A DNA stretch of 64,000 nt, taken from assembly GCA_016181405.1 (NCBI GenBank), contig JACOZJ010000002.1:10608-74607 (forward strand), read 5' to 3'. Below, piece after piece: positions 1 through 64,000 of the stretch. Within the stretch, counting starts at the first letter, position 1. Every line of letters starts with the position of its first letter. The position numbers were made by a program, and so were the translations under genes. Origin of the DNA: Candidatus Wildermuthbacteria bacterium (lineage in GTDB: Bacteria; Patescibacteriota; Minisyncoccia; Minisyncoccales; UBA10102). The notes below the pieces were generated by a model. That model worked only from the letters and a program-made list of their open reading frames with translations. It did not search any database and was not told the DNA's origin.

Positions 1-811
1 TGTATTCTTTGGTGCTGGTTTTTAGAAAGTCTATAGCGCCGCTAAAATCCCATCCACCCAACCCTTGGATGTCTTGGAAAAAGAAAACCGCTCCCAACCC
101 GCCCATAAACAAAAACAATAAAAATGAAAGCAGCGCCACATTCTGCCTTCCAGTTAATCTAAAGACAAAATAATAAAAAGCGCCGATAAAGAGCATTGAA
201 AAGAAAAAACCAGGGAGAACAAGCGCCCAATTGAAGTTAGCTCCGATTTTAATCAAGGCCGCAGACAGAAAGTCGGCCAAAAAAGTGTACGCGAGCGGAT
301 TCCCCGAAAAAATAGGGTCAGAAAGTACAATGTTGTCAGAATACGCAAAGTGCGACGCATACGCTGCATGCAAAGCCCAATCTCCCCAAACCCCGGCTGT
401 CCCTATGGTAGAAATGCCACCAGATGTATCGCTGAAAAAAACCGTTGGCCAGAGAGTTGCGAAGAATACAAGAGCCGCTAGTGCAAACACTAAAAACAAA
501 TTCAGCTTTTTAGTTTGCAGCCTTTTCTTAAACAAAAAAAGGTCGCTTTTTAATTGTTCTATAACTAAAGCGTACCTGGAAGCGATAAGGAGAACCGCGG
601 AGACGAAGATAAGGGATAAGAACAAGGCGACTGAAAATTTAGTGAAACCGAATAGAAAAGAAAACAAAAAGAGAACCAGAGTTTGAAAAAACGTGCCAAA
701 GGCTGTGGCCCATATGATTTTTTCCTCCAAAAACAGCTCAAATTTCAAGCGACTAATTATCGCATACCCAAAACAAAAAGCTATTGCAAAATAAAGCAGA
801 ATGACCAGCAT
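1..811 (-). CDS. Polytopic integral membrane protein; its 3' end runs off the window. Possibly a GT-C/ArnT-PMT-like glycosyltransferase, but the family is not established.
   Basis: Absent from the ORF track because no stop lies inside the window. Hand translation from the ATG (rc of cat 809-811) gives MLVILLYFAIAFCFGYAIISRLKFELFLEEK... with repeated hydrophobic spans. The frame is still open at nt 2-4 (...GGWDFSGAIDFLKTSTKEY). Confidence 0.55.
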   Translation of the reverse strand, partial: MLVILLYFAIAFCFGYAIISRLKFELFLEEKIIWATAFGTFFQTLVLFLFSFLFGFTKFSVALFLSLIFVSAVLLIASRYALVIEQLKSDLFLFKKRLQTKKLNLFLVFALAALVFFATLWPTVFFSDTSGGISTIGTAGVWGDWALHAAYASHFAYSDNIVLSDPIFSGNPLAYTFLADFLSAALIKIGANFNWALVLPGFFFSMLFIGAFYYFVFRLTGRQNVALLSFLLFLFMGGLGAVFFFQDIQGLGGWDFSGAIDFLKTSTKEY

Positions 812-828
812 ATCAGAAACTTTACTAC

Positions 829-902
829 TGGAGCGGGTGACGAGAATCGAACTCGCGTATCTTGCTTGGGAAGCAAGCACACTACCACTGTGTTACACCC
901 GC
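829..902 (-). tRNA. tRNA-Gly (anticodon CCC), with CCA encoded
   Basis: The rc is GCGGGTGTAACACAGTGGTAGTGTGCTTGCTTCCCAAGCAAGATACGCGAGTTCGATTCTCGTCACCCGCTCCA. It has a 7-bp acceptor stem GCGGGTG/CACCCGC, a D-loop AGTGGTA, an anticodon arm CTTGC-TTCCCAA-GCAAG and a T-loop TTCGATT. Confidence 0.92.
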
Positions 903-934
903 ATTTCGTCACTCTGCTCCTCAATGTAAACTCG

Positions 935-1336
935 CTAAAACCAGCTGAAGGGGTTCCACCACACACGCTCCGTTTTCCCCTCTCCCTCGGTCGTTCCTTC
1001 TACCGTATTCTCTTCAGGAGGCAGAATCGTCACGACCTCCTCACCTTCTTTCTTATAAAGCCCTTGCTCGCGCAATATTTTCTCTTGGCGCTCTTCCAAT
1101 TGTATGTTGGCAATAGCGGCTTCCTTTGCTTGTATCTGCGCCAAATACTCATTCTCTTCTACCCGAAGCTCCTGCAATCTGCCTTCCAGTGAGGAACGCT
1201 TTTGAGCCATACTCACATTTTGGTATACAAGAAATCCGAGGACGATAAAAAGCATACCTCCAAATACCGCTCCCACCACAACATTCTCAAATCGTTTTCT
1301 TCTGCCTTTGCTAAATTTAGAATGTTCTGGTATCAT
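935..1336 (-). CDS. Septum-formation initiator (FtsB/DivIC/FtsL-like) bitopic coiled-coil protein
   Basis: 133 aa. A basic N-terminus is followed by one TM span (VVVGAVFGGMLFIVLGFLVY) and a heptad-like coiled coil (LEGRLQELRVEENEYLAQIQAKEAAIANIQLEE). Confidence 0.7.
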   Translation of the reverse strand: MIPEHSKFSKGRRKRFENVVVGAVFGGMLFIVLGFLVYQNVSMAQKRSSLEGRLQELRVEENEYLAQIQAKEAAIANIQLEERQEKILREQGLYKKEGEEVVTILPPEENTVEGTTEGEGKTERVWWNPFSWF

Positions 1337-1476
1337 AAAAGCGAGAATGTTATGAAATCAAAAGTCATCATACGCGGAATCTGGATTGTCGTGGTCCTGC
1401 TCATCGTCTTCAGCATGTTCGTCTTTCTCTTGGCTCCGCTCTTCTCCGGCCCCGCCTACTTCTAGCCCGCAAGCGC

Positions 1477-1505
1477 ATTATACGGAAAAATTGCGCTTTG
1501 CTCAA
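1477..1505 (-). promoter_or_regulatory. Sigma70-like promoter for the FtsB-like gene
   Basis: The minus strand reads TTGAGC (1505-1500), a 17-nt spacer, then TATAAT (1482-1477). It sits directly downstream of the lepA stop. Confidence 0.4.
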
Positions 1506-1510
1506 CCCCC

Positions 1511-3283
1511 TTACCTGCGGAATACATCCAAGAATACTTTGGAAGGAATATGCACTCGCCCCTTTGCGGCGAGTTCTTTTTTGCCCTTTTTCTGCCTTTC
1601 AAGCAATTTTCTTTTTCGCGTCACATCTCCTCCATACAAAGGAGCGGTTACGTCGCGGCGGCGCGCACGAATGGTTTCCCTCGCGATTACCCTGCCATCC
1701 GCCACCGCCTGAATGGCTACAACAAATTGCTGGGTCGGCAGCAACTCCTTGAGCTTTTCTACAATTTGTTTGCCCTCCCGATACGCTTTTTCTCTTGAAA
1801 CAATCTGCGTAAATGCCTCCTCTTTCTGGCCCGCGATATGGATTTCAAGCTTCACTAAGTTCGCGGGCCTCCAATCTGCGATTTGATAATCCATAGAAGC
1901 CATGCCCTGCGTGGCGCTTTTGAGTCTATCGTAAAAATCAATCACTATTTCCCGAAGGGGCGTTTCGAATATTACCGAAAGGGCATGTTCGGAGATGTTG
2001 ATGGTTTCCAGCAAATTTCCTTCCAACTGTCCCAGTAGCTGCACCACTTGCGAATAATAGGACGCTGGCGTCACAATTTCCAGCCACACCCAAGGCTCTT
2101 TTACCGACTGAATATTCTGTTCGGGCCATGCCGCCGCGGTTTTGATGGAAAGCTCCCTACCCTTGGGATCCGTGATCCTGAACTCCACCGACGGCCGCGA
2201 AATTACCAATGGCACCTGATACTCTCTCTGGAGACGCTCTGAAATTATTTCCGAGTGCAGCACGCCCAAAAATCCGCACCTGAATCCCCTACCAAGGGCT
2301 TCGTGAGATTCCGGCTCGTACTCAAACGAAGGATCGTTGAGTTTAAGTTTCGCAATCGCGTCTTCCAGCACATCAAAATCCTGGGGGTCTTGCGGATAAA
2401 AACTTACGAACACCACTGGCTTTGAAGGCGCATACCCTTCTAACGCGTCTACCGACGAGTTTTGCGCCAGCGTAATAGTGTCTCCAATACGCACCGTATC
2501 AGATTCTTTCAGGCCAGTAGCGATATATCCTATTTGCCCGGCGCGCAATTCTTCATCGGCAGCCTCTTTGGGCGTAAAATGCCCAACCTCTTTTGCCACC
2601 GCTTTTGCCCTTGCTGCTTTCAAGAACAAGGGATCGTTCGTTTTTACTACGCCTTCCACCACACGCACATATGCCACTACTCCTTTAAAAGCGTCAAAAT
2701 GCGAATCGAACACCAACGCGCGCAACGGCTTGCTTCCTTCTTCTTTTGCCGGGGGCACGCGCGCGATTACTGTTCGCAATAATTCCTCCACATTTTGTCC
2801 GGTTTTCGCGGAAATGCGCAAAATCTCGCGCTCATCAATCTTGAGCAGGTCCACAATGGATCGTACAACCTCGTCCACACGGGCAGAAGGCAGATCAATT
2901 TTGTTTACTGCCGGAATAATGGTAAGCCCCTCTTCTCTGGCAAGCTTGAGGTTAGCCAATGTTTGCGCCTGCACCCCCTTAGTTGCGTCAACCAGCAAAA
3001 TAGCGCCTTCCACCGCAGCAAGCGAACGCGAAACCTCGTAGCTGAAATCCGCGTGCCCGGGAGTATCTATGAGGTTCAAGACATATTCTCTATACTTTAG
3101 CCGTATCGGCTGAAGCTTTATGGTAATCCCCTTCTCCCGCTCCAAATCCATCTGATCCAAAAACTGCTCTTTCATTTGCCGCTTCTCTACGGCTCCGGTC
3201 AATTCCAAAAACCGGTCCGCAAGCGTCGACTTCCCATGGTCGATATGCGCGATTATCACAAAATTTCGAATATTATTTGCCAT
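1511..3283 (-). CDS. lepA: Elongation factor 4 (LepA)
   Basis: MANNIRNFVIIAHIDHGKSTLADRFL..., DTPGH, NKIDL and the LepA C-terminal domain. The ORF-track N-terminal extension to 3484 overlaps murJ, so it was trimmed to the ATG at 3283. Confidence 0.95.
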   Translation of the reverse strand: MANNIRNFVIIAHIDHGKSTLADRFLELTGAVEKRQMKEQFLDQMDLEREKGITIKLQPIRLKYREYVLNLIDTPGHADFSYEVSRSLAAVEGAILLVDATKGVQAQTLANLKLAREEGLTIIPAVNKIDLPSARVDEVVRSIVDLLKIDEREILRISAKTGQNVEELLRTVIARVPPAKEEGSKPLRALVFDSHFDAFKGVVAYVRVVEGVVKTNDPLFLKAARAKAVAKEVGHFTPKEAADEELRAGQIGYIATGLKESDTVRIGDTITLAQNSSVDALEGYAPSKPVVFVSFYPQDPQDFDVLEDAIAKLKLNDPSFEYEPESHEALGRGFRCGFLGVLHSEIISERLQREYQVPLVISRPSVEFRITDPKGRELSIKTAAAWPEQNIQSVKEPWVWLEIVTPASYYSQVVQLLGQLEGNLLETINISEHALSVIFETPLREIVIDFYDRLKSATQGMASMDYQIADWRPANLVKLEIHIAGQKEEAFTQIVSREKAYREGKQIVEKLKELLPTQQFVVAIQAVADGRVIARETIRARRRDVTAPLYGGDVTRKRKLLERQKKGKKELAAKGRVHIPSKVFLDVFRR

Positions 3284-4919
3284 AAAGTTTTGCCGTGAGT
3301 ATCTTCCAAAAATGGAGTGCTTCGCGAGAACCAAGCACAAAGGCGGCGGCAATAAAGGTGAGGGCGCCGGCGAAACCCGCAAGCAGAAATTGAGTGAGCA
3401 CACGCAGATACGTTTCCAGCGGGAATGGATTTCCGTAGAGATACAACACTCCGTAAGTGACAATCCCGGCCGTGAAAGCGGCAAGCGCGGTTTTCGTCAA
3501 AGAAACAAAAAATTCCTTTCCGAACATATCCCGTATCCTTCGCGCCAGCAGCAAGCTAAGCAGTCCCAGCTGAAATACGCCGGCAATGACAAACGCCAGA
3601 GGCAAAGCGAGAATGCGCACGTCTTCAATCCCTCCCAGCCGCAAGAAAGAAACAAAAAACTGTGAGAAGGCATTTGAAGAAGCAAACACCTGAATGAGAA
3701 AAAGCGCCGAAACGATATTTAACGCGACCGAAGCAATACTTGCTAGAGTAGGGGTTTTCGTATCCTGAAGCGCAAAGAATGCCCGTACAAAGAGCGGGAT
3801 TACGGCATAAAAGATAATGCCAAATGCGAATATCCCCAGCACGGCCGCGGTGAGCCGTGTTTCATCCCAACCAAACCGATCTCCAGCTCCGTAAATAAGG
3901 CGCACAATTTGCGCCCGCAAGAGAAAAATTAAAACAGAAAAGGGCAAAACAAAAAACAGAACACCAGCGGCGGTTTTTGCAAAAGCCTGCCGCAATCTGC
4001 CAAATTCCTGTTGCGCTGCAAACCGCGCGAACACAGGGAAAGCAGCTAGCGCGAAAGAAACGCCAATCAATCCAGCAGGTAATTGCTGAATAGTATTGGC
4101 ATATTCAAAAATCGTAATGCTTCCCCCAGCAATAAGGGAAGCCAATGCCGTAATAACAATGGCATTTATGTAGGAGCTAGCCGCAGCAATGGTGCGGGGG
4201 AACGCGAGTACTGTTGCCTTTTTGACAGAAGCATCTTTGAAATTCCACAGCGGTTGCCACGAAAATCCTACCTTCCGCACGGCAGGCGCTTGTACAAGAA
4301 CATGCAGGAAAGCCCCTATAACAACCCCGACGGCCACTCCCCATATACCCCAGAGCGGCGCCAAGAAAATAATTCCTAAAATAATTCCGATATTATAAAG
4401 AATAGGGGCAAGAGCGTAAACGAAAAACCTCTGAAAATAATGAAGCACACCCGAAAACACCGCAGATATCCCAAATAGCAAAGGGCTTAAAAGCATGAGT
4501 CGTGTGAGGCTGGCAGTCGTTTCCAGTTGCGAAGAAGAAAACCCGGGCGCCACAAACGAGATAAGTTGGGGCGCAAACAGAAAGACAAAAACGGCGAATG
4601 CTAGGAGAAAGACAATAATAATATTTAAAAGATTACTCGCGAATTTCCACGCACCCTGCGGGCTTCGCTCCATCTGCTCAGCAAACATAGGAAGAAAAAT
4701 CGCGGAAATCCCGCCCATAATAAGAATGCCGTAGAGAAGATCCGGGATTCGAAACGCCGCAAAGTACATATCAGTAGCTTCACTCGCGCCAAATCGCCAA
4801 GAAAGCAATCCATTTCGCGCAAACCCAAGAATTCCGCTTATAAGCGAAGAAATGAAGAGAATGCCTGCCGCGGAGGCTATGGTTTTGGACTGGCTATTAA
4901 ACAGCTTGGAAACAGTCAT
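3273..4919 (-). CDS. murJ: Lipid II flippase MurJ (MviN family)
   Basis: About 14 predicted TM spans. The N-terminus MTVSKLFNSQSKTIASAAGILFISSLISGILGFARNGLLSWRFGAS is typical of MurJ. The start was trimmed to the ATG at 4919 because the extension overlaps rnpB. It overlaps the lepA start by 11 nt. Confidence 0.9.
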   Translation of the reverse strand: MTVSKLFNSQSKTIASAAGILFISSLISGILGFARNGLLSWRFGASEATDMYFAAFRIPDLLYGILIMGGISAIFLPMFAEQMERSPQGAWKFASNLLNIIIVFLLAFAVFVFLFAPQLISFVAPGFSSSQLETTASLTRLMLLSPLLFGISAVFSGVLHYFQRFFVYALAPILYNIGIILGIIFLAPLWGIWGVAVGVVIGAFLHVLVQAPAVRKVGFSWQPLWNFKDASVKKATVLAFPRTIAAASSYINAIVITALASLIAGGSITIFEYANTIQQLPAGLIGVSFALAAFPVFARFAAQQEFGRLRQAFAKTAAGVLFFVLPFSVLIFLLRAQIVRLIYGAGDRFGWDETRLTAAVLGIFAFGIIFYAVIPLFVRAFFALQDTKTPTLASIASVALNIVSALFLIQVFASSNAFSQFFVSFLRLGGIEDVRILALPLAFVIAGVFQLGLLSLLLARRIRDMFGKEFFVSLTKTALAAFTAGIVTYGVLYLYGNPFPLETYLRVLTQFLLAGFAGALTFIAAAFVLGSREALHFWKILTAKLYGK

Positions 4920-4946
4920 CTGTCTATTATACCTATATTTTGCTTC

Positions 4947-4975
4947 TTGACAAATCCAAAAAGCATTGGTAAAAT
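4947..4975 (+). promoter_or_regulatory. Sigma70-like promoter of rnpB
   Basis: TTGACA (4947-4952), a 17-nt spacer, then TAAAAT (4970-4975). The predicted TSS (about 4982) coincides with the 5' end of helix P1. Confidence 0.6.
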
Positions 4976-4981
4976 AACCCT

Positions 4982-5393
4982 GTCGGAGGAAGTTAGGCAA
5001 TCGCTCCCCGCCTCTTCGGTGGGGGGAGGAAAGTCCGAACACTCTCCGCCCGCAAGGGCGGATAAACTACTCCGGGTAACACCCGGCCGCCGCAAGGCGA
5101 GCGGTGCGAACAGAGACGAGCCCGCCAACATCTGATGAAGTTGTGGCGGGGTGAAACGGCTAAATCCGTGTAGGGTGCAAGAGTAAACCCTTCGGCAAGT
5201 CTCAGGGTAAACCCCTACAGAAAATTTATGTTTTCTGGGGCCTGTCCCGAGCTTGTCGAGGGATGAAAAGTGACTCGCTATTGTCCTGAGAGAAATCGAA
5301 GGGCTTGATCCTTCCTGGTAACAGGTTGGACAGATAGATGATTGCCTCCGCCGATGAGGCGGAACAGAATTCGGCTTATAGGCTTCCTCCGAC
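4982..5393 (+). ncRNA. rnpB: RNase P RNA, bacterial type A
   Basis: P1 is an 11-bp helix GTCGGAGGAAG(4982-4992)/CTTCCTCCGAC(5383-5393). The universal P4 strands are GGAGGAAAGTCCGAACAC and ACAGAATTCGGCTTATAGG. GGGTAAACCCC and AGATAGATGATTGCC blocks are also present. The overlapping ORFs 4916-5395(-) and 4947-5135(+) are artefacts. Confidence 0.93.
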
Positions 5394-5401
5394 ACAAAAA
5401 A

Positions 5402-5424
5402 TCCACCGTCAAGGTGGGTTTTTC
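5402..5424 (+). terminator. Intrinsic terminator of rnpB
   Basis: TCCACC-gtcaa-GGTGGG hairpin followed by TTTTT. Confidence 0.7.
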
Positions 5425-5426
5425 GT

Positions 5427-5473
5427 TAGAAAAGTCTTTGAGTTTTGGCACGGGAGTCGAGAGCCTGGTTCAC
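5427..5473. repeat. Left copy of a 47-bp perfect direct repeat (non-coding duplicate of the rnhA 3' end)
   Basis: tagaaaagtctttgagttttggcacgggagtcgagagcctggttcac is identical to 6852-6898. Confidence 0.97.
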
Positions 5474-6831
5474 TGTTTGATTCGATACAACGAAACGGAA
5501 TTCCCCCACCAAAGAACAAGCTTTCCTTTTTCGCGTACGAATACGGCGCGCTCGCCTATGTTATCAAATTTGTTCGTTTTTTCTATGCGGAACTCATTCC
5601 TGCCTAACGGCGCAAGCATCGCGGGCGATTCTTCAAGATCCTCAAAAGGACCTTGGGCAAAAAGTTTTTCCCCAAATTGCACCACAGCAATATCTCCCCA
5701 TCTCCCCCGGTAATACCCCTCAAATCTCCGAAAGTTTTCTGTTTCATCAGGCTTATTCTGCTTATCTTCCATCGCATGGCTAAACACATTATGAATAGTA
5801 AAAGCAATCTGGCTCACGAATACTTCAATACTATTGGTGAGAATAATCGTACTCACCCTGTTTACCGGGTCAATCAAAAGATGCGTAGAAAAACCTTGAA
5901 ACATCCCTTCATGCCCATAGAATGTCCTGCTGTTCTTCTGGGAAATAATAATGCCCAGGCCATAGAAACGATCTCGATTGTCTCCGGTGCGCGCCTGAAT
6001 GCGTTTCATCTCCCTCTTTGACTTTTTCCCAAGAATTCCCACACTATCTCTTTCGTCCGCGAGAAAAACAGCGAACCTCGCGAGGTCTTTAACATTTGTC
6101 GCAACACCCGCAGCTGCGGCAAACGCGTTAGTTTTAACTCGAGAAAATTTCGCCCTCTTCTTTATACCGGGAATAAAACGGCCGTATCCGGAAGCTAAAT
6201 CTCTCGTTGATTTTTGAACATCCGCCGTGCTCGCGACCATACCAAGCGGCCTAAAAATATGGTGTTCAATGTACTTAGTATACTCCATTCCGCTGACCGC
6301 CTGGATAACTTCTCCAAGAAGCGCGAAAGCAAAGTTGGAATACTTAAATTGTTCGTGAGCATCAAAGGTAAGCGTTTCTTTGGAAAGAAGCTCCTTCAGT
6401 TTTGCGGAATTAGGAAAATGGTCATCCACCCATTGATGATGCTCTCCATCTCGAAACATCCCTGAAGTATGGGAAAGCGCCTGTCGAATGGTAATATCCT
6501 TTGAGCTCCTCCTCCCGCACTTTACCTGAAACCAAGGAAGGTAGGAAATAATGGCATCATCAAGATGTAGCTTCTTTCCCTCCGCCAACTGCAATATTGC
6601 TACCGCGGTGAACATTTTTGAAATGGAAGCTACACGGTAGCTTGTTTCCGGCTTTGTCCGCACTTTCCTCTCAACGTCCGCAAAGCCGTATCCCCTCTGG
6701 AGGACGAGCTCTCCATCCAACACTACCCCAAGGGAAAGACCGGGAACATGCTCATAATTCATGCGCTGAGGTAGCCAGAAATCAAGGAAACGTGAGAGCG
6801 AAGCTATTTTTCTCTTTTGACCCTGTTTCAT
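5470..6831 (-). CDS. Beta-lactamase-fold serine hydrolase (class C / EstB-like, penicillin-binding-protein family) with an extra C-terminal domain
   Basis: It has the SxxK motif (ASISKMF), the YxN motif (FKYSNFA) and an HEG third box. The start was set to the ATG at 6831 (MKQGQKRK...) because the ORF-track extension to 6876 lies inside the repeat and rnhA. Confidence 0.85.
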   Translation of the reverse strand: MKQGQKRKIASLSRFLDFWLPQRMNYEHVPGLSLGVVLDGELVLQRGYGFADVERKVRTKPETSYRVASISKMFTAVAILQLAEGKKLHLDDAIISYLPWFQVKCGRRSSKDITIRQALSHTSGMFRDGEHHQWVDDHFPNSAKLKELLSKETLTFDAHEQFKYSNFAFALLGEVIQAVSGMEYTKYIEHHIFRPLGMVASTADVQKSTRDLASGYGRFIPGIKKRAKFSRVKTNAFAAAAGVATNVKDLARFAVFLADERDSVGILGKKSKREMKRIQARTGDNRDRFYGLGIIISQKNSRTFYGHEGMFQGFSTHLLIDPVNRVSTIILTNSIEVFVSQIAFTIHNVFSHAMEDKQNKPDETENFRRFEGYYRGRWGDIAVVQFGEKLFAQGPFEDLEESPAMLAPLGRNEFRIEKTNKFDNIGERAVFVREKGKLVLWWGNSVSLYRIKQ

Positions 6832-6850
6832 ACACAGTAAACTAAATACA

Positions 6851-7291
6851 CTAGAAAAGTCTTTGAGTTTTGGCACGGGAGTCGAGAGCCTGGTTCACGA
6901 GCCGATCGGCGGCCTTATTTTGCTCTCGGGGCACAGCTTGAAATCTTATCTCGCCAAAATCTAATTTAAGATTCCAAAGTTCAAGGAAAAATTTCTGGAT
7001 ACCCGCGTTCTCGATTTTATACTGACCGTTCATTTGTTTTACTAAAAGTTCCGAGTCTGCGAGTATGCGCACCTGCGATTTTTTTGCCTCGGCTTTCCCC
7101 GCAAGCGCTTTGAGTTTTTTGAGAGCCGTAATAGCCGCACGATATTCCGCCTCATTATTTGTAGTTTCACCAATATACTCTGAAATCTCTTTCAGAATGC
7201 TCCCCTGCTCATTTTCTATAACAGCACCAATGGCGGCAGGCCCGGGATTGCCTCTCGCTCCCCCATCAGTACGGATAATAAACGTTTTCAT
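6851..7291 (-). CDS. rnhA: Ribonuclease HI
   Basis: 146 aa. IIRTDGGARGNPGPAAIG, NNEAEYRAAITAL, ILADSELLV and NKAADRLVNQAL fit the RNase H type 1 DEDD pattern. Confidence 0.9.
   Translation of the reverse strand: MKTFIIRTDGGARGNPGPAAIGAVIENEQGSILKEISEYIGETTNNEAEYRAAITALKKLKALAGKAEAKKSQVRILADSELLVKQMNGQYKIENAGIQKFFLELWNLKLDFGEIRFQAVPREQNKAADRLVNQALDSRAKTQRLF
6852..6898. repeat. Right copy of the 47-bp direct repeat (part of the stop codon plus the last 15 codons of rnhA)
   Basis: Identical to 5427-5473. It encodes ...VNQALDSRAKTQRLF*. Confidence 0.97.
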
Positions 7292-8445
7292 TTTTTATTC
7301 TTCTGGAAGTATTCGTATAAACAGCGCTTCACGCCTTCTTCTTTTTCGATACTCGTCTGGAAACCGGATGCCTGCGGATGTCCACCGTAGGTTTCCAAAA
7401 ATTTATCGCACGCCTGCATTGCCTTTACGGTATCATAGCCTGCAGGCGCACGCACACTTCCCAAAATATCCTTTTTACTTTTCCGGTAAATAAAGGCAGG
7501 CTTGTTTGTTTCCTGCGAGATAATAGAAGATACCGAGCCCAGAAGCATATACTCAAATTTCTCGTCTCCCTCAAACACCAAAGGATCGGTTTTCTTATGA
7601 AAAATACGCATACGCACTTCATCGGTAGCTCTGTCGACTTGTTCTCTGCGAATTTTATTTTTCTCCGCGAAAGTCTCAACCATATGCTTAGCCTTCGGCA
7701 AAGAAGGACATGAGAGAAGACGAAACGCGCCGGGTTCGCGCTTTCTGGTATCACGAACATTCAGTATGGATATCATCTGTTGTACCCTACCCTCCAAGGG
7801 CGCATCTGACCCAAAAATATCAGACTCCAAAAGTGCCCGGACGCCGGGCCGCCAAGAATACGGAAGAGCATCCATACCCTCTCGGATAATTTGCACATTG
7901 TCCTGTTCCCGTGCCATCATGTCGGCTATTGTACCCAGTGCCGCAAGCTCCACCATACTTTGATAAAGCGTATCTGACATTTTTTTGCCCAAGAGCGTTT
8001 TGGCAAGCTGCAGCGACAATCCGCACGCCGCAAATTCTTTGAAAGGATACTTGTCCCCTGGCTGTTTGGGATCCACAATAATGTCTGCTTTAGGCAACTT
8101 ATCTAACACTTTATGATGATCCACCACTATGACGGAAAACCCAAGTTTTTTTGCCATAGGAATCTCCTTAAAATTTGAAATCCCCAAATCAAACGTAACG
8201 AGCACTCCGGGCGCGTACTGCTTGAGATACTCCAGCGCTTTTGTTGTTACGCCGTATCCTTCTTTCTCACGCTCCGGAAAGTAGTACGCCACCACATTCC
8301 CGCCCAAACTCTTAATCGCCTCTTGTGCAATAAGCACGGCAGTCACCCCATCCAAATCCGCGTCGCCATATAAAATAATGCGCTCTCCTTGAGCGACCGC
8401 TTTTTTAATTCTATTCGCCGCTTTTGTAAGATTTTTTATTTTCAT
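7288..8445 (-). CDS. DHH/DHHA1 phosphoesterase, short RecJ-like exonuclease
   Basis: GDADLDGVTAV, VVDHHKV and GGHPQASGF (DHHA1) motifs. At 385 aa it is shorter than canonical RecJ. Confidence 0.8.
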   Translation of the reverse strand: MKIKNLTKAANRIKKAVAQGERIILYGDADLDGVTAVLIAQEAIKSLGGNVVAYYFPEREKEGYGVTTKALEYLKQYAPGVLVTFDLGISNFKEIPMAKKLGFSVIVVDHHKVLDKLPKADIIVDPKQPGDKYPFKEFAACGLSLQLAKTLLGKKMSDTLYQSMVELAALGTIADMMAREQDNVQIIREGMDALPYSWRPGVRALLESDIFGSDAPLEGRVQQMISILNVRDTRKREPGAFRLLSCPSLPKAKHMVETFAEKNKIRREQVDRATDEVRMRIFHKKTDPLVFEGDEKFEYMLLGSVSSIISQETNKPAFIYRKSKKDILGSVRAPAGYDTVKAMQACDKFLETYGGHPQASGFQTSIEKEEGVKRCLYEYFQKNKK

Positions 8446-9551
8446 ATTTCCAGTGCCTTTAACCCGGGGAGCTCCTCGCCGGATAAGAATGCGAGCATGG
8501 CGCTGCCGCCTGTGGATACGTGGCTAAATTTATCCCGCAGGCCGTGCGTATCAAGGAATCCAACAAGATCTCCGCCGCCAACAACAGAAAACGCACCAGA
8601 CGCGATAATGGCTTTGGCTACCGCCAAAGAACCTTTTGCATATTCTTCTTCCTCGGCTTTTCCCAAAGGGCCTGTCCAAAATACTGTTTTTGCTTTGGCT
8701 ATTTTTGCCGCATATAGTTTAACAGTTTCTGGCCCGATATCCAACGCCTGCTCTTGGGAAGGAATTCCATCTGCTGGCCCAACGATTTTTTCTCTTCCTT
8801 TTGGAGCAAGATTTTTTGATTGGATTTCGTTGAATACGGGGTTGCCGACGAGTACCTCGTCGGCAAGCTGGCACATTTCTTCAAGAAAATGTGTTTTCGA
8901 CTCTATTTTTGTACCGCCAATAATAACAACGACCGGACGCGTAGGATCTTTGACAACTTTTCCAAGTGCCTCAACTTCTTTCTCCAGCAGCAAACCTGCG
9001 GCCGAAGGCAAAAACTTTGGTATGCCTACAAGTGAAGCATGCGCCCTGTGGTTCACGGAAAATGCCTCATTAATATACACCTCCCCCAAGCTCGCCAAAA
9101 GTTTCGCGAATGCAGGATCATTTTCTTCCTCGCCCTTGTAAAAACGAATATTCTCCAGGAGTACTACATCTCCCGGCTTCATCATCTCTATCTGCTTTTC
9201 TGCTTTTTCTCCAATAGGGTCTTCGATAAATGTAATTTTTTGATTCAGTAATTGCTGCAACCTTTGTGCAATTGGTTTTAAACTTTCTTCTTTTTGAATT
9301 TGAGATCTGCTTGGGATTTGTGATTTGGAGTTTGAGGTTTCCCCGATTTGAAAAATCGTGGTTGGTCTCCCCAAATGCGCGAGCAAAATTACTTTTGCGC
9401 CCCGCTCTCTGGCATACTGAATGGTTTGCATGCTCTCTTGAATGCGAAAATCATCAACAATATTTCCTTGCTCGTCGAGCGGAACATTAAAATCGCATCG
9501 CACCAATACCCGTTTGCCCTCCAATTGAAAATCCCGAAGCGATTTCATCAT
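8442..9551 (-). CDS. pgk: Phosphoglycerate kinase
   Basis: KRVLVRCDFNVPLDEQGNIVDDFRI, LAHLGRP, VSTGGSAMLAFLSGEELPGLKAL. The start has an ATGA overlap with the upstream gene. Confidence 0.93.
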   Translation of the reverse strand: MMKSLRDFQLEGKRVLVRCDFNVPLDEQGNIVDDFRIQESMQTIQYARERGAKVILLAHLGRPTTIFQIGETSNSKSQIPSRSQIQKEESLKPIAQRLQQLLNQKITFIEDPIGEKAEKQIEMMKPGDVVLLENIRFYKGEEENDPAFAKLLASLGEVYINEAFSVNHRAHASLVGIPKFLPSAAGLLLEKEVEALGKVVKDPTRPVVVIIGGTKIESKTHFLEEMCQLADEVLVGNPVFNEIQSKNLAPKGREKIVGPADGIPSQEQALDIGPETVKLYAAKIAKAKTVFWTGPLGKAEEEEYAKGSLAVAKAIIASGAFSVVGGGDLVGFLDTHGLRDKFSHVSTGGSAMLAFLSGEELPGLKALEI

Positions 9552-11227
9552 TTCTTAAAATAAATGGTTTCTCCTGGCTTCAAAACTCCCTTACTTGCCT
9601 CTTCTCCTTCCTTGAGAGAAGGGCTGGTCGTTCGCGCTTTTTGCAGAGCTTCCTGCAAAACTGCCTGCAGACCATGCGTATCTCTCTCTTCTCTCTTTCC
9701 TTCTTCCCGTTGCGGCTTTCCCTTCGAAAGATCAGAAGGCTGCCCTTTTTGTGGGCGAGAACCCGCCACCTCACTTCCTTCCTGTTTCCGCTTGAGTTTT
9801 TTTCTGCACGCTTTGCAATACACCGGTCTTTTCCCGTCGGGAGGAAATACCACTTTGGTATCTCTGCCGCAGTTTGAACATCTGGCATCGTATAAAACCT
9901 GCTGTTCTTTGGGAGCGGGCACGGGCGGGGCCGCGGTCAATCCTTCTATTCCGGTCCACTGCATTATTTGCGCTTCCACGTTCGCAACCGCAGTCGCATA
10001 GTGCTCACGCGAAAACTGAATAACTTCTTCGCGATATGATTTTTCTGGCGCAGTGGGTGGAGGAAGCGTGGTCGCGGAAAATGGCCGTGACGCAATCCCG
10101 TCGATCATCAATTTTACGTAAATGGTGTACTTCCCCAGATTCATAAAATCTATCGCTACAAACTCGGGGAAAAACTCTTTCTCAAGAAACTCTGCGTCTT
10201 CTGCGCCAACGCGAAACGATACCATAGTCCCCACGTTTCCGAACACCGCGTCTCTCACTTTCGCCTCTGTCCCAACCCCAAGCTGCGCGATGTATTGATG
10301 GCTCAAAATTAAGGAAAGGCGGTATTTCCGTGCTTCAGACAAAATATTCACGAAGCTCTCTGTGGCAAAGTGCTGAAACTCGTCGATATAAAGAAAGAAA
10401 TCCTGCCTCTGTTCCTCTGGGACATCCACGCGCGACATTGCGGCAAGCTGAAGCTTCGTGATTAGCAGGCCGCCGATAAGCCTCGAATTGTCTTCACCGA
10501 TTCGCCCCTTTGAGATATTTACAAGAAGGATTTTATTTTCGTCCATCGCTTTTCGCATATCAATGGAAGACCTCGTCTGCCCAACAATATTCCTAATCAA
10601 AGGGTTAGACGTAAGCTGCCCTACCTTGTTCTGCACGGCAGCCGTTGCTTCCACCTCATACCGCTGGGTATATCGGGCGTACTCTTGCAGCCAGAAAGTT
10701 TTTACCACGGGATCTGACACGTGCTCCACTACTTTCTGACGATATTCAACGTCAACCAGCATCCGGTTGATGCCCAAAAGCGTGGAATCGGGATATTCCA
10801 ATAGGGCAAGCACTACATTGTTCAAAATATATTCCATGCGCGCGGACCACACGTCGGGCCAGATCTTCTTAAACACCGACATTAAACCAGAAGCCACCAT
10901 ATGGCGTTTATCTGGATCTACCTGCTCCATAACGTTAAACGCGATAGGGTGAGTCATATCTGCCGGATTAAAATAGATGACGTCCTTTACGCGCTCCTCG
11001 GGAACAAAATCCAGAAGCTCCTCTACCGCTTCGCCATGCGGATCCACAAAACCGACTCCGTGGCCGTTTTGTATATCCTGCAAAGCCATATTCTTTAGCA
11101 TCTCGGTTTTGCCCATTCCTGTTTTTCCGACAGCGTAAAAATGGCGCCGACGATCGTCGAGCTTTATTCCAAACTTTCTTCTCATATTCCGAAAGTTTGT
11201 CTCCCCAAAGAAATTAATTTCTTCCAT
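9548..11227 (-). CDS. Type IV secretion coupling-protein-like (VirD4/TraD/TraG family) P-loop ATPase with a C-terminal zinc ribbon and a Lys/Glu-rich tail
   Basis: Walker A is AVGKTGMGKT and Walker B is FFLYIDEFQHF. A LILSHQYIAQL block is present. The C-terminal CSNCGRDTKVVFPPDGKRPVYCKACRKK is a CxxC-x17-CxxC motif. Confidence 0.8.
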   Translation of the reverse strand: MEEINFFGETNFRNMRRKFGIKLDDRRRHFYAVGKTGMGKTEMLKNMALQDIQNGHGVGFVDPHGEAVEELLDFVPEERVKDVIYFNPADMTHPIAFNVMEQVDPDKRHMVASGLMSVFKKIWPDVWSARMEYILNNVVLALLEYPDSTLLGINRMLVDVEYRQKVVEHVSDPVVKTFWLQEYARYTQRYEVEATAAVQNKVGQLTSNPLIRNIVGQTRSSIDMRKAMDENKILLVNISKGRIGEDNSRLIGGLLITKLQLAAMSRVDVPEEQRQDFFLYIDEFQHFATESFVNILSEARKYRLSLILSHQYIAQLGVGTEAKVRDAVFGNVGTMVSFRVGAEDAEFLEKEFFPEFVAIDFMNLGKYTIYVKLMIDGIASRPFSATTLPPPTAPEKSYREEVIQFSREHYATAVANVEAQIMQWTGIEGLTAAPPVPAPKEQQVLYDARCSNCGRDTKVVFPPDGKRPVYCKACRKKLKRKQEGSEVAGSRPQKGQPSDLSKGKPQREEGKREERDTHGLQAVLQEALQKARTTSPSLKEGEEASKGVLKPGETIYFKK

Positions 11228-11230
11228 ATA

Positions 11231-12559
11231 TTATTCAAGAGGCAACCCGCGCGGAGCTTCTCCCTTTCTTGTCTCCACACGCGGCATTGTACCCGAAGGA
11301 AAGACATCCCTGCCCGGGAAGTGAAACATTGTCGCCAGCTCCTCAATATTCAGCATGAACGTTCCCCCGCTTCTTGGCCAATAAAAGTTATCGCGCGAGC
11401 AATATAGCCGGAACAAACGCCTGCGCCTGATATATCTTTTCCGCTCGTCTAAGAAAAAAGTCCGTACCGTATACACTTTGGTGGTTTGGAGCGCTCGCAC
11501 AAAATTGAGATTTGCCGTGTTGAATTGCTGCATATACTGGAACGGAAGCACTTTGGTAATGCCCAGATACTTTTCGGCTCTCGCCAAATAAACGAAGCGG
11601 GCGGTGGTATTGAACATCTGCTTGCTGATTTTCTCTTCTATGGCAGTAACCACGTCCCGCTCTCCGGTGGTTAAACGAAGCTCGGGCGCCATAAGCCCTT
11701 GCGGCTCTTCTTTCCCTCCGGTCATCTTCCGTTCAGTATCTTCTCCGGTTGTCAGCATATGGCCCACGGCGCGAATATCTTCTGTTATAGGAATCGTAGG
11801 CTCTCCTCCCTTTCCCTCGGTTATTCGGTGCACAAGCTTATCCACCTCTGCTTTTCCGCGTTTATAAATGTCGGTTTCAGCTGGAGCGCGAGGCGTTAAA
11901 AGAAACTGAATCCACAAATGCTCCCCTTGTCCCAACTGTGACATTCCTTCCACCAAACTCCCTACCGGATCCACCCGCTGCTCCGCCTTTATATCCTCCT
12001 TTTCCTCGAAAAACCGCTTATATGTACGAAGAGGATACACATCGGACTTCTCAAGCTTAAACGTCGCTCCCCACATACGCCATTCTTTATTGGGCACGTT
12101 CCGGGGGACTAGTTTGGTATAATCTTCAACTTCTGTTAATTCGGCATCCGGAAACTGCGCGTATAGCACAGGTTCCATAATTCGCCGTGATTGTTCTGGT
12201 ATACGGATATAAAAATGCACATTGCCTTCGGTAGACACTAATTCCAAACTAAAGCCAAGCTGGTATTGTCCGTCTATCCATACTTCCCGAAAATTCGGAG
12301 GATCATGTATCTGCCACCAGCCCGCGAATACGCTTTCCATAGCTTTGATGGGTTTTTCCACGTCGGGCGGTATCTTTATCTCAAGCACAATACGCCGCAG
12401 CGTAAGCTCAAACTTGTACATGCGCCACCACTTCCAGAAATACATGGCCTGTGGCCAAAGGAAAAACGGCGCGAAAACCCACCACCAGGTTTTCACAAAC
12501 TCCCAGAGAAACTGCACAAAGGGGAAGGTAAGGCGAAAAAAAGTTTCCGTAACTTCCAT
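11231..12559 (-). CDS. Conserved-hypothetical membrane protein, partner of the T4CP-like ATPase
   Basis: The N-terminus has Trp-rich TM spans (FVKTWWWVFAPFFLWPQAMYFWKWWRMY) and is followed by a large soluble domain. The gene sits 3 nt upstream of the ATPase. ATG at 12559; an alternative TTG start lies at 12595. Confidence 0.65.
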   Translation of the reverse strand: MEVTETFFRLTFPFVQFLWEFVKTWWWVFAPFFLWPQAMYFWKWWRMYKFELTLRRIVLEIKIPPDVEKPIKAMESVFAGWWQIHDPPNFREVWIDGQYQLGFSLELVSTEGNVHFYIRIPEQSRRIMEPVLYAQFPDAELTEVEDYTKLVPRNVPNKEWRMWGATFKLEKSDVYPLRTYKRFFEEKEDIKAEQRVDPVGSLVEGMSQLGQGEHLWIQFLLTPRAPAETDIYKRGKAEVDKLVHRITEGKGGEPTIPITEDIRAVGHMLTTGEDTERKMTGGKEEPQGLMAPELRLTTGERDVVTAIEEKISKQMFNTTARFVYLARAEKYLGITKVLPFQYMQQFNTANLNFVRALQTTKVYTVRTFFLDERKRYIRRRRLFRLYCSRDNFYWPRSGGTFMLNIEELATMFHFPGRDVFPSGTMPRVETRKGEAPRGLPLE

Positions 12560-12584
12560 TCTCCTATTGTACACCAATTTTGCC

Positions 12585-13640
12585 TTACTCTCCAATACAA
12601 TAGTATCCCTCCCCCTCCCGCAAGAAACAAGTCTTATCCTGAAGATTTAAGAGAATCGTGCTTTCTTTCACCTGCCGCTGGGCAAGTGTTTTTTGCACAA
12701 TTTCTTCTTTGGTCATTGCTTTGTTGTTCTCACGCAGGATTTCCTTGATCACATCTTTTACGGTTCCAGGTTTAAACCCCCATTCTTCCAATGCGTACGT
12801 TCCCCTTCCCACCAGCACAAACCGGGAATCCTTAATCAGTTCGTTGTGAACGGTCTGAGGCAATACTACCCTTTTCCGCCAACTAGCAGATTGTTCTGCC
12901 AAAACTTCTTGCAATCGTTCTATAAGTTTTGCCACCTCCACAAAGTGAAGAGGCCTTCCCGCATCGTGAAGCACAACATAGGCTTTGTCGCGCATTCCTT
13001 TGGGATATACCTCGGGCCATTCGCGCAACCCCCATTTTCCATTATGCGTTCGAGCAACGAGTTTGGAAATTTCAAGCAAAGAGGCCAAAGTACGAGGATG
13101 CAGCTTTTCTCCCTCATGCACACCATGCACTTTTGCCAATTCTTCAAATTCAAGCGGCGCTTTCCGATCTTGCAGATAGGAGCAAATTGCTTCCAGAAGC
13201 CCGGGGCTGATTTCTGCAATCTCCTTTTTGCTTGCCCAAAAAGGATGCACGTATTCCGTTTCTTTATGCCTATGAAACTGATCTCCCAAATGCAAGAGAA
13301 AAATAATATGATTTTCAATCTTCGGAGTTCCCACTTCCTGAACCAAAAGGTCCTGTCGCTTCACGTTGCCTGACTCACGAAGCGCCAAAAGAAACCGCTG
13401 AAAGATTGCATCAAGTTTCTCCTGCTCTTTTTTACGCGAAGCAGCTTCCTTCACCTCACGAAGCCCGTCTTCCACGATCTGGCGCACACGCTCGCGCGTA
13501 ATGCCGTGACTTTGTCCGATTGCCTCCAAAGTTTCAGGCTCCTGCTCTTGCAACCCAAATCTCCTCTGCAGGATATCTCGAGCACGAGGATGTAAATCGG
13601 AAAGAAGAGCAACGGTCAATTTTTCGTAGGGAAAAGTCAT
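12585..13640 (-). CDS. Sigma-70 region-4-like HTH protein fused to a HARE-HTH (RpoE-delta/ASXH-like) domain
   Basis: The N-terminus LSDLHPRARDILQRRFGLQEQEPETLEAIGQSHGITRERVRQIVEDGLREVK matches the sigma region 4.2 pattern. The C-terminus AYVVLHDAGRPLHFVEVAKLI...GRGTYALEEW... is HARE-HTH-like. Confidence 0.65.
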   Translation of the reverse strand: MTFPYEKLTVALLSDLHPRARDILQRRFGLQEQEPETLEAIGQSHGITRERVRQIVEDGLREVKEAASRKKEQEKLDAIFQRFLLALRESGNVKRQDLLVQEVGTPKIENHIIFLLHLGDQFHRHKETEYVHPFWASKKEIAEISPGLLEAICSYLQDRKAPLEFEELAKVHGVHEGEKLHPRTLASLLEISKLVARTHNGKWGLREWPEVYPKGMRDKAYVVLHDAGRPLHFVEVAKLIERLQEVLAEQSASWRKRVVLPQTVHNELIKDSRFVLVGRGTYALEEWGFKPGTVKDVIKEILRENNKAMTKEEIVQKTLAQRQVKESTILLNLQDKTCFLREGEGYYCIGE

Positions 13641-14524
13641 TAGGAGATTAAACCAAACTTTCCTTTACTTGTCAAGAGGGGCGGCGCCACAAACAAGGAA
13701 GACCAGTTTCCCGCCGCAATACCAATGGCTAGAGTAAGCGCAAAATCCCGAAGTGTCCCCCCTCCAAAAAATAGAATAGCGAGCACCGCAAGCAACGTGG
13801 TAAGAGAGGTATTCATGGAACGGGTGAATGTTTGCTCCAAACTTAGCCTTAAAGTATCTGCGAAATCCGCTCCTACCTTCTTGAGCAGATTTTCGCGAAC
13901 GCGATCAAACACTACCACGGTATCGTTTACGGAATATCCAACCACGGTCAAAAGCGCAACCACCACCGGAATAGTGATCTGCACCCCATAGAATCTGCCC
14001 AAAAACGCGAGCACTCCCAAGGGGAGTAAAACATCATGCAGCAATGCCGCAAGTGTTGCCAAACTCCACTGCCATGAATGCACCGGCTGCTTAACCTTTC
14101 GAAAAGCAAACATTACATAGATAACAATGGAAGCTAAGGCAAGAGCCAGAAGGATTGCGGCCCTACTCTGCAATTCTTTTCCTATTACCGGTCCAATGGA
14201 TTCAAAGCGCATCTCCTGCGTCCCTTCTCCAAGAGCAGACAACACCTCTTGGTGTTTTTCTTCCGAAAGATCTCCCATACGCAGAAGAATTCCACGCTCC
14301 TCCACTCGTTGAGCAGAAACCAAACCAACATCTAAACCCGAAAGCTGCGAACGCACTGATTCTAAAGATGGAGGGTCTTGCTCGTAAGCCACCTCCAGAA
14401 TGCTCCCTCCAGTAAACTCTATGCCGGGCTTCAAACCAAAAACCGCAATACTCATAATACTCGCGAGCATCAAAATCAAAGAAAGCGCGAAGAAAAATTT
14501 GGAATATCGCAGAATACTTTTCAT
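13640..14524 (-). CDS. secF: Protein translocase subunit SecF
   Basis: FGLKPGIEFTGGSILEV and VGYSVNDTVVVFDRVREN, with 6 TM spans. ATG at 14524, one nt after the secD stop. Confidence 0.9.
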   Translation of the reverse strand: MKSILRYSKFFFALSLILMLASIMSIAVFGLKPGIEFTGGSILEVAYEQDPPSLESVRSQLSGLDVGLVSAQRVEERGILLRMGDLSEEKHQEVLSALGEGTQEMRFESIGPVIGKELQSRAAILLALALASIVIYVMFAFRKVKQPVHSWQWSLATLAALLHDVLLPLGVLAFLGRFYGVQITIPVVVALLTVVGYSVNDTVVVFDRVRENLLKKVGADFADTLRLSLEQTFTRSMNTSLTTLLAVLAILFFGGGTLRDFALTLAIGIAAGNWSSLFVAPPLLTSKGKFGLIS

Positions 14525-14525
14525 A

Positions 14526-15869
14526 TTATTTCCACAGCCATCGAAATTCCCCAAATCTTGTATTCAAAAAAAGGCGCAGGAAATTCCTGGTCACAAAAAT
14601 CGCAGAGAACATACTCATTAAAATTCCGAGCGTGAGAGCCAGGGCAAACCCCCGCACAAAGGAGGTCCCAAACCAAAAAAGGATTATAGCAACAAATAGC
14701 GTCGTAATGTTTCCGTCGCGAATGGAAGGCCATGCCCGCCGGAATCCTTCCTCCCAGCTTATGGCAAAAGATTTTCCCTCTAAGAATTCTTCGCGAAAAC
14801 GAGAGAAAATAAGAATATTTGCGTCAACTGCCATACCTACAGAAAGAATGATTCCCGCGATTCCCGCTAACGTGAACGTAAACCCGAACATTTTAAACAA
14901 AAACAAGAGAAATACCCCATACAGAAAGAGCGCCACAACTGCAATAACGCCGGGAATCCGATAGAACAAAATCATGAATACAGCTACAAGTAAAAATCCA
15001 ACTGCGGCCGCGCGCAAACTTTGTTCCAAAGAAACTTTGCCCAACGTGGGCCCCACGGTCTGCTGAGAAATTAAACTAATGGAAACAGGCACAGCTCCCG
15101 CATTGAGATTGCGCACGACCTGTCTTACCTCTTCTATGGTAAAATCACGTCCCGTAATCTGCGCCCGGCCACCCGAAATTTCTGTCTGCACAACAGGTGC
15201 TTGCAGTAAAACATTATCAAGAAAAATCGCAAGCGGCTTGCCCACGTTGCGTTTTGTTATTTCCTGAAAAAGTTGAGCCCCTTCGCTGTTAAACGTCAAA
15301 AGAATCGTTGGCTCTTGCGTCAGCTGTTCAAAACCTACTTCAGCGCGCTCCAGAAAACTTCCATTAAGCGGAGTAGACTGAAATGGATCCTCCAGGTCCC
15401 CCTCTCCGGTTTCAGCAACCTGTTGGTTTTTCCGCACAATTTCTTCATAGTTCTCTTTAGGCTCACGGAAATCAAGAAAAGGCGCCCGCCCAATAAGCTC
15501 AATGGCCTGTTCAGAATCAATCACACCAGCGATTTCCACGATTAACCTCCGTTCATCTCCCCGCCCCTCGATTTGCACCAAGGGTTCTGCCACTCCAAAA
15601 TAATTCACTCTGCGCTCAATTACATCACGCAGTCCTTCCATCGCAGAATCGTAGTCGGCAGAATCCACACGCGATAAATCGGCTTGATATACCAGGTGAA
15701 CGCCGCCTTGGAGATCCAAGCCCAAGCGAAAGGGTATTTCCGGCACTTGCGGGCTGCCGGGAAGTTTTGCCAATTGAGGATTTATCTGTTGCGAAAAGTC
15801 AAAAAATCCGGCAGCCACCCCTGCCAGAACAATAACCAATACAATAGTAACCACCTGCCATTTTTTCAT
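14526..15869 (-). CDS. secD: Protein translocase subunit SecD
   Basis: LGLDLQGGVHLVYQ and LSVGMAVDANILIFSRFREE. Start chosen at MKKWQVV (15869), which has AAGGTG 6 nt upstream. 15875 is also possible. The ORF-track extension to 15995 was rejected. Confidence 0.9.
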   Translation of the reverse strand: MKKWQVVTIVLVIVLAGVAAGFFDFSQQINPQLAKLPGSPQVPEIPFRLGLDLQGGVHLVYQADLSRVDSADYDSAMEGLRDVIERRVNYFGVAEPLVQIEGRGDERRLIVEIAGVIDSEQAIELIGRAPFLDFREPKENYEEIVRKNQQVAETGEGDLEDPFQSTPLNGSFLERAEVGFEQLTQEPTILLTFNSEGAQLFQEITKRNVGKPLAIFLDNVLLQAPVVQTEISGGRAQITGRDFTIEEVRQVVRNLNAGAVPVSISLISQQTVGPTLGKVSLEQSLRAAAVGFLLVAVFMILFYRIPGVIAVVALFLYGVFLLFLFKMFGFTFTLAGIAGIILSVGMAVDANILIFSRFREEFLEGKSFAISWEEGFRRAWPSIRDGNITTLFVAIILFWFGTSFVRGFALALTLGILMSMFSAIFVTRNFLRLFLNTRFGEFRWLWK

Positions 15870-15937
15870 CCCCATCACCTTACCACACTTTGTTCTCCCT
15901 CGCAAGCAGAACGTATATGCCGCGGAGTATAGAGCGA

Positions 15938-16011
15938 GCATCGCGGGTTCTTCCGCAGACGCGAGGGTCCACGCCGCAGGCGGGGTAAAGCGCAAGGAAA
16001 ACCCGCGATGC
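15938..16011 (-). other. GC-rich long inverted repeat (16-bp stem, about 41-nt GC-rich loop) in the leader region between the DUF1614-like gene and secD
   Basis: GCATCGCGGGTTCTTCC (15938-15954) pairs with GGAAAACCCGCGATGC (15996-16011) with one bulged C. No U-run follows on either strand. Confidence 0.5.
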
Positions 16012-16034
16012 GAGCGATAAGAATTACTCCTTGC

Positions 16035-16679
16035 TCATCCAGATAGTCCCGCAAGAAATGTGGCGATGATGGCGACGAGAAAAATGCCGTCGAACACCCC
16101 AGCTCCTCCAATAGACATAATGCCTTGCCCCTCGCGCATCACCCGCGGCAGATGAAGCACATCCCCGCCGATAATCACGCCAAGCACGCCGGAAATAAAG
16201 GCAACGGGGGCTGCTGCTCCAAACGCCAGAACCAAAGCAAAAATTGTGGCGAAAAAGGCCGGGAAAAACACTGGAATCGCAATCCCCTTGCCCGGAATAA
16301 ACCGGGCAAGCAGAAAACAAATTACAATCATAAGAGAAGAAGCAAGCAACGTTTCACGAAGCGGCACCCTCGGCAACAAATACAGCACCAAAACCAACGG
16401 AATAACCGCTCCACCCACATTTATGGAAAGACCCTGCGCCTGCATTCGCCGCCGTTTCATTAATCCAAAAAAACGGGATTCTTCCACTTCCATTAAACGC
16501 CTTCTTCCTAAAGGAATATTAATCAGAGAACCCACAAGTATAAGAAGCAGCACTCCAAACACTGCTTCCGGCGCAAATCCTAACTTCTCAAAACCGGATA
16601 TCGCAACATGGAACAACCCAAACAACACCAAAAAAGGAATCGCCAATACAATGGCTGCAATAATAAGAAAAATCGCCAT
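16035..16679 (-). CDS. Integral membrane protein, DUF1614-like
   Basis: 214 aa and multi-TM. SLINIPLGRR and LSINVGGAVIPLVLVLYLL resemble DUF1614. The family call is from memory only. Confidence 0.6.
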   Translation of the reverse strand: MAIFLIIAAIVLAIPFLVLFGLFHVAISGFEKLGFAPEAVFGVLLLILVGSLINIPLGRRRLMEVEESRFFGLMKRRRMQAQGLSINVGGAVIPLVLVLYLLPRVPLRETLLASSLMIVICFLLARFIPGKGIAIPVFFPAFFATIFALVLAFGAAAPVAFISGVLGVIIGGDVLHLPRVMREGQGIMSIGGAGVFDGIFLVAIIATFLAGLSG

Positions 16680-16681
16680 AG

Positions 16682-17473
16682 TTATTTAGTTGGGAATAAA
16701 GCGTTTTCGCCTTCGGTTAATTCTCGATAAATCACAGGGTTTGTGGCGATAAAATCAAAATTTCGATAATCATATCCCTTACTGCCAATGTTCGCCACAA
16801 CTCCCCCTGCTTCAGCTACTAACAAAGAGCCCGGAGCAAAATCCCATATCTTTCCGAAGGGATCCGAAGATATTCTTGCGTCTAACCTTCCTGAAGCCAC
16901 CATTGCATATTCAAATCCCGCACTAATGAAGTGTAAGAGGACAGTTTTGCTATTTAGCTCAAGATATTTTTGTGCATTTTCTTTGCGCTTTTGCACATTT
17001 GTTTCAAAAGAGATATATCCTTCTTTCAAAGAACGACTGCTTACATGTATTTGCTCTTTGTTTTTCCAAGCGCCTTTACCCTTTTCTGCCCAATAAAAAT
17101 CCCCTTTCACAAAGTCGTAGATGACAGAAAAAGCAACATTGCCATCTTCAACAAGAGCAAGCATTGTCGTGCAGAAAGGAAGGCCCCGCACAAAGTGTGC
17201 CGTGCCGTCTATTGGATCACACAGCCAAAATCGTTCTCCATCCTTATCGCCGCCAAACTCTTCTCCGAAAAATTCAATCGATGGGAAAGCTTTCCGAAGC
17301 TGCGTTGCAAGAAATTTTTCAGTTTCCGTGTCCAAATCAGTAACAACATCAACATACGTGTTCACTTTTTGGTGAACATTTTTTACATTCCCAAACTGCT
17401 TTTTTAGTTCTTTTCCTGCTTCACTCAAAAGCGGAAACACAATTTTTTTATAATCCATACTTTTTACCACCAT
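16682..17473 (-). CDS. Inositol monophosphatase family phosphatase (SuhB/CysQ-like)
   Basis: FFGEEFGG, WLCDPIDGTAHFVRG and WDFAPGSLLVAEAGG motifs. Confidence 0.85.
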   Translation of the reverse strand: MVVKSMDYKKIVFPLLSEAGKELKKQFGNVKNVHQKVNTYVDVVTDLDTETEKFLATQLRKAFPSIEFFGEEFGGDKDGERFWLCDPIDGTAHFVRGLPFCTTMLALVEDGNVAFSVIYDFVKGDFYWAEKGKGAWKNKEQIHVSSRSLKEGYISFETNVQKRKENAQKYLELNSKTVLLHFISAGFEYAMVASGRLDARISSDPFGKIWDFAPGSLLVAEAGGVVANIGSKGYDYRNFDFIATNPVIYRELTEGENALFPTK

Positions 17474-17614
17474 CTGTGTACGTTATGCTATCTCATAGTA
17501 CACCAAAAGAAACCGCTTTGCATCTCCCCACAGAAGGAAAACTTTTCCCTTTTGTCTTGCCGTTCGCCGCGTTTTGTGTATAATATGGCATACGCACTTT
17601 CGGGAGGAAGCGAG

Positions 17615-18046
17615 ATGGAATGGACAAAGGTTCTCACGCCAGAGGAATACGAGCAGAACCGCAAAGGGATGGCGAAAGCACGTGGATTTCGCCGGCTCGG
17701 GAGCCGACTGTTCCGTACAACACTATTCTTGGGCTTCACTCTGATAAGCGTCGCTGGAGCGGGCAGCATCGGATGGCTCTCGCAAGACATCGTCATAATC
17801 GTCTTGACGATTGCGACGATACCGATTCTTTTGCTCATAATGGCTACCACATGGGCTATGGACAAATACTGGCAAACTCGACCCCGCAGTCAGTTCACGT
17901 TGATCACGTGCCCCAATTGCCAGCACCAAGACCGGGAGGGACACTTTACCCCAATCGAGCTCCTCGCCTGCCCAAGTTGCAGGAACACGGCTGCGCCGCA
18001 GGAGTACCAAACCGACGTGGTTGATGTACACTATAACCCGTCGTAG
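17615..18046 (+). CDS. Small two-TM membrane protein with a C-terminal CxxC...CxxC zinc ribbon (GC-richer plus-strand cassette)
   Basis: GGGAGGAAG SD lies 4 nt before the ATG at 17615 (MEWTKVL...). TATAAT at 17577-17582 excludes the ORF-track start at 17552. The ribbon is ITCPNCQHQDREGHFTPIELLACPSCRN. Confidence 0.65.
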   Translation: MEWTKVLTPEEYEQNRKGMAKARGFRRLGSRLFRTTLFLGFTLISVAGAGSIGWLSQDIVIIVLTIATIPILLLIMATTWAMDKYWQTRPRSQFTLITCPNCQHQDREGHFTPIELLACPSCRNTAAPQEYQTDVVDVHYNPS

Positions 18047-18061
18047 TGAGCACCCTAGAAA

Positions 18062-18100
18062 CCCCAAGTAACACATTCTTACGTGCTTGGGGTTTTTCTT
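18062..18100 (+). terminator. Intrinsic terminator
   Basis: CCCCAAG ... CTTGGGG stem followed by TTTTTCTTTT. Confidence 0.65.
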
Positions 18101-18139
18101 TTATCTCAATTCCATAATTTATTTCAGTCATTCACCATT

Positions 18140-18598
18140 TCATCTCCAACCATATTCGCTGTACATTACATCTTTGTCTATATATCCCAAAACTTCTCGA
18201 ATATAAGGAATGAGGTTTTCGGGAAGATCACTTTTATCAAACCAACTCAAATCATCGCACTTGTGCGGTTCAACATTTGCAATCTCCCCACTCCACCGCG
18301 CTGCAACGAAAAACACATCCGCACGTTCATTGTAGGAATCCTCACCCTTGCGATGCATCAAATGAACAAATCGCAAATCTTGCCCTCTCAATTCAACTCC
18401 CGCTTCTTCTTTCGCCTCGCGGATTATCGCATTGATATACGACTCCCCCTGCTCCACATGCCCGGAAACAAAACTGTAATTCCCATCTTCGTATCCCGTG
18501 TTGTATCTCCGCTGCAGCAGAATTTTATTTCCGTCTTGCAAAATTACATATGCCGCCGGAATAATTCTATGCCTATCTTTATTATTCGTCATCGCCAA
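18140..18598 (-). CDS. Nudix hydrolase
   Basis: Canonical Nudix box GHVEQGESYINAIIREAKEEAGV. Confidence 0.88.
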   Translation of the reverse strand: MAMTNNKDRHRIIPAAYVILQDGNKILLQRRYNTGYEDGNYSFVSGHVEQGESYINAIIREAKEEAGVELRGQDLRFVHLMHRKGEDSYNERADVFFVAARWSGEIANVEPHKCDDLSWFDKSDLPENLIPYIREVLGYIDKDVMYSEYGWR

Positions 18599-19013
18599 GC
18601 AACTTAAATAATCTTTCTTTTTCTTCTTCTGGTAAATCTTGATACAAAGGTTTTTGCACGGGGTCTGTCGCTTGGTGCAATTCGTCGTTCAAGTTGCGGG
18701 GATACAAATGAAAATGAAAATGTTTTATGCTCGTTCTGCTGTCTGAAACATAAGGTTTGTAATTTTGGCGAATGTCGCAGCCCGCAGAAAGTTTTGACAA
18801 AATCTTTTCTTCAAACTCAATAAGCAAATCTAAGAGTTCATTTCGCTCTTCTTTGGTCATTTCGGAAAGCCGCGTCACGTGCCGCTTTGGAATCACGAGC
18901 AAGTGGCCCGGCATTAGCCGCGGATTGCTCAAAATCACATGCATATACTTCCCCTCTTTGAGCGTCCGCTGTTCTTCTCTTGCCGATCCGCAAAACGGAC
19001 AATCCTTATTCAT
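18582..19013 (-). CDS. HIT-family (histidine triad) nucleotide hydrolase/transferase
   Basis: KHFHFHLYPR is an HxHxHxx motif. The N-terminus is MNKDCPFCGS. The ATG at 19013 forms an ATGA overlap with the upstream Nudix stop. The ORF-track extension was rejected. Confidence 0.85.
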   Translation of the reverse strand: MNKDCPFCGSAREEQRTLKEGKYMHVILSNPRLMPGHLLVIPKRHVTRLSEMTKEERNELLDLLIEFEEKILSKLSAGCDIRQNYKPYVSDSRTSIKHFHFHLYPRNLNDELHQATDPVQKPLYQDLPEEEKERLFKLLGDDE

Positions 19014-19441
19014 ATGTCTTTGTCTACTGCTTCCATAATCAGGTGGGTGCCGGGGAGCACATCGAGATGTTGGATCTCCTCTCTCCCATACCATTTCACT
19101 TCGGAAACTTTTTTGTCTAAAGGTTTCGGTTCGCCCGATATATGCCTCGCCTCAAAACTCCAAATAAATGCCTGAAGAGCAATACCATCATTCCTTTGCC
19201 ATATTTTATTATAAGCAAGCGGCAGAACTCGCACTATCTCAACAACACAGCCAGTTTCTTCTTTACACTCTCGACAAGCTGCTTGCTCTGGCGTCTCGCC
19301 GAACTCCACAACTCCGCCCGGAAACTCCCATTTGCCGTCTGCCTCCGGAATCAAAGGGTCAATCCTCTTTTGCATGAGAAATTTTCCCTCTGCGTTGCGG
19401 ACACACGCCACCGCAATAACCTTTTGCTTTTTATCCTCCAT
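19010..19441 (-). CDS. Nudix hydrolase (MutT-like)
   Basis: FPGGVVEFGETPEQAACRECKEETG. Start set to MEDKKQK (19441), just after the secA stop. Confidence 0.88.
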   Translation of the reverse strand: MEDKKQKVIAVACVRNAEGKFLMQKRIDPLIPEADGKWEFPGGVVEFGETPEQAACRECKEETGCVVEIVRVLPLAYNKIWQRNDGIALQAFIWSFEARHISGEPKPLDKKVSEVKWYGREEIQHLDVLPGTHLIMEAVDKDI

Positions 19442-21956
19442 GGCATTTTTTGAACTTCTTTCCGGAGCCGCAGGGGCAGGGATCGTTGCGCCCCACCTTT
19501 TCACCAGCCGGAGCGCTGCTCTGCGGCGCGGAGGCGGACGCCAGCGGCGCCGAATTCGAAGTAGAACTGGCGGGGCTCGAATAGCTCACATTTTTAGTGG
19601 GAATCACGGGTTGCGGCTGCAGATGCGCGTTCATTAAAGAAGTCGCTATGTTCTCATCTATCGCGTCGAGCAGCTGGCGGAACATTCGATGCCCTTCATT
19701 TTTGTATTCGATAAGAGGATCCTGCTGGCCATACGCGCGCAGGCGCACCGACTCTCGCACATACTCCATGTTCTCCAAATGTCCTACCCACAGAGAATCA
19801 ATCGCGTGCAAAGCCACAATTTTTTCTGCTTGGCGCATGTTTTTCTCGCCGAGCTCCTGTTCTTTCTTTTCATACTCTTCTTTGGTAAAGCCTACCTTCC
19901 CTTCCTCAAGGGTCGCACTTTGGCGTTGAATAATATTCATAACATGCTCTTTGAGTTCTCCTTTTTGAGCTTTTCCCAAAATATCTCGACGGAGGCGATA
20001 TATCGCGTCTCTATGTTTATTCAACACATCGTCAAACTGCAACAAATGCTTCCGAGCGTCAAAATGGAAACCTTCTATCTTTGACTGCGCGGATTCCAGC
20101 GCCCCAGAAAGCATTCTGTTCTCAATAGGCTGATCTTCTGGCATATGAAGTTTTTCCATTAGCCCCTTGATTTTCTCGCCGCCGAACACCCGCATCAAAT
20201 CATCTTCCAAAGAAACGAAAAACTGCGTGGAGCCAGGATCGCCCTGCCTACCCGACCGCCCGCGAAGCTGGTTATCAATTCTCCGAGCTTCATGACGCTC
20301 TGTGCCTATTACATGCAACCCGCCCAATCCTTTTACTTTTGCCGCCTCCTCTTCGTCTTGCGGATTGCCGCCCAACACAATATCCACGCCGCGGCCCGCC
20401 ATGTTTGTTGCCACGGTTACGGCACCAAAACGCCCCGCCTGAGCGATAATTTGAGCTTCTTGCTCATGGTTTTTTGCATTGAGAACTTTGTGAGGAATCC
20501 CCTCTACCTCAAGCAATTTCCCCAGATATTCATTTTTCTGAATAGACACGGTGCCCACGAGCACAGGTTGCCCTTTCTCGTGCTTCTCTGCAATCTCTCG
20601 CGCCACTGCGCGAAACTTTCCTTGTTCTGATTTGTAAATGCGGTCCGGCAAATCTTGCCTGATCATTGGTTTGTTGGTAGGAATTTCTACAACCTCCAAG
20701 CCATATACTTTGTAAAATTCCTCCTCCGAAGTTAGAGCGGTTCCGGTCATGCCGGCTAATTTTTTGTACATCCGGAAATAGTTCTGGAATGTAATGGAAG
20801 CCAACGTAAGGGATTCGGGTTGCACCTGCACTCCTTCTTTTGCTTCCAGTGCCTGATGCAGTCCACCAGAATAGCGGCGCCCGGGAAGCAAACGGCCCGT
20901 GAATTCGTCGACAATCACTACCTGCCCCGAACGCACTACATAATCGCGATCGAGCTGAAACAAACCCTGCGCGCGCAACGCCTGCTCTAAATGATGAACA
21001 TATTTAATTCCTTTTTCTTGGTAAATATCCTCCACGCCCAAAAGCTTTTCCACTTTGTTGATCCCAGGATCGGTAATCGTTACTGCCTTGAGTTTTTCAT
21101 CAATTTCGTAATCCACATCCTTTTGCAGCTGCGGCGTGATTTTCGCAAAATCCCTGTACCATGAGGAGCTTTCTTCGTCGGGCGCAGAAATAATCAAAGG
21201 TGTTCTGGCTTCATCTATTAAGATGGAATCAACTTCGTCGATAATGGCCAAGTGATGCCCCCGTTGCACTTGTTGTTCCAAGTCATACACCATATTGTCG
21301 CGCAAAAAATCAAACCCGAATTCGTTGTTTGTACCGTATGTAATATCGGCCGCGTACGCCTCCTTTCTTGTACAAGGATGCAGGTACGAATCTTCCACGA
21401 GGAAACTCCCTTTTTCATCGCGCCGCTCGTCTTTTTCATCATTTGGCTCCTGGCGATAGTTAGCATCATATATATAAGAAGCTTCATGCGTAATACATCC
21501 AACCGAAAGCCCCAGGGCATCATAAATTTGCCCCATCCATACGGCGTCACGCTTTGCCAAATAATCATTTACCGTAACCACGTGCACGCCTTTCCCTTCC
21601 AGTGCGTTCAGGTACGCGGGAAGAGTAGCAACAAGCGTTTTCCCTTCACCCGTTTTCATCTCTGCAATTTTCCCTTCATGCAGCACCGCACCTCCGATTA
21701 TCTGTACGTCGAAATGACGCTGGCCTAGGGTACGCTTCGCGGATTCGCGAACAAGGGCAAAAGCTTCGGGGAGCAAATCTTGGAGTGAACTACCCCCGCC
21801 GATTTTTTCTTTGAGTCCCTCTGTTTTTGTTTTGAGTTCTCCTAAATCGAGTTTCTCAAGCTCAAGCTCCAAAGCATTCACCTGCGAAACAATTTCTTGT
21901 AGCGCCTTCACGGTCGAACCCTGTCCACCTTTGAAAATTTTGTTTAATACTCCCAT
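19431..21956 (-). CDS. secA: Preprotein translocase ATPase SecA
   Basis: 841 aa. MKTGEGKTLVATLPAYLNAL, the DEAD-like IIDEVDSILIDEARTPLIIS and the C-terminal zinc motif CPCGSGKKFKKCHG. Confidence 0.96.
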   Translation of the reverse strand: MGVLNKIFKGGQGSTVKALQEIVSQVNALELELEKLDLGELKTKTEGLKEKIGGGSSLQDLLPEAFALVRESAKRTLGQRHFDVQIIGGAVLHEGKIAEMKTGEGKTLVATLPAYLNALEGKGVHVVTVNDYLAKRDAVWMGQIYDALGLSVGCITHEASYIYDANYRQEPNDEKDERRDEKGSFLVEDSYLHPCTRKEAYAADITYGTNNEFGFDFLRDNMVYDLEQQVQRGHHLAIIDEVDSILIDEARTPLIISAPDEESSSWYRDFAKITPQLQKDVDYEIDEKLKAVTITDPGINKVEKLLGVEDIYQEKGIKYVHHLEQALRAQGLFQLDRDYVVRSGQVVIVDEFTGRLLPGRRYSGGLHQALEAKEGVQVQPESLTLASITFQNYFRMYKKLAGMTGTALTSEEEFYKVYGLEVVEIPTNKPMIRQDLPDRIYKSEQGKFRAVAREIAEKHEKGQPVLVGTVSIQKNEYLGKLLEVEGIPHKVLNAKNHEQEAQIIAQAGRFGAVTVATNMAGRGVDIVLGGNPQDEEEAAKVKGLGGLHVIGTERHEARRIDNQLRGRSGRQGDPGSTQFFVSLEDDLMRVFGGEKIKGLMEKLHMPEDQPIENRMLSGALESAQSKIEGFHFDARKHLLQFDDVLNKHRDAIYRLRRDILGKAQKGELKEHVMNIIQRQSATLEEGKVGFTKEEYEKKEQELGEKNMRQAEKIVALHAIDSLWVGHLENMEYVRESVRLRAYGQQDPLIEYKNEGHRMFRQLLDAIDENIATSLMNAHLQPQPVIPTKNVSYSSPASSTSNSAPLASASAPQSSAPAGEKVGRNDPCPCGSGKKFKKCHGG

Positions 21957-21985
21957 GATAGATTTAAACTATACCACATTTTGCT

Positions 21986-22024
21986 CCAAAAACAAACCCG
22001 CCACATACCGTATGGTATGTGGCG
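21986..22024 (-). terminator. Intrinsic terminator between murB and secA
   Basis: The minus strand reads CGCCACATACC-atac-GGTATGTGGCG (11-bp perfect stem) followed by GGTTTGTTTTTGG. Confidence 0.75.
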
Positions 22025-22242
22025 AGGTTTGGAAAGAAAACTATCTCTTCTTTCTGCGGCGGGTTGTCTTCTTCGTAGTCTTCTTCTTTGAAGAAGCAGC
22101 CTTTCTTCTTTTTTTTGCTGGCATTGGTTTTGAAAAAATTTTCCAGACTAGTTATGAATTGTTTTGCGATAGCACGACCTTCACAAAAAATTACTATACA
22201 AAACAAATCTTTATTTCATTTTTTCATTACCAACACACTCTG

Positions 22243-23196
22243 TCAATGTGGAAAAGTTATTTCTTCTTCCAAATCAATGCTGAACTTATTTTTTATTTCT
22301 TTTTTCACGCGTGCAATCAATTGCAATACATCATTTGCGGTTGCGTTGCCACGATTCACAATGTAGTTTGGATGCTTTTCTGAAATTTCAGCGTCTCCCA
22401 CCCGCATCCCCTGCAGCTTCGCGCGCACAATGAGCGCTGCCGCGGGAATTACCGGAAAAGGATCCGCCTTGATTACGTCTTTGAATTGCGCCTGAATCGT
22501 TTCGGGAGTTTCTTTGAGATCGCAATTTTTAAAAATACTTCCCGCGCTCGGATACTCCAGCGGATGTCGCTCTTTTCGATAGCGCATATGTTCTTTCGCG
22601 ACGGCCTGAATTTTTGCTTTGTTGCCTTTCCGCAGTTGCATTGTTGCGGCAAGAATAATATAACCTTTTTTCTTAAAGATAGATGAGCGATATGCAAATT
22701 GACATTCTCTCCTTGAAAATTTCCTGCGCCTACCCTCATGATCAAGCGCTTCCACGTCAACAACGGAATCTTTTGTCTCCCCTCCAAAAGCGCCCGCGTT
22801 TCCCCGAACTGCTCCGCCCAAAGTACCCGGCAACCCACCTGCCCACTCCAATTCCTGCAATCCCCGCTTCCCTGTTTCTCGTACCAACGTAGCCATTGGC
22901 ACGCCCGCCTCAGCCCAAACTTTTGTATCGCGTACCTTATATTTTGTATTCTGTATTTTAATAACGAGACCAGAAAAACCTTTATCTGGCATAAGCACGT
23001 TGCTCCCTCCCGCCAATACAAAAAACGGCAGCTTCAACGATCGCGCCACTTGCACCGCTTTTACGATTTGCGCGTTTGTTTTTGCCGCAAAAAAATACTT
23101 CGCCGGCCCGCCAATGTGAAATGTCGTATGGCTCTTTAAAAGCACATTCCGCCGCACTCCCGGAATCTGTTTCTTCAGCGCTGCAAATTCATTCAT
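22243..23196 (-). CDS. murB: UDP-N-acetylenolpyruvoylglucosamine reductase
   Basis: LLKSHTTFHIGGPAKYF, VLAGGSNVL and GSIFKN. Start trimmed to MNEFAALKK (ATG 23196). Confidence 0.92.
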   Translation of the reverse strand: MNEFAALKKQIPGVRRNVLLKSHTTFHIGGPAKYFFAAKTNAQIVKAVQVARSLKLPFFVLAGGSNVLMPDKGFSGLVIKIQNTKYKVRDTKVWAEAGVPMATLVRETGKRGLQELEWAGGLPGTLGGAVRGNAGAFGGETKDSVVDVEALDHEGRRRKFSRRECQFAYRSSIFKKKGYIILAATMQLRKGNKAKIQAVAKEHMRYRKERHPLEYPSAGSIFKNCDLKETPETIQAQFKDVIKADPFPVIPAAALIVRAKLQGMRVGDAEISEKHPNYIVNRGNATANDVLQLIARVKKEIKNKFSIDLEEEITFPH

Positions 23197-23246
23197 ACTA
23201 GTATTTTTACCAATCCCCTCGGCCGAATGCAAGGTTTCTTGCGCTA

Positions 23247-23276
23247 TTGGCAAACATAGCACGCCTATGCTATAGT
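23247..23276 (+). promoter_or_regulatory. Sigma70-like promoter upstream of the tRNA-like gene
   Basis: TTGGCA (23247-23252), an 18-nt spacer, then TATAGT (23271-23276). Confidence 0.45.
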
Positions 23277-23341
23277 CAAAGCGGCAACTTAGACTCTCTC
23301 GAGCTGCCGGGTCGCATTCGGCAGCTTGTCATCTTATTAGT

Positions 23342-23419
23342 GCAGATGTAACTTCCTGGTACTCGCGGAAGTCACAGGGTTCATAACCCCCAGGTGCGGT
23401 TCGATTCCGCGCATCTGCA
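23342..23419 (+). tRNA. Atypical tRNA, best read as CAU anticodon (Met or Ile2-type); CCA not encoded
   Basis: Acceptor GCAGATG/CATCTGC, T-arm TGCGG-TTCGATT-CCGCG and anticodon loop TTCATAA (U33, CAT, A37). Unusual points are a 6-bp D-stem ACTTCC/GGAAGT with a 10-nt loop, and an anticodon stem CAGGG/CCCCC with only 3 GC pairs plus A.C and C.C mismatches. Confidence 0.6.
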
Positions 23420-23430
23420 CTAGGAAAATA

Positions 23431-23480
23431 AAACGAGGCACGTACTTATCATACCGTACTACCCTCGTTTTTCTTTTTTA
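23431..23480. terminator. Bidirectional intrinsic terminator (tRNA on the plus strand, helicase on the minus strand)
   Basis: AAACGAGG ... CCTCGTTT stem. It is flanked by TTTTCTTTTTT on the plus strand and by a T-rich run on the minus strand. Confidence 0.6.
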
Positions 23481-25163
23481 TTTCTGTTTTAAGGACCAAA
23501 AGTAGAGACGGATGGCGCGAAGCTTGTCAAACGACAGACTGTACCCCTGCTTATCAAGATCTCTTTTAATAGGACTTAAATAATCAAAACCCTCTTCTAT
23601 GGATGCCAGAGCGATTTCAACGGCTTTCTGAATGTGCTTGGGCGGAGCAAGATAAGAGAAATCGAGCGGGACGCCTTCTTTGAGCAAATTCTCCGCGTGG
23701 CCAATAATAGTGCCTAGGGTAAGATTCCGCTCTTTCGCTGCCTGCTCAAGCCTCATTCCTTTTTGCAGCAGCAAAAGCGTTTGTTCTTTGGTCGGAACGC
23801 GCTCTGCCTTTTTTAATCTTCCTTTCTCCTGCGGAGAAACCGCATGAAGTGAACCTCCGCACAGCGCAATAAACTTTTCCTGCCTTTCTCGCATGACGTC
23901 TGAGGAAAGCTCCGCCAAACGCGCCTCGGCTCTGGAAGAATGCGTCCTGAAGGCTTCATCTTTGGAAGCCACGTATTCATCAACCAGCAAAGCTGTTTCA
24001 TTGAGCGCCCGAAGATACAAGCCTGTAAGCGCACGCACCCGAGAAAGCGCCACGTATCCTTGCCCCGGCACAAATGAACGGCCAAGATCGATATCGGCTT
24101 CGTCTAACGTCATGCCCTGGCTCTTGTGCACAGTAATCGCCCAAGCAAGCCTGAGCGGCACTTGCGTAATTTCAGCCAATACTTTTCCGTCTTCCTCGCG
24201 CCTCCAGCTAGCAGGAAACGCGCGGATCGTATCCCCCGCCCTTGTTCGCACCACAGGATACCCCCCTTCAAACCCCGCGATTCTGCCTTGCGTTCCGTTT
24301 ACGTATTGAAAATTCTGCTCATTTTTTACGAACATTACTTCGGCGTCTTTTTTTAAACGAAGGTACTCGGGCGCCAGGCATCCGCGTATAAGCTGCTCCA
24401 CATACTGTTTTCTCCCCGCAGTTTGCATATGGAATAATTCTTCTTTCCCTTTGAGCATTGTTAATTGTTCCTCATTCAGGGCGTCCACATCAACGTTATG
24501 CGTAAAGAGCCGGGTGATTTGCCGCTCTTCCGTCAGCGACAATCCTTGTCGATTTTTGAGCTTCTCCCGTACCTCTTGGGTAACCTGCCCTCGCCGAATA
24601 GCAGAGAGAATAGCATAAAATGCATTGTCTTCGTGGCGAAACTGCTGGGTAAGATAGCAGGTTACCGGAGAAAGTTGCCTCCAGGCTTCTGACTCAAACG
24701 CGTAGGATGGCCGAACTCCTTCCCTCGCAACAGGAGGAAGCTGGAAGAAATCACCAGAGCACACGACCTGCATACCGCCGAAAGGCATATCGTTTCTCTT
24801 CATATGTCGGCATACCTGATCTACCATATTAAAAAACTCACCCGAAAGCATAGATATTTCGTCTATGATTAACACGCGTGCGGACTCAAAACGCCGCCAC
24901 AAAGGCTTCTTTTGCTCCATTTGCTCCAATTCAAAAGAAGAAACGCGTTCTCTAATACCAATACCAGACCAGGAATGAATAGTCGTTCCTTCAATGTGCG
25001 TGGCGGCAATGCCGGTGGACGCGGTTATGGCAGGCTCAATACCGTGCTGCCTAAGCCAGGCAATAAAGATGTTGAGCACATATGTTTTCCCTGTGCCAGC
25101 CTCACCTGTCAGATACACGCTATGCCCCATTTTTAAAATATTCAGCGCTTCGTGTTGTGTCAT
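23478..25163 (-). CDS. PIF1/RecD-family (SF1B) DNA helicase with a C-terminal HTH region
   Basis: YLTGEAGTGKTY (Walker A), LIIDEISML, GDFFQLPPV and TVHKSQGMT. Confidence 0.88.
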   Translation of the reverse strand: MTQHEALNILKMGHSVYLTGEAGTGKTYVLNIFIAWLRQHGIEPAITASTGIAATHIEGTTIHSWSGIGIRERVSSFELEQMEQKKPLWRRFESARVLIIDEISMLSGEFFNMVDQVCRHMKRNDMPFGGMQVVCSGDFFQLPPVAREGVRPSYAFESEAWRQLSPVTCYLTQQFRHEDNAFYAILSAIRRGQVTQEVREKLKNRQGLSLTEERQITRLFTHNVDVDALNEEQLTMLKGKEELFHMQTAGRKQYVEQLIRGCLAPEYLRLKKDAEVMFVKNEQNFQYVNGTQGRIAGFEGGYPVVRTRAGDTIRAFPASWRREEDGKVLAEITQVPLRLAWAITVHKSQGMTLDEADIDLGRSFVPGQGYVALSRVRALTGLYLRALNETALLVDEYVASKDEAFRTHSSRAEARLAELSSDVMRERQEKFIALCGGSLHAVSPQEKGRLKKAERVPTKEQTLLLLQKGMRLEQAAKERNLTLGTIIGHAENLLKEGVPLDFSYLAPPKHIQKAVEIALASIEEGFDYLSPIKRDLDKQGYSLSFDKLRAIRLYFWSLKQK

Positions 25164-25179
25164 ATACGCAGGTTTATTC

Positions 25180-25386
25180 TAAACCCGCCCCAGCTAAGCT
25201 GGGGCGGGGAAAATTCCTTATGAAACCGGGGCGGTAACCCCATGTTGTGAAACTTAATGAGTTCAGCCCCCGGTTTCAACTCCTATGATAGCAGTATCTT
25301 TATAAAAAGCAAAAGGCCTCACCTAGGGGAGGTCTTCTGCCGTTTCACGTCGGGGACGGACAACTTGCGTTGTACCGAACTCATTG
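25180..25386 (-). ncRNA. Candidate structured RNA of unknown family (an sRNA or the 5' leader of the helicase gene)
   Basis: It starts about 7 nt after a consensus promoter. Helices: AATGAGTTC/GAACTCATT (25377-85 with 25256-64), GTCCCC/GGGGGC (25352-57 with 25266-71), a GNRA-capped ACAAC-GCAA-GTTGT (25360-73), GAAACCGGGG/CCCCGGTTTC (25222-31 with 25268-77) and CCCGCCCCAGC-tta-GCTGGGGCGGG (25184-25208). No ORF is present. Confidence 0.5.
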
Positions 25387-25390
25387 CGCC

Positions 25391-25418
25391 ATTATACACT
25401 TTTAAAATAAATTGTCAA
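25391..25418 (-). promoter_or_regulatory. Consensus sigma70 promoter
   Basis: The minus strand reads TTGACA (25418-25413), a 16-nt spacer, then TATAAT (25396-25391). Confidence 0.7.
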
Positions 25419-25495
25419 TCCTGTAGTAGATTTTGGCCAGATTTCATCTATTTTTGTTTCGCATATGGCGAAACGGTCAAAAATTCACTACGGGG

Positions 25496-26752
25496 TCAAT
25501 CCCCTCTTTTCACAAAAAATATTTTGGCGAACACGCTTGCCTCCTGTACAGAAGGCACACTGTGCACAACGCCAATTTGATCTCTCCCCCGTACGCTATT
25601 TGCGGGTATCGAAACGGTAAGCGCTCTTGGTTCTGCCAACAGCAGGTTTTCTTTTGCGACTACCCGCACCGACAAGGTTCTAATCTTTCCTTCTCCAATC
25701 TGTACCGCCAAGCCCGGAAAGCTAAGGCGATAGCGATCATCCTCTACTGCCGTAAACGAACTTTCGGCAACTTCGATGGTTGCCACGGCCTGCGAACCAT
25801 CTCGAATTTCTACTGCAGAAAGAAAAAGCCAGGGCCTGTCTGTAAATTCAACATCAAGGCGTTCAATGACAATCGACGAATCTATCGCAGAAGCGCGAAA
25901 ACTCAATATATTCACGCCGCCTGCTCCCGATTGGGCCGTAGCCCCAGAAGGACTTCCTTGAATGGCAAGTGTGATAGCTCCCTCCTGCGCAAGATCCTCT
26001 AGAAAAGGGCTTCCCGCTTCGGGGATTGCGGGAGCTGCGGGCGGACACACCGCAGAAGCTTTTGCGCTTACTTCTTGAGAGAAGCTCCCCCATCCTCCCG
26101 CGTTTCCTGCCCGTACTTTGTAGGTATACGCCTTCCCTGCGCCAAGCCCTCGATCAACAAAAGAGAAGACACTGCCTCCGCCCACGCGCGTACTTCCGCG
26201 AAAAACCTCGTAGAACAGGGCTCCGGGGGAAGCACTCCATGTAACCTGCACATTCCCTCCGCAAATACCTTCCTGTGCCCATACAAATGGCGAGGCAGGA
26301 GGGCATTGGGAAGAAATGGTAATCGTTTTTACGGGAGAAACAGATCCGAGCCCTCCTGCATTTTTTGCCCGAACCGTATATGCATAGGTTGCCCCCGGCA
26401 CCAACCCAGTGTCGAGAAATTCCAAATTCTTGCCGCTGTACACCTCAAAGCCGTTCCGGTAGAGCACGTATCCGCTCGCGCCCGACACTCGATCCCACGT
26501 AACTTCAGCTTGCCCGCAATTGGAAATCGTAGGAGCCGCTGGAACAGATGGCTGCGCAAACCGTACAGCCAAAAGTTTTTGCTGCAGCTCAATAATAAGC
26601 TGAAGGAGCTGAACAATAATCGCCTGAAGTTCATTGATATGCTCTTGCTCAGTTACATCTTCGCTCTGCGCGAAAACAGGAGTCAAAACCGCCCCGAAAG
26701 CGAAAACAGAAATTAACAGCACAATCCCCAAGGCAAAAATAGTACCTTTCAT
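25496..26752 (-). CDS. Secreted/surface protein with a signal peptide, a coiled segment, two fibronectin type III domains and a C-terminal beta-rich domain
   Basis: Signal peptide MKGTIFALGIVLLISVFAFGAVLTPVFAQ. FN3-like repeats are AEVTWDRVSGASGYVLYRNG...YAYTVRAKNAGG and VQVTWSASPGALFYEVFRGS...YTYKVRAGNAGG. Confidence 0.75.
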   Translation of the reverse strand: MKGTIFALGIVLLISVFAFGAVLTPVFAQSEDVTEQEHINELQAIIVQLLQLIIELQQKLLAVRFAQPSVPAAPTISNCGQAEVTWDRVSGASGYVLYRNGFEVYSGKNLEFLDTGLVPGATYAYTVRAKNAGGLGSVSPVKTITISSQCPPASPFVWAQEGICGGNVQVTWSASPGALFYEVFRGSTRVGGGSVFSFVDRGLGAGKAYTYKVRAGNAGGWGSFSQEVSAKASAVCPPAAPAIPEAGSPFLEDLAQEGAITLAIQGSPSGATAQSGAGGVNILSFRASAIDSSIVIERLDVEFTDRPWLFLSAVEIRDGSQAVATIEVAESSFTAVEDDRYRLSFPGLAVQIGEGKIRTLSVRVVAKENLLLAEPRALTVSIPANSVRGRDQIGVVHSVPSVQEASVFAKIFFVKRGD

Positions 26753-26787
26753 AGACTATAATATACCATAAATTATAGAGAAGTCAA

Positions 26788-28704
26788 TTATGGGGTGGGC
26801 GTATAGTTTGGGACAATGGTTTGAAGAATATGTACAATCCCCTCCCTTTTCCCCTCTTGGATAGATTCTTGTAAACGCTCAAGCCCTCCTTGAAGCGTAG
26901 ATTCCTCGACGGGAGCAAGTTTCGCCATAAAGATTTTCTCATTTTTTGTAGCTTCAGTTCCCTCTTCCGCGGTCAAGATATCTTCAAAAAACTTTTCGCC
27001 GGGGCGCGGACCCACAAACACAATAGGAATATCCTGATCTGGTTCATATCCTGAAAGCCGGATCATTTCTTTTGCCAAATCTACAATCTTGATTGGTTTC
27101 CCCATATCAAGAACAAATACTTCACCTCCTCGTCCTATTGCGCCAGCTTCCAGCACCAAAAGACATGCTTCAGGAGTGCTCATAAAATATCTCCTCATGT
27201 CAGGATGAGTTACGGTTACCGGTCCGCCCTTTTTAATCTGTTCTCGGAAGATGGGTATAACGCTTCCTCTGCTATCCAATACATTGCCAAATCGCACAGA
27301 AACAAACTTCGTATGGTCTTTCGCATTGAGCCTCTGGCATATCATTTCCCCAACCCGCTTCGTTGCTCCCATCAAAGAAGTTGGATTCACGGCTTTATCG
27401 GTTGAAATAAACACAAATTTTTCTACCCCTTTGTCGCTTGCAAGTTGCGCAATAGTCCTTGTCCCAAAGATATTATTCTTTACTGCTTCGTCTGCGTGAA
27501 GCTCCATTAAAGGCACATGTTTGTAGGCAGCTGCGTGAAAAATAATGTCGGGTTTGTATTCGTCGAGCACAGAACTCATTTTCTGCTTGTCGCAGATATC
27601 CGCAACAACAGAAACTATCCCCAGTTCCAACTGCGCATTTGCTGGAACATTCTGCCGAGGGTACTTTTCGTGGAGTTCGCGATCAATATGAAAAATTCCA
27701 GTTTCGTCCTGGTCTACAAGAATCAACCCGTTAGGAGAAAAACGCATAATCTGCCGACACAATTCAGCCCCGATAGACCCTGCTGCTCCGGTTACCAATA
27801 CTCTCTTTCGCGCGATAAACTCGCGAATCGCCTGCTCATCCAACGCAACTTGTTCTCTCCCCATAAGATCTTCCACCTGTACTTCCCGCAGACTGCGAAT
27901 AGAAATTTGCCCTCCGATCAATTCTGAAAGCGGTGGCACAATTTGTATTTTTTCCAAGCCTGCCTTACGCCCTAACTCTACTGCCGTTTTAATTTGTGCT
28001 GAATATTGCGCGGGAAGAGCAATAATGATAGCTTCAATTTCATGTTCCCGCACAATTCGCTCTATGGCGTTGATTTCCCCAAGCACTCGTATCCCATGAA
28101 TAGTGGCGCCCACCCGAGAAGAATTTATATCCACAAACCCTACTGGAAGATACCTGCTTTTTTGAGACTGTAAAATACTTCGAAGAATTTCTTCGCCTTC
28201 GTCGCGCGCCCCCACAATAAGCGTTCGCTCCTTTTCCTTCTTCCCTCTGTGTTCTGTATCCCACTGTAAATACATGCGCTTGGAGAAACGCAGTCCGCCC
28301 ATAAACAAAAACAGCAGAATATAGGTAAGCAAGAATACAGAGCGGGGAAATCCAGAGAAAAACTCCGCTGTCCGTAACACAAGAAATAGCAGACCTGTCA
28401 CTATTGCGCTTACAAACAAAGCCTGGGCTAAAAGCAGGAGATCTCCAATGCTCACATACGCCCAAGTAAAAGAGTACAGCCGGAACAACAAGAAGACTGG
28501 AATGGTTGCCCCCAGCACAAGCGCAAGCCCTGCCCAAAAACCTCCTCCTTCAAAATATTGTTGAGGAATAGTCCCTTCAAAACGTAAGAGAAATGCGAGC
28601 GTTACAGCAGCCGCAACCGAAACGATATCAACTCCAAGAAAAAACGCGAAACGCTTTTTTCGCGTCCGTTCTAGCATTTTTTTCTGCAGCTCTTTGAAAT
28701 TCAT
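26788..28704 (-). CDS. Membrane-anchored NDP-sugar 4,6-dehydratase/epimerase (CapD/PglF/WbpM family)
   Basis: 4 N-terminal TM spans, then VLVTGAAGSIGAELCRQI, FHAAAYKHVP and FISTDKAVNPTS. Confidence 0.88.
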   Translation of the reverse strand: MNFKELQKKMLERTRKKRFAFFLGVDIVSVAAAVTLAFLLRFEGTIPQQYFEGGGFWAGLALVLGATIPVFLLFRLYSFTWAYVSIGDLLLLAQALFVSAIVTGLLFLVLRTAEFFSGFPRSVFLLTYILLFLFMGGLRFSKRMYLQWDTEHRGKKEKERTLIVGARDEGEEILRSILQSQKSRYLPVGFVDINSSRVGATIHGIRVLGEINAIERIVREHEIEAIIIALPAQYSAQIKTAVELGRKAGLEKIQIVPPLSELIGGQISIRSLREVQVEDLMGREQVALDEQAIREFIARKRVLVTGAAGSIGAELCRQIMRFSPNGLILVDQDETGIFHIDRELHEKYPRQNVPANAQLELGIVSVVADICDKQKMSSVLDEYKPDIIFHAAAYKHVPLMELHADEAVKNNIFGTRTIAQLASDKGVEKFVFISTDKAVNPTSLMGATKRVGEMICQRLNAKDHTKFVSVRFGNVLDSRGSVIPIFREQIKKGGPVTVTHPDMRRYFMSTPEACLLVLEAGAIGRGGEVFVLDMGKPIKIVDLAKEMIRLSGYEPDQDIPIVFVGPRPGEKFFEDILTAEEGTEATKNEKIFMAKLAPVEESTLQGGLERLQESIQEGKREGIVHILQTIVPNYTPTP

Positions 28705-28716
28705 AGTTCGACAGGT

Positions 28717-29883
28717 TTACTGCGCATAGAAACCCTTCACCTGTTCGATCACGTACTGCACCTGCTCTAAGGTGAGCTCCGGATACATAGGGAAAGACAA
28801 CACTTCTCTGCAGATTTTTTCGGTTTCGGGCAATCCGCCAGCTGGCGGATGCACATCGCCGCCAGCGCTTACTAAACGGGGCATCCCACCTTGTACAAAT
28901 ACCGGCTCTTTGTACGTTGGTGTTCCCCACGAAATCATAGTTTCCACCCCCTGTTCTTGGAGAAACTTTGCAAGCTCGTCTCTGCGTTCGGCCCGTATAA
29001 CGTAATTGGTATAGATATCAGAGAAGCGAGGATCGCCAAAGTGCGGCACTTGCACTTGAGCTACTCCCCCTAACCCTTGATGATACAGTTCAGCTATCTC
29101 TTTTCTTCTTTGAAGCCACTGGGGGAAATATTTGAACTTCACTTGCAAAAGTGCGGCCTGAAGGTTATCCATCAAAAAATTGTGAGCATGATAGTAAAAA
29201 TGTCGGTCTTCACGATTCTCGCCGTTGTAGCGCATCAGTCTTGCTTTTTCGGCAATCGCAGGATCATTCGTTGTAATCATTCCACTGCCACCAAAACCCC
29301 CCAGTGCTTTTGCCCAGTACAAACTGAAACATCCCGCAACGCCGAAAGATCCGGCTGACTGCGCAGCGCCGTCTGCCATCTTCATACTGGCGCCTAGAGA
29401 CTGCGCCGCATCTTCTATGACTATCAAACCCTTGCGCTTTGCGATATCCATGATCACTTCCATGTCGCACAGCCGTCCGTTTAAGTGTACGGGCATAATG
29501 GCTTTTGTTTTGGGCGTGATGGCTTTTTCCAAAAGTCTCGTATCCATATTAAAATCTTGGCCAACATCCACGAGCACCGGTGTTGCTCCTGCAAGATATA
29601 TAGAAGATATGCTCGCGATAAACGTGTGAGCCACAGTAATTACCTCATCCCCCTGGCCGATGCCGGCTGCTTGCAAAGCCACGTCTAAAGCCGACGTGCC
29701 AGAGTTTACGCCAATACCGTACTTTACGCCCACAAACTTGGCAAAATCCTCTTCGAACTTCCAGAGCTCTTCTTTGTTTACAATTGCGCCGCGAGAAAGC
29801 GTGTCATCAAACGCCTTGATGAATTCTTCTCTATGGTCGGCATATTGTTTTGCCGGATTCGCAAACCGCACTTTGTATTCCAT
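28717..29883 (-). CDS. DegT/DnrJ/EryC1/StrS-family sugar aminotransferase (PglE/WecE-like)
   Basis: GVNSGTSALDVAL, DEVITVAHTFIAS and CFSLYWAKALG. ATG at 29883; the ORF-track start at 29904 is a TTG. Confidence 0.88.
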   Translation of the reverse strand: MEYKVRFANPAKQYADHREEFIKAFDDTLSRGAIVNKEELWKFEEDFAKFVGVKYGIGVNSGTSALDVALQAAGIGQGDEVITVAHTFIASISSIYLAGATPVLVDVGQDFNMDTRLLEKAITPKTKAIMPVHLNGRLCDMEVIMDIAKRKGLIVIEDAAQSLGASMKMADGAAQSAGSFGVAGCFSLYWAKALGGFGGSGMITTNDPAIAEKARLMRYNGENREDRHFYYHAHNFLMDNLQAALLQVKFKYFPQWLQRRKEIAELYHQGLGGVAQVQVPHFGDPRFSDIYTNYVIRAERRDELAKFLQEQGVETMISWGTPTYKEPVFVQGGMPRLVSAGGDVHPPAGGLPETEKICREVLSFPMYPELTLEQVQYVIEQVKGFYAQ

Positions 29884-30028
29884 ATAGCTTTTATGGTAGC
29901 TCAAAAACTCTGCTTCCGCAAGTTTGACATTTAAGCAAAGTTATGCCACTCTTTGCAGTCGCATACCCGTAGACAGACGGTCAGAGCGATCGTCTTCTGA
30001 GCGAGTTACCAAACTCCCAAAGTCAAAA

Positions 30029-30068
30029 CCCCCACCGGTCGTATGACCGCGCCGGGGGATTTTCTTTT
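30029..30068. terminator. GC-rich hairpin terminator, copy A (usable on both strands)
   Basis: CCCCCACCGGTCGTATGACCGCGCCGGGGG followed by ATTTTCTTTT. On the minus strand TTTTG follows the hairpin after the stop of 30078-30539. It is 29/30 identical to 31355-31384. Confidence 0.65.
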
Positions 30069-30077
30069 AGTTTAAAA

Positions 30078-30539
30078 TTATGCCTGTCCAACTTTAATTT
30101 TACCTCCTGGGACACAAATGCTAATTTCCATTCCATAAGCCACTCCGGGAATTTTTACGCTTAAAAGTTCTACTGTATCATCGGCATGCGACTTTACGTC
30201 TGACGGACATGGGTAGTAAATATACCCTTCGTACTCCTTCCTCTCATAGTCGATCAATGTTTTTACGAACCAGAATGTCTCTGTAAGTTCTTCAAACCAC
30301 GTGCAAGTCACCCGATAATCTGGTTCAACTATCTTAAATGTGAACGGAGATATATCTACATTAATAGTACCACTATACATTTCGGAAATGCCCTCTACTC
30401 CCGCTTTCTCAAAGAATGGTTTTTGCAGAGCAATCGTATTGTTGAGTTTCATTCCGAGCTTAACTGGCGGATTTGGGTTCAAACCAGACGCTATTCTTAA
30501 CCCCTGTTTTATTTTCCCTTTTACCATTACTTCTTTCAT
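30078..30539 (-). CDS. Hypothetical protein (weak resemblance to the DUF120/CTP-dependent riboflavin-kinase beta-barrel)
   Basis: 153 aa. GKIKQGLRIASG...SGTINVDI...YYPCPSDVKSHADDTVELLS recalls G.V.SG.G...GTLN...H..EII. The family call is low confidence. Confidence 0.55.
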   Translation of the reverse strand: MKEVMVKGKIKQGLRIASGLNPNPPVKLGMKLNNTIALQKPFFEKAGVEGISEMYSGTINVDISPFTFKIVEPDYRVTCTWFEELTETFWFVKTLIDYERKEYEGYIYYPCPSDVKSHADDTVELLSVKIPGVAYGMEISICVPGGKIKVGQA

Positions 30540-30575
30540 GGAAGTATTATACGTTAAAATCCTCTTTCCGCAAAT

Positions 30576-30604
30576 TTGACAAGCTATAAAAATTGTGCTA
30601 CTAT
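30576..30604 (+). promoter_or_regulatory. Sigma70-like promoter of the GC-rich HAD cassette
   Basis: TTGACA (30576-81), a 17-nt spacer, then TACTAT (30599-604). A GGAAGGAGAG SD precedes the ATG at 30641. Confidence 0.55.
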
Positions 30605-30640
30605 TCCCCCAGTATCACCGCTCATAGGAAGGAGAGCGCG

Positions 30641-31345
30641 ATGGCGATCAAAGGGGTTGCCTTCGACCTGGAAGACACGGTTATTCATGTTGGTAACGTG
30701 CACTTTGAAGCATTCGCCCGTGCGGCGGAAGAGATCGGCGTCATATTCGACCGGAACAATCTGGCCGCAGACATCGCCCGCCAAATTGAGAATGCCATTG
30801 GAGGCGGAGACGCACTCATTGCCGAAGGCATCTCGCAATTATCGGGTAGGAGTGCTGCCGGAGCAGAGATTCGGCGCCGCAAGGTGAGGTTTTACGACGA
30901 GATCATAGAAGGCTTCGTTTCGATCGAACCTCGCCCTGGATTTTTGGACGTTCTGGAGCAAATTCGCACCCGGGGATTTCCAATAGCGATTGCATCGATG
31001 ACTCCGAGGAGGCAGGCGGAAATCCTGCTCGAGCGGTCGGGTATTGCCAAGATTTTCCCGGGAAACCTCATTCTTCTCGAGGATTCTGTGAAGCACCTCA
31101 AGCCGGCGCCTGATGTGTATCTTGAGGCGGCACGACGGATGGGGATTCCCCCGTCCAAACAGCTTGTCTTCGAAGATTCGGCCACCGGCATCAAGGCGGC
31201 TCGCGCTGCTGGATCGCCGGTAATCGCAATGCCCGGCTACACCTTCTCGGAGAATCTAACGAAACTCCGGGAAGCGGGTGCCACCAAGATCTTCTATGGT
31301 TGGGAGGAAGTGGACATCGCCGCTCTCCTCCAAGAGTTCGACTAA
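30641..31345 (+). CDS. HAD-IA family phosphatase (beta-phosphoglucomutase-like), GC-richer cassette
   Basis: Motif I is VAFDLEDTV (D-x-E variant). IASMT and FEDSATGIKAARAAG are present. The ORF-track start at 30593 lies upstream of the predicted -10 element. Confidence 0.8.
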   Translation: MAIKGVAFDLEDTVIHVGNVHFEAFARAAEEIGVIFDRNNLAADIARQIENAIGGGDALIAEGISQLSGRSAAGAEIRRRKVRFYDEIIEGFVSIEPRPGFLDVLEQIRTRGFPIAIASMTPRRQAEILLERSGIAKIFPGNLILLEDSVKHLKPAPDVYLEAARRMGIPPSKQLVFEDSATGIKAARAAGSPVIAMPGYTFSENLTKLREAGATKIFYGWEEVDIAALLQEFD

Positions 31346-31354
31346 ACCACCAAG

Positions 31355-31399
31355 CCCCCGCCGGTCGTATGACCGCGCCGGGGGCTTCTTTCTTTTTTT
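31355..31399 (+). terminator. GC-rich hairpin terminator, copy B
   Basis: CCCCCGCCGGTCGTATGACCGCGCCGGGGG followed by CTTCTTTCTTTTTTT. Confidence 0.7.
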
Positions 31400-31500
31400 A
31401 GGAGAGATTTTTTATCCAGTCCCCAATAGCCTCTTAGGAACTTTGCTCTTGAGAGGCTTATTTATTGATTTAGGAGAATGAATTTATTACAGTGGAAAGT

Positions 31501-32160
31501 ATGAGTTATCGAACAAAAGCAGTCATTTTTGATATGGATGGTACTCTTGTGAATACCGACGCCGTAACCCCTGAATTAGAGAAAAATATGTTGAAAGATT
31601 TGGGAGTTCCATACACCGATGAGTTTGAAAAAGAAATCAGCGGTTTGTCCATACGCGAATTGTACAGCCTTATACAAAAAAAATACGTTCCTGACTTTTC
31701 GGTAGAGAAGGCGAATAAAGCATACGCAGATCTCGCAAAAACAGTATACCAAGAACGATCGAGTTTAATGCCTGGGGCAAAGGAATTAATCTTTCTGTTG
31801 CAAAGAAAACATATTCCTATGGCTATAGCTTCCGCCGCACCCAAAGAATGGATCGATATGTTTGTGAAACGATTTGAATTTGAGGAAACATTTCAGCATC
31901 TTCTTTCGATACACTCCATGCAACTTCCTTCCAAGCCTAATCCAGCAATTTTCAACGAAGCAATCCAACTTTTAAACGTAGAGCCGCAAGATACGGTAAT
32001 TTTTGAGGATACGGCGAGAGGTGTTCAGGCAGGGAAGATGGCTGGCGCTCGCGTGGTCGCGGTGCCAGACAAAAGATGGAGTTTTGGAGATTTCAGCTCG
32101 GCAGATCTTGTTGCGAACACTCTGCAAGATCCAAATATAATCCCTTTTCTATTTTCCTAA
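31501..32160 (+). CDS. HAD-IA family phosphatase (canonical DxDGT)
   Basis: AVIFDMDGTLVNTD, ASAAPKEW and FEDTARGVQAGKMAGARVVAV. ATG at 31501 (GTG at 31492 is possible). Its 3' end overlaps the convergent aminotransferase by 12 nt. Confidence 0.82.
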   Translation: MSYRTKAVIFDMDGTLVNTDAVTPELEKNMLKDLGVPYTDEFEKEISGLSIRELYSLIQKKYVPDFSVEKANKAYADLAKTVYQERSSLMPGAKELIFLLQRKHIPMAIASAAPKEWIDMFVKRFEFEETFQHLLSIHSMQLPSKPNPAIFNEAIQLLNVEPQDTVIFEDTARGVQAGKMAGARVVAVPDKRWSFGDFSSADLVANTLQDPNIIPFLFS

Positions 32161-33381
32161 CGTTTCCGTCCAAACGCGGAGACGTTGGAAACCTTCGTCA
32201 ATTTCTTCGGGACTGCAGGCAAAAGAAAAACGAAGGTGGCCTTCGCCATAAGGGCCAAACGCAACGCCCGGAATCGTAACGACCTTGGCTTCTTGTAAGA
32301 TCTTCACGGCAAGTTCGGCAGACCCCAATCCAGACTTTTGATATTTCGCAAGAATATAATAAGCGCCTTGCGGTTTTTTATACTCAAAAAATCCAGAAAG
32401 TTCGTCTAACTTCTTACACATTAACTCACGGTTTTCCGTGAGTTTTTCTACAAACTCCGCAACGCTCTTTTGATCTCCGCGCAAAGCCGTAATGACTGCC
32501 TTTTGCGAAATGGCAGGCGCGCAAATAGCAAGAGCGTCGTGCACCTTAAGCATATGCGCCATAATGCCTTGCTCTGCAAACGCATATCCTACCCGGTAGC
32601 CGGTAAGAGCGTATTTTTTCGAAAAGCTTCCGCACAGAATAACACGATCTCGAATATCGGAAAAGGAAGCTGGAGAAACATGTGTTTTCCCTTCATAGAC
32701 AAGAAAGTCATATGTTTCGTCGGTTATAAGAACAAGGTCATGTTCTTTCGCGAGATCTGCCAAAATTCGCAGTTCCTCTTGGGCAAATACTGTTCCCGTG
32801 GGATTGGAAGGGTGTGAGAATAAAATCGCTTTTGTTTTTGGGCTCACCTTTTCGAGCAGAGCTTCTTTGTTTAAATGCCACCCGCGATCTTCATCTAAAG
32901 GCACAAACACTGGCACGCCGCCCAGCTGAAGAATTTGTTCTGAATACGATGCAAACGAAGGCGAAAGCAACAGTACTTCGTCGCCTTCGTCGACCACCGT
33001 AACCAAAGCGCACATAACGGCTTCCTGGCAGCCGGAACTTATCATAACTTCGCGAGAGAATTTTACGTTCTCAACCCCCTTTCTTGCCATTAAGTCTTTT
33101 GCCACAAGCTCTCGCAATTCTGTAATGCCGGGCTCCAAGGTATAGCGAGCAGTATCTCTTTCTTGCAGCGCCGCGCGGATGCCTTCCTTAATGTACTCTG
33201 GCGTATCGAAATATGGGATGCCCTGCCCAAAAGAAACAATTGTTGCTCCAGTATCTTGGCGCACCTCATCTGCCAGAATCGACATTTCTTTAATAGGCGA
33301 GAGAACGATTCTCTGCACGCGCTCTGAAATATTTTTTGTCCGGACCTCGCGACCCAAAGCCCCAAAAGCAGACCTATGCAT
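32149..33381 (-). CDS. Class I/II pyridoxal-phosphate aminotransferase (aspartate-aminotransferase-like)
   Basis: SHPSNPTG and the SFSKKYALTGYRVGY lysine box. Confidence 0.85.
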   Translation of the reverse strand: MHRSAFGALGREVRTKNISERVQRIVLSPIKEMSILADEVRQDTGATIVSFGQGIPYFDTPEYIKEGIRAALQERDTARYTLEPGITELRELVAKDLMARKGVENVKFSREVMISSGCQEAVMCALVTVVDEGDEVLLLSPSFASYSEQILQLGGVPVFVPLDEDRGWHLNKEALLEKVSPKTKAILFSHPSNPTGTVFAQEELRILADLAKEHDLVLITDETYDFLVYEGKTHVSPASFSDIRDRVILCGSFSKKYALTGYRVGYAFAEQGIMAHMLKVHDALAICAPAISQKAVITALRGDQKSVAEFVEKLTENRELMCKKLDELSGFFEYKKPQGAYYILAKYQKSGLGSAELAVKILQEAKVVTIPGVAFGPYGEGHLRFSFACSPEEIDEGFQRLRVWTETLGK

Positions 33382-33419
33382 ATAAAAATATTATACTCTT
33401 GTACTCACAACCCCGCAAC

Positions 33420-33448
33420 TTGACACTTCCTTAAACTTACATTATACT
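33420..33448 (+). promoter_or_regulatory. Sigma70-like promoter of the GC-rich two-gene island
   Basis: CCGCAAC-TTGACA (33420-25), a 17-nt spacer, then TATACT (33443-48). An AGGAGG SD lies at 33483-88. Confidence 0.55.
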
Positions 33449-33494
33449 AGCACCCACTGGAGATCCCAGCACACCATGGAGCAGGAGGCCAGAG

Positions 33495-34265
33495 ATGGTA
33501 GAGAAAGTCCGAGTGGACAATATCGCCAGCGTGGGGATCATCTACAGGAGGTTCCACCCAGACCAGATCTTGATTGACATCAAGGATGGAGGGTATCCGC
33601 TCAAGGCATTCAGGTGGATGCTCTGCCCCATCGGAGGAAACTGGATCGGGCCTACAGCCCGCAACGACCAGAACACCCGAGATACCTTGATCCGCGAGAT
33701 GAGCGAGGAACTCTCTCTCGATTCGAGGGAAACCTCCACGGAAGACGCAGCGCTGCTGGGCCTCGAGCCCGAGCAAGCGACATACGTGGTTCCCAAGAAG
33801 GGCGTTGCGTCGACCGACGAAGATCGCGAGAAGCTCGGGCGCCTCAAGGGGGCCTTCGCAAACACTGCAGAGCCCTTCGGTGATTTCCTAGTCAACGTAC
33901 CGAAGTCGGTGCTCGACCGGGGAGTCCCCGACAACACCCGGCCAGGTTACACTTCCATCCTTTCCTACTGGCGCGTGCCAGTGGACGAAGAGGATTGGGC
34001 GACTCTCGTCGATATGCATGCAAAGTACGGCAACCTCTCTGTCGAGAGTATAGCCGTAATCATCTCGCTCGAAGAAATCGTGACCACGCGCAGGCACACC
34101 TGCTGCGGCCACGATCGGATCCTGCAACAATGGTTTGCGAGCATGGGGTGCGTCGAAACGATGCATCTCCCCCTGCTCCCTGATATCTTCTGCGCCTACC
34201 TCCATCAACCGCTCGCGAGCTACGAAGAGTACCTCGAGCGGTACGAGGTAGTCAGGCACCCCTAG
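33495..34265 (+). CDS. Divergent Nudix-fold protein with a C-terminal extension (GC-rich island)
   Basis: GGNWIGPTARNDQNTRDTLIREMSEELSL aligns to the Nudix box (REMSEEL = REUxEEx), but the upstream Glu and the Gly are replaced. About 120 aa of unassigned C-terminal domain follow. Confidence 0.6.
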   Translation: MVEKVRVDNIASVGIIYRRFHPDQILIDIKDGGYPLKAFRWMLCPIGGNWIGPTARNDQNTRDTLIREMSEELSLDSRETSTEDAALLGLEPEQATYVVPKKGVASTDEDREKLGRLKGAFANTAEPFGDFLVNVPKSVLDRGVPDNTRPGYTSILSYWRVPVDEEDWATLVDMHAKYGNLSVESIAVIISLEEIVTTRRHTCCGHDRILQQWFASMGCVETMHLPLLPDIFCAYLHQPLASYEEYLERYEVVRHP

Positions 34266-34407
34266 CACCTTTCAAGCGCCTGGCGGAAATTCGTTTTCGT
34301 ATCAACGACAACGAACCCGCTCGGCGCTTCTTTTTTAGTTGACAACCGCAAAAAAAGTGGTAAGCTTTAACCACGAGGAATCGTAAACTACCGAAGGAGT
34401 TTCAAGC

Positions 34408-35247
34408 ATGGAGAACCTACAAGAAGAGCGTTGGCTCGCAATTGAGCTCGCGGTCCGCGGGGGCGAGATGATCCAAACAGCTCTCTCCTCTGCCAGATCT
34501 CCCGAGGCAATCGGGCGCAGGTGGTCGCGCGCGCGCCACACCGAAATCAAAACCAAGATCGACAAAGATGTCGATGATATGTTGAGAGGCGAAATCCAGC
34601 GCGCTTTTCTGGACGATGCGATTCTCTCTGAAGAGAATGCGCCTCGAGAAGGAAAGTCTGGGAGAGTTTGGGTCATTGATCCAATCGACGGCACTCTCAA
34701 CCTCCAAGATCCGCTTTTCGGAACATTTGGAGTATGCGTGGCTCTCGCGGTGGACAACGTCCCAGTCTTGGGAGTTGTCTTCTCGCCTGATGTAAGGGCT
34801 GGACGCGGTGGACGCATTTGGATCGGAGAAGAAGGCAAGCAAGCGCTTTACTCTCCCGATTATCCCAATGTGGAACCCACGGGAACGCACGTTTCTGACT
34901 GCGCCATACGCAATCACGCGATCGGCGCTTTCGACTCGGGCAAACACGATCGGGCTGTCGTGTATCCCTACGTGAAAAAACTGGATCACGACACAGCCGG
35001 CGTGACCTGCGTATACCGCATTGCTTCAGCATCCATGTCTCTTGCTGCGGTTGCAACTGGAGATTGGGATTTTTACGGTGCCACTTCTGCAGAATCCGAA
35101 GACCTATCAGCGATGGTCCCAATCTTGAAAGGCACCGGAGCTGTAGTCACCACTCTCGACGGCCGGCCGTGGACCATTAAAGAACCGTCGATCCTGACGG
35201 CCAACTCTGTACTCCATGGCGATCTCCTGCAGTACCTTAACTCATAG
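34408..35247 (+). CDS. Inositol-monophosphatase-family phosphatase (second, GC-rich paralogue)
   Basis: ILSEENAP, VWVIDPIDGTLNL and WDFYGATSAESEDL...GTGAVVTTLDG. A GAAGGAG SD is present. Confidence 0.8.
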   Translation: MENLQEERWLAIELAVRGGEMIQTALSSARSPEAIGRRWSRARHTEIKTKIDKDVDDMLRGEIQRAFLDDAILSEENAPREGKSGRVWVIDPIDGTLNLQDPLFGTFGVCVALAVDNVPVLGVVFSPDVRAGRGGRIWIGEEGKQALYSPDYPNVEPTGTHVSDCAIRNHAIGAFDSGKHDRAVVYPYVKKLDHDTAGVTCVYRIASASMSLAAVATGDWDFYGATSAESEDLSAMVPILKGTGAVVTTLDGRPWTIKEPSILTANSVLHGDLLQYLNS

Positions 35248-35255
35248 AACACAAG

Positions 35256-35288
35256 CCCCTGCTGTTGCCGGCAAGGGGATTTTCTTTT
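35256..35288 (+). terminator. Intrinsic terminator of the GC-rich island
   Basis: CCCCTGCTGTTGCCGGCAAGGGG followed by ATTTTCTTTT. The T-run overlaps the stop codon of the convergent truncated transketolase subunit. Confidence 0.65.
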
Positions 35289-35793
35289 ACAGGCGGATGT
35301 AGGCGGGGCCGTGCTCTACGTATGTTTTTTGGATAATATCCCGAGTTTCTTCCGGATCTTTTGGAATATACGTTTTCATTCCAGGCAGTTTGCTCAAAAA
35401 ATCAATTTCTTCGTCATCCCGCAAAAGATTGTGAGAAAACCCGAGGAACTTATATTTTTCAGACCCCTTCACCCCGAGGATTTTCACATTCGCTCCATGC
35501 ATGCAAATGGCGTTCCTCACCATCTCGTGAACTCTGAAGGTAACAAAATTAATCATGGAGTACAGATAGGGTTTCTTTCCGCTCAATGCCATGGCCGCGG
35601 CGATGATAGTTGAACTTGCCTCGGTCACGCCAAAATTGAAGAATCTTTCGGGATACAGTTTTTGGAATTTCTCTGTGTAGTTGAAACCGACGTCCGGAAT
35701 GATAAAAATAATATCCCTGTCTTTTTCTGCCAACTCGCAGAGAGTATCAATGAACGCCCGACGGTTATCTAATTGTTGTACTATTTCACCCAT
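35287..35793 (-). CDS. Transketolase C-terminal-subunit homologue, truncated (pyrimidine-binding domain only)
   Basis: 168 aa ending ...EHGPAYIRL*. The paralogue at 43176-44105 continues about 140 aa beyond the equivalent QKPAYLRIGKG. Confidence 0.65.
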   Translation of the reverse strand: MGEIVQQLDNRRAFIDTLCELAEKDRDIIFIIPDVGFNYTEKFQKLYPERFFNFGVTEASSTIIAAAMALSGKKPYLYSMINFVTFRVHEMVRNAICMHGANVKILGVKGSEKYKFLGFSHNLLRDDEEIDFLSKLPGMKTYIPKDPEETRDIIQKTYVEHGPAYIRL

Positions 35794-35794
35794 T

Positions 35795-36580
35795 CTATGC
35801 TTTGTTTAGCTCTTCCATCGCTTCCTCAAACTCTTCTTGCGATAGATTTTTGTAATGGTACACGTTGTTGTTTTCCGCCCTCTTCCAACCTTTTCCCTTA
35901 ATTGTATCGCATACAATCATGCGCGGGGACTGGACACGAGATCCTGCAAAAGCAGCTTCAATCTGTTCAAAATTATGGCCATCTATCCGCTCCACAGCCC
36001 AACCAAATGCCCGAACCCTCTCGTCGAGCGGTTCAATGTTCAAAATCTCTTCTGTTTTTCCCATTGCCTGAAATCGATTGTTGTCCACCCACACCACAAG
36101 ATTTGAAAGGCCATGCTGCTTGGCGATTAAGATTGATTCCCACGTAGTACCTATTTGCATTTCTCCATCTGACATAAGAATATGGGTTGTTCCATTGTCC
36201 GCGTTGAGTTTTTTTGCCAAGGAGAACCCAACGCCCGCAGGCAAACCAAACCCCATGCTTCCGCCGGCAAATTCCAGCCCAAACTTTCCTTGCGGCTCTA
36301 TCAGACCTATATATTTTGTTTCGTTCGGCTGGCAATATCGTTCCAAATCTTTCTCTGGGATAACCCCCTTTTGCCCAAGGAAATAATACACAGAAGCCGC
36401 CACCCAACCCTTGCTTGCAATAAATGTATCTTTCTGAAGATCCATTTTCTCGAAGAGAACGCTTAATATATCGATACAGCTAAAGTTACTCCCAATATGG
36501 CTGGATTGGGCTTTGTAAATCATACGGAGAACGGTTTTACGCGCATCGTTAGTTATTTTCGTGTACTCATTAGGTGTCAT
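35795..36580 (-). CDS. Transketolase N-terminal (ThDP-binding) subunit
   Basis: SSHIGSNFSCIDILSVLF, GSMGFGLPAGVGFS and LMSDGEMQIGTTWESI. Confidence 0.85.
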   Translation of the reverse strand: MTPNEYTKITNDARKTVLRMIYKAQSSHIGSNFSCIDILSVLFEKMDLQKDTFIASKGWVAASVYYFLGQKGVIPEKDLERYCQPNETKYIGLIEPQGKFGLEFAGGSMGFGLPAGVGFSLAKKLNADNGTTHILMSDGEMQIGTTWESILIAKQHGLSNLVVWVDNNRFQAMGKTEEILNIEPLDERVRAFGWAVERIDGHNFEQIEAAFAGSRVQSPRMIVCDTIKGKGWKRAENNNVYHYKNLSQEEFEEAMEELNKA

Positions 36581-37170
36581 TGGAAAATTTTTAAAACAGT
36601 TTGAAGAATAATATTCAAATCCACCAGAAAATTCCTTTCTCTCACATATTTCATCTGCAGGCGCATCTTCTCTGGCCGTATTTTCTCCTGGTACGTTTTT
36701 TCCGGATCTGCACTTCCCCGCAAAATTTCTCCTTCATGAAAATTCCATAAAGAAGCCCAATCGGTCATGCCGGGCCGCACAGAAAGGATAACATTTCTTT
36801 CTTCGGATGTCATCATATCCACATAAAACGGCACTTCCGGTCTTGGACCTACAATGCTCATTTCTCCCTTTATGACGTTAAGAAGCTGGGGCAGTTCGTC
36901 GAGCTGAAACTTTTTCAAAAACTTTCCCATGCGGGTTAGCCGAGGATCGTCGCCTGCCGTGGAAGGCCCTCCTATTTTATCAGCGTTTTGCACCATGCTG
37001 CGAAACTTAAACATACGGAATTCTTTTCCCTGCTTCCCCACTCTTAACCCTTTGTAAAACACGGGACCCGACGAATCCAGTTTAATCGCGAAGGCGATGG
37101 CAAGAAAGATAGGAGCTATCAGTATAAACCCGAACAATGCTGCTATAAAATCAAAGACTCTTTTTACCAT
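36577..37170 (-). CDS. Monotopic phosphoglycosyl transferase (PglC/WbaP C-domain family, initiating sugar-1-P transferase)
   Basis: KRVFDFIAALFGFILIAP, FKFRSM, LDELPQLLNVIKGEMSIVGPRPE. Confidence 0.9.
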   Translation of the reverse strand: MVKRVFDFIAALFGFILIAPIFLAIAFAIKLDSSGPVFYKGLRVGKQGKEFRMFKFRSMVQNADKIGGPSTAGDDPRLTRMGKFLKKFQLDELPQLLNVIKGEMSIVGPRPEVPFYVDMMTSEERNVILSVRPGMTDWASLWNFHEGEILRGSADPEKTYQEKIRPEKMRLQMKYVRERNFLVDLNIILQTVLKIFQ

Positions 37171-37909
37171 GTTTGCAAACGAATACCACCTTAAATGCGT
37201 ATTTGCGCAGAAAAGGAATGCGCAAAACCATGGAATCTATCATCTCTGTTACGCGTAACACAAAATATCCTCCCGGCAAGTTTAAAAAAGGAAATGCGAA
37301 CAAAGAAACTGCATGAAAGTAGAATATTTCACAGTTTTCGAAGCGTTTTTTCAAAAGCAGGATTTCTTCTTGTCGCACAATGTGCGAAGCCGCCCACGAT
37401 GTTCTCTTCCCTGCAATGCGGTTAAGGGCGCGTTTTGCGTTTGCCAAAGGGTTGTGCCCAAAAGTTTCAATGCCAACCAACACTCCATCTGGCCGCAGCA
37501 CACGCGTAATTTCTGCGAGCGATGTTTCAAAATCCAATGAAGAAAATGTGCCCCCGTCGAACACCACATCAAAGGAATTATCCGGAAACTCAAGCTTCTC
37601 GCAGTCCATGACAAGAAATTTCGCTTTGTTCTCAACTTTTTCTTTCTCGGCGTTTCTCCTGGCGATCGCCAAAGCTCCTTGGGACAAATCAATGCCGACC
37701 ACTTCTCTCGCATGGTTTGCGAGAAATTTCGTATGTACGCCGTTCCCACACCCATAATCCAGCACTTTTTTGTCCTTTACCAGAGGGACGGCAATGGAAT
37801 ACAGAAAACTATAACTTCCCAGCACCTGAGGGGCAAATCCTTCCTCCCCCCGCTGGCGGGCTGCTGCTTCGTCATAATATTCAATTTCCTTCCTCTTCCT
37901 ATCTTCCAT
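37151..37909 (-). CDS. Class I SAM-dependent methyltransferase
   Basis: VLDYGCGNGVHT (motif I) and FDVVFDGGTF. Confidence 0.8.
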   Translation of the reverse strand: MEDRKRKEIEYYDEAAARQRGEEGFAPQVLGSYSFLYSIAVPLVKDKKVLDYGCGNGVHTKFLANHAREVVGIDLSQGALAIARRNAEKEKVENKAKFLVMDCEKLEFPDNSFDVVFDGGTFSSLDFETSLAEITRVLRPDGVLVGIETFGHNPLANAKRALNRIAGKRTSWAASHIVRQEEILLLKKRFENCEIFYFHAVSLFAFPFLNLPGGYFVLRVTEMIDSMVLRIPFLRKYAFKVVFVCKHGKKSL

Positions 37910-38004
37910 ACAATATGTTCAATCTTACCAATTTTCTCTTGCAAAAACAATTCGTGCAAAATAGGAGAGCCCACGCTGTACACGTGAGCCCCTTCGCAAT
38001 ACGT

Positions 38005-39054
38005 TTAGCGACCCTCAACAAGATCGCAGATTGCCGATGCCCCAACAGCGGGATCGAACGGCATAAGTTGATCTCGCGCCTCGCTGGAGCAAGGATTCAG
38101 CAAGGCCAAGTTCACAGGAGTTACCACGAGATCCGCGACGCCAAGTACCACCTGCGGCACCTCCAGCAAACCAGACTCTTCCTGGAGAGATTTCTGAACC
38201 GCCGGCGTCACAAGAGCAGCTACAGGAACTCCTGCTTTAGCTGCCGTCGTCAGCAACGTGGAAAATCCGGCGAGAACCAAATCCGAAGCAACAACAATGT
38301 TATCGGTTGGTGGCCCGTCCACACGAACTACACGATCCCCAAGCGGCGCCAGCAAGGCGTTCCACGTTTCCCGGTACGGCTGGTTGCCGTTTTTTTTATC
38401 CGGGCGGTCTGCCTCTTTAGGGTGCCAACGAGGGATCAGCTTCCACGGTTTGCTCGTAACCGCCAAGCATTGGGATAGAAGATCTATCTGCTCGGCGGTT
38501 TCGGAGCCGCCTCCGCAGAATGCAATAACCAGTTCGCCTCCATACCGCATCCAATAAACCTCCGGGTCTGGCTCAACGCCCACCCGAACACCAGGATTGC
38601 CCGTGATGCATATCTTCGTCTTTCGGCCAAAATCTTGCCGGACAAGGCTTGATGAATACTCATCAAGCGTAAGCGCAAGATCTGGAGGTCGGCGAAGGCC
38701 GGTGATGCGTCGGAAACCTCCCCAAAAATCCTCCATGAGAACCAGTGGAATATGGTGAATTTGCGCAGCGCGCGCAAACTCCCCTTCCAAATGGCTCGGG
38801 GAACCTACGCCCACAACCACCACGTCGGGACGATAATATCCAAGTACCGCTCCCACATCCAGCGAGAAAGGAACTATCCTGTAGTCATCGGTACCGCGGA
38901 AGATCGGCGGTACCGAGCACAGCTGGGACCAAAGATAAGCCCCCATCCCCTCTAAAACGGGGAACACCTCGTGGCCCTGGTTGCTTAACACCTGCGCAAT
39001 GGGGGCAACCACGTTAGCTCCACCCATATCCTTGCAAACCGTCACTATCTTCAA
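38005..39054 (-). CDS. GC-rich uncharacterised protein, possibly a GT-B-fold glycosyltransferase-like enzyme
   Basis: 349 aa with a TTG start and AAGGGG 8 nt upstream. MKIVTVCKDMGGANVVAPIAQVL and two Rossmann-like halves are present. No diagnostic motif was recognised. It lies between a terminator and the next methyltransferase. Confidence 0.55.
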   Translation of the reverse strand: MKIVTVCKDMGGANVVAPIAQVLSNQGHEVFPVLEGMGAYLWSQLCSVPPIFRGTDDYRIVPFSLDVGAVLGYYRPDVVVVGVGSPSHLEGEFARAAQIHHIPLVLMEDFWGGFRRITGLRRPPDLALTLDEYSSSLVRQDFGRKTKICITGNPGVRVGVEPDPEVYWMRYGGELVIAFCGGGSETAEQIDLLSQCLAVTSKPWKLIPRWHPKEADRPDKKNGNQPYRETWNALLAPLGDRVVRVDGPPTDNIVVASDLVLAGFSTLLTTAAKAGVPVAALVTPAVQKSLQEESGLLEVPQVVLGVADLVVTPVNLALLNPCSSEARDQLMPFDPAVGASAICDLVEGR

Positions 39055-39083
39055 CTCACGCCCCTTTCAAACAGCTAACTACA

Positions 39084-39118
39084 AAAAAGCACAAAAAATC
39101 GGGAACGTCAAGTTTCCG
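39084..39118 (-). terminator. Intrinsic terminator after methyltransferase 39146-39970
   Basis: The minus strand reads CGGAAAC-ttgac-GTTCCCG followed by ATTTTTTGTGCTTTTTT. Confidence 0.6.
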
Positions 39119-39145
39119 ATTTTCAAAACTCTCACCTATTTACTA

Positions 39146-39970
39146 TTACTTCTTATGCAGCTCAAACGTAAACATCCACGACATCATTTTTATGAGTGGG
39201 ATCTTGAGGAATACTTTGTCTAAAGCATTCAAAAAAGGCAGGGCAGAAGGCACGTACGCAGCTGCAATACTAAACAAATGCCAATGCCTAATGTTTTTTA
39301 CCTCAAAAAATCTTTTTGCAAACCCAATCTCTTTGTAGGAAAGAATGTGCCGCTTTTCCCAATCAGTGCGCAAATGAGGCGTAAGCATACGATACGCCTT
39401 AATGGCAGGGTTGCAATCCAATGCCTCCACTGCCAAAAGCACTCCTCCCTTTTTCAAAATCCTCCTTAACTCCGGAAACGCATACGATAAATCCAAATGA
39501 TGCAGCATGCCAGAGCAGATAACAACATCCACAGATTCATTAGGAAGACCGGTATTCTCGCAATCTCCCTGGAGAAAATAGGTATTTCTCAAAACCCCTT
39601 CTTTTTCGGCTAACGCGCGGGCATTCTTAATAGAAACATCGCTTATATCCAAACCAATTGCCAACTCTGCCCCTGCTTTTGCCGCTTTCACGGCATTCTC
39701 CCCATCGCCGCAGGCATAATCCAAAAAGATTTTGCCCTTGCTATATTGAGCTATCCAGGCATCAACATACTCATTAATGAGGTGCGCGGTCTGGTAGAAC
39801 TTGGCATTCTCGTGAAGCTTCTCATACTCGCCTTCCGCAAGTGTTTTATCTTTGTCTATATTATGAAATTCAATTTCCTTTTGTTTCCTCTCGTCCAAAG
39901 AAGCTAGCCACTCCTCGTTTGTCTTCTTGCTTACACTGTCTAGTTGTTCAATAAGTTCTTGTGTAGTCAT
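39146..39970 (-). CDS. Class I SAM-dependent methyltransferase
   Basis: FLDYACGDGENAVKAAKAGAELAIGLDIS and VVICSGMLHHL. Confidence 0.82.
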   Translation of the reverse strand: MTTQELIEQLDSVSKKTNEEWLASLDERKQKEIEFHNIDKDKTLAEGEYEKLHENAKFYQTAHLINEYVDAWIAQYSKGKIFLDYACGDGENAVKAAKAGAELAIGLDISDVSIKNARALAEKEGVLRNTYFLQGDCENTGLPNESVDVVICSGMLHHLDLSYAFPELRRILKKGGVLLAVEALDCNPAIKAYRMLTPHLRTDWEKRHILSYKEIGFAKRFFEVKNIRHWHLFSIAAAYVPSALPFLNALDKVFLKIPLIKMMSWMFTFELHKK

Positions 39971-40917
39971 ACCACGAGTTTCGCTATGCCAAAGAGAGAC
40001 CCTAACCCATACCCGATATGGCGCGCCGCAAAGACCAGGGGCATAGCGAATACTAACTTATTATCTCCCTCAATTATGGCAATTTTCAAAGAGAAAAACA
40101 AGGAAAGTATCATATAAGGCCAAATGCTTACGGGCAGGGTTAAGACAAAGATCAAAGGGATATAATGCCGCAAAGATCCTGAAACAAAACCAAATTTTAG
40201 AGGATATGTCGTCCAGATGCCGTCGGTAACATTATGCACAAAAAAATCTTTCAGGTTATCGGAAGAAGGGTAGTACAATGCCTTGATATCCGGAAACAGC
40301 ATAATTTTCCCGCCAGCTTTCCGCAACCGTACATTGAAATCCAAGTCTTCTATTTTCTCCATCCGCTCGTCGAACATCCCTATCTTCTCAAACACTTCTC
40401 TTCTATAACAACCAAAAGCCACCGTATCCACCTCCATTGGTTCTGCGGCGCCCGTTCTAAAATAAGAACCTCCTGCGCCAAACACATGGGACAAACAAAT
40501 GACAATTGCTTTTGCCATCAACGTATTTGCAGGAGCAACGCTTTCCAGTACTCCCCCAACGTTGTCTGATCCAGATTCTTCCAAATGCTGAACGCATTTT
40601 GAAATATAGTCTTTCGCATATACGCTGTGCGCATCCATTTTGATGATAATATCGCCCTTTGCATTTTTGATGCCCACATTCATTGCCGCTGGCGTAATAA
40701 CCCTTGGATTATCGAGAAGCTGTATCTTGTATCTAGTATTTTGTATCTGGTATTTTTCTACAATTTCGCGCGTACTATCTTTCGAAAGTCCATCCACCAC
40801 TAAAACCTCCACTCTGTCTTTGGGATAATCATTCGCAATAATCGACTCCAAGCATTTTCCAATATGTTGCTCCTCGTTTAAACAAGGAACTATGACCGTA
40901 ACAAACTTCTCGCCCAT
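39967..40917 (-). CDS. Family 2 glycosyltransferase with C-terminal TM spans
   Basis: VTVIVPCLNEEQHIGKCLESI, VVDGLSKDST and KMDAHS. Confidence 0.88.
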   Translation of the reverse strand: MGEKFVTVIVPCLNEEQHIGKCLESIIANDYPKDRVEVLVVDGLSKDSTREIVEKYQIQNTRYKIQLLDNPRVITPAAMNVGIKNAKGDIIIKMDAHSVYAKDYISKCVQHLEESGSDNVGGVLESVAPANTLMAKAIVICLSHVFGAGGSYFRTGAAEPMEVDTVAFGCYRREVFEKIGMFDERMEKIEDLDFNVRLRKAGGKIMLFPDIKALYYPSSDNLKDFFVHNVTDGIWTTYPLKFGFVSGSLRHYIPLIFVLTLPVSIWPYMILSLFFSLKIAIIEGDNKLVFAMPLVFAARHIGYGLGSLFGIAKLVV

Positions 40918-41867
40918 CGTGCTGCGCTAATTATTTTTTTGCTTTTCAATACTATGCTCACTGCAGAAACCAATCCGTGCGCGTCAATATATCGAAAATC
41001 TCTGTATCGGATAAACTGTTGCTGATGGCACTTTTGCAGAAATCGCAGTGAATAAAAAAACCCTTTGTTGATATGGGCGCAAGCCCTAAGCAAGAAATTG
41101 ACAGAATATCTGCGAAGCAGCATTTCATCCTTCTTGTCTAACACAGAGGGCAGGCTTTCTCTGCAAAAAGAAAGCATTTCCTTAGCGCCTTGCTCATATT
41201 CTTCCCCAAGCACTCTGTTTTGTCCGGGATGAATGCGATAATTCATCAAGGGAGCTTTCAAGAAAGCACAAGGCCCTCTTTTGGAAATTCCCATAAGGAA
41301 CACCAAATCGGCGAACTCTGAAAATTTATCCTCATGCATTCGGGCAGTAAGAAAAGCACTTTTTCTATACATAACTGAACCGAACGCGCACCGCAACCAT
41401 GACATCTCCGCTCGCACAAACTCATAGGGATTTTTATACACAGCGCTCTTCATGTTGTTCTCGTCAAAATCTGCGAAGCTCCGAATGGTTTTGTCTGAAA
41501 CTTCATTGAAATCTGAAGCTACAAATAACATACCCTGACGGGCGTCCAAAAAAGAACTCTGCAGTTCAAGTTTTTTTGGATGCATCGCATCATCATCATG
41601 GAATATGGCTACGTACTCTGAATCAAAAGGATATTCCAAAATACGGTTAATATTCCCAATAGGCCCTCTGTTTTGAGTGCTGCCAATAAAATGTATCCGC
41701 TCATCTTGGTACTTTTGCAGTTCCTGTTCGACTGGATCGTCTGAAGCGTTATCAAATACAAAAAGAGAAAAATCCTGGAACGTCTGGTTCAGGATACTTT
41801 CGATACATTCTTTGAGATACCCAAGTCTGTTATATGTTGGGATAGCAACAGCTACTTTATTCTTCAT
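40890..41867 (-). CDS. Family 2 glycosyltransferase
   Basis: VAVAIPTYNRLGYLKECIESILNQTFQDF and VFDNASDD. Confidence 0.85.
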   Translation of the reverse strand: MKNKVAVAIPTYNRLGYLKECIESILNQTFQDFSLFVFDNASDDPVEQELQKYQDERIHFIGSTQNRGPIGNINRILEYPFDSEYVAIFHDDDAMHPKKLELQSSFLDARQGMLFVASDFNEVSDKTIRSFADFDENNMKSAVYKNPYEFVRAEMSWLRCAFGSVMYRKSAFLTARMHEDKFSEFADLVFLMGISKRGPCAFLKAPLMNYRIHPGQNRVLGEEYEQGAKEMLSFCRESLPSVLDKKDEMLLRRYSVNFLLRACAHINKGFFYSLRFLQKCHQQQFIRYRDFRYIDAHGLVSAVSIVLKSKKIISAARWARSLLRS

Positions 41868-43179
41868 GTATCTTATCTCTATACGGCTCCAAAAACCTCA
41901 GCAGTACGTCAGTCATATAGCGCATTTTTTCTTTCGTGATGCCAGAATAGACGCCAATCCAAAGCAAATTTTCCATAATCGAATCTGTGTTGCTCAAAGA
42001 ATCGAAAACCCGATATTTTATATCTTTATACGCAGGCTGCTTTAAAAGATTGCCGCCCAGAAACATCCGCGTCATGACTTTCCGCTCTTCCAAAAACTCC
42101 ACCATTTCTTTCCTAGTGAAAGGAGCTGCTTGCTTTACAAGCATAGGAAACCCAAACCAGCAGGGGTCTGCCTCTTTTTCCTGCCGGGGGAAAGCGAGAA
42201 ACTTGCTATAGGGCCCAAGAGCTTGTTTAAGCGCTGCAAAGTTCTTTTCCCTTGCTTCTATAAACGAAGGCAGTTTTTCGAGCTGCGCCAAACCAATAGC
42301 GGGCTGAAGATCAGTAATCTTAAGATTGTACCCGATATGGGAAAAGATGTATCTGCGATCATATCCGAAAGGCAATTCTCCCACTTTCGAGGAAAACCGG
42401 TTGGTTTGCATCCCAGGTTCGTCGAATTCCCTGCCCCAATCCCGGAAAGAAGCAACAATATTCTTGAGTGTTTCGTTGCTCGTGAGCACCGCGCCCCCTT
42501 CCCCCATAGTCATGTCGTGGCTTGCGTAAAAACTGCAAGTAGCAATATCGCCAAAGGTTCCCGTATACTTTCCCTGATACTTCGATCCTACGGCATCACA
42601 ATTGTCTTCAATAAGCCATAGCTTGTGCTTTTTTGCGATACGCAAAAGCTCCCGAAGGTTCGCGGGGTTACCAAGCCCGTGAGCCACAAAAATTGCCTTT
42701 GTTTTTGGAGAAAGCGCCTTTTCAATATCTCCAACCTTAATATTATACGTGTCGAGCTCAACATCGAGGAAAACAGGAACAAGGTTATTCTGCACGATGG
42801 GATTGAGTGTGGTAGGAAATCCGCAAGCAGTGGTGATAACTTCGTCTCCCGGCTTCAGCTGTCTTGCTCCCAGTTTTGGGGAAGTGAGCGCCGAAACAGC
42901 AAGCAGATTTGCAGAAGATCCAGAATTTGCAAGAAGACAATACTTTACTCCGAGAAACGCGGCAAATTCTTTTTCGAACTGCGCTGCAAATCTACCCATG
43001 GAGAGCCAAAAATCCAAAGCAGCATCCACCAAATTCATCATTTCTTTTTCGTTGTACACGCGGCCACCATAGCTAATCTGCGTCTGGCCTGGCAGGAATG
43101 TTTCCTGGCTTTTCCGCGCTTTGTAAAACTCTTTTGTGAGCTTTAAAATTTCTTTTCGCAGCTGTTTTTCTGTTTTCAT
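41857..43179 (-). CDS. rfbH: NDP-4-keto-6-deoxyhexose 3-dehydratase (RfbH/DdhC/E1-type, DegT superfamily)
   Basis: LVDAALDFWLSMGRFAAQFEKEFAAFLGVKYCLLANSGSSANLLAVSALTSPKLGARQLKPGDEVITTACGFPTTLNPIVQN is the RfbH signature region. The ATG at 43179 forms an ATGA overlap with the transketolase subunit stop. Confidence 0.85.
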   Translation of the reverse strand: MKTEKQLRKEILKLTKEFYKARKSQETFLPGQTQISYGGRVYNEKEMMNLVDAALDFWLSMGRFAAQFEKEFAAFLGVKYCLLANSGSSANLLAVSALTSPKLGARQLKPGDEVITTACGFPTTLNPIVQNNLVPVFLDVELDTYNIKVGDIEKALSPKTKAIFVAHGLGNPANLRELLRIAKKHKLWLIEDNCDAVGSKYQGKYTGTFGDIATCSFYASHDMTMGEGGAVLTSNETLKNIVASFRDWGREFDEPGMQTNRFSSKVGELPFGYDRRYIFSHIGYNLKITDLQPAIGLAQLEKLPSFIEAREKNFAALKQALGPYSKFLAFPRQEKEADPCWFGFPMLVKQAAPFTRKEMVEFLEERKVMTRMFLGGNLLKQPAYKDIKYRVFDSLSNTDSIMENLLWIGVYSGITKEKMRYMTDVLLRFLEPYRDKIHEE

Positions 43180-44105
43180 AGACTCTCTTTTATGTGGCGC
43201 TGGATGCGCTCTGCCATTGCTTCTGGCGATAATCCATACGCTTGCCGCAGATATTCCTGACTTCCAATCTCTTTGCAAAAGCTGTCCGGAAATCCAATGC
43301 GCGCAAAAAGTGGCTTCGCATCTTTATATTCTGCCAGCGTCTCGGCAACTGCTCCTCCTAATCCGCCGATAATACTGTGTTCCTCAATAGAGAAAATGGC
43401 TTTCGTTTCTCGCGCCGCTTTGTGTATTGCCTCTTTATCAATAGGTTTCACGCTTGGCATGCTAAACAAACACACGCTCAACCCAGCTTGGCCGAGAATC
43501 TTTGCAGCTTCTCTCGCGTTCCATAAAATATTCCCCGTTGCGAAGATGCTAATATCGCTCCCATCCCGCAGAAGAATTGCCTTTCCAGGCGCAAAATCAG
43601 GTTTCTTCTCGTGCACTATAGGATCATTTCCCTTCCCGATACGGAGATATGCTGGCTTTTGTGATGTAGAGAGATACGCCATTATCGCCTGTGTTTCTGC
43701 GGGATCTCCCGGGCAAAAAACTTCCATATTTGGCAGGCTTCTCATAATAGCAATGTCGTTTAAAGAATGGTGGGTAAGACCTGCGGTACCGTATGATAAA
43801 CCGCCTCCCACCCCAACCAATACGACGGGCAAATTTGCAGAACATACATCATTTCGAATCTGTTCAAAACAGCGCATGGTAACAAAAGGCACAATGGAAT
43901 ACACGAAAACTTTTTTCGCTGAATGCGCAACTCCTGCCGCGACACCAATCATATTCTGTTCTGCGACTCCCACGTTCAAGAAACGTTTGGGAAATTTTTG
44001 TTCAAACGGCTCCAATACGGAAAACCCCAAATCGTTGGTAATAAGCATAACACTTTCTTCTTTTTCTGCTGCTTCAAGTAAACTGTCGCAAAACGCTTTT
44101 CTCAT
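43176..44105 (-). CDS. Transketolase C-terminal subunit (pyrimidine-binding plus C-terminal domains), full length
   Basis: FLNVGVAEQNMIGVAAG, GGLSYGTAGLTHH and EEHSIIGGLG. Confidence 0.88.
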   Translation of the reverse strand: MRKAFCDSLLEAAEKEESVMLITNDLGFSVLEPFEQKFPKRFLNVGVAEQNMIGVAAGVAHSAKKVFVYSIVPFVTMRCFEQIRNDVCSANLPVVLVGVGGGLSYGTAGLTHHSLNDIAIMRSLPNMEVFCPGDPAETQAIMAYLSTSQKPAYLRIGKGNDPIVHEKKPDFAPGKAILLRDGSDISIFATGNILWNAREAAKILGQAGLSVCLFSMPSVKPIDKEAIHKAARETKAIFSIEEHSIIGGLGGAVAETLAEYKDAKPLFARIGFPDSFCKEIGSQEYLRQAYGLSPEAMAERIQRHIKESL

Positions 44106-44905
44106 AGAGAACGAATTTCTTCTATTGCCTGCTGATATTGTTCTTCATTTGGCGATTTATAGTGCCAATCTAACTTATTCTCCATATACGATACTCCCTT
44201 CCCGTTTATGGTGTGAGCCACAAGCACTGTGGGTTTCCCCTGCTCTTGCGGAATAGCTTTCAGCGCGCGCTCGAGCTCCTCATAGCTATGCCCGTCCACA
44301 CTTCCAGCGACCCACCCAAAGTCTTGCCATTTTTTCTCCAAAGGCTCCAAATTCAGGATATCGTTTGTTTTTCCAAAACCCTGAAACTTATTGTAATCTA
44401 CAATAGCAACAAGATTGTCCAGCTTATGATGACTGGCAAAGAGCGCCGCTTCCCACAAAGCACCTTCGTCGCATTCTCCGTCGCTCAAAAGCACAAATAC
44501 TCGCTCCTTTCCATTACCCCTCTTTTCAGCAAGCGCCATGCCGGCCCCAATAGACAAACCATGGCCAAGAGATCCTGTGGAGACTTCAACGCCGGGCACG
44601 CAATCTTTTGTGGAGTGGCCGGTCAATGTTCCTCCATCCGTACAATAGGAATCAAGAACCTCCGCAGGGAAAAATCCTCGCTCTGCAAGCGTGGCATACA
44701 GGGCCGAAGCCGCGTGTCCTTTACTTAGAATAAACCGATCGCGCGGCCCATGAGGATTTTTCGGATCTATTGATAAGATGCCAAAATACAAAACCGTGAG
44801 GATATCGGCACACGACAAAGCACAAGCCACATGAGAATTTTTGGCCAAAAATGCCATTCGCACGATATTCTCCCGAATCTGTTTTGCCAAACTGCTATAA
44901 TCCAT
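44102..44905 (-). CDS. Transketolase N-terminal (ThDP-binding) subunit
   Basis: SKGHAASALYATL, GSLGHGLSIGAGMA and LLSDGECDEGALWEAA. Confidence 0.88.
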   Translation of the reverse strand: MDYSSLAKQIRENIVRMAFLAKNSHVACALSCADILTVLYFGILSIDPKNPHGPRDRFILSKGHAASALYATLAERGFFPAEVLDSYCTDGGTLTGHSTKDCVPGVEVSTGSLGHGLSIGAGMALAEKRGNGKERVFVLLSDGECDEGALWEAALFASHHKLDNLVAIVDYNKFQGFGKTNDILNLEPLEKKWQDFGWVAGSVDGHSYEELERALKAIPQEQGKPTVLVAHTINGKGVSYMENKLDWHYKSPNEEQYQQAIEEIRSL

Positions 44906-46024
44906 TTACGAAACTCCAGTTAAATCCAGCACATTCTCTGCGACATAATCTGCCTGTTCTTTGGTTAAGGTCATTGGGCTCGGAAGATTAATCCCTCTCT
45001 GCCCCACAAATTCAGCAACCGGGTTCTCCCCCTTTATAAACATAGGAAAGTTGCTTATCGGAGGGAAAATAGGCCGTGTGTCTATATTTCTCTCTTTCAA
45101 TTTTGTCCTCAATTCTTCCCTGTCGATTTGAACGGTATCTTCTAAAAGTATAGAAGACATCCAGTGATTGGTTTTGGCCCAGTCTTTCTCCGCACTTAAG
45201 GTAATGCCTTTCTTCCCTCCAAGATTGGATGTATACCATTCATAAATGCGCCTTTTCTTCTCCAGCAGCTCGTTTATTCTTTCCAGCTGCGCCAAACCGA
45301 GAGCAGCTTGAATGTTAGACATCTTGTACTTATACGAGATTTCATTTATGTAAAATTGCCTATGAGAATCTCTCCCTTGATCGGCCAAGAAAGATGCTCT
45401 CTCGTATATCTTTTCATCGCTTGTGACCAGCATTCCTCCTTCTCCCGTAACCAATAATTTTGCTCCTTGGAAACTAAAGGCCGCCGCGTCTCCCAAACTT
45501 CCTGTTTTCCTGCCTTTGTATTCTGAACCAATAGAGGGAGCCGCGTCTTCCAGGATAAAGAGGCCATGCTCTTTCGCAATGCGTGTGATTTCGTCCATAT
45601 TGGCGGGGTGGCCATATAAATGCACAGGAAGAATCCCTTTTGTTTTCGGAGTTATCGCCTTTTTTAAGCTTTCGGGATCCATGGTCCACGTATCTCTTTC
45701 AATATCCACAAAAACAGGCGTGGCGCCCACATACATTACGACAGCAGCCGTCCCCCCCCAGGTTGTTTCAGGAACAATAATTTCATCGCCCTTGCCTACG
45801 CGCAAAGCTGCCAACGCTATATGCATGGCTCCCGTGCAAGAAGATGTGGCTATGGCATATTTTGTTCCCACGTATTCAGCAAATTTTTGCTCAAACTTTT
45901 TGAGGTAACCGTTCCAACTCTCATACCAGCCGTTTTTCACGGCATCCGTAACATAATCAATTTCTTTCTGGGTTATAGATGGCCCGGCCGTAAGTATCAT
46001 TTTGTCTATATGTTTCTCGTTCAT
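44906..46024 (-). CDS. DegT/DnrJ/EryC1/StrS-family sugar aminotransferase
   Basis: ATSSCTGAMHIALAAL, DEIIVPETTW and AFSFQGAKLL. Confidence 0.88.
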   Translation of the reverse strand: MNEKHIDKMILTAGPSITQKEIDYVTDAVKNGWYESWNGYLKKFEQKFAEYVGTKYAIATSSCTGAMHIALAALRVGKGDEIIVPETTWGGTAAVVMYVGATPVFVDIERDTWTMDPESLKKAITPKTKGILPVHLYGHPANMDEITRIAKEHGLFILEDAAPSIGSEYKGRKTGSLGDAAAFSFQGAKLLVTGEGGMLVTSDEKIYERASFLADQGRDSHRQFYINEISYKYKMSNIQAALGLAQLERINELLEKKRRIYEWYTSNLGGKKGITLSAEKDWAKTNHWMSSILLEDTVQIDREELRTKLKERNIDTRPIFPPISNFPMFIKGENPVAEFVGQRGINLPSPMTLTKEQADYVAENVLDLTGVS

Positions 46025-46034
46025 ATATTTATTT

Positions 46035-46730
46035 TTATTTGTTCTGCGTATCGTATTTTAGTTTTGTTATGCGAAATTGGCTAAAATATCTTTCGGCTTT
46101 TTCTTCAGAGTCGTTTTCTCTCTCCACCAACTGGACCATGGTTTCGCTCACCACTTTCTTGAGCGGTATATCTCTTACCTTTTCAAACCCGCACCGTTGA
46201 TACAAAACGATAGCTCTTTCGTTATCAGAAAATACCCGCAACGTAAGAGCTTGAAGCCCCAAGGCAGTGAATGACCAGTTCAATAAACTCTTAAGCGCCA
46301 TGGTCATAATTCCCGGCATTGCATCTTGTTTTCCTCTCATGACGTTGTCAATCTCGCATGAACGGTCTTCAAAATCGAATCGGTAAAGACCTATGTGACC
46401 GAGCAAGGAATCGTCTAAAGCTTGAATCCAAAACAAGATCCGATCTTCAGCTTCAATCACTTGGGCTTGCACCCACTTCTTTGTCCCTTCTTCTGTAACT
46501 TTAAATTGTGAAGGGAACCATTGGGCGTTTGCTTCCCGCCATTCGGCAAGAAACTTCACCTCTTCTTCGGTAAAGTCTGCGGTCAATGGCACTAGATGAG
46601 CTACCACTTCCTCTTTGTTATAAATCGGAATCATCAGCTTGCTGCCCCTGTCAAACTTAAGAGCTCTCAACGTCGACAAAACCTTGCTGCGAAATTCTGT
46701 ATTTTCATTTGTCATCAAGGGCTTATCCAT
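46035..46730 (-). CDS. GNAT-family N-acetyltransferase with an N-terminal extension
   Basis: GHIGLYRFDFEDRSCEIDNV...LTLRVFSDNERAIVLYQRCGFEKV. Confidence 0.8.
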   Translation of the reverse strand: MDKPLMTNENTEFRSKVLSTLRALKFDRGSKLMIPIYNKEEVVAHLVPLTADFTEEEVKFLAEWREANAQWFPSQFKVTEEGTKKWVQAQVIEAEDRILFWIQALDDSLLGHIGLYRFDFEDRSCEIDNVMRGKQDAMPGIMTMALKSLLNWSFTALGLQALTLRVFSDNERAIVLYQRCGFEKVRDIPLKKVVSETMVQLVERENDSEEKAERYFSQFRITKLKYDTQNK

Positions 46731-46766
46731 AGGAACTTTATATCATACAATATCCATCTTTTCTAC

Positions 46767-46794
46767 TTGACATTTTCGATAAATAATGTATATT
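46767..46794 (+). promoter_or_regulatory. Sigma70-like promoter of the GC-rich Nudix-fold cassette
   Basis: TTGACA (46767-72), a 16-nt spacer, then TATATT (46789-94). A TAGGAGGAAA SD precedes the ATG at 46839. Confidence 0.55.
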
Positions 46795-46838
46795 CTGCTT
46801 ACCGTAGCTGAGACTACGAACTCCATAGGAGGAAACCC

Positions 46839-47348
46839 ATGGACATCAATGGCGTTGATCTTTCAAAACTACCCCAGAGCGAGCTGAAGGTGCTCGCGGC
46901 ACGGGCCATACGGCTCGTGCAGAATCCCGAAAAGGGAATCGGCACAGAGCTCTTCGAGGCCTTGCTGAAGATCGTGCCTCAAGCCTGTGTCGAGACGGTG
47001 GTGGTGGATGACCTGAACCATCCCCACCGTATCTACCTCACGTGGCGGGAGGACGAGCATTACCGAGGTTGGCATTGCCCGGGCACCTACATTCGCCTCG
47101 GCGAGAGCTTCGAGGACGCCATCCGCCGCGTTCTCCAGCAAGAGATCAATGTGGAGCTCCGCAACTTTCGCTCCACAAAGATCCAGTACAGTCATGTAGA
47201 CTCCCGCGGCCACACCATCGGGACCGTCTGGCTTGTCCAGGCCGATGGAGAGCCGACCGGCGGGAAGTGGCTCCGCGTCAGCCAGCTCCCCGAGCCGACG
47301 CTCCCCCACCACGTCCAGTTCATCCAAGAGGTATTGAGCAAGCTATAG
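46839..47348 (+). CDS. Divergent Nudix-fold protein (GC-rich cassette)
   Basis: CPGTYIRLGESFEDAIRRVLQQEINVEL aligns to PGG....GES...A..RE..EE.G, but REUxEE is replaced by RRVLQQE. Confidence 0.6.
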   Translation: MDINGVDLSKLPQSELKVLAARAIRLVQNPEKGIGTELFEALLKIVPQACVETVVVDDLNHPHRIYLTWREDEHYRGWHCPGTYIRLGESFEDAIRRVLQQEINVELRNFRSTKIQYSHVDSRGHTIGTVWLVQADGEPTGGKWLRVSQLPEPTLPHHVQFIQEVLSKL

Positions 47349-47373
47349 CGCTCGCTCTCAATACTCCCATTGC

Positions 47374-47413
47374 ACCCACCGCGAGTTCTCCGGAGCTCTA
47401 GGTGGGTTTTCTT
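47374..47413 (+). terminator. Intrinsic terminator
   Basis: ACCCACC ... GGTGGGT stem (7 bp) followed by TTTTCTT. Confidence 0.6.
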
Positions 47414-47468
47414 ATATCTTAAAGTGCACTCCTTTTTTTATCTCTTCGAAAATCTTCTTTCATATGTT

Positions 47469-48224
47469 TCATAATACCCTTTGAATTTCAGCGACAATTG
47501 CCATATGGTCGCTTATCCCGTCTTGCAGGCGAACATTGGCACACTCATACTGTAGCGTAGTAAAAAGTCCATCAACCATTAACAATTTATTACGTACTTT
47601 TTCACCGTCGTGGTGTAAATTCGCATCAATGCTTGTGGCATAGTGCGCAGGAATATTGTCTTTATAGTATCTGGCTAATGTATCAAATGTCTCTCTGCCA
47701 CGAGGGGCATTGAAGTCGCCGACCAATACGGTTTCCGGGAATTTTTCAAGAGTACGCAAGAGACTGACCAAATCGTTTCTCTGCAAATCATCTGGCTCTC
47801 CATTTTGGGTCCATGTAAAATGTGTCGTTCCGACAACAAAGCTTTGGTCCCCTTTCTTGATGCTCGCGCACAAAAGCGGATGAGGATCGTCTCGAGAAAG
47901 ACCCTGGAACTCCCGCTGCTTTGCGGTTTCCTCGTCGCCCCGATAATATGGTCGCTGAACGCTTTGTATAGGCAGTCGAGAAAGTATTCCCACTCCATAC
48001 GGCGCAAAGGGCGGTTTTGTGTATTCACCTTTACCTATCAAACTCATCTGCGCGAACACGGCTTCCATTTCAAACTCCTTTGCGAATTCTTTTAAGTCCG
48101 CTTCACACACCTCCTGGAGGCACGCAATATCGGGTTTTTCTTTTTCCAAAAACGCCCGCACCAAACCGAGATGCTTCGCCAGCTCAATATTCACCGAAAT
48201 AAGTTTTATGCTATCTTTCTCCAT
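47469..48224 (-). CDS. Endonuclease/exonuclease/phosphatase (EEP) family protein
   Basis: IKLISVNIE...PDIACLQEV, VVGTTHFTW, LVGDFNAPRG and SDHMAIVAE. The ATG at 48224 lies 1 nt after the upstream stop, so the ORF-track extension was rejected. Confidence 0.82.
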   Translation of the reverse strand: MEKDSIKLISVNIELAKHLGLVRAFLEKEKPDIACLQEVCEADLKEFAKEFEMEAVFAQMSLIGKGEYTKPPFAPYGVGILSRLPIQSVQRPYYRGDEETAKQREFQGLSRDDPHPLLCASIKKGDQSFVVGTTHFTWTQNGEPDDLQRNDLVSLLRTLEKFPETVLVGDFNAPRGRETFDTLARYYKDNIPAHYATSIDANLHHDGEKVRNKLLMVDGLFTTLQYECANVRLQDGISDHMAIVAEIQRVL

Positions 48225-48225
48225 G

Positions 48226-49167
48226 TTACTTTTTATACCACTCAAAGGATTCGCGGATGCCTTGAGCAAATGTATACTTTTGCTGCCAGGCGAGCAAGCG
48301 CTTTGCCTTGCTCCAATCCAGATACTGTTTGGGGATTTCATTTTTTGCGGTGTTTAAGATATTATATGGGATTTTTACTTCCAGTATCTTTTCTATTTCC
48401 TGCACAACCTCAAACACGCTCAAGATATTGTCGCTTCCAAAATTAAACGCTTCCCCCTTGCTGTTCTCAATGTGCTGAGCAAGTTTTAGACATGCTTCTG
48501 CCACGTCTTTTGCATACACATACTCTCTGACCATTTTCCCGTCGCTCCGTATAACCAGCTCTTTATTCTTCAAAATAGCCTGAAAACAATCTGGAATAAT
48601 TCTTCCCCAATTACGGTCGCGCGGCCCAAACGTATTGCCGAATCTCGCAATAGTTACAGGCATTCCATACGTTTTAAAATAACTCTGGGCCGCCAGATCG
48701 CCGGCTGCCTTTGAAACTTCGTATGGGTGGTCTCCCCCGACCGGCATATCCTCTGTATAAGGCAGTATCTTCGATTTGCCGTATGCCTTATCTGAAGAAA
48801 CCACAACGATTGCTTCGATACCTTCTTGTGCTCTGCAGGCTTCCAACACATGCACAGTTCCCATAAAATTCACCTCGAGCGTTTCCAAAGGGTTTTCATA
48901 CGCGGTCTCCACAAGAGGCTGGGCAGCCAAATGAAAAACTGCCGAGGGCGCTTCCTTTTGGATTATGTCTCGTACCTCCTGTATATCTCTCACGTCTGCT
49001 TGATAAAATATGGCTTTGGAATTGAGGTTTTCCTTGCTCCCCGAAGACAAATTGTCCAGCACAACCACGCGGGCGCCCTCCTCAACAAGTCGATCCACCA
49101 CATGGCTGCCGATAAACCCGGCTCCTCCAGTAACCAAAACTGTTTTATCCTTGAGATTTATTTCCAT
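48226..49167 (-). CDS. NAD-dependent NDP-sugar epimerase/dehydratase (extended SDR). It is a candidate partner dehydratase for RfbF, but its specificity is unknown.
   Basis: KTVLVTGGAGFIGSHVVDRL, DNLSSGSKENL and the YEVSKAAGD (YxxxK) motif. The start is uncertain (49167, 49176 or 49194). Confidence 0.85.
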   Translation of the reverse strand: MEINLKDKTVLVTGGAGFIGSHVVDRLVEEGARVVVLDNLSSGSKENLNSKAIFYQADVRDIQEVRDIIQKEAPSAVFHLAAQPLVETAYENPLETLEVNFMGTVHVLEACRAQEGIEAIVVVSSDKAYGKSKILPYTEDMPVGGDHPYEVSKAAGDLAAQSYFKTYGMPVTIARFGNTFGPRDRNWGRIIPDCFQAILKNKELVIRSDGKMVREYVYAKDVAEACLKLAQHIENSKGEAFNFGSDNILSVFEVVQEIEKILEVKIPYNILNTAKNEIPKQYLDWSKAKRLLAWQQKYTFAQGIRESFEWYKK

Positions 49168-49958
49168 ACTTTCCATTTGGGATCTCTCTTCCACAACTCG
49201 TTTAACGCAAGAAAATCTTTATACGTATCCATGCCGTACCAGAAACCTTCATGCTTATACATCGCCAGTTCTTTTTGGGGGATAAGACGCACTAAAGCAT
49301 CTTCAATCATATCGCCTGGCTTCAAAAACTCGAAGAACCGCTTGTCAAATACCATAAACCCGCCATTTACATACTCATACAACATGGGTTTTTGATCGAG
49401 TTGAGTAATCATGCTGTCTGCGTCTGTATTGATAAGCCCCCACCTTGCAATTGGGTGAATGCCTGTGATAGTGGCAATTTTCCCATGATTCTTATGGAAC
49501 GCTACCAGCTTTTCAATATCAATGTCTGCCACACCGTCCCCGTAGGTTACCATAAACAAGTCGCTGTCTTTGAGATATTTTTGCAGCATCAATACGCGCT
49601 CTCCATGGGGCGTTTCCAAACCGGTTTCCCCGAAAATAATATGGAAATCTTCTTCCTCACGCTTTCCGTTATTCAAAAAATGGATCCTTCTATCTTCTCC
49701 AGTACTCATGGAAAAATCCTCCTCGTAATACCTTCTCTTCAAAAGGTAATCTCGTATAGAATCCCCTTTATACCCAAGCGCCAGCACAAAATCACGGAAT
49801 CCATAGTGAGCATATATTTTCATAATATGCCACAGAATGGGCCTCCCGCCTATTTCCACCATTGGCTTTGGCTTAAATTCGGTTTCTTCCTTGAGGCGCG
49901 TACCCATGCCTCCGCAAAGGATAACGACCGGAATAGTATTTTTTTGAGATGTTTCCAT
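49158..49958 (-). CDS. rfbF: Glucose-1-phosphate cytidylyltransferase (RfbF/DdhA-like)
   Basis: VVILCGGMGTRLKEETEFKPKPMVEIGGRPILWHIMKIYAHYGFRDFVLALGYKG. ATG at 49958. Confidence 0.88.
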   Translation of the reverse strand: METSQKNTIPVVILCGGMGTRLKEETEFKPKPMVEIGGRPILWHIMKIYAHYGFRDFVLALGYKGDSIRDYLLKRRYYEEDFSMSTGEDRRIHFLNNGKREEEDFHIIFGETGLETPHGERVLMLQKYLKDSDLFMVTYGDGVADIDIEKLVAFHKNHGKIATITGIHPIARWGLINTDADSMITQLDQKPMLYEYVNGGFMVFDKRFFEFLKPGDMIEDALVRLIPQKELAMYKHEGFWYGMDTYKDFLALNELWKRDPKWKVWK

Positions 49959-49971
49959 AAATGGCGCCAGC

Positions 49972-50997
49972 TTATGCGTCTTGGCAAGCTTCCACGAACA
50001 GCCGCGCAAAATGTTCTTTGGTAAAAGGCTTATAGTGCTCCGACTCCAAGAAACGGCGACCGTTTTCTTTATATGTTTTTATTTCTTCTTGCGATAGCTG
50101 TTTCAAAAACTTCCGCAGCTCTTCGTAGTTTCTGAAATCTCGCATATCAATAAAGCAATTTTTCGGGATATATTCTTCAATATCGGGCGCCCCCAAATAC
50201 AGGGGAACTGTTCCTGCGTAGAAGCAATCAAATATTTTGTCGGTGATATACCCTGGAAGCTCGCAGTTTTCGACAGCAAACGCAAATGTATATTGGCTTA
50301 ATGTTTTGTACTTATCCTCCACCGAACCCTTATAGGTTTTTCGTATTGCATCTCCCGCGAACCAATACGGGAAAAGGGGGCGGGCATCCCATCCAAAGCC
50401 GTACAAATCTATGTCATGCGTTTTGCCAAAAAACAGAATCGCCCGAACTCGCTCTGTAAGCAGTTCTTTGTAGCGCGACAGGGAGTTTCGGTTTGAATTG
50501 ATAAGAGTAAGAAACGCGCGGTTTTCATTTTTCCAATATTCAGGGAACAAACTCTCGTGTGCTTGGGGAGTGTGAAAATATTGGGCTTTTGTGCCGGGAA
50601 TTTTCCATGTGAAGAAAGCTTTGTCGTATGCGCGCATGGCGCTCTTTGCGATATAGCGAATCTCGGGCATTACAGTGGGCGGCTCAAAATGAAATAATAT
50701 TCGCTTTTTGAATTTTGCGAGATCCACTCGAGGGTATTGAGGATTTCTTTTGCGCCAGTACCATTTCCGCAAGAAAAACTTGTGATCAAAAGAAACATAT
50801 ACGTCTTGCGCGCCTGCCTTTTTGCGATCCCAGAAATCAATTGTCTGTAGATTAATTCCCTGCTTTGCGCAGTATTCGCTCAAAAAGATAACTGGCTCGC
50901 GGCAGTTGTTTGTATTATATCTATCACTTCTTTCAAACAACACATTCTGCAGATGCACGTATGAGTTTGGATCAAGATATACGTTTTGCATACACAT
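49972..50997 (-). CDS. GT10-family (alpha-1,3/4-fucosyltransferase-like) glycosyltransferase
   Basis: FAFAVENCELPGYITDKIFDCFYAGTVPLYLGAPDIEEYIP matches the GT10 FENS..DYVTEK...G.VPVY block. Confidence 0.78.
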   Translation of the reverse strand: MCMQNVYLDPNSYVHLQNVLFERSDRYNTNNCREPVIFLSEYCAKQGINLQTIDFWDRKKAGAQDVYVSFDHKFFLRKWYWRKRNPQYPRVDLAKFKKRILFHFEPPTVMPEIRYIAKSAMRAYDKAFFTWKIPGTKAQYFHTPQAHESLFPEYWKNENRAFLTLINSNRNSLSRYKELLTERVRAILFFGKTHDIDLYGFGWDARPLFPYWFAGDAIRKTYKGSVEDKYKTLSQYTFAFAVENCELPGYITDKIFDCFYAGTVPLYLGAPDIEEYIPKNCFIDMRDFRNYEELRKFLKQLSQEEIKTYKENGRRFLESEHYKPFTKEHFARLFVEACQDA

Positions 50998-52276
50998 AAT
51001 TAACTAATTCTGAAGCGCTCCCAAAATCGAATGTTTCTGTGTTCTCTCCTTCTTTGCGATATGTTCCCTTTCCAATGTCATGTATTGTCTCATCGAGCCT
51101 CTCTTCCGTATCTATATATTCAATACCCTCAAAATCCTTGTAGCTATCCCCTAGAAATTCATTATCTAAGTTGAGCGACAGGATGATTTTTCCAGGGTAC
51201 TGTTTCTGCGCGGTAAAAAGAGTTGTGCTTGGCAGTGAGATGCCCACAATACATTGGCTCATTTCAATATATTTCTCGGCTGGCTCTACGGGGTTCACAA
51301 CTGCAACACTCGGCGAAATTCTCTCAAGCGATTCTTTAATTTGCGCAGCTTCTTTTTCCGTAGGATGAGGTTTAATAAAAATTTTCCAGTCTCCAAGACA
51401 GGCTGCAATACGCTTTACAATAGAAACCCTTCTTCCCCAAATATCCTGTTCTGAAATAAGAGAATGGTCTTGCTCTCGAAACCCGACCTTCTCGCCTGGC
51501 CACATGATTGTTAAGGTCTTTGAATCTTCTCGTGTTTTTCCGTAAACAGAATAGGCTTTTTCAAAAAATTTCCTTGTCCCTGTATGCTCTAAAGGATGCC
51601 CAAGCACAAAAATCTTTTCTGGCCTCACCCCATCTTTTACGCAGAGATCACGGTCTCTTTTTGAGAAAACTGCAGAATAATCTGCATCACGCTTTCCTGA
51701 GCTCTCTTCCCAGAATATAAAACTCACTTTGCCGACAAACGGCATTTCCCCTGCTGCAAGCGGCAACATCCAGTGATACAACGCATACCCAAGAAATTTT
51801 TTTGCTTTTGCTATAGGCATCTTTATCGAAAGCGGCAAAAAACTCGGCATTCTCGCGCAGGAGTTTTGGTACGCCCAAGGAAGAAGTCTCTTTTGCTCTG
51901 CCATTTTAAACCCAGGCTGCATGGCGAGTGTAACTGCACGTGCTCTTTTCGCCAGTCGAAGCAAATACATTTCGGCAGGCCATAAATCACTTGGGGCGAC
52001 AACAACATCTGGCTTATACCTGCTAACTGCTTTTGCAAGGATAGCGTGCAATCGGATGTTTTTCCGAATCACATTTTTTCCGAACGGCGATTCGAAAAAT
52101 ATGATATTCTCCAATCCGGGAAACAAACCTTTGTCCTGAAGCAAACTCTTCGTGTGCTCATCCATGCCATCAGCCAGCAGCACTACTTGATGTTCCTGGG
52201 CAATTTCATACAAATATCCAACAAAGGTAGACCGGAGAAGGCGCGGATTTGTGGATTGAAAAAGAACTTTCGCCAT
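50972..52276 (-). CDS. Hypothetical GT-B-like protein, possibly a sialyl/ulosonic-acid transferase-like enzyme
   Basis: KIFIKPHPTEK (HP motif) and ISLPSTTLFTA (S-S/T motif) recall bacterial sialyltransferase families. The assignment is tentative. Confidence 0.5.
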   Translation of the reverse strand: MAKVLFQSTNPRLLRSTFVGYLYEIAQEHQVVLLADGMDEHTKSLLQDKGLFPGLENIIFFESPFGKNVIRKNIRLHAILAKAVSRYKPDVVVAPSDLWPAEMYLLRLAKRARAVTLAMQPGFKMAEQKRLLPWAYQNSCARMPSFLPLSIKMPIAKAKKFLGYALYHWMLPLAAGEMPFVGKVSFIFWEESSGKRDADYSAVFSKRDRDLCVKDGVRPEKIFVLGHPLEHTGTRKFFEKAYSVYGKTREDSKTLTIMWPGEKVGFREQDHSLISEQDIWGRRVSIVKRIAACLGDWKIFIKPHPTEKEAAQIKESLERISPSVAVVNPVEPAEKYIEMSQCIVGISLPSTTLFTAQKQYPGKIILSLNLDNEFLGDSYKDFEGIEYIDTEERLDETIHDIGKGTYRKEGENTETFDFGSASELVNYVYAKRIS

Positions 52277-52279
52277 ATC

Positions 52280-52846
52280 TTATTCAAACAGCGTACTTTC
52301 GATTAAATCCGATAGCGTATGAATAACAAGCGCATGCATTTCTTGAATGCGCGGAGTATCTTCTGCGGGAATATTAATCAGAAAATCGCACAGTTCCTTC
52401 ATACTTCCTCCCGACCTCCCTGTTAAGCCTACTACCTTGCAGCCAGCCTGCCTTGCGGCCTTTATTGCCTCCAACACATTCTCTGAATTGCCAGAAGTGC
52501 TTATCCCAAAGAAAACATCGCCTGGTCTGGCCAATGCTTCTACCTGCCTCGCGAACACATACTTAAATGCATAATCGTTTGAAATGGCAGTTATCGCCGA
52601 AGGATTTATGTCCAGCGCAATAACTGGCAGAGCTCTTCGTTCCTTTCTGAATCTTCCCACAAGTTCTGCTGCAAAGTGATGGGCATCTGCCACGGAGCCA
52701 CCGTTGCCCGCTACCAAAACCTTGTTCCCCGACCGTAAAGCTTCCACGCAAAGCACAGCCACGCCTTCAATGTCGGGCATCTCATTTACAAACTTACGTA
52801 CCGTATCAATATGGGCCTCTATGTGGCTTTTGATTATTTCTTTCAT
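52280..52846 (-). CDS. gmhA: Sedoheptulose-7-phosphate isomerase (SIS domain)
   Basis: VLVAGNGGSVADAHHFAAELVGRF and FGISTSGNSENVLEAIKAARQAG. Confidence 0.88.
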   Translation of the reverse strand: MKEIIKSHIEAHIDTVRKFVNEMPDIEGVAVLCVEALRSGNKVLVAGNGGSVADAHHFAAELVGRFRKERRALPVIALDINPSAITAISNDYAFKYVFARQVEALARPGDVFFGISTSGNSENVLEAIKAARQAGCKVVGLTGRSGGSMKELCDFLINIPAEDTPRIQEMHALVIHTLSDLIESTLFE

Positions 52847-52849
52847 GAT

Positions 52850-53722
52850 TTATTTTACCCTCCGGAGTTTCTGCAGAATGGGAAGTTCGCTTTCGAATAC
52901 TCTTTTTTTGCCGTCTCCCAACCATATAGGGATAGATCTGATACTGCCAACCAGTCGTTCAATTCCCTGTGGCTCCAGAGAGGCTGCTTGATCCGACCCC
53001 CACATTGCACGATCCAGCGTAATATGTCGCTCCACCACACAAGCACCCAACACAGCTGCCACCAACGAAGAATACACTCCAACCTCATGGCCGCTGTACC
53101 CGATAGGGCAGGAAAATTGCTCTTTTAACCACGGGATTACCTTTAAATTCAACTCTTCGTCTGCCCCTGGATATGTGGAAGTGCAATGGAGAAGAATCAG
53201 ATCACCTTCACCCAAAACCTCCACGGCATGGCGAATTTGCTCCACTGTGCTCATGCCCGTGGAAAGGATAACCGGCTTTCCCTTGGATCGGACGTACCTT
53301 AAAAGGTTGTCATCCGTAAGGGAAGGCGATGCTATTTTATAACACGGAATATCAAACTTTGCAAGAAAATCAACACTCCCCTCATCCCACGGGGAAGCGA
53401 ACCACATAATGCCTTTTTCTTTGCAGTATCGGTCAATTTCCGTGTATTCTTTCTCGCCAAACTCGAGCCCGCGCTTTAAATCTCCATTTGTATTCCCAAA
53501 CACGCTTTCTCTCGGCCGCGCTAACTCTTCTGGCGTGTACACGACGTCTACAGTCCGCTTTTGGAACTTTACCGCGTCGCACCCCGCGCCCACTGCAACA
53601 TCAATAAGTTTTTTGGCGTTTTCCAAGCTGCCGTTATGGTTAATTCCAATTTCGGCGATCACAAACACTGGCTTGCCCTCTCCTATCGTTTTTCCTCCGA
53701 TTGTCACTTTTTTTCTTTCCAT
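52850..53722 (-). CDS. NeuB-family ulosonic (sialic/legionaminic/pseudaminic-type) acid synthase, short form without an obvious SAF domain
   Basis: PVFVIAEIGINHNGSLENAKKLIDVAVGAGCDAVKFQKR and GYSGHEVG. It is 290 aa, against about 340-350 aa for SAF-containing NeuB. Confidence 0.8.
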   Translation of the reverse strand: MERKKVTIGGKTIGEGKPVFVIAEIGINHNGSLENAKKLIDVAVGAGCDAVKFQKRTVDVVYTPEELARPRESVFGNTNGDLKRGLEFGEKEYTEIDRYCKEKGIMWFASPWDEGSVDFLAKFDIPCYKIASPSLTDDNLLRYVRSKGKPVILSTGMSTVEQIRHAVEVLGEGDLILLHCTSTYPGADEELNLKVIPWLKEQFSCPIGYSGHEVGVYSSLVAAVLGACVVERHITLDRAMWGSDQAASLEPQGIERLVGSIRSIPIWLGDGKKRVFESELPILQKLRRVK

Positions 53723-53735
53723 AGTTTTATTATTA

Positions 53736-54524
53736 TTACCAACACGTTCGACCTCCCTCTATTGCCAGAACTGATCCGGTCATATACGAAGAGGCATCTG
53801 ATAGCAAGAAGATAACCACGGCTTGATACTCGTCTTTATTTGCCATCCTTCCCATGGGAATAAGATTCGAAAGCCGTTTTACAAAATCTTCATCTTGCCC
53901 ATTCAATATCCCACCGGGGCACAATGCGTTCGCTCTAACACCTTTTTCTGCCCAATAAGTTGCCAAGTAGCGAGTTAATCCAATAAGTCCGTGCTTTACG
54001 ACCGAATACGTAACCGATTTTACCATTTGCTGCTCTTCCGGAAGCCCCTCTTTTCGATATATGCGTTGGTCCGGCGCAATCAAGCCAAGATCTGATGAGA
54101 TGTTTAGAATAACACCCCTACCCTGAGAAGCCATATATGAGCCGAAAACCTGACTGCACAGAAATGCTCCCTTAAGCCCGACATCCAAATCCTCCTGCCA
54201 AACTTTTTCTGGGAAATTTTCAAACCTAGTCCAGTTCTTTCCGGCTTGCGTACTTTCCACCTTGGGGTTGTTTGCTGCATTGTTGATAAGAGTATCAATA
54301 CGACCATATTTCTCAAGAATCTTTTCTCGCGTTTCCTCTAAAGTTTTCTTATCTGTAATGTCGACGAGAAAATCCGGTTCCCCGACGATATCCAAGGTAA
54401 CGGGTATGCCGCCCGCATCCCGAATGGCCTCTCTATGCCTTTGCCCCAAAAGACCAATTCCTCCAGTAATGAGGCACACGCGCCCTGAAAGATCAAATTT
54501 GTTCATTGTTTCTGTTTGTTTCAT
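53736..54524 (-). CDS. Short-chain dehydrogenase/reductase
   Basis: RVCLITGGIGLLGQRH, NNAANN and YSVVKHG (YxxxK). Confidence 0.82.
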   Translation of the reverse strand: MKQTETMNKFDLSGRVCLITGGIGLLGQRHREAIRDAGGIPVTLDIVGEPDFLVDITDKKTLEETREKILEKYGRIDTLINNAANNPKVESTQAGKNWTRFENFPEKVWQEDLDVGLKGAFLCSQVFGSYMASQGRGVILNISSDLGLIAPDQRIYRKEGLPEEQQMVKSVTYSVVKHGLIGLTRYLATYWAEKGVRANALCPGGILNGQDEDFVKRLSNLIPMGRMANKDEYQAVVIFLLSDASSYMTGSVLAIEGGRTCW

Positions 54525-55552
54525 ACCTTTTTTGCAATTTGCCTTTTTATTGCGAACGCCACTTGCAGACTTTTTCTTGCTTCAGCGATATTGACGTTGG
54601 ACTCTTTGCGCACGTTAACACACTCAAAAAAGTGCAAAACCTCTGCTTCAAACAATTCTTTTCTGCTTGTCGAGTCGGTTTTTTCTTCCACCAATTCCCC
54701 TTCTTTCCCGTACAAGGCATATTTATTTTCCATACTATCCACAAACAATGTACTGTCTTCGAATTGAAACTCAAATTTGCGCACTTCTTTTGTCTGCGCG
54801 TAAGAAAGCCGAAGCGTAACAGGAAACGTCTTCCCCTTTTTGGGGTAATTCAAGATGGCGGCCACAGTATCTTCCACGTTCATTTTTAAGTTGCTCAATT
54901 TCCCCCCCACAGCAATAACCTTTTTGGGTAAACCAAGCAAATAACACATCAAATCAATCTCATGGATTAAACCAAGTACCACCCCGCCGCCCAAATCTTT
55001 TCTTGCTGCGTATCCTTTGGAATAATCTTCATATGTATGATGCGCAGGCAAAAACGTGTTCCAAGTAAAGGCTGCGCTTATAATCCTTTCTCTTTTGCCC
55101 CCTACAAGATCCTTTATTTTGGTAACCAGCGGGTTGAACCTGGTTTGAAATCCTACCATCGTAATCAGCTTTTTGCTCTTTACAATGCGCTCTAGCTCGC
55201 TCAATCCCTTTGTGGTGTGGCCCAGCGGCTTTTCAATAAACAAGTCGCTTCCCAAACGAGCAAATTCGAGCGCACTTGGGATATGCAGCGAGCTTGGATT
55301 GGTAACAAACACCGCATCTGGCCGCACCTTTTTTGCTTCTGTCCAAGATACTACGGGAGTCATGCCGTAATATTCGCTGATATCTGCAACTTTCTTTTCC
55401 TGCCCTTCTTGTATCACACGGTGCCTGTCTTCTAGCCGCACCAAACCAAAAAACTCAAGGTTGCCAGGAAGTTTTTTCTCTTTCTGAAGCTTCTGGATAT
55501 TTTGAAGGTGGCGCTGACCTATGGAACCCAAACCCAAAAATAGTATTTTCAT
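54521..55552 (-). CDS. Gfo/Idh/MocA-family NAD(P)-dependent oxidoreductase
   Basis: MKILFLGLGSIGQRHLQNI and LFIEKPLG. The ATG at 55552 forms an ATGA overlap with the upstream stop. Confidence 0.82.
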   Translation of the reverse strand: MKILFLGLGSIGQRHLQNIQKLQKEKKLPGNLEFFGLVRLEDRHRVIQEGQEKKVADISEYYGMTPVVSWTEAKKVRPDAVFVTNPSSLHIPSALEFARLGSDLFIEKPLGHTTKGLSELERIVKSKKLITMVGFQTRFNPLVTKIKDLVGGKRERIISAAFTWNTFLPAHHTYEDYSKGYAARKDLGGGVVLGLIHEIDLMCYLLGLPKKVIAVGGKLSNLKMNVEDTVAAILNYPKKGKTFPVTLRLSYAQTKEVRKFEFQFEDSTLFVDSMENKYALYGKEGELVEEKTDSTSRKELFEAEVLHFFECVNVRKESNVNIAEARKSLQVAFAIKRQIAKKV

Positions 55553-56370
55553 AGCGGTATCCCTTGCATTAGTTTTTTTACTGTTGCCAAATTCGTCTTT
55601 GCTTCTTCTGCGGGAACCGGCGTAATACATGTTTCTAAGGTAAGCAACCCTCCGTATCCTATCTCTTTCAGCGCTTCGAAAGCGTCGATCAGTTCTTTTG
55701 TGTGTGCACCAAGCCGCACATTTTTTCCGTTTTCTTTATCTTTTACGTGAACATGAGTTATCAGAGTTCCCAAACTCCTAATGTCTTCTTGCACCGGAAA
55801 GCCGTTTCCAATACTGTTGCCAATGTCATAGCACATTCCGATGGCGCCAAACGAAAATTCTTCAAATGCTCCCACAATATCTTTTGCGGGTAGCAGTACT
55901 TCCAAGGCAAAACGCAGACCCTTCTGCTGCAATAGTTCATCAAATGGGGTCAAAGCCGCAAGCGCTTGCTTGAGTTCTTCGGCTGAATGGATCTGATTTT
56001 CGTCGAAAAACGGCATTATCACCAAAAATCCAGCTTGCCCTTCTATCAACTGCAGCAAATCTCTTATGCGCTCCTTAAACTCGACAGGATTGCCCAGCAA
56101 CGAATACTTACACAGTTGATCAGCACATAAAGAAGTACACTGCAGGCCAGCACGCAAAATACTGGCAAAAACTTCTTGCTTTTGGGTTTTGAGCAAATCG
56201 CGCAAGCGATTTTCTTTATCATCCAATAGCTCAATGTGGTCAAAGCCCAGCTCTTTTGCCGTGCGAAACTCTTCCTCCCAACGCTCGGGGAAAACCTGCA
56301 GTCGCTCCAAAGTTTGGGGCACCACCCTTCCCTGCATTATACCGATACTGTTTTGCATTTCTTCTGCCAT
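55549..56370 (-). CDS. Xylose-isomerase-like TIM-barrel sugar(-phosphate) isomerase/epimerase
   Basis: ELGFDHIELL, GMCYDIGN and HVHVKD. Confidence 0.75.
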   Translation of the reverse strand: MAEEMQNSIGIMQGRVVPQTLERLQVFPERWEEEFRTAKELGFDHIELLDDKENRLRDLLKTQKQEVFASILRAGLQCTSLCADQLCKYSLLGNPVEFKERIRDLLQLIEGQAGFLVIMPFFDENQIHSAEELKQALAALTPFDELLQQKGLRFALEVLLPAKDIVGAFEEFSFGAIGMCYDIGNSIGNGFPVQEDIRSLGTLITHVHVKDKENGKNVRLGAHTKELIDAFEALKEIGYGGLLTLETCITPVPAEEAKTNLATVKKLMQGIPL

Positions 56371-56373
56371 AGG

Positions 56374-57033
56374 TTATGTCTTGATAATATATTGCGGTGT
56401 TTTGCAAAACGGAAACTGATGAATTTCCACGCCCTGGCCCTGAAAGTAATCATCCACTGCTTTGGTTTCCCCTGGAAATCTGCCATAATCGTCCAGAATA
56501 AGCACACCCCCTTTCTCTAATTTTGGATACAAATACTGCAGCACCGTGACGCTTGGCTCATAAATATCAACATCCAGATTAATAAGCGAAAACTTCATAT
56601 CGGGATGCAAAGCCGCATATTCTGGAACTGTTTTGGTAATATCTCCCGCCACAAGCTCCGCATCTTGCCCCAAACCCTTATGCTGAAGCGCAGTTTGCAG
56701 CTGCTCTACGGTGATGCTTTCTGCCCCTGCGTCATCAATAAATTTTTGGCGTGGGCCCTTGTCTCCCTCAAAACTGGTCTCTGGAAACATGCCAAAGGTA
56801 TCGAATCCAATCACTTTTTTGGGCATCTCGCCAAACAACTTTTGGAACATGGCAAAACGCACCAGCGCCACCCCCTTAAATACTCCACACTCTGCTATAT
56901 CGCCCGCGATGCCGCTCGACAGTTTATACAACTCATAGTGAGCTGCCATTTTTGCCATGCGAGAAGAATCGCACGAAAGATAAAAATCGTTTTCGTAGTC
57001 AAACGCTTTGTTAAAATCAGGCAATGAAATCAT
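56374..57033 (-). CDS. TylF/MycF-like O-methyltransferase
   Basis: GDIAECGVFKGVALVRF and LINLDVDIYEPSVTVLQYLYPKLEKGGVLILDDY. Confidence 0.8.
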   Translation of the reverse strand: MISLPDFNKAFDYENDFYLSCDSSRMAKMAAHYELYKLSSGIAGDIAECGVFKGVALVRFAMFQKLFGEMPKKVIGFDTFGMFPETSFEGDKGPRQKFIDDAGAESITVEQLQTALQHKGLGQDAELVAGDITKTVPEYAALHPDMKFSLINLDVDIYEPSVTVLQYLYPKLEKGGVLILDDYGRFPGETKAVDDYFQGQGVEIHQFPFCKTPQYIIKT

Positions 57034-57050
57034 ATGATGAAATACATTTA

Positions 57051-57755
57051 TTATTTTACTCCTTTCCCAATAAGCATTTGCTCTTTGGAGAACCGGACGA
57101 AAACACGCGACCTCATTTCATCTGCGTCGCGAAAACGCAAAGAATCAGGAAGCAACGCGATAATACGAGGCACAAACCGCAAAAATGGATATTTCCATAC
57201 GAACGGCAGCTGGAAGAACCTAAAACATTCTACTTCCTGAAGGTTCTTGAGCTTTAACGCGTTCTGAAGGCTTTTTCTGGAAAAGGGCCGCACATGGGTA
57301 TAATCATCCCAGAAAAACTTCATTTGCGACTGCCAATCAGGAGTCATTAACACCACAATTCCGCCGGGCTTTAATACGCGGAACGATTCGTCGAGAAAAT
57401 TATCCGTGTTGTACACATGTTCGATAACGGATTTCGAGAAGATGAAATCGAAAGAATTATCCTCAAAAGGAAATCGATCCTTTTCAATGTCGCACTCTCG
57501 AATATCGAAGTAATCTAAAATCTCTACGCACTCCTCTCTTTTATCGATACCAAAAGCCTCAATCCCATGCCTTGAAAAAGCCACCAAATGATTCCCCTTG
57601 CCGCTTCCAATATCCAAAAGCTTTTTCTTGCCGTCGGGATGAGAGTCCATATACGATTTGAAAAATCGCTCATAGAGATAATCACAGAGCTTTTGCGGAT
57701 ATTCGTTTGCTCCATACTCTTCTCTAAAATATACTGTTTCCAAATAATTAGGCAT
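57051..57755 (-). CDS. Class I SAM-dependent methyltransferase
   Basis: KKLLDIGSGKGNHLVAFSRHGIEAFGIDK and LKPGGIVVLMTP. Confidence 0.8.
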   Translation of the reverse strand: MPNYLETVYFREEYGANEYPQKLCDYLYERFFKSYMDSHPDGKKKLLDIGSGKGNHLVAFSRHGIEAFGIDKREECVEILDYFDIRECDIEKDRFPFEDNSFDFIFSKSVIEHVYNTDNFLDESFRVLKPGGIVVLMTPDWQSQMKFFWDDYTHVRPFSRKSLQNALKLKNLQEVECFRFFQLPFVWKYPFLRFVPRIIALLPDSLRFRDADEMRSRVFVRFSKEQMLIGKGVK

Positions 57756-58515
57756 AGGTAGTTAATTTTTGATTTTCTAAAAAGCGTAAAAGAGGTCGGA
57801 ATTTCTCTTCTCCGAGCAGCTTCTCGGCAAAAGCAATATCTTCTCTTCGGTCGATATCCGCTACGCGTTCGGTGATAAACGCGCGTATGCGAAGACCATG
57901 GAGCATACCGGTCTGCTGCAACACTTCCGGCCGTATTACGTCCACATACCCATTCGGATTGTATGTTTTTGGAAGAAATTGTCTTCCCCGATTGTAATAC
58001 TCTTCGTTTTGTGCAAAATCTTCCTGCCCAAAAAAATGAATATACTCGCCCTCTTTTCGAAACAGCTTATAGGCGGTGTGTTCTGACTCATGCGCGCTGC
58101 GAAGAGCAGTAGCGTGTTCGTCGCCAATGATCTCTTTGATGGCCTTATCAATAAGCGCGGGCTCTCGCAACGGAGTGGTAGGACGAAGATGCACAACCAG
58201 ATCTGGCACATATCCTTCGTATTCTTGCAGCCAGTCAAAAGCGTGACGAAAAAACTCGATATCTGGAGAATCGTCTCTGGCATATTCTGCCGGCCGCAGA
58301 AAAGGAACTTGGACGCCGTAGTGTTTTGCAACTTCCGCTATCTCTGAAGAATCTGTACTCACCAAAACTCTTGAAATATACGGCGACATTTTGGCGGCAG
58401 CTATAGAATAGGCAATCAACGGAAACCCGCCCAAATCAACAATGTTTTTCTTGGGTATGGATTTTGAACCCCCGCGTGCCGGTATCAAAGCTAAAATCTT
58501 TTTATCTTTATGCAT
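57748..58515 (-). CDS. CMP-ulosonic acid synthetase (acylneuraminate cytidylyltransferase / NeuA-LegF-PseF family)
   Basis: KILALIPARGGSKSIPKKNIVDLGGFPLIAYSI. ATG at 58515 (MHKDKK). Confidence 0.85.
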   Translation of the reverse strand: MHKDKKILALIPARGGSKSIPKKNIVDLGGFPLIAYSIAAAKMSPYISRVLVSTDSSEIAEVAKHYGVQVPFLRPAEYARDDSPDIEFFRHAFDWLQEYEGYVPDLVVHLRPTTPLREPALIDKAIKEIIGDEHATALRSAHESEHTAYKLFRKEGEYIHFFGQEDFAQNEEYYNRGRQFLPKTYNPNGYVDVIRPEVLQQTGMLHGLRIRAFITERVADIDRREDIAFAEKLLGEEKFRPLLRFLENQKLTTYA

Positions 58516-59980
58516 AGAGCTGTTTAAAATATTTCGATACAACAAACTTCCGCAGACCCAAAAAGGCTGTCAGATACACTGCCGCGCCAACAAGAATCAA
58601 CAGCACAACATGCATGTGAGATAAAAGCAGATATTGCAGTGTCACATACATAAGAAATGCTGAAAAACCGGACGTCAACACCGTAAACCCAACGCGTGCA
58701 AGAGGAAACCGTAAAGTGGTAAACTTTTTTACAAAAACCATAATAACTATCAAAAGCAAGCTATAAGTAGCTACCGTTGCCCCTGCTGCTCCATACAAAC
58801 TGTACCGGGGGATAAGAATTAGATTTAGAGCTACATTTATTCCAGCTCCAGCAAGCGTAATCCAAAACATTTTCCCTTCATGATTTAAGATAATCATTAC
58901 ATCGTTAAACGGCCTATACAAGAAATTAAGCCCCGCGGTTACGACTAAAAATTGAAGGGCCAAAATAGCGGGCGTGAAATCTGCAGTGTATAGAAAGAGG
59001 ATAATGGTTGATGCTAACACGATTCCACCCGTTACCAAGGGGAAAGCAAGCGCAAGCATTATTTCCAACTCGTAGTCCCACATTTTCTGGAAAAGTCGTC
59101 CTGACTCTTTAGACAGCTTGCTTAGGGCAGGATAAAAACTCGAGGCGATAAGGCCCATGAGGATTAAAGCCAACAATACAATTCTTTGGGCAGCATTATA
59201 CCACCCTGTTTCCGCAAACATACCCGAGTAGCCAAGCATTACTGAATCGGTATATGCATACAGCATGGCAAATGTACTACTTAACGCTAACGGTAAAGAC
59301 ATTTTTAAATACTTTTTCCAGATAGAAATATCATATTTCAACTTCAGGCGGAAAATCTTTCTTTCGAAGAAAACATATGTCGCCAAGAGAGCCAAAAAAG
59401 CAGATACAAGATATACGTAGCTTAAGTTCTGAGGTGAAGGGAAACGGAACAAAACAAATAATCCCAAACTTAACATAAGCAGCATCTGGACGCTCTCCAG
59501 CAAAGCCTCATATTCCATTTTCTGTCGTGCGTGGAAAAAAGAGTACGCAGTACCGATAAGACTATTCAGTAACAAGAAAATCCCTATGATTACAGTAAGT
59601 ATACGTACTTCCGACGATGAAATCGTCAAAAAACTTACTGTTGCAATCAAGATGAATGTTAATAGAACCAATATAATTTTCAAACTAAGGATTGCATAGA
59701 ATTCGTCTTCCCCTTCCTCTTTTTTTGCAAATTCACGCGTAATGATAGAGGGCAATCCAAGATGGGAAAGTATGGTAAAGAGAGATGCAAAAGCCAATGC
59801 AAAGGTGATTTGTCCATACCCTTCAGCTCCCAAAATGCGGGCGGCATAAATCAACAAAACAAAAGAAAGCAGCTTGTTAACCATACTACCTGCCGACCCC
59901 CAAACAACATTTTTAAAAATCGTCTGCTTGAGCGTTCCGTTCGTGAACAAGAGATTTTTTATTTCGATCCCGTAATTCAT
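58508..59980 (-). CDS. Wzx-type polysaccharide/oligosaccharide flippase (MOP superfamily)
   Basis: 490 aa with about 14 TM spans. The N-terminus KNVVWGSAGSMVNKLLSFVLLIYAARILGAEGYG is typical. Confidence 0.85.
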   Translation of the reverse strand: MNYGIEIKNLLFTNGTLKQTIFKNVVWGSAGSMVNKLLSFVLLIYAARILGAEGYGQITFALAFASLFTILSHLGLPSIITREFAKKEEGEDEFYAILSLKIILVLLTFILIATVSFLTISSSEVRILTVIIGIFLLLNSLIGTAYSFFHARQKMEYEALLESVQMLLMLSLGLFVLFRFPSPQNLSYVYLVSAFLALLATYVFFERKIFRLKLKYDISIWKKYLKMSLPLALSSTFAMLYAYTDSVMLGYSGMFAETGWYNAAQRIVLLALILMGLIASSFYPALSKLSKESGRLFQKMWDYELEIMLALAFPLVTGGIVLASTIILFLYTADFTPAILALQFLVVTAGLNFLYRPFNDVMIILNHEGKMFWITLAGAGINVALNLILIPRYSLYGAAGATVATYSLLLIVIMVFVKKFTTLRFPLARVGFTVLTSGFSAFLMYVTLQYLLLSHMHVVLLILVGAAVYLTAFLGLRKFVVSKYFKQLYA

Positions 59981-61296
59981 AAAGCAGCTTGTGCAAGCAT
60001 TATGTTATTTACCGCATCCAAAACGTCTTGAGCTCTTCCGTCTGGCTCTACCTTACACCTTGCATCTTTCCCTGCGTACCCTGTTTGTACCAATACTGTT
60101 TTGCAGCCAGCGTTCTTGCCGGCCAAAATATCCACCGTCTGGTCTCCTATCATATAGGATCTCTTGAGATCTATATGAAAATCTTTTTGCGCCTCCAGCA
60201 AAAGACCGGGTTTTGGCTTCCTGCAGTTACATTCGATTTTTAATTCGGGTCTCTCACCGTCAAACCCCTTTTCCGGGTGGTGAAAACAATAATACGCAGC
60301 GTCTATCTTGGCACCCCTCTTTCCCAGCTCCGTTTCCAGTTTTTTCTGTATTTCTTGCACATCCTTCTCTGACATAAATCCTTTGGCGACCATGGGTTGA
60401 TTGGAAACTACGATTGCCATAAAATCATTCTCATTAATTTTCTTCACCGCTTCCGGTGTAAAATCATACATTTTGAAATCCTCACTCTTCGAAAGCTGGT
60501 CAACTTCTTCATTGAGCACTCCATCACGGTCAAGAAAAATTGCTCGTCTTTTATTTTTCAAACTCATTCTAGATATTTTTCCGGATTCATAATCTTTTCT
60601 TACTTCTTCTAACCTATTGGGCGTACCCATATCCTTAATGTATTCTGGCGTATTGTAGGCATAGAGGCGTTCTTTTGCCTGCAAAAGCTTTGGCAAAATA
60701 TCTTTCTCTATGTCGGATTTTTCTCCTTTGGGTATATAAGGGAAAATGCTTGGCGAAAAAATGTACAGGGAGGCAATGCTTAAGTTGCGAAACACGAGGT
60801 CCTCTGCGTGCGGCCTTCGCAAAAGCGCCAATACCCTTCCTTCCTCATCCGCTTCCACCAGGTCTGAATCAAACGGGTGGTCATTCGGATGAACCATGAG
60901 AGATGCGATTCCCTCTTTTTGTGCGTGCCGATCTGCGAATCTCTGGAGGTCAACGTTTACCATGACATCTCCCGACAGCATCAAAAAATCTTCTTGTATT
61001 TCCCCCTCAAGCTGCTTGAGCGCGCCTGCAGTACCCAAAGGCTGCTCCTCATGGAGAAAATGCAAAACAACTCCCCAATCCTTTTGCTCGGCAAAATGCC
61101 GTATTTGCTCTCCTAAATAGCCGAGCAGCAGCCAAATCTCTTTGACTCCCTGTTCTCGTAAAAGCTCAATTTGATGCTGGATAATCGGCTTCTCCCCAAT
61201 TTCCACCAGGGCTTTGGGCGTATTGTTGGTAAAAGTCGCCAAACGCGTTCCCTTCCCCCCAGCTACGATAACTGCTCTTGTAATGCTATTTGACAT
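59977..61296 (-). CDS. Fusion of a sugar-1-phosphate nucleotidyltransferase (HddC-like) with D,D-heptose 1,7-bisphosphate phosphatase (GmhB, HAD-IIIA)
   Basis: The N-terminal half has AVIVAGGKGTRLATFTNNTPKALVEIGEKPII. The C-terminal half has AIFLDRDGVLNE, VVSNQP, CFHHP...CNCRKPKPGLL (Zn site) and MIGDQTVDILAGKNAG. ATG at 61296. Confidence 0.85.
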   Translation of the reverse strand: MSNSITRAVIVAGGKGTRLATFTNNTPKALVEIGEKPIIQHQIELLREQGVKEIWLLLGYLGEQIRHFAEQKDWGVVLHFLHEEQPLGTAGALKQLEGEIQEDFLMLSGDVMVNVDLQRFADRHAQKEGIASLMVHPNDHPFDSDLVEADEEGRVLALLRRPHAEDLVFRNLSIASLYIFSPSIFPYIPKGEKSDIEKDILPKLLQAKERLYAYNTPEYIKDMGTPNRLEEVRKDYESGKISRMSLKNKRRAIFLDRDGVLNEEVDQLSKSEDFKMYDFTPEAVKKINENDFMAIVVSNQPMVAKGFMSEKDVQEIQKKLETELGKRGAKIDAAYYCFHHPEKGFDGERPELKIECNCRKPKPGLLLEAQKDFHIDLKRSYMIGDQTVDILAGKNAGCKTVLVQTGYAGKDARCKVEPDGRAQDVLDAVNNIMLAQAAL

Positions 61297-61804
61297 AATG
61301 CCCCGCTTTATCTCTTTCCGACAAAATAGGATTTTGTATCGGCCATGAAATGTTAAATCTAGGATCATCCCACCTATAGCTGAATTGGCGTCCATGGGTA
61401 AAATACGTCGATTGTTTGTAGCTGAATAAACCGTCGGGGCTTAGAACCAAATAGGCGTTGCCGTGCTTCGGGGGAACAAAGATCTGCATTCTGTTTTCGT
61501 CAGACAAGATGAAAGACTGCCATTTGCCAAAATCTTTTGACTCTTCGTCGCAATTCACGACCACAAAATATAGCTTTCCATATAAGCATGACAGCAACTT
61601 GGCAGTTTCGTTGTCCCCATGAATTCCCCGCAAAACATCTTTCTTTGAGTAAGAAATATCATCCTGTACAAACGTCGCGTCAATGCCGTTTTCCTTATAG
61701 AGTTTCTCTGAATACGTTTCGACAAACTGCCCGCGGAAATCCGTGAAGATATCGGGGACTACCTGCAGCACTCCTTCTAAATTTGTTTTTGAAACTTGAA
61801 TCAT
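61286..61804 (-). CDS. RmlC-like cupin NDP-sugar 3,5-epimerase
   Basis: FTDFRGQFVETY, LRGIHGD and HGNAYLVL. Confidence 0.82.
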   Translation of the reverse strand: MIQVSKTNLEGVLQVVPDIFTDFRGQFVETYSEKLYKENGIDATFVQDDISYSKKDVLRGIHGDNETAKLLSCLYGKLYFVVVNCDEESKDFGKWQSFILSDENRMQIFVPPKHGNAYLVLSPDGLFSYKQSTYFTHGRQFSYRWDDPRFNISWPIQNPILSERDKAGHYVK

Positions 61805-61808
61805 GCGC

Positions 61809-62981
61809 TCATTTTATATGGGTTTCTAAAAATTCTTTTATGGTTTGCATGAAGTACTCGATATGCTCTTCTGTTATATCCTGATGCACGCCGATGTGAA
61901 GCCCATTGTTTCCAATAAATTCTGCGTTTGGAAACTCGCCTGCCTTATGCCCCAAAAACTCAAATCCTTTACATTGCGTCGGCATGGAAGAAAAGAGCTG
62001 TCGTGCGTCAATTTCCTTTTCTTCAATGTATTCGTAGAGCTCACCTCTTGTGAATGGAGCGCCCTCTGCCACTACAAACGGAAAAGCGTGCGGCCCGATT
62101 TGCTCATGCGCTTCTTCCCGAAACGTCGTAAGATAGGGCTTAAACGCCTCAAATTTTTTCATAAAGCTCAACAGATTTTTCCTTCGGATTGCCAATACTT
62201 TCTCGTATATCTCCAAACTTCCCACACCAACTGCTGCTTCCAGATCATTCATTTTCGCGGAATATCCTATTCTGCTGAATAGAAAGCGGTCTGGGCAATG
62301 GCCAAACTTCGCATTGGAACTGCATACTTGGCAGTGGCAGAATTTGCCGTGGTTACGCAACGCCCTTGCGATATCGGCAAAATCACTGTTGTCCGTGGTA
62401 ATCATGCCTCCTTCCACACTCGAAACCAAATGCGCAACATATGTACTGAAAGCCCCCATATCGCCAATAGAACCAACGTTTTTACCCTTATATATGGCAC
62501 CGTGCGCTTCAGCCGCGTCTTCTATAACATACAGGCCATGCTGCTTTGCTATTTGGCAAATAGCGTCCATGTCTGCCGGTTTCCCCATTAGGTGAACTGG
62601 CATAATGGCTTTTGTCTTTTCCGTAATGGCCTCCTCAATCTTAGTAGGATCGATATTATAGGTTTCTCTCTTCACATCAACAAAAACCGGGATAAATCCA
62701 GCGTGCAACACCGCGTTTCCTGTAGATACAAAGGATAGAGCCGGCACGATAATTTCATCTCCCCGTTTTGCGCCAAAATCATGCAACACCGCCAGAGCTA
62801 TTGTGTCAGCGTCGGTGCCGGAACTTACTGCTACTACTTCTTTTACTCCAACTATTTTTGCAAACCCTTGCTCAAACTCCTTTACATATTTGCCATTGGA
62901 AACTCGCCCCGAATCCAGCGCCTCATTTACCAACTCTTTCGCTTTGGGAGTAATTGATATGGTACCAAAAGGAATTCTCAT
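61809..62981 (-). CDS. DegT/DnrJ/EryC1/StrS-family sugar aminotransferase
   Basis: AVSSGTDADTIALAVL, DEIIVPALSFVSTGNA and AFSTYVAHLV. Confidence 0.85.
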   Translation of the reverse strand: MRIPFGTISITPKAKELVNEALDSGRVSNGKYVKEFEQGFAKIVGVKEVVAVSSGTDADTIALAVLHDFGAKRGDEIIVPALSFVSTGNAVLHAGFIPVFVDVKRETYNIDPTKIEEAITEKTKAIMPVHLMGKPADMDAICQIAKQHGLYVIEDAAEAHGAIYKGKNVGSIGDMGAFSTYVAHLVSSVEGGMITTDNSDFADIARALRNHGKFCHCQVCSSNAKFGHCPDRFLFSRIGYSAKMNDLEAAVGVGSLEIYEKVLAIRRKNLLSFMKKFEAFKPYLTTFREEAHEQIGPHAFPFVVAEGAPFTRGELYEYIEEKEIDARQLFSSMPTQCKGFEFLGHKAGEFPNAEFIGNNGLHIGVHQDITEEHIEYFMQTIKEFLETHIK

Positions 62982-63970
62982 ATGTGTGAGTTATGGTAAA
63001 TAATTTGGCTGCCTCCATTTTCAAACTTGCATTTCACCTCCAAAAAATCCTTAAGCTCCCTTCTTACACTTTCCTGCTTCTCCGGGGGAATAAAGAGCAG
63101 CATAAATCCTCCACCGCCCGCTCCCAAAAGCTTTCCGCCGACAGCTCCAACCCTTATTGCCCTTTCATAAAGCACATCTATTTCTGGGGTCGATATCTTA
63201 TCTGTTAAACTTTTTTTCAGCTGCCATGACTCTCCTAGCAATTTCCCAAATTCTGAAATGTTTCTTTGCTCGTCCTGCAAGATGCGTATTCCCTCATTCA
63301 CCATATCGCTCATTTCCTGCAGTTCTTTTTGCTTTTGCGGCGTCTTTTCAATCTGCTCTTTCGCCACTTCCGATGCGTATCGGGAAAATCCCGTGAAATA
63401 AAGAACAATGTGCGACTCCAACTCTTTCCTCCTTGCCTCACTCACGGCCACGGGTTGAACACTCACGTCATTGGTTGCAGAAAACACGAGTTTATTCAAC
63501 CCCCCATATGTGACTGCCACTTGATCTTGGGAGCCAACATTTTCTTTGAGCACGTCCCGTTCCAAATGAATTGCTTCTCTTGCTAATTCCTCCTTTGTAA
63601 CGTTCTGCCCCCGCAAGCCGTGCAAAGCGTGCAGTAAACCCACGGTAAAGGCGGAACTCGACCCCAAACCGGTACGCGCAGGCAAATCTCCATCATGATG
63701 AATAGATAAACCCTTATCAATTTTGAAAAATTCCAAAGCCGCCCTTACGGCAGGATGCAAAATCTCATTAGTATCGTTCACCGTCTCAATCTTGGAATAT
63801 ACAATCCGATGCTTATAGGGGAAAAAAGGCGGAAAATACCGAACGCTCAAATAGCAATACTTGTCTATGGCAGTAGACAACACTTGCCCTCCGTGTTCTT
63901 TAAACCAAACCGGGTAGTCGGTCCCTCCTCCAAAAAAAGATATGCGAAATGGAGTTTTACTGATGATCAT
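62978..63970 (-). CDS. GHMP-family sugar kinase, D-glycero-D-manno-heptose 7-phosphate kinase (HddA)-like
   Basis: MIISKTPFRISFFGGGTDYPVW, LPARTGLGSSSAFTVGLLHAL and GAVGGKLLGAGGGGF. Confidence 0.82.
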   Translation of the reverse strand: MIISKTPFRISFFGGGTDYPVWFKEHGGQVLSTAIDKYCYLSVRYFPPFFPYKHRIVYSKIETVNDTNEILHPAVRAALEFFKIDKGLSIHHDGDLPARTGLGSSSAFTVGLLHALHGLRGQNVTKEELAREAIHLERDVLKENVGSQDQVAVTYGGLNKLVFSATNDVSVQPVAVSEARRKELESHIVLYFTGFSRYASEVAKEQIEKTPQKQKELQEMSDMVNEGIRILQDEQRNISEFGKLLGESWQLKKSLTDKISTPEIDVLYERAIRVGAVGGKLLGAGGGGFMLLFIPPEKQESVRRELKDFLEVKCKFENGGSQIIYHNSHI

Positions 63971-64000
63971 AATGCTCTTTATACCAAGCCATGGTTCTTT
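63957..64000 (-). CDS. 3' end of an upstream gene entering from the right edge (C-terminus resembles an NDP-sugar epimerase/dehydratase)
   Basis: Hand translation gives ...TMAWYKEHYDHQ* with the stop at 63957-63959, overlapping the HddA-like start by 14 nt. Compare the ...FEWYKK* end of 48226-49167. The fragment is very short. Confidence 0.3.
   Translation of the reverse strand, partial: RTMAWYKEHYDHQ

Follow-up and report, generated by a model that had tools for sequence, protein, structure and literature searches.

6S RNA folds as a rod, with a closing stem formed by its 5' and 3' ends and a large central bubble. SRP RNA carries the domain IV motif, a GNRA loop with internal loops of the AGCA/GGAA type. 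Small RNAs such as DapZ and MicL belong to the 3'-UTR type, with a separate promoter where the upstream coding sequence ends. RsaE/RoxS and LhrC are small RNAs of the Firmicutes with C-rich motifs. In full-text literature searches we found no regulatory RNA of the kind reported here for CPR bacteria (Patescibacteria); the work on this phylum that they turned up concerned tRNA introns only.

The locus analyzed here lies in a stretch of 64,000 nucleotides (the window, 64 kb). Its source is a Wildermuthbacteria-like member of the CPR/Patescibacteria, and the nearest reference is a Candidatus Wildermuthbacteria MAG with a helicase that is 95% identical. A 332-nt gap in the window separates the gene for an FN3-repeat protein (FN3) from that for a PIF1-like helicase. 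A preliminary description of this gap had proposed a structured RNA of roughly 200 nt behind a sigma-70 promoter, with helices that exclude one another, possibly a riboswitch, an attenuator, or a pseudoknotted noncoding RNA (ncRNA) upstream of the helicase. All of the features that it listed are present on the minus strand where it placed them. That the gap holds a real, strongly constrained, structured ncRNA behind a conserved consensus promoter is borne out by conservation and covariation.

The element shares features with each of the described systems. It resembles 6S RNA in size, in its strong sigma-70 promoter, and in being single-copy and well conserved, but it has no end-to-end closing stem, no central bubble, and no Rfam match. 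As in the DapZ/MicL type, its promoter overlaps or abuts the upstream stop codon (the FN3 TGA lies in TTGACA in the related loci L003, L014, and L016), and the short product has a terminator hairpin, the first terminator also serving the upstream mRNA. It differs from this type in having no sequence or model similarity and in carrying a second conserved module past the terminator, which pairs with the first; moreover, we know of no Hfq context in these bacteria. Like RsaE/RoxS and LhrC, it combines a hairpin, a single-stranded C-run, and a terminator hairpin with an apical C-run, and its C-run pairs with a G-run (helix beta). However, the Rfam models of these RNAs fail to match the element, G-rich ribosome-binding sites are rare in this genome, and the only supported partner is the neighboring 3' module. 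With riboswitch and attenuator leaders it has in common mutually exclusive pairings that share G- and C-runs, a pseudoknot, and, in L019-21, a terminator-like hairpin opposed to the P5 hairpin before murB. Unlike such leaders, it has no consistent downstream gene family, its final terminators lie outside the alternative pairings, and it matches no aptamer family.

Results

A probable small RNA locus with its own promoter

The genes around the gap all lie on the minus strand, in the order DegT-like aminotransferase, CapD-like epimerase, FN3-repeat protein, gap, PIF1/HTH_40 helicase, MurB, and SecA. The perfect sigma-70 promoter noted earlier is confirmed at 25418-25391 of the minus strand. It consists of the -35 element TTGACA (25418-25413), a 16-nt spacer, and the -10 element TATAAT (25396-25391), and matches the consensus at 12 of 12 positions. 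All five lineages preserve the pattern TTGACAATTT...TA(T/C)AAT; variation is seen in the spacer and in the 5 nt that follow the -10 element. Wherever the promoter was scanned (window, L016, L020, and L022) it scored 12/12 or 11/12. Transcription is predicted to start at A25385 or A25384, and conservation resumes exactly there, with (A/C)AUGAGUUC.

The whole RNA gene would extend over 25385-25181 of the minus strand. Its conserved core (25385-25221, ~165 nt) ends in CCCCGGUUUCA and is followed by a short variable linker and a lineage-specific terminator hairpin, which in the window is T2 and brings the total to ~205 nt; the single figure of ~200 nt given at first needs correcting to these two. 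A covariance model of the RNA matches 25216-25385 at 204 bits and finds one copy in each relative. With a promoter of its own, noncoding sequence, terminator hairpins after the core, and conservation that is independent of the varying flanks, the element has the appearance of a stand-alone small RNA gene.

The statement that the region downstream of the promoter has no open reading frame (ORF) is not strictly true, as a 39-aa ORF with a TTG start runs from 25279 to 25160 and has an ATGA overlap with the helicase start. Indels of 1 nt shift its frame between lineages while the nucleotides and pairings are kept; frame-shifting indels separate the window, L010/L014, L016, and L022. The frame is lost in relatives and the ORF is therefore not coding, and it was rejected as a small protein or leader peptide.

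Between the FN3 stop codon and the -35 element, the window lineage carries a specific insertion of 81 nt (25422-25502, minus strand), flanked by the direct repeat GGATTGAC. This insertion is missing from L003, L013, and L014, where the FN3 stop TGA sits within TTGACA; the same overlap occurs in L016. L003 has an insertion of 141 nt just past the U-tract of the first hairpin, counting one copy of the 13-nt repeat GCCTTTTGCTTTT. Both of these direct-repeat-flanked indels lie outside the conserved modules.

Terminators and a possible internal promoter

The hairpin P4/T1 (25341-25304, minus strand), made up of GGCAGAAGACCUCCCCUAGGUGAGGCC and the U-tract UUUUGCUUUUU, is near-invariant and resembles an internal intrinsic terminator. 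P4 ends in UUUUGCUUU, and its L016 and L020 copies are picked out as terminator-like by the scan tool. In the window, P4 contains a bulge and an A.C mismatch and goes unflagged by the terminator scan. With no FN3 terminator ahead of the RNA promoter, the FN3 transcript must also end at T1 or T2. In L020, FN3 does have a terminator of its own, and P4/T1 is conserved there as well.

A possible internal promoter lies in the variable AU-rich spacer that follows (25312-25285, minus strand), with TTGCTT at 25312-25307, 16 nt, and TATCAT at 25290-25285. The match of its -35 element is 3/6, which fails the scan tool's -35 criterion. Despite the variable spacer, TATNAT stands 5-6 nt before the conserved UGAAAC in every lineage, with TTGCTT 15-17 nt further upstream. 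L003 and L020 each have a duplicated TTGCTT, and both the hairpin with its U-tract and the 16-17-nt spacing between -35 and -10 elements are kept. These patterns make the internal promoter probable. The locus may give rise to a 5' RNA of ~80 nt, a 3' RNA of ~95 nt, and/or a read-through form of ~205 nt.

The 11-bp perfect hairpin described before the helicase is confirmed. T2 (25208-25181, minus strand) is a GC hairpin of 11 bp, CCCGCCCCAGC-UUA-GCUGGGGCGGG, followed by UUU. The hairpin itself (25208-25184; DNA arms CCCGCCCCAGC/GCTGGGGCGGG) is a perfect inverted repeat ~20 nt ahead of the helicase ATG at 25163, and is predicted to be the terminator of the RNA. In L016 and L022 its place is taken by hairpins that are unrelated to it and have UUUUUCGUUU tails; L020 has none, and the RNA runs into murB. 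The earlier idea that GGGGCGG has two partners turns out to be lineage-specific, the final hairpin being a plain terminator that is replaced elsewhere. We also considered TTTTGCTTTT as a recurrent terminator tail and rejected it, as its other copies in the window lie within coding sequence.

Competing helices and a long-range pseudoknot

The 227 nt from the -10 box to the helicase ATG have a minimum free energy of -95.3 kcal/mol, compared with -66.4 ± 4.6 kcal/mol for 200 dinucleotide shuffles (z = -6.3). The opposite strand of the same stretch gives z = -4.5.

At the 5' terminus lies S1, AAUGAGUUC (25385-25377, minus strand), the 5' strand of the closing helix P1. It is the perfect complement of 25264-25256, so that AATGAGTTC and GAACTCATT are 100% complementary, and it is invariant except for A1 to C in L016 and L020, with no covariation. 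The 9-bp closing helix of the preliminary description thus exists as an exact complementarity, but as a core fold it never covaries. The hairpin P2, GG-U-ACAAC-GCAA-GUUGU-CC (25376-25358, minus strand), follows; 6 of its 7 pairs are changed on both sides, with 100% of cells paired. The GNRA-capped hairpin ACAAC-GCAA-GTTGT is indeed present within P2, at 25373-25360, but its loop is not conserved and varies in length as well as sequence (GCAA, AUUA, GUUA, UUA, AUUCG, UUU, or CUU; the first three among close relatives).

Two further segments precede P4. S3 is the C-run GUCCCCG (25357-25351, minus strand), which pairs with UGGGG at 25242-25238 (helix beta) or with CGGGGGC at 25272-25266 (helix P3). 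S4 is GUGAAAC (25348-25342, minus strand), the 5' strand of the pseudoknot helix alpha, with GUUUCAC at 25253-25247 as its partner. The P5 hairpin (25278-25221, minus strand) has a stem of UGAAACCGGGG (25278-25268) and CCCCGGUUUCA (25231-25221), in DNA letters the 11-bp inverted repeat TGAAACCGGGG with CCCCGGTTTCA. Its conserved loop of 36 nt carries S1' (25264-25256), S4' (25253-25247), and the G-run (25242-25238).

The alternative, mutually exclusive pairings are AAUGAGUUC:GAACUCAUU, GUCCCCG:CGGGGGC, and a local hairpin, UGGGGU:GCCCCG. P3 and the local hairpin reuse the G- and C-runs of beta and P5 and cannot coexist with them, and P1 crosses alpha and beta. The complementarity of GTCCCCG (25357-25351) with CGGGGGC (25272-25266) is present as first listed; the competing helices that reuse the same C- and G-runs are present too and conserved in sequence, as is the pseudoknot. 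Since a pseudoknot cannot be scored in co-folding, this method cannot separate the two states.

Covariation and selection

Six distinct sequences from five lineages were aligned with regard to structure, and two models were scored on the alignment. Model B is made up of P2, beta (CCCCG 25355-25351 : UGGGG 25242-25238), alpha (25348-25342 : 25253-25247), P4, and P5. Model A, the arrangement proposed first, comprises P1 and P3, together with the local hairpin UGGGGU:GCCCCG, which we added. In model B, 97.7% of cells are paired, and alpha, beta, and P5 are each 100% paired. Nine pairs are double-changed, six of them in P2, two in alpha, and one in beta, whereas shuffles yield 3.3 ± 1.3 such pairs and slid partners no more than 4; a shuffle control on six related sequences does not amount to a probability, and L022 is the sole source of the three double changes in alpha and beta. 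In that locus alpha reads GUAAGAC:GUCUUAC, with two compensatory double changes. Beta changes from C-G to A-U in L022 and from G-U to A-U in L016 and L020. The long-range pseudoknot GUGAAAC:GUUUCAC with CCCC(G):(U)GGGG, which the preliminary description had overlooked, therefore has compensatory support.

P5 changes only from A-U to G-U (L003 and L022) and from C-G to U-G (L016 and L020). On the other strand these changes would be A.C mismatches, so only a minus-strand RNA fits them. RNAalifold independently recovers P2, P4, and P5. In model A, P1 is invariant except at its ends, and cells of P3 and of the local hairpin are broken in L015, L020, and L022; with unpaired cells in these three loci, GTCCCC/GGGGGC does not hold up as part of the core fold. 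The competing helices are real and their sequences conserved, and covariation supports one state only.

Core identity, with the spacer excluded, is 81-87% between the window and the distant lineages, compared with 62-66% for the DNA of the adjacent FN3 gene. A metagenome scan with a purine/pyrimidine pattern returned near-identical copies only. Four near-identical genotypes carry the element: the window, L003 (identical to L011 and L012), L010, and L013/L014. Between the window and L003, 13-19% of four-fold degenerate sites differ (32/247, 42/220, and 36/188). The RNA differs at 3 of ~155 nt in the 3' part and at 6 of 117 nt in the 5' part, including the promoter. Differences among close relatives are confined to loops, linkers, or G-U-compatible positions.

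Gene order around the RNA

With the FN3 protein as anchor (identity to the window of 87% in L014, 65% in L015, 60% in L016-18, 59% in L022-23, and 55% in L019-21), the RNA is found after FN3 in L014, L015, L016-18, and L022-23 and before MurB in L019-21. In the latter, an M49 peptidase gene lies between FN3 and the RNA, which abuts MurB. Depending on the lineage, the gene next to the RNA is the helicase, a Fic gene with its own 12/12 promoter, an opposite-strand tRNA-Met followed by MurB, or MurB directly, and murB lies downstream in most lineages. The helicase adjoins the RNA in the window clade only, and the RNA goes with FN3/MurB synteny. This makes DegT-CapD-FN3-RNA-(tRNA)-MurB-SecA the ancestral order, with the helicase inserted later.

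The helicase family is widespread in Patescibacteria, and a genome scan anchored on the helicase returned only a 95% relative. In six helicase-anchored loci (four homologs, 62-67% identity), the element is absent, the upstream gaps measure 30-120 nt, and the neighbors are others; the covariance model of the RNA has no match there. The proposed link to the PIF1-like helicase is not borne out, as homologs at up to 67% identity have short, unrelated upstream gaps. We rejected a helicase leader on the grounds that homologs at 62-67% identity lack the element and that the RNA precedes Fic or MurB in relatives. No clear full promoter of its own precedes the helicase in the window lineage, only TAGAAT at 25181-25176, between T2 and the ATG, so read-through from the RNA locus may contribute to helicase expression. 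This much of the leader idea survives; as the identity of the RNA, a helicase leader does not.

Comparison with known RNA families

At gathering scores, Rfam 15 matched an RNase P RNA and one tRNA only across the whole window, both elsewhere, and left the element unmatched. At E ≤ 10, searches with the window, L022, and L016 copies gave scattered hairpin and terminator matches of at most 22.5 bits and no family of matching architecture. The cmscan comparison named as a check in the preliminary description thus leaves the element without an Rfam 15 identity. The RNase P RNA of the window scores only 117 bits, which indicates that CPR RNAs are divergent. ARAGORN gave no tmRNA or tRNA-like identity.

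Hammerhead, glmS, SRP, and 6S RNAs were considered by eye and rejected, having no Rfam support. A retron msr-msd RNA was rejected too, as there is no reverse-transcriptase gene at the window locus or the related loci. No second copy of the element was found in the 64-kb window or the other loci; this, together with an empty blastn search against phages and plasmids and empty scans of viral contigs, led us to reject a repeat or mobile element.

Discussion

That the locus encodes an independent, structured, selected RNA can be said with high confidence from the comparison of sequences. Any specific target or mechanism is proposed with low confidence. We infer that it is probably an independent, conserved small ncRNA locus of the Wildermuthbacteria-like clade, not in Rfam 15, for which the helicase would be an incidental, lineage-specific neighbor. 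Transcription would start at ~25385 from the consensus sigma-70 promoter. The 5' module would consist of a single-stranded 5' end (S1), P2, the C-run (S3), GUGAAAC (S4), and the invariant hairpin with its U-tract (P4/T1). The variable AU-rich spacer would come next, probably with the second, weaker promoter, and then the 3' module, in which the 11-bp hairpin P5 closes the conserved 36-nt loop. The intrinsic terminator T2 would end the locus.

Pairing of the 5' module with the P5 loop through GUGAAAC:GUUUCAC and CCCC:GGGG is supported by compensatory changes and forms a pseudoknot within one transcript; the same pairing between two RNAs would be a kissing interaction. Our best guess is a two-module regulatory RNA, with the locus acting as a two-state riboregulator. 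A short T1-terminated form would expose the conserved segments as free single strands, and the 3' module, produced by read-through or from the internal promoter, would sequester them. As the alternative state (P1/P3/H4) shows no covariation, the "switch" may be down to chance, with G- and C-runs that happen to match. A more specific suggestion is that the locus represents an undescribed, self-contained RNA-RNA switch, in which a small RNA has a dedicated partner hairpin in tandem, encoded by the same strand, whose loop captures its segments via alpha and beta or releases them to P1 and P3, or else a new CPR class of ligand-binding or catalytic pseudoknotted RNA; this is tentative, and we think it rather improbable.

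A complementarity scan of the 64-kb window returned no outstanding trans target. We rejected murB as such a target, as S1 resembles the murB start in the window and not in relatives, and a scan of duplex energies over 66 gene starts did not rank murB. Only 4 of the 52 long ORFs in the window have Shine-Dalgarno-like motifs, which weakens the case for ribosome-binding sites as targets of the C-runs.

The closest alternative is a variant of the main reading, in which two tandem small RNAs, a small RNA and its co-encoded partner or sponge, pair in trans. RNA1 would run from 25385 to ~25304 and end at T1, and RNA2, transcribed from the internal promoter, from ~25278 to T2 at 25181. T1 is terminator-like, the conserved P5 start lies 5-6 nt past a TATNAT that persists within a variable spacer, independent duplications of TTGCTT in L003 and L020 preserve the terminator and the -35/-10 spacing, and conservation restarts at the predicted second start site. 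This variant is possible but remains doubtful to us, as the internal -35 element matches at only 3/6 positions and fails the scan criteria, and a single read-through pseudoknotted RNA explains the covariation equally well. Alternatively, the RNA could act in cis as a leader, a riboswitch or attenuator, of the gene that follows (the helicase here and murB ancestrally), its helices choosing between termination and read-through. The mutually exclusive helices are conserved, and most lineages have murB downstream. In L019-21 no terminator separates the RNA from the true murB start, which it reaches directly, and UGGGGU:GCCCCG with UCAUUUU is flagged as terminator-like, in which case P5 would be the anti-terminator. 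In the window, the helicase start is 20 nt past T2, whose U-tail is weak. We nevertheless consider a leader unlikely. The adjacent gene varies between the helicase, Fic with its 12/12 promoter, and an opposite-strand tRNA-Met; no alternative pairing links the final terminators of L016 and L022 to the conserved core; nothing upstream is able to sequester the 5' half of T1; and helicase homologs elsewhere lack the element. An expression platform that competes with the core fold is found in L019-21 only (UGGGGU:GCCCCG and a U-rich tail, against P5), the L016 and L022 terminators being unrelated. The riboswitch or attenuator interpretation offered at first does not agree with this placement, since the neighboring gene varies and the final hairpin is a plain terminator.

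The remaining alternatives are less probable still. A divergent 6S or SRP RNA that the Rfam models miss in CPR bacteria would be in keeping with the consensus promoter, the length of ~165-205 nt, the single copy per genome fragment, conservation stronger than that of the neighboring genes, and the divergence of CPR RNAs seen in the RNase P RNA of the window (117 bits). No 6S or SRP match at E ≤ 10 was obtained in three lineages, however. By eye, the supported fold combines two hairpins with P5 and a loop pseudoknot (the consensus being P2, P4, P5, and the loop pseudoknot) and does not form the 6S rod with its central bubble, and the SRP domain IV motif is missing; we judge this identity very unlikely. 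It is even less likely that there is no functional RNA, and that the gap serves the flanking genes as a strong promoter with terminators, its palindromes working as DNA, for instance by binding proteins. For this speak the lack of a terminator of FN3's own, which leaves T1 or T2 to end its transcript, the perfect DNA palindrome of T2, and the plus strand, which also beats its shuffles (z = -4.5). Against it, compensatory changes are found in P2, alpha, and beta, G-U-only changes are tolerated on the minus-strand RNA alone, ~135 nt of non-palindromic sequence is 81-87% conserved against 62-66% in neighboring coding DNA, and P4/T1 is conserved in L020 despite FN3's own terminator. Least probable of all, and scarcely credible, is a small protein or leader peptide encoded by the 39-aa ORF (25279-25160) and coupled to the helicase start. 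The ORF is there and has ATGA at its end, AGGAG lies just 5' of it, an ORF in this stretch is open in four lineages, and a gene caller joined it to MurB. But 1-nt indels break the frame while sequence and pairing persist, AGGAG becomes AGAG in L010, L013, and L014 and abuts the TTG with no spacing, and Shine-Dalgarno sites are rarely used in this genome.

A noncoding element of ~165 nt that is kept at 81-87% identity, above the adjacent protein gene, in tiny genomes likely has an important role. The architecture of the small RNA locus proposed here, with its promoter, two modules, pseudoknot, and terminators, is clear and testable, and the apparent "helicase leader" turns out to be an accident of gene insertion. 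The analysis also corrects annotation, as gene callers fused the RNA to MurB in some assemblies. In L019-21 the called MurB gene reaches upstream across the RNA; its true start (MKEFEILKQK...) is found 16 nt past the RNA core.

Insertions in and beside the RNA gene

The small RNA gene is interrupted in L003, a near-identical relative of the window sequence, by an insertion of 141 nt, counting one repeat copy (L003 2719-2859; the same in L011 and L012). This insertion lies in the AU-rich spacer, directly after the U-tract of P4/T1, the terminator-like hairpin within the RNA. A 13-nt direct repeat, GCCTTTTGCTTTT, borders the inserted sequence. The first part of the insertion is the U-tract in inverted copy, which results in a perfect 17-bp hairpin. 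No further copy of the insertion was found among the sequences compared.

A second insertion, of 81 nt, is located upstream of the RNA promoter (window 25422-25502, minus strand) and is present in the window lineage only. It is flanked on both sides by the 8-nt direct repeat GGATTGAC, which duplicates the -35 region as well as the stop codon of FN3, and holds a 7-bp hairpin, GTTTCGC-CATAT-GCGAAAC.

Start signals of the neighboring genes

In L019, L020, and L021, distant relatives in which the RNA directly adjoins MurB, the MurB gene calls (L019 5941-6999, L020 5944-6999, and L021 5359-6417) are overextended at the 5′ side. They carry ~27 extra upstream codons, which read across the RNA's 3′ module. 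When aligned, the other MurB proteins place the true start at the ATG of MKEFEILKQK, 16 nt past the RNA core. The presence of the RNA has here produced an artefact of annotation.

On the helicase side, a 5/6 match to the -10 box, TAGAAT (window 25181-25176, minus strand), directly follows T2, the GC terminator hairpin of the RNA. It is 12 nt ahead of the helicase ATG, is kept in relatives that bear the helicase, and may be a helicase promoter with a very short leader. Across the window, GGAG, GAGG, or AGGA occurs within 20 nt before the first ATG in only 4 of 52 long ORFs, and a -10-like box stands 12-20 nt ahead of the ATG in several genes (FN3, SecA). The scarcity of these motifs, together with such boxes near the ATG, suggests that mRNAs of this organism have very short leaders or are leaderless.

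Other RNA features of the window

Rfam matches at gathering level in the whole window are limited to bacterial RNase P class A RNA (4985-5394, plus strand; 117 bits, just over its gathering threshold of 100) and a single tRNA (832-902, minus strand). The interval from the helicase to MurB contains a tRNA-Met-like sequence with a CAU anticodon (23342-23419, plus strand). This sequence scores 24.9 bits, below the Rfam tRNA gathering score of 29, and was not detected by ARAGORN. Its D-arm insert is unusually long (14 nt) and its anticodon stem has mismatches. The equivalent place in L022, a distant relative carrying the RNA, is occupied by a normal tRNA-Met (cat).

Follow-up and report, generated by a model that had tools for sequence, protein, structure and literature searches.

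A naturally short transketolase-like protein and a variable Nudix/IMPase cassette in a surface-glycan cluster of Candidatus Wildermuthbacteria

In Candidatus Wildermuthbacteria bacterium, a transketolase-like gene ends well short of its full-length paralogue, and a GC-rich pair of genes on the opposite strand converges on its stop codon. Is the short gene the remnant of an operon broken by a foreign insertion, or does it encode a protein of native length beside a variable cassette? The window analysed here is a stretch of 64,000 nt (JACOZJ010000002.1:10608-74607), and all positions are counted from its start. Its central part contains the following features.

32149-33381, minus strand: class I/II (aspartate/aromatic-type) aminotransferase, 410 aa (PF00155, E 3.4e-62), a backbone gene flanking the slot
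33390-33418, minus strand: promoter-like site of the aminotransferase, TTGCGG (33418-33413), 17-nt spacer, TATAAT (33395-33390)
33420-33448, plus strand: promoter-like site of the cassette, TTGACA-17-TATACT, matching at 11/12 positions
33495-34265, plus strand: divergent Nudix-fold protein of 256 aa (ORF256), without Pfam or NCBIfam match
34408-35247, plus strand: inositol-monophosphatase-family (IMPase) phosphatase, 279 aa (PF00459 Inositol_P, E 2.9e-34)
35256-35286, between the convergent IMPase and TK-Pyr genes: GC-rich hairpin and T-run, likely a bidirectional terminator
35287-35793, minus strand: TK-Pyr subunit, 168 aa, PF02779 (Transket_pyr) only, profile positions 2-167 of 174
35795-36580, minus strand: TK-N (PP-domain) subunit, 261 aa (PF00456 Transketolase_N, E 3.4e-25)
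36577-37170, minus strand: small PglC-type phosphoglycosyl transferase (Bac_transf; PF02397, E 3.5e-60)

All open reading frames were found at the positions and on the strands given in the preliminary description of this DNA. The TK-N and TK-Pyr genes are 1 nt apart and the Bac_transf gene overlaps the TK-N start by 4 nt. The GC-rich island described earlier was also confirmed (55-61% against about 46%): GC content is 0.54-0.61 in 400-nt windows over 33400-35200, compared with 0.43-0.48 in the flanks and 0.464 in the whole window, and GC3 is 0.75 in the ORF256 gene and 0.57 in the IMPase gene as compared to 0.42-0.52 in their neighbours. The regions 30600-31400 and 38000-39000 are as GC-rich as the island, which is therefore not the only such patch. 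For ORF349, the second GC-rich insert, a single-sequence AF2 model had a pLDDT of 41.6 and was unusable, and a PDB sequence search was empty.

The promoter that had been placed at 33420 is indeed promoter-like, and its -35 hexamer is the reverse complement of TGTCAA, a sequence invariant in 4/4 aligned loci including the island-less relative. At the other end of the island, the hairpin at 35256-35278 has a folding energy of -14.8 kcal/mol on the plus strand and -13.6 kcal/mol on the minus strand. On the plus strand it is followed by AUUUUCUUUUA, which, as noted earlier, runs into the TAA (35287-35289) of the TK-Pyr gene; this hairpin and T-run are likely to act as a terminator common to both convergent genes. 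The TATAAT of the aminotransferase lies 8 nt upstream of the ATG at 33381, a layout which suggests a leaderless-type start. Its -35 hexamer is weak (3/6 match), and the site was found by reading the sequence and was not listed by the promoter scan. GTATAAT and ATATG at the aminotransferase start are invariant in the window, in the comparison loci L019 and L023 and in the island-less L001. The best solved relative of the aminotransferase is 1DJU, an aromatic aminotransferase (240 bits); the window's aminotransferase shares 79% identity with its orthologue in L001 and 92% with that in L019.

The preliminary description explained this arrangement by a foreign insertion of about 1.9 kb, which split a TK-N/TK-C/aminotransferase operon, removed the 3' third of TK-C with the C-terminal domain encoded there, and left transketolase pair 1 possibly non-functional. 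Alignment to the 309-aa paralogue shows where this idea comes from: the 168-aa protein ends in ...GPAYIRL* and aligns to residues 2-156 with 39% identity, and the paralogue indeed extends about 150 residues beyond the aligned end. The GC-rich composition of the island, its opposite strand and its absence from a collinear relative point in the same direction. However, TK-Pyr is 168 aa long in this collinear relative as well. Among the best 120 database clusters, which come from several Patescibacteria lineages and one WOR-3-labelled MAG with identity down to 64%, all carry PF02779 alone, lengths range from 136 to 179 aa, and 105 are exactly 168 aa. TK-N (~260 aa) lies directly 5' of TK-Pyr in 16/16 other genomes or contigs examined. 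A large conserved family of 168-aa single-domain homologues paired with such an N subunit is the pattern that the preliminary description had itself set against truncation.

The TKC domain (PF02780) is absent from the 168-aa protein and from all 120 best homologues, and no TKC was found beside TK-Pyr by tblastn of L001, L004 and L010-L018 or in the gene tables of L058-L060, L062 and L063. Remnants of the domain were sought by tblastn in all frames: with E up to 100 only the paralogue was matched, and within 33382-35300, around the island, nothing better than E 12 was obtained. Relative to L019, TK-Pyr has a dN/dS of 0.055 and TK-N one of 0.13; by this measure TK-Pyr is under strong purifying selection. 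Its length without the island, the conserved family length, the constant pairing with TK-N and this selection together argue that the 168-aa protein is a conserved, naturally short form and not a truncation product. Furthermore, since the aminotransferase's own TATAAT is conserved with and without the island, the operon does not appear to be functionally split. Deletion of a TK-C domain by the insertion is thus extremely improbable, and what stands from the original proposal is the absence of the segment from the collinear relative, its anomalous composition and strand, and the pairing of the Nudix-like and IMPase genes.

Can the short protein still function with TK-N? Residues were compared, in E. 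coli numbering, across the window and 12 related loci down to 50% identity. The PF02779 match of TK-Pyr has an E value of 9.3e-20, and its E58 corresponds to E411, the cofactor-activating glutamate, and no substitution of it occurs in the window or the 12 related loci. The PP-domain motif GDG-X(25-30)-N reads SDGE...DNN in TK-N, and the equivalents of D155, G156 and N185 are kept wherever TK-N spans those positions (12/13 loci). F437, H473, H26 and H261 are likewise kept. TK-N and TK-Pyr are therefore predicted to form a functional ThDP enzyme, and loss of function in pair 1 is judged unlikely from the dN/dS of 0.055-0.13 and the retained cofactor residues. The sugar-phosphate-binding residues of transketolase (H66, H100, H461, D469 and R520) have not been retained. 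H66W, H100L and D469L are identical in every alignable locus (11, 12 and 13 loci, respectively), the H461 position is K in 11/13 loci with R and Q in the other two, and every TK-Pyr chain stops 2 residues short of the R520 position. We therefore call the enzyme TK-like and not a bona fide transketolase, and the fixed replacements suggest that its substrate differs from the usual ketose phosphates. The enzyme would consist of just the two domains responsible for cofactor binding and activation, TKC probably never having been present in this lineage.

The best solved relative of both subunits is ChTK of Carboxydothermus hydrogenoformans (6YAJ/6YAK; E 2e-21 and 2e-38, with 135 bits for TK-N against 6YAK), which is also encoded by split genes and shares the GDG...N motif and the catalytic Glu (PMC7661550). 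The C chain of ChTK contains TKC (residues 164-312) and canonical substrate residues, whereas the chains described here end at the position of its Pyr/TKC boundary (PMC7661550), carry H66W, H100L, H461K and D469L without an R520 equivalent, and are encoded in glycan clusters instead of among pentose-phosphate genes. A third domain is not needed for ThDP catalysis, since the sulfopyruvate and phosphonopyruvate decarboxylase families consist of PP and PYR domains only, sometimes on separate chains (TEED; PMC2831816). These minimal enzymes belong to a decarboxylase lineage, in contrast to the TK/DXS-like sequences found here. Phosphonate (AEP) biosynthesis was considered for the locus and rejected, as there is no PEP mutase and the ThDP subunits are not Ppd-like. 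The literature yielded nothing relevant on TKC-less transketolases in Patescibacteria or on transketolase genes in O-antigen or bacillosamine clusters. Costelloe and colleagues reportedly found in 2008 that E. coli transketolase is active without its TKC domain, which we do not use as evidence.

The genes surrounding the pair belong to a large, mostly minus-strand cell-surface glycan cluster, which occupies about 26.8-64 kb of the window. Across Patescibacteria the backbone core consists of a PglF-like 4,6-dehydratase, a DegT aminotransferase, a PglC-like phosphoglycosyl transferase and TK-N with TK-Pyr, and usually includes an aspartate-type aminotransferase as well. It is seen as a compact module in L004, L010, L012-L016, L018, L062 and L063, and in L062 Bac_transf is fused to TK-N in a 469-aa ORF. 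The module resembles the PglF-PglE-PglD-PglC (EpsC-N-M-L) pathway to UDP-diNAcBac in its compact trio of a Polysacc_synt_2 membrane-type 4,6-dehydratase, a DegT aminotransferase and a small Bac_transf, but it lacks a PglD-type acetyltransferase (PMC10653937). The place of PglD is taken by the TK-like ThDP enzyme, often together with the aspartate-type aminotransferase. From this position, our best guess is that the enzyme acts on a UDP-4-keto or UDP-4-amino-6-deoxy-HexNAc intermediate. The ThDP-dependent sugar-branching enzymes YerE and the E1-like AviB1/AviB2, which occur in nucleotide-sugar clusters, extend a 4-keto sugar by a C2 unit; they are similar to TK-N/TK-Pyr in being ThDP enzymes in sugar clusters but belong to different ThDP subfamilies.

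What, then, is the island? In the collinear Wildermuthbacteria relative only 95 nt separate the TK-Pyr stop from the aminotransferase start and a segment of about 1.85 kb is missing, so that on alignment the island is a real indel. The comparison of synteny proposed in the preliminary description further shows that this slot varies in content. It is empty in L001, L011, L017 and L018; L019, L059 and L060 hold ORF256, IMPase, a canonical NUDIX protein and an AAA_33 kinase; L023 holds ORF256 only; L054 holds ORF256 and IMPase like the window; and L058 has genes for a NUDIX protein, an aldo-keto reductase and an IMPase that is 69% identical, plus an HNH gene. Related cassettes thus occupy the slot on the plus strand in four other lineages (L019/L060, L023, L054 and L058), and TK-Pyr of L023, L054 and L058 is only 50-53% identical to that of the window. 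The presence of related cassettes in the same slot of distant lineages suggests an accessory module that recurs and recombines, rather than a single insertion of foreign DNA.

In the comparison with L019, DNA identity reaches 93-97% over the aminotransferase and 95-99% over TK-N and drops to 56-78% over the cassette, and dS is 0.20-0.30 in the two flanking genes as compared to 0.98 and 1.59 in the cassette genes, values above 1 being saturated and approximate only. L060 matches L019 on the left side and differs on the right, its TK-N being 61% identical to that of the window where L019 has 95%. By these comparisons the region is mosaic. The gap between TK-Pyr and the aminotransferase may therefore be regarded as a recombination-prone slot, which by lineage is either empty or filled with a plus-strand accessory cassette. 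Recombination within the conserved flanks would probably pass the cassette between Patescibacteria, and the window's version probably stems from a GC-richer relative; the indel itself may be a gain here or a loss in L001.

The cassette could instead be ancestral and vertically inherited, its empty slots (L001/L011, L017, L018) being deletions and its GC content and divergence the outcome of gene-specific evolution. The same orientation in L023, L054 and L058 despite their distant TK-Pyr proteins agrees with this, as do the shared GC-richness of the window and L019 cassettes at a dS of about 1 to 1.6 and the absence of target-site duplications, direct repeats and inverted repeats at the boundaries near 33430 and 35284. 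The window cassette also contains no mobility gene, the HNH gene being seen only beside the L058 version. Nevertheless, identity falls sharply at both cassette edges next to flanks of 93-99%, L019 and L060 are mosaic relative to each other, contents vary by lineage, and a GC3 of 0.75 would be hard to keep without import in a genome with GC3 near 0.45. We consider vertical inheritance unlikely, though it is the alternative to which we give most weight. Every genome used for comparison is a MAG or a metagenome contig. GC changes abruptly within the MAG contig, as it would in an assembly chimera; however, the exact proteins are present on 3-5 independently assembled contigs, and independent samples (L019, L059, L060, L023, L054) show this slot occupied by related cassettes between the same flanking genes, which makes a chimera a nearly negligible explanation.

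ORF256 is a protein of an unannotated family comprising 312 clusters at 50% identity. It has no usable match in Pfam, NCBIfam, PADLOC, PHROGs or a PDB sequence search by family profile, and PF00293 (NUDIX) does not match it and reaches an E of about 0.09 in only 3/40 family members. Structure prediction and Foldseek, suggested in the preliminary description, were more informative: the AF2 model forms one compact fold (pLDDT 95.4, pTM 0.91), and the best 50 PDB matches are all Nudix-fold (probability 0.91-1.00, best E 3.3e-4, TM up to 0.67 on the target). We therefore confidently predict a Nudix alpha/beta/alpha sandwich. As stated earlier, the protein keeps REMSEEL; its box is nevertheless more complete than described there, with G47, G48, G52 and D58 invariant in 40 homologues together with R67, E68, E71 and E72, giving a box of the form G47-G48-x3-G52-x5-D58-x8-R67-E68-x2-E71-E72. 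Compared with the Nudix box GX5EX7REUXEEXGU, the core REMSEELSL is present and the terminal G is S, whereas the upstream half reads G48-x9-D58-x8-RE with the canonical E not conserved, so that catalytic competence is not assured.

The IMPase-type phosphatase scores 119.2 bits with PF00459 against a cut-off of 27. Its metal-binding motifs ILSEEN and VIDPIDGT are present, while the WD motif is degenerate (SEDLSA) with the D retained. It falls below every NCBIfam equivalog cut-off searched (SuhB, HisN, CysQ, FBPase/IMPase), the best being HisN with 97.5 bits against 275, and has only 6 close clusters at 65-69% identity. Its dN/dS is 0.09-0.18. With dN/dS of 0.17 (ORF256 against L019) and 0.18, a confident Nudix fold with invariant REUxEE glutamates in the one and metal motifs present in the other, both cassette genes look like those of working enzymes. 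Histidine synthesis pairs a transaminase, HisC, with a phosphatase, HisN, the latter being the best-scoring IMPase-family model here though below cut-off. In the C. jejuni capsule, transaminase Cj1437 and phosphatase Cj1435 serve for serinol, an amino-alcohol decoration (PMC11800397); as there, a class I/II-type aminotransferase adjoins a phosphomonoesterase in a glycan cluster, but Cj1435 is a HAD phosphatase and the aminotransferase here is closest to solved amino-acid transaminases.

The co-occurrence of the two cassette genes, raised in the preliminary description, is recurrent: ORF256 and IMPase lie at most 2.5 kb apart in 7/33 distinct informative loci. In the other 26 no IMPase lies within this distance, and many homologues adjoin housekeeping genes, so that the ORF256 family is not glycan-specific. 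Accordingly, the pair might serve nucleotide salvage or house-cleaning in general, with ADP-ribose, CoA or NAD(P) derivatives and the phosphorylated products of these as examples of substrates, and have landed in a permissive intergenic slot without any glycan role. Most ORF256 homologues do lie outside sugar clusters, beside tRNA synthetases, RNase J and tRNA methyltransferase, the closest folds include ADP-ribose and RNA pyrophosphatases, and Patescibacteria depend on salvage. However, the exact TK-Pyr/aminotransferase slot is reused in four or more lineages, ORF256 is found again in L006, L007 and L008, flanked there by a DegT aminotransferase and an NDP-sugar dehydratase/epimerase, and the additional aldo-keto reductase or kinase of other cassettes fits the handling of a sugar-like substrate. 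A role confined to house-cleaning is in our opinion improbable. E1 alpha/beta-like pairs adjoin ORF256 homologues in L007, L020 and L043.

A Nudix enzyme of the E. coli colanic-acid cluster, Gmm/WcaH/NudD, acts on a nucleotide-sugar. Its structure, 1RYA (GDP-mannose mannosyl hydrolase), is Foldseek rank 23 for ORF256. Both have a Nudix fold, a non-canonical box and a gene within a polysaccharide cluster, but Gmm is about 160 aa long, shares no detectable sequence similarity and has no IMPase partner. A small, GC-anomalous, variable island with a Nudix-type protein, in one version beside an HNH gene, could also be an anti-phage defence or phage-derived module. No island protein matches PADLOC or PHROGs and the context is always sugar-nucleotide or housekeeping genes, so we regard this as highly improbable.

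Taken together, we favour a native mini-transketolase in a glycan cluster next to a swappable Nudix/IMPase cassette, and give this reading as a whole a probability of roughly 0.7. Of its parts, anatomy, conservation, selection, fold and co-occurrence are shown by the analysis, whereas the substrates and the direction of the indel are inferences. The cassette would be expressed from its own promoter, with a terminator shared with TK-Pyr. The Nudix enzyme may cleave a compound linked to a nucleoside diphosphate, in the likeliest case a nucleotide-sugar or a related intermediate from this cluster, to give NMP and a phosphorylated moiety, which the IMPase-type phosphatase would then dephosphorylate. 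As a net effect, a pathway intermediate would be released, re-routed or cleared, and the glycan thereby varied. A more speculative reading, which we consider improbable, is that in Patescibacteria the TKC-less ThDP enzyme took over from the acetyl transfer by PglD in a bacillosamine-type pathway, making a C-branched or unusually acylated sugar from a UDP-4-keto or UDP-4-amino-6-deoxy-HexNAc, and that the cassette (Nudix-like and IMPase, with or without kinase or aldo-keto reductase) would be a strain-level switch editing that sugar. If true, this would mean new ThDP-dependent sugar chemistry, a new Nudix subfamily acting on nucleotide-sugars and a sugar not yet described.

The locus corrects a plausible mis-annotation, in that an apparently truncated transketolase appears to be a widespread two-domain ThDP enzyme with a remodelled active site. 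It ties this TK-like enzyme to the initial steps by which ultra-small Patescibacteria build their surface glycans, and describes a Nudix-fold family so far without annotation whose phosphatase partner recurs. It would also provide a concrete recombination hot spot for variation in the surface sugars of episymbiotic Patescibacteria. Surface glycans are probably central to host attachment of Patescibacteria and to their evasion of phage and host responses, and since their chemistry is essentially uncharted, the two enzyme families present clear biochemical targets.

The GC-rich island consists of two plus-strand genes, ORF256 and an inositol-monophosphatase-family gene (IMPase), placed between an aminotransferase gene and the genes of a transketolase-like thiamine diphosphate (ThDP) enzyme.

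Genes at the island and on its flanks
32149-33381, minus strand, class I/II aminotransferase, 410 aa
33495-34265, plus strand, ORF256, 256 aa, without a Pfam or NCBIfam match
34408-35247, plus strand, inositol-monophosphatase-family protein, 279 aa (PF00459, E 2.9e-34)
35287-35793, minus strand, TK-Pyr, the Pyr-only subunit, 168 aa (PF02779 only, profile positions 2-167 of 174)
35795-36580, minus strand, TK-N, a Transketolase_N protein, 261 aa
36577-37170, minus strand, small Bac_transf phosphoglycosyl transferase

GC content over 33400-35200 is 0.54-0.61 as compared to 0.43-0.48 in the flanks and 0.464 in the window, and the GC3 of ORF256 (0.75) and IMPase (0.57) is above that of the neighbouring genes (0.42-0.52). 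A promoter-like site, TTGACA-17-TATACT, lies at 33420-33448 (11 of 12 positions match), and a hairpin at 35256-35278 (-14.8 kcal/mol on the plus strand) is followed by a T-run extending into the TAA of the convergent TK-Pyr gene. The coordinates, GC rise, promoter-like site and hairpin of the preliminary description were all borne out by our gene, composition and folding analyses.

TK-Pyr aligns with residues 2-156 of the 309-aa transketolase C-subunit paralogue in the window (39% identity) and ends at ...AYIRL, where the paralogue continues. It had been proposed that insertion of the island truncated this gene. This proposal is wrong, since TK-Pyr is also 168 aa in length (86% identical) in L001 (GCA_001003785.1), a collinear relative without the island, and the best 120 clusters of homologues (90% identity level), ranging from 136 to 179 aa, are exactly 168 aa long in 105 cases. 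All 120 contain PF02779 only, at identities down to 64%, and come from Wildermuth-, Jorgensen-, Colwell-, Uhr- and Paceibacteria and one WOR-3-labelled MAG; an identical 168-aa protein is among the annotations of a Candidatus Wildermuthbacteria MAG. When the C-terminal 150 residues of the paralogue were searched against the window in six frames for remnants of the C-terminal transketolase (TKC) domain, only the paralogue itself (43176-44105) was returned. TK-Pyr has a dN/dS (Nei-Gojobori) of 0.055 and TK-N one of 0.13 against L019, the closest relative. A conserved family of 168-aa proteins paired with TK-N, sought as counter-evidence to truncation, was found: in each of the 16 other genomes or contigs examined (L001-L005, L010-L018, L019, L058, L060, L062 and L063) the short gene lies directly 3' of a TK-N gene of about 260 aa, and no TKC domain was seen beside it in any of them. 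The short subunit is therefore native and conserved. Among solved structures it is closest to the C chain of the C. hydrogenoformans split transketolase, with which it aligns over chain positions 35-191 of 341, ending at ...GPVYIRL. The Pyr domain of that chain comprises residues 1-162 and the TKC domain residues 164-312 (PMC7661550), which together with the end of the alignment places the terminus of the 168-aa protein at the Pyr/TKC domain boundary.

We mapped the active site of the TK-N/TK-Pyr family onto E. coli TktA, whose numbering is used here. TK-N keeps H26, D155/G156, N185 and H261, and TK-Pyr keeps E411, F437 and H473. The replacements H66W, H100L and D469L are the same at every locus with an alignable position, down to 50% identity; the H461 position is K in most loci, and every TK-Pyr chain ends two residues short of the R520 position. 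In true transketolases these five positions (H66, H100, H461, D469 and R520) hold the sugar phosphate. The alignments thus show a predicted active site remodelled in a fixed manner, and with the cofactor residues kept and the sugar-phosphate residues replaced or absent, the pair has the look of a ThDP enzyme active on another substrate and not of a decayed transketolase. An enzyme needs no domains other than PP and PYR to bind and activate ThDP, and what TKC and other extra domains contribute has been called obscure (PMC2831816). A second transketolase-like pair of 267 and 309 aa with a complete TKC domain (43176-44905, minus strand) lies between two DegT aminotransferase genes; it retains H66 and H100 but, with H461G, D469A and R520K, is probably not an ordinary transketolase of the pentose-phosphate pathway either.

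A single glycan cluster, nearly all on the minus strand, takes up the window from about 26.8 kb onwards. Along with the transketolase-like pair, it includes a PglF-like dehydratase, a DegT aminotransferase, methyltransferases, GT2 glycosyltransferases, the second, complete pair between its DegT genes, a GNAT acetyltransferase, a canonical NUDIX gene, NTP-transferases, a GT10 glycosyltransferase, a polysialyltransferase-like protein, and SIS-domain, NeuB, CMP-transferase, Wzx, RmlC-like and GHMP-kinase genes. The canonical NUDIX gene (46839-47348, 169 aa; PF00293, E 4.9e-10), located between GNAT and Exo_endo_phos genes, is another rare plus-strand gene in this cluster. A nonulosonic-acid branch (49972-58545) includes NeuB (52850-53722), a CMP-transferase (57748-58545), SIS, GFO/IDH/MocA and SDR genes, the polysialyltransferase-like protein (50972-52276) and a GT10 fucosyltransferase-like protein; the proteins scanned against Pfam (26.8-64 kb) included no nucleotide-releasing enzyme of the NeuC or PseG type.

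A compact module recurs across Patescibacteria in the order (aspartate-type aminotransferase), Bac_transf, TK-N, TK-Pyr, DegT, PglF-like, linking the ThDP enzyme to PglF, DegT and PglC-type genes. In a WOR-3-labelled metagenome contig (L062:2171-3580) Bac_transf and TK-N form one ORF of 469 aa, with genes for a 168-aa TK-Pyr and a PglF-like protein next in order; the predicted fusion links the initiating transferase and the ThDP enzyme. The module shares the PglF/PglE/PglC logic of the UDP-diNAcBac pathway, which has the PglD acetyltransferase where the module has the ThDP enzyme (PMC10653937). From this PglD-like position and the fusion, it seems plausible that the enzyme acts on a UDP-4-keto or UDP-4-amino sugar, a UDP-6-deoxy-HexNAc intermediate. 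In the literature searched, we found no description of a natural, widespread transketolase-like enzyme that lacks TKC, has a fixed, remodelled substrate site and is encoded in glycan clusters.

The window is collinear with L001 at 73-84% DNA identity, with three exceptions.

Blocks of the window that differ from L001
33397-35332, the island; 95 nt in L001
37996-39146, a GC-rich 349-aa ORF; 92 nt in L001
29930-32179, two HAD genes and a 153-aa ORF; two unrelated genes in L001

The island is hence a real indel, and the gap that it fills (the slot) holds different contents in other genomes and metagenome contigs.

Contents of the slot, in the same orientation where occupied
L019, L059 and L060: ORF256 (76% identical), IMPase (64%), canonical NUDIX, AAA_33 kinase
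L023: ORF256 alone
L054: ORF256 and IMPase
L058: small NUDIX, 90-aa ORF, aldo-keto reductase, IMPase (69%), with an HNH gene alongside
L001, L011, L017 and L018: empty

Compared with L019, the aminotransferase has 93-97% DNA identity and TK-N 95-99%, and identity falls abruptly to 56-78% over the cassette, whose genes have dS values of 0.98 and 1.59 as compared to 0.20-0.30 for the aminotransferase and TK-N. L060 equals L019 on the aminotransferase/ORF256/IMPase side and departs from it towards TK, where its TK-N shares 61% identity with that of the window, as compared to 95% for L019. The slot is variable and mosaic, a pattern to be expected if recombination exchanged the cassette between its conserved flanks. 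The island was found to be flanked by neither direct nor inverted repeats, and its promoter hexamer TTGACA is the reverse complement of TGTCAA, also present in L001. The L019 cassette is GC-rich as well (GC3 0.80 and 0.63), and the same module occurs in GC-richer Patescibacteria (L013, module GC 0.49-0.61), which makes a GC-richer relative a plausible donor. The cassette may have been either gained in the window lineage or lost in L001. The HNH-type endonuclease gene of L058 (Paceibacterota), located at 4974-5558 between the cassette IMPase and TK-Pyr, may be a clue to how the slot opens for exchange.

The island had also been thought to split an operon of TK-N, TK-C and the aminotransferase. 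Against this, GTATAAT 8 nt before the aminotransferase ATG is kept in L019, L023 and the window as well as in island-less L001, suggesting that the aminotransferase is probably transcribed on its own at all four loci and that no dependent operon was split. The TATAAT is perfectly conserved (window 33381-33395) and a Shine-Dalgarno sequence is absent, which suggests a leaderless mRNA.

Of the other variable blocks, the second GC-rich insert (37996-39146, GC 0.56) is absent from both L001 and L019 and places the 349-aa ORF (38005-39054, minus strand) between two methyltransferase genes. Its product has no match in Pfam, NCBIfam, PADLOC, PHROGs or PDB sequences, and its single-sequence AF2 model is unusable (pLDDT 41.6). 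The third block (29930-32179) comprises an ORF at 30078-30539 (minus strand) and HAD genes at 30593-31345 and 31492-32160 (plus strand), two phosphatases adjoining the aspartate-type aminotransferase; the first HAD gene, which is GC-rich (GC3 0.63), is matched in L019 by a homologue of 59% identity at the corresponding position. Another indel of this hypervariable cluster is a stretch of about 1 kb in L019 (9648-10636), absent from the window, that separates the Bac_transf gene from the methyltransferase gene.

No model for the ORF256 family exists in Pfam, NCBIfam, PADLOC or PHROGs. A word-indexed search gave 42 clusters and a full profile search 312 representatives at 50% identity (E 1e-30 or better in 128), mostly of about 255 aa. 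The AlphaFold2 model, built with 40 homologues, is confident (pLDDT 95.4, pTM 0.91), and its best 50 Foldseek matches in the PDB are all Nudix-fold (best E 3.3e-4, target-normalised TM up to 0.67), including MutT-type proteins, RppH, NUDT16, NUDT9/TRPM2, NadM-Nudix and GDP-mannose mannosyl hydrolase (1RYA); the predicted structure thus shows a Nudix fold. The REMSEEL core noted in the preliminary description stands, with the REUxEE core intact and the upstream half altered and longer. The box is more complete than that description had it: the family-wide invariant residues (G47, G48, N49, W50, G52, D58, T64, R67, E68, E71 and E72) include G47, G48, G52 and D58. A second invariant group occupies the C-terminal half (W168, S182, E184, S185, G218, Y243 and Y246), where G205-H206-D207 is conserved in at least 90% of members. 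Its dN/dS against L019 is 0.17. We read ORF256 as a putative active pyrophosphohydrolase of a new subfamily.

The IMPase-family protein keeps its metal motifs and reached no NCBIfam equivalog assignment (best HisN, 97.5 bits against a cut-off of 275). Only six clusters are close to it (65-69% identity), those with a named source being patescibacterial throughout, and its close relatives with examined contigs (L058, L059/L060) occupy the same slot. Among 33 distinct informative ORF256 loci, neighbours within 2.5 kb include IMPase at 7, a DegT aminotransferase at 5, TK-Pyr at 4 and a second ORF256 copy at 3. Assuming an estimated one IMPase gene or so per small genome, 7 of 33 is far above chance, and the two genes form a recurrent pair under purifying selection. 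In the unrelated contigs L028 (5971-8470) and L051 (5986-8462) a one-strand triplet, ORF256, IMPase, ORF256, is found; here the pair is apparently duplicated around the phosphatase.

The Nudix enzyme might cleave a nucleoside-diphosphate-linked intermediate and the IMPase might then dephosphorylate the phosphate ester released, so that a pathway compound would be released, re-routed or cleared and the glycan varied. GDP-mannose mannosyl hydrolase, a Nudix enzyme of the colanic-acid cluster, is a precedent for part of this logic, as is the transaminase-phosphatase pair Cj1437/Cj1435 of the C. jejuni capsule (PMC11800397). The main competing view of the function is general salvage or house-cleaning with no connection to the glycan. 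The remaining 26 of the 33 loci have none of the four neighbours, and many of them lie among housekeeping genes. The family therefore extends beyond glycan pathways.

The finding corrects the reading of truncation by insertion, and the TKC-less ThDP enzyme and the Nudix family of ORF256 offer two clear biochemical targets.
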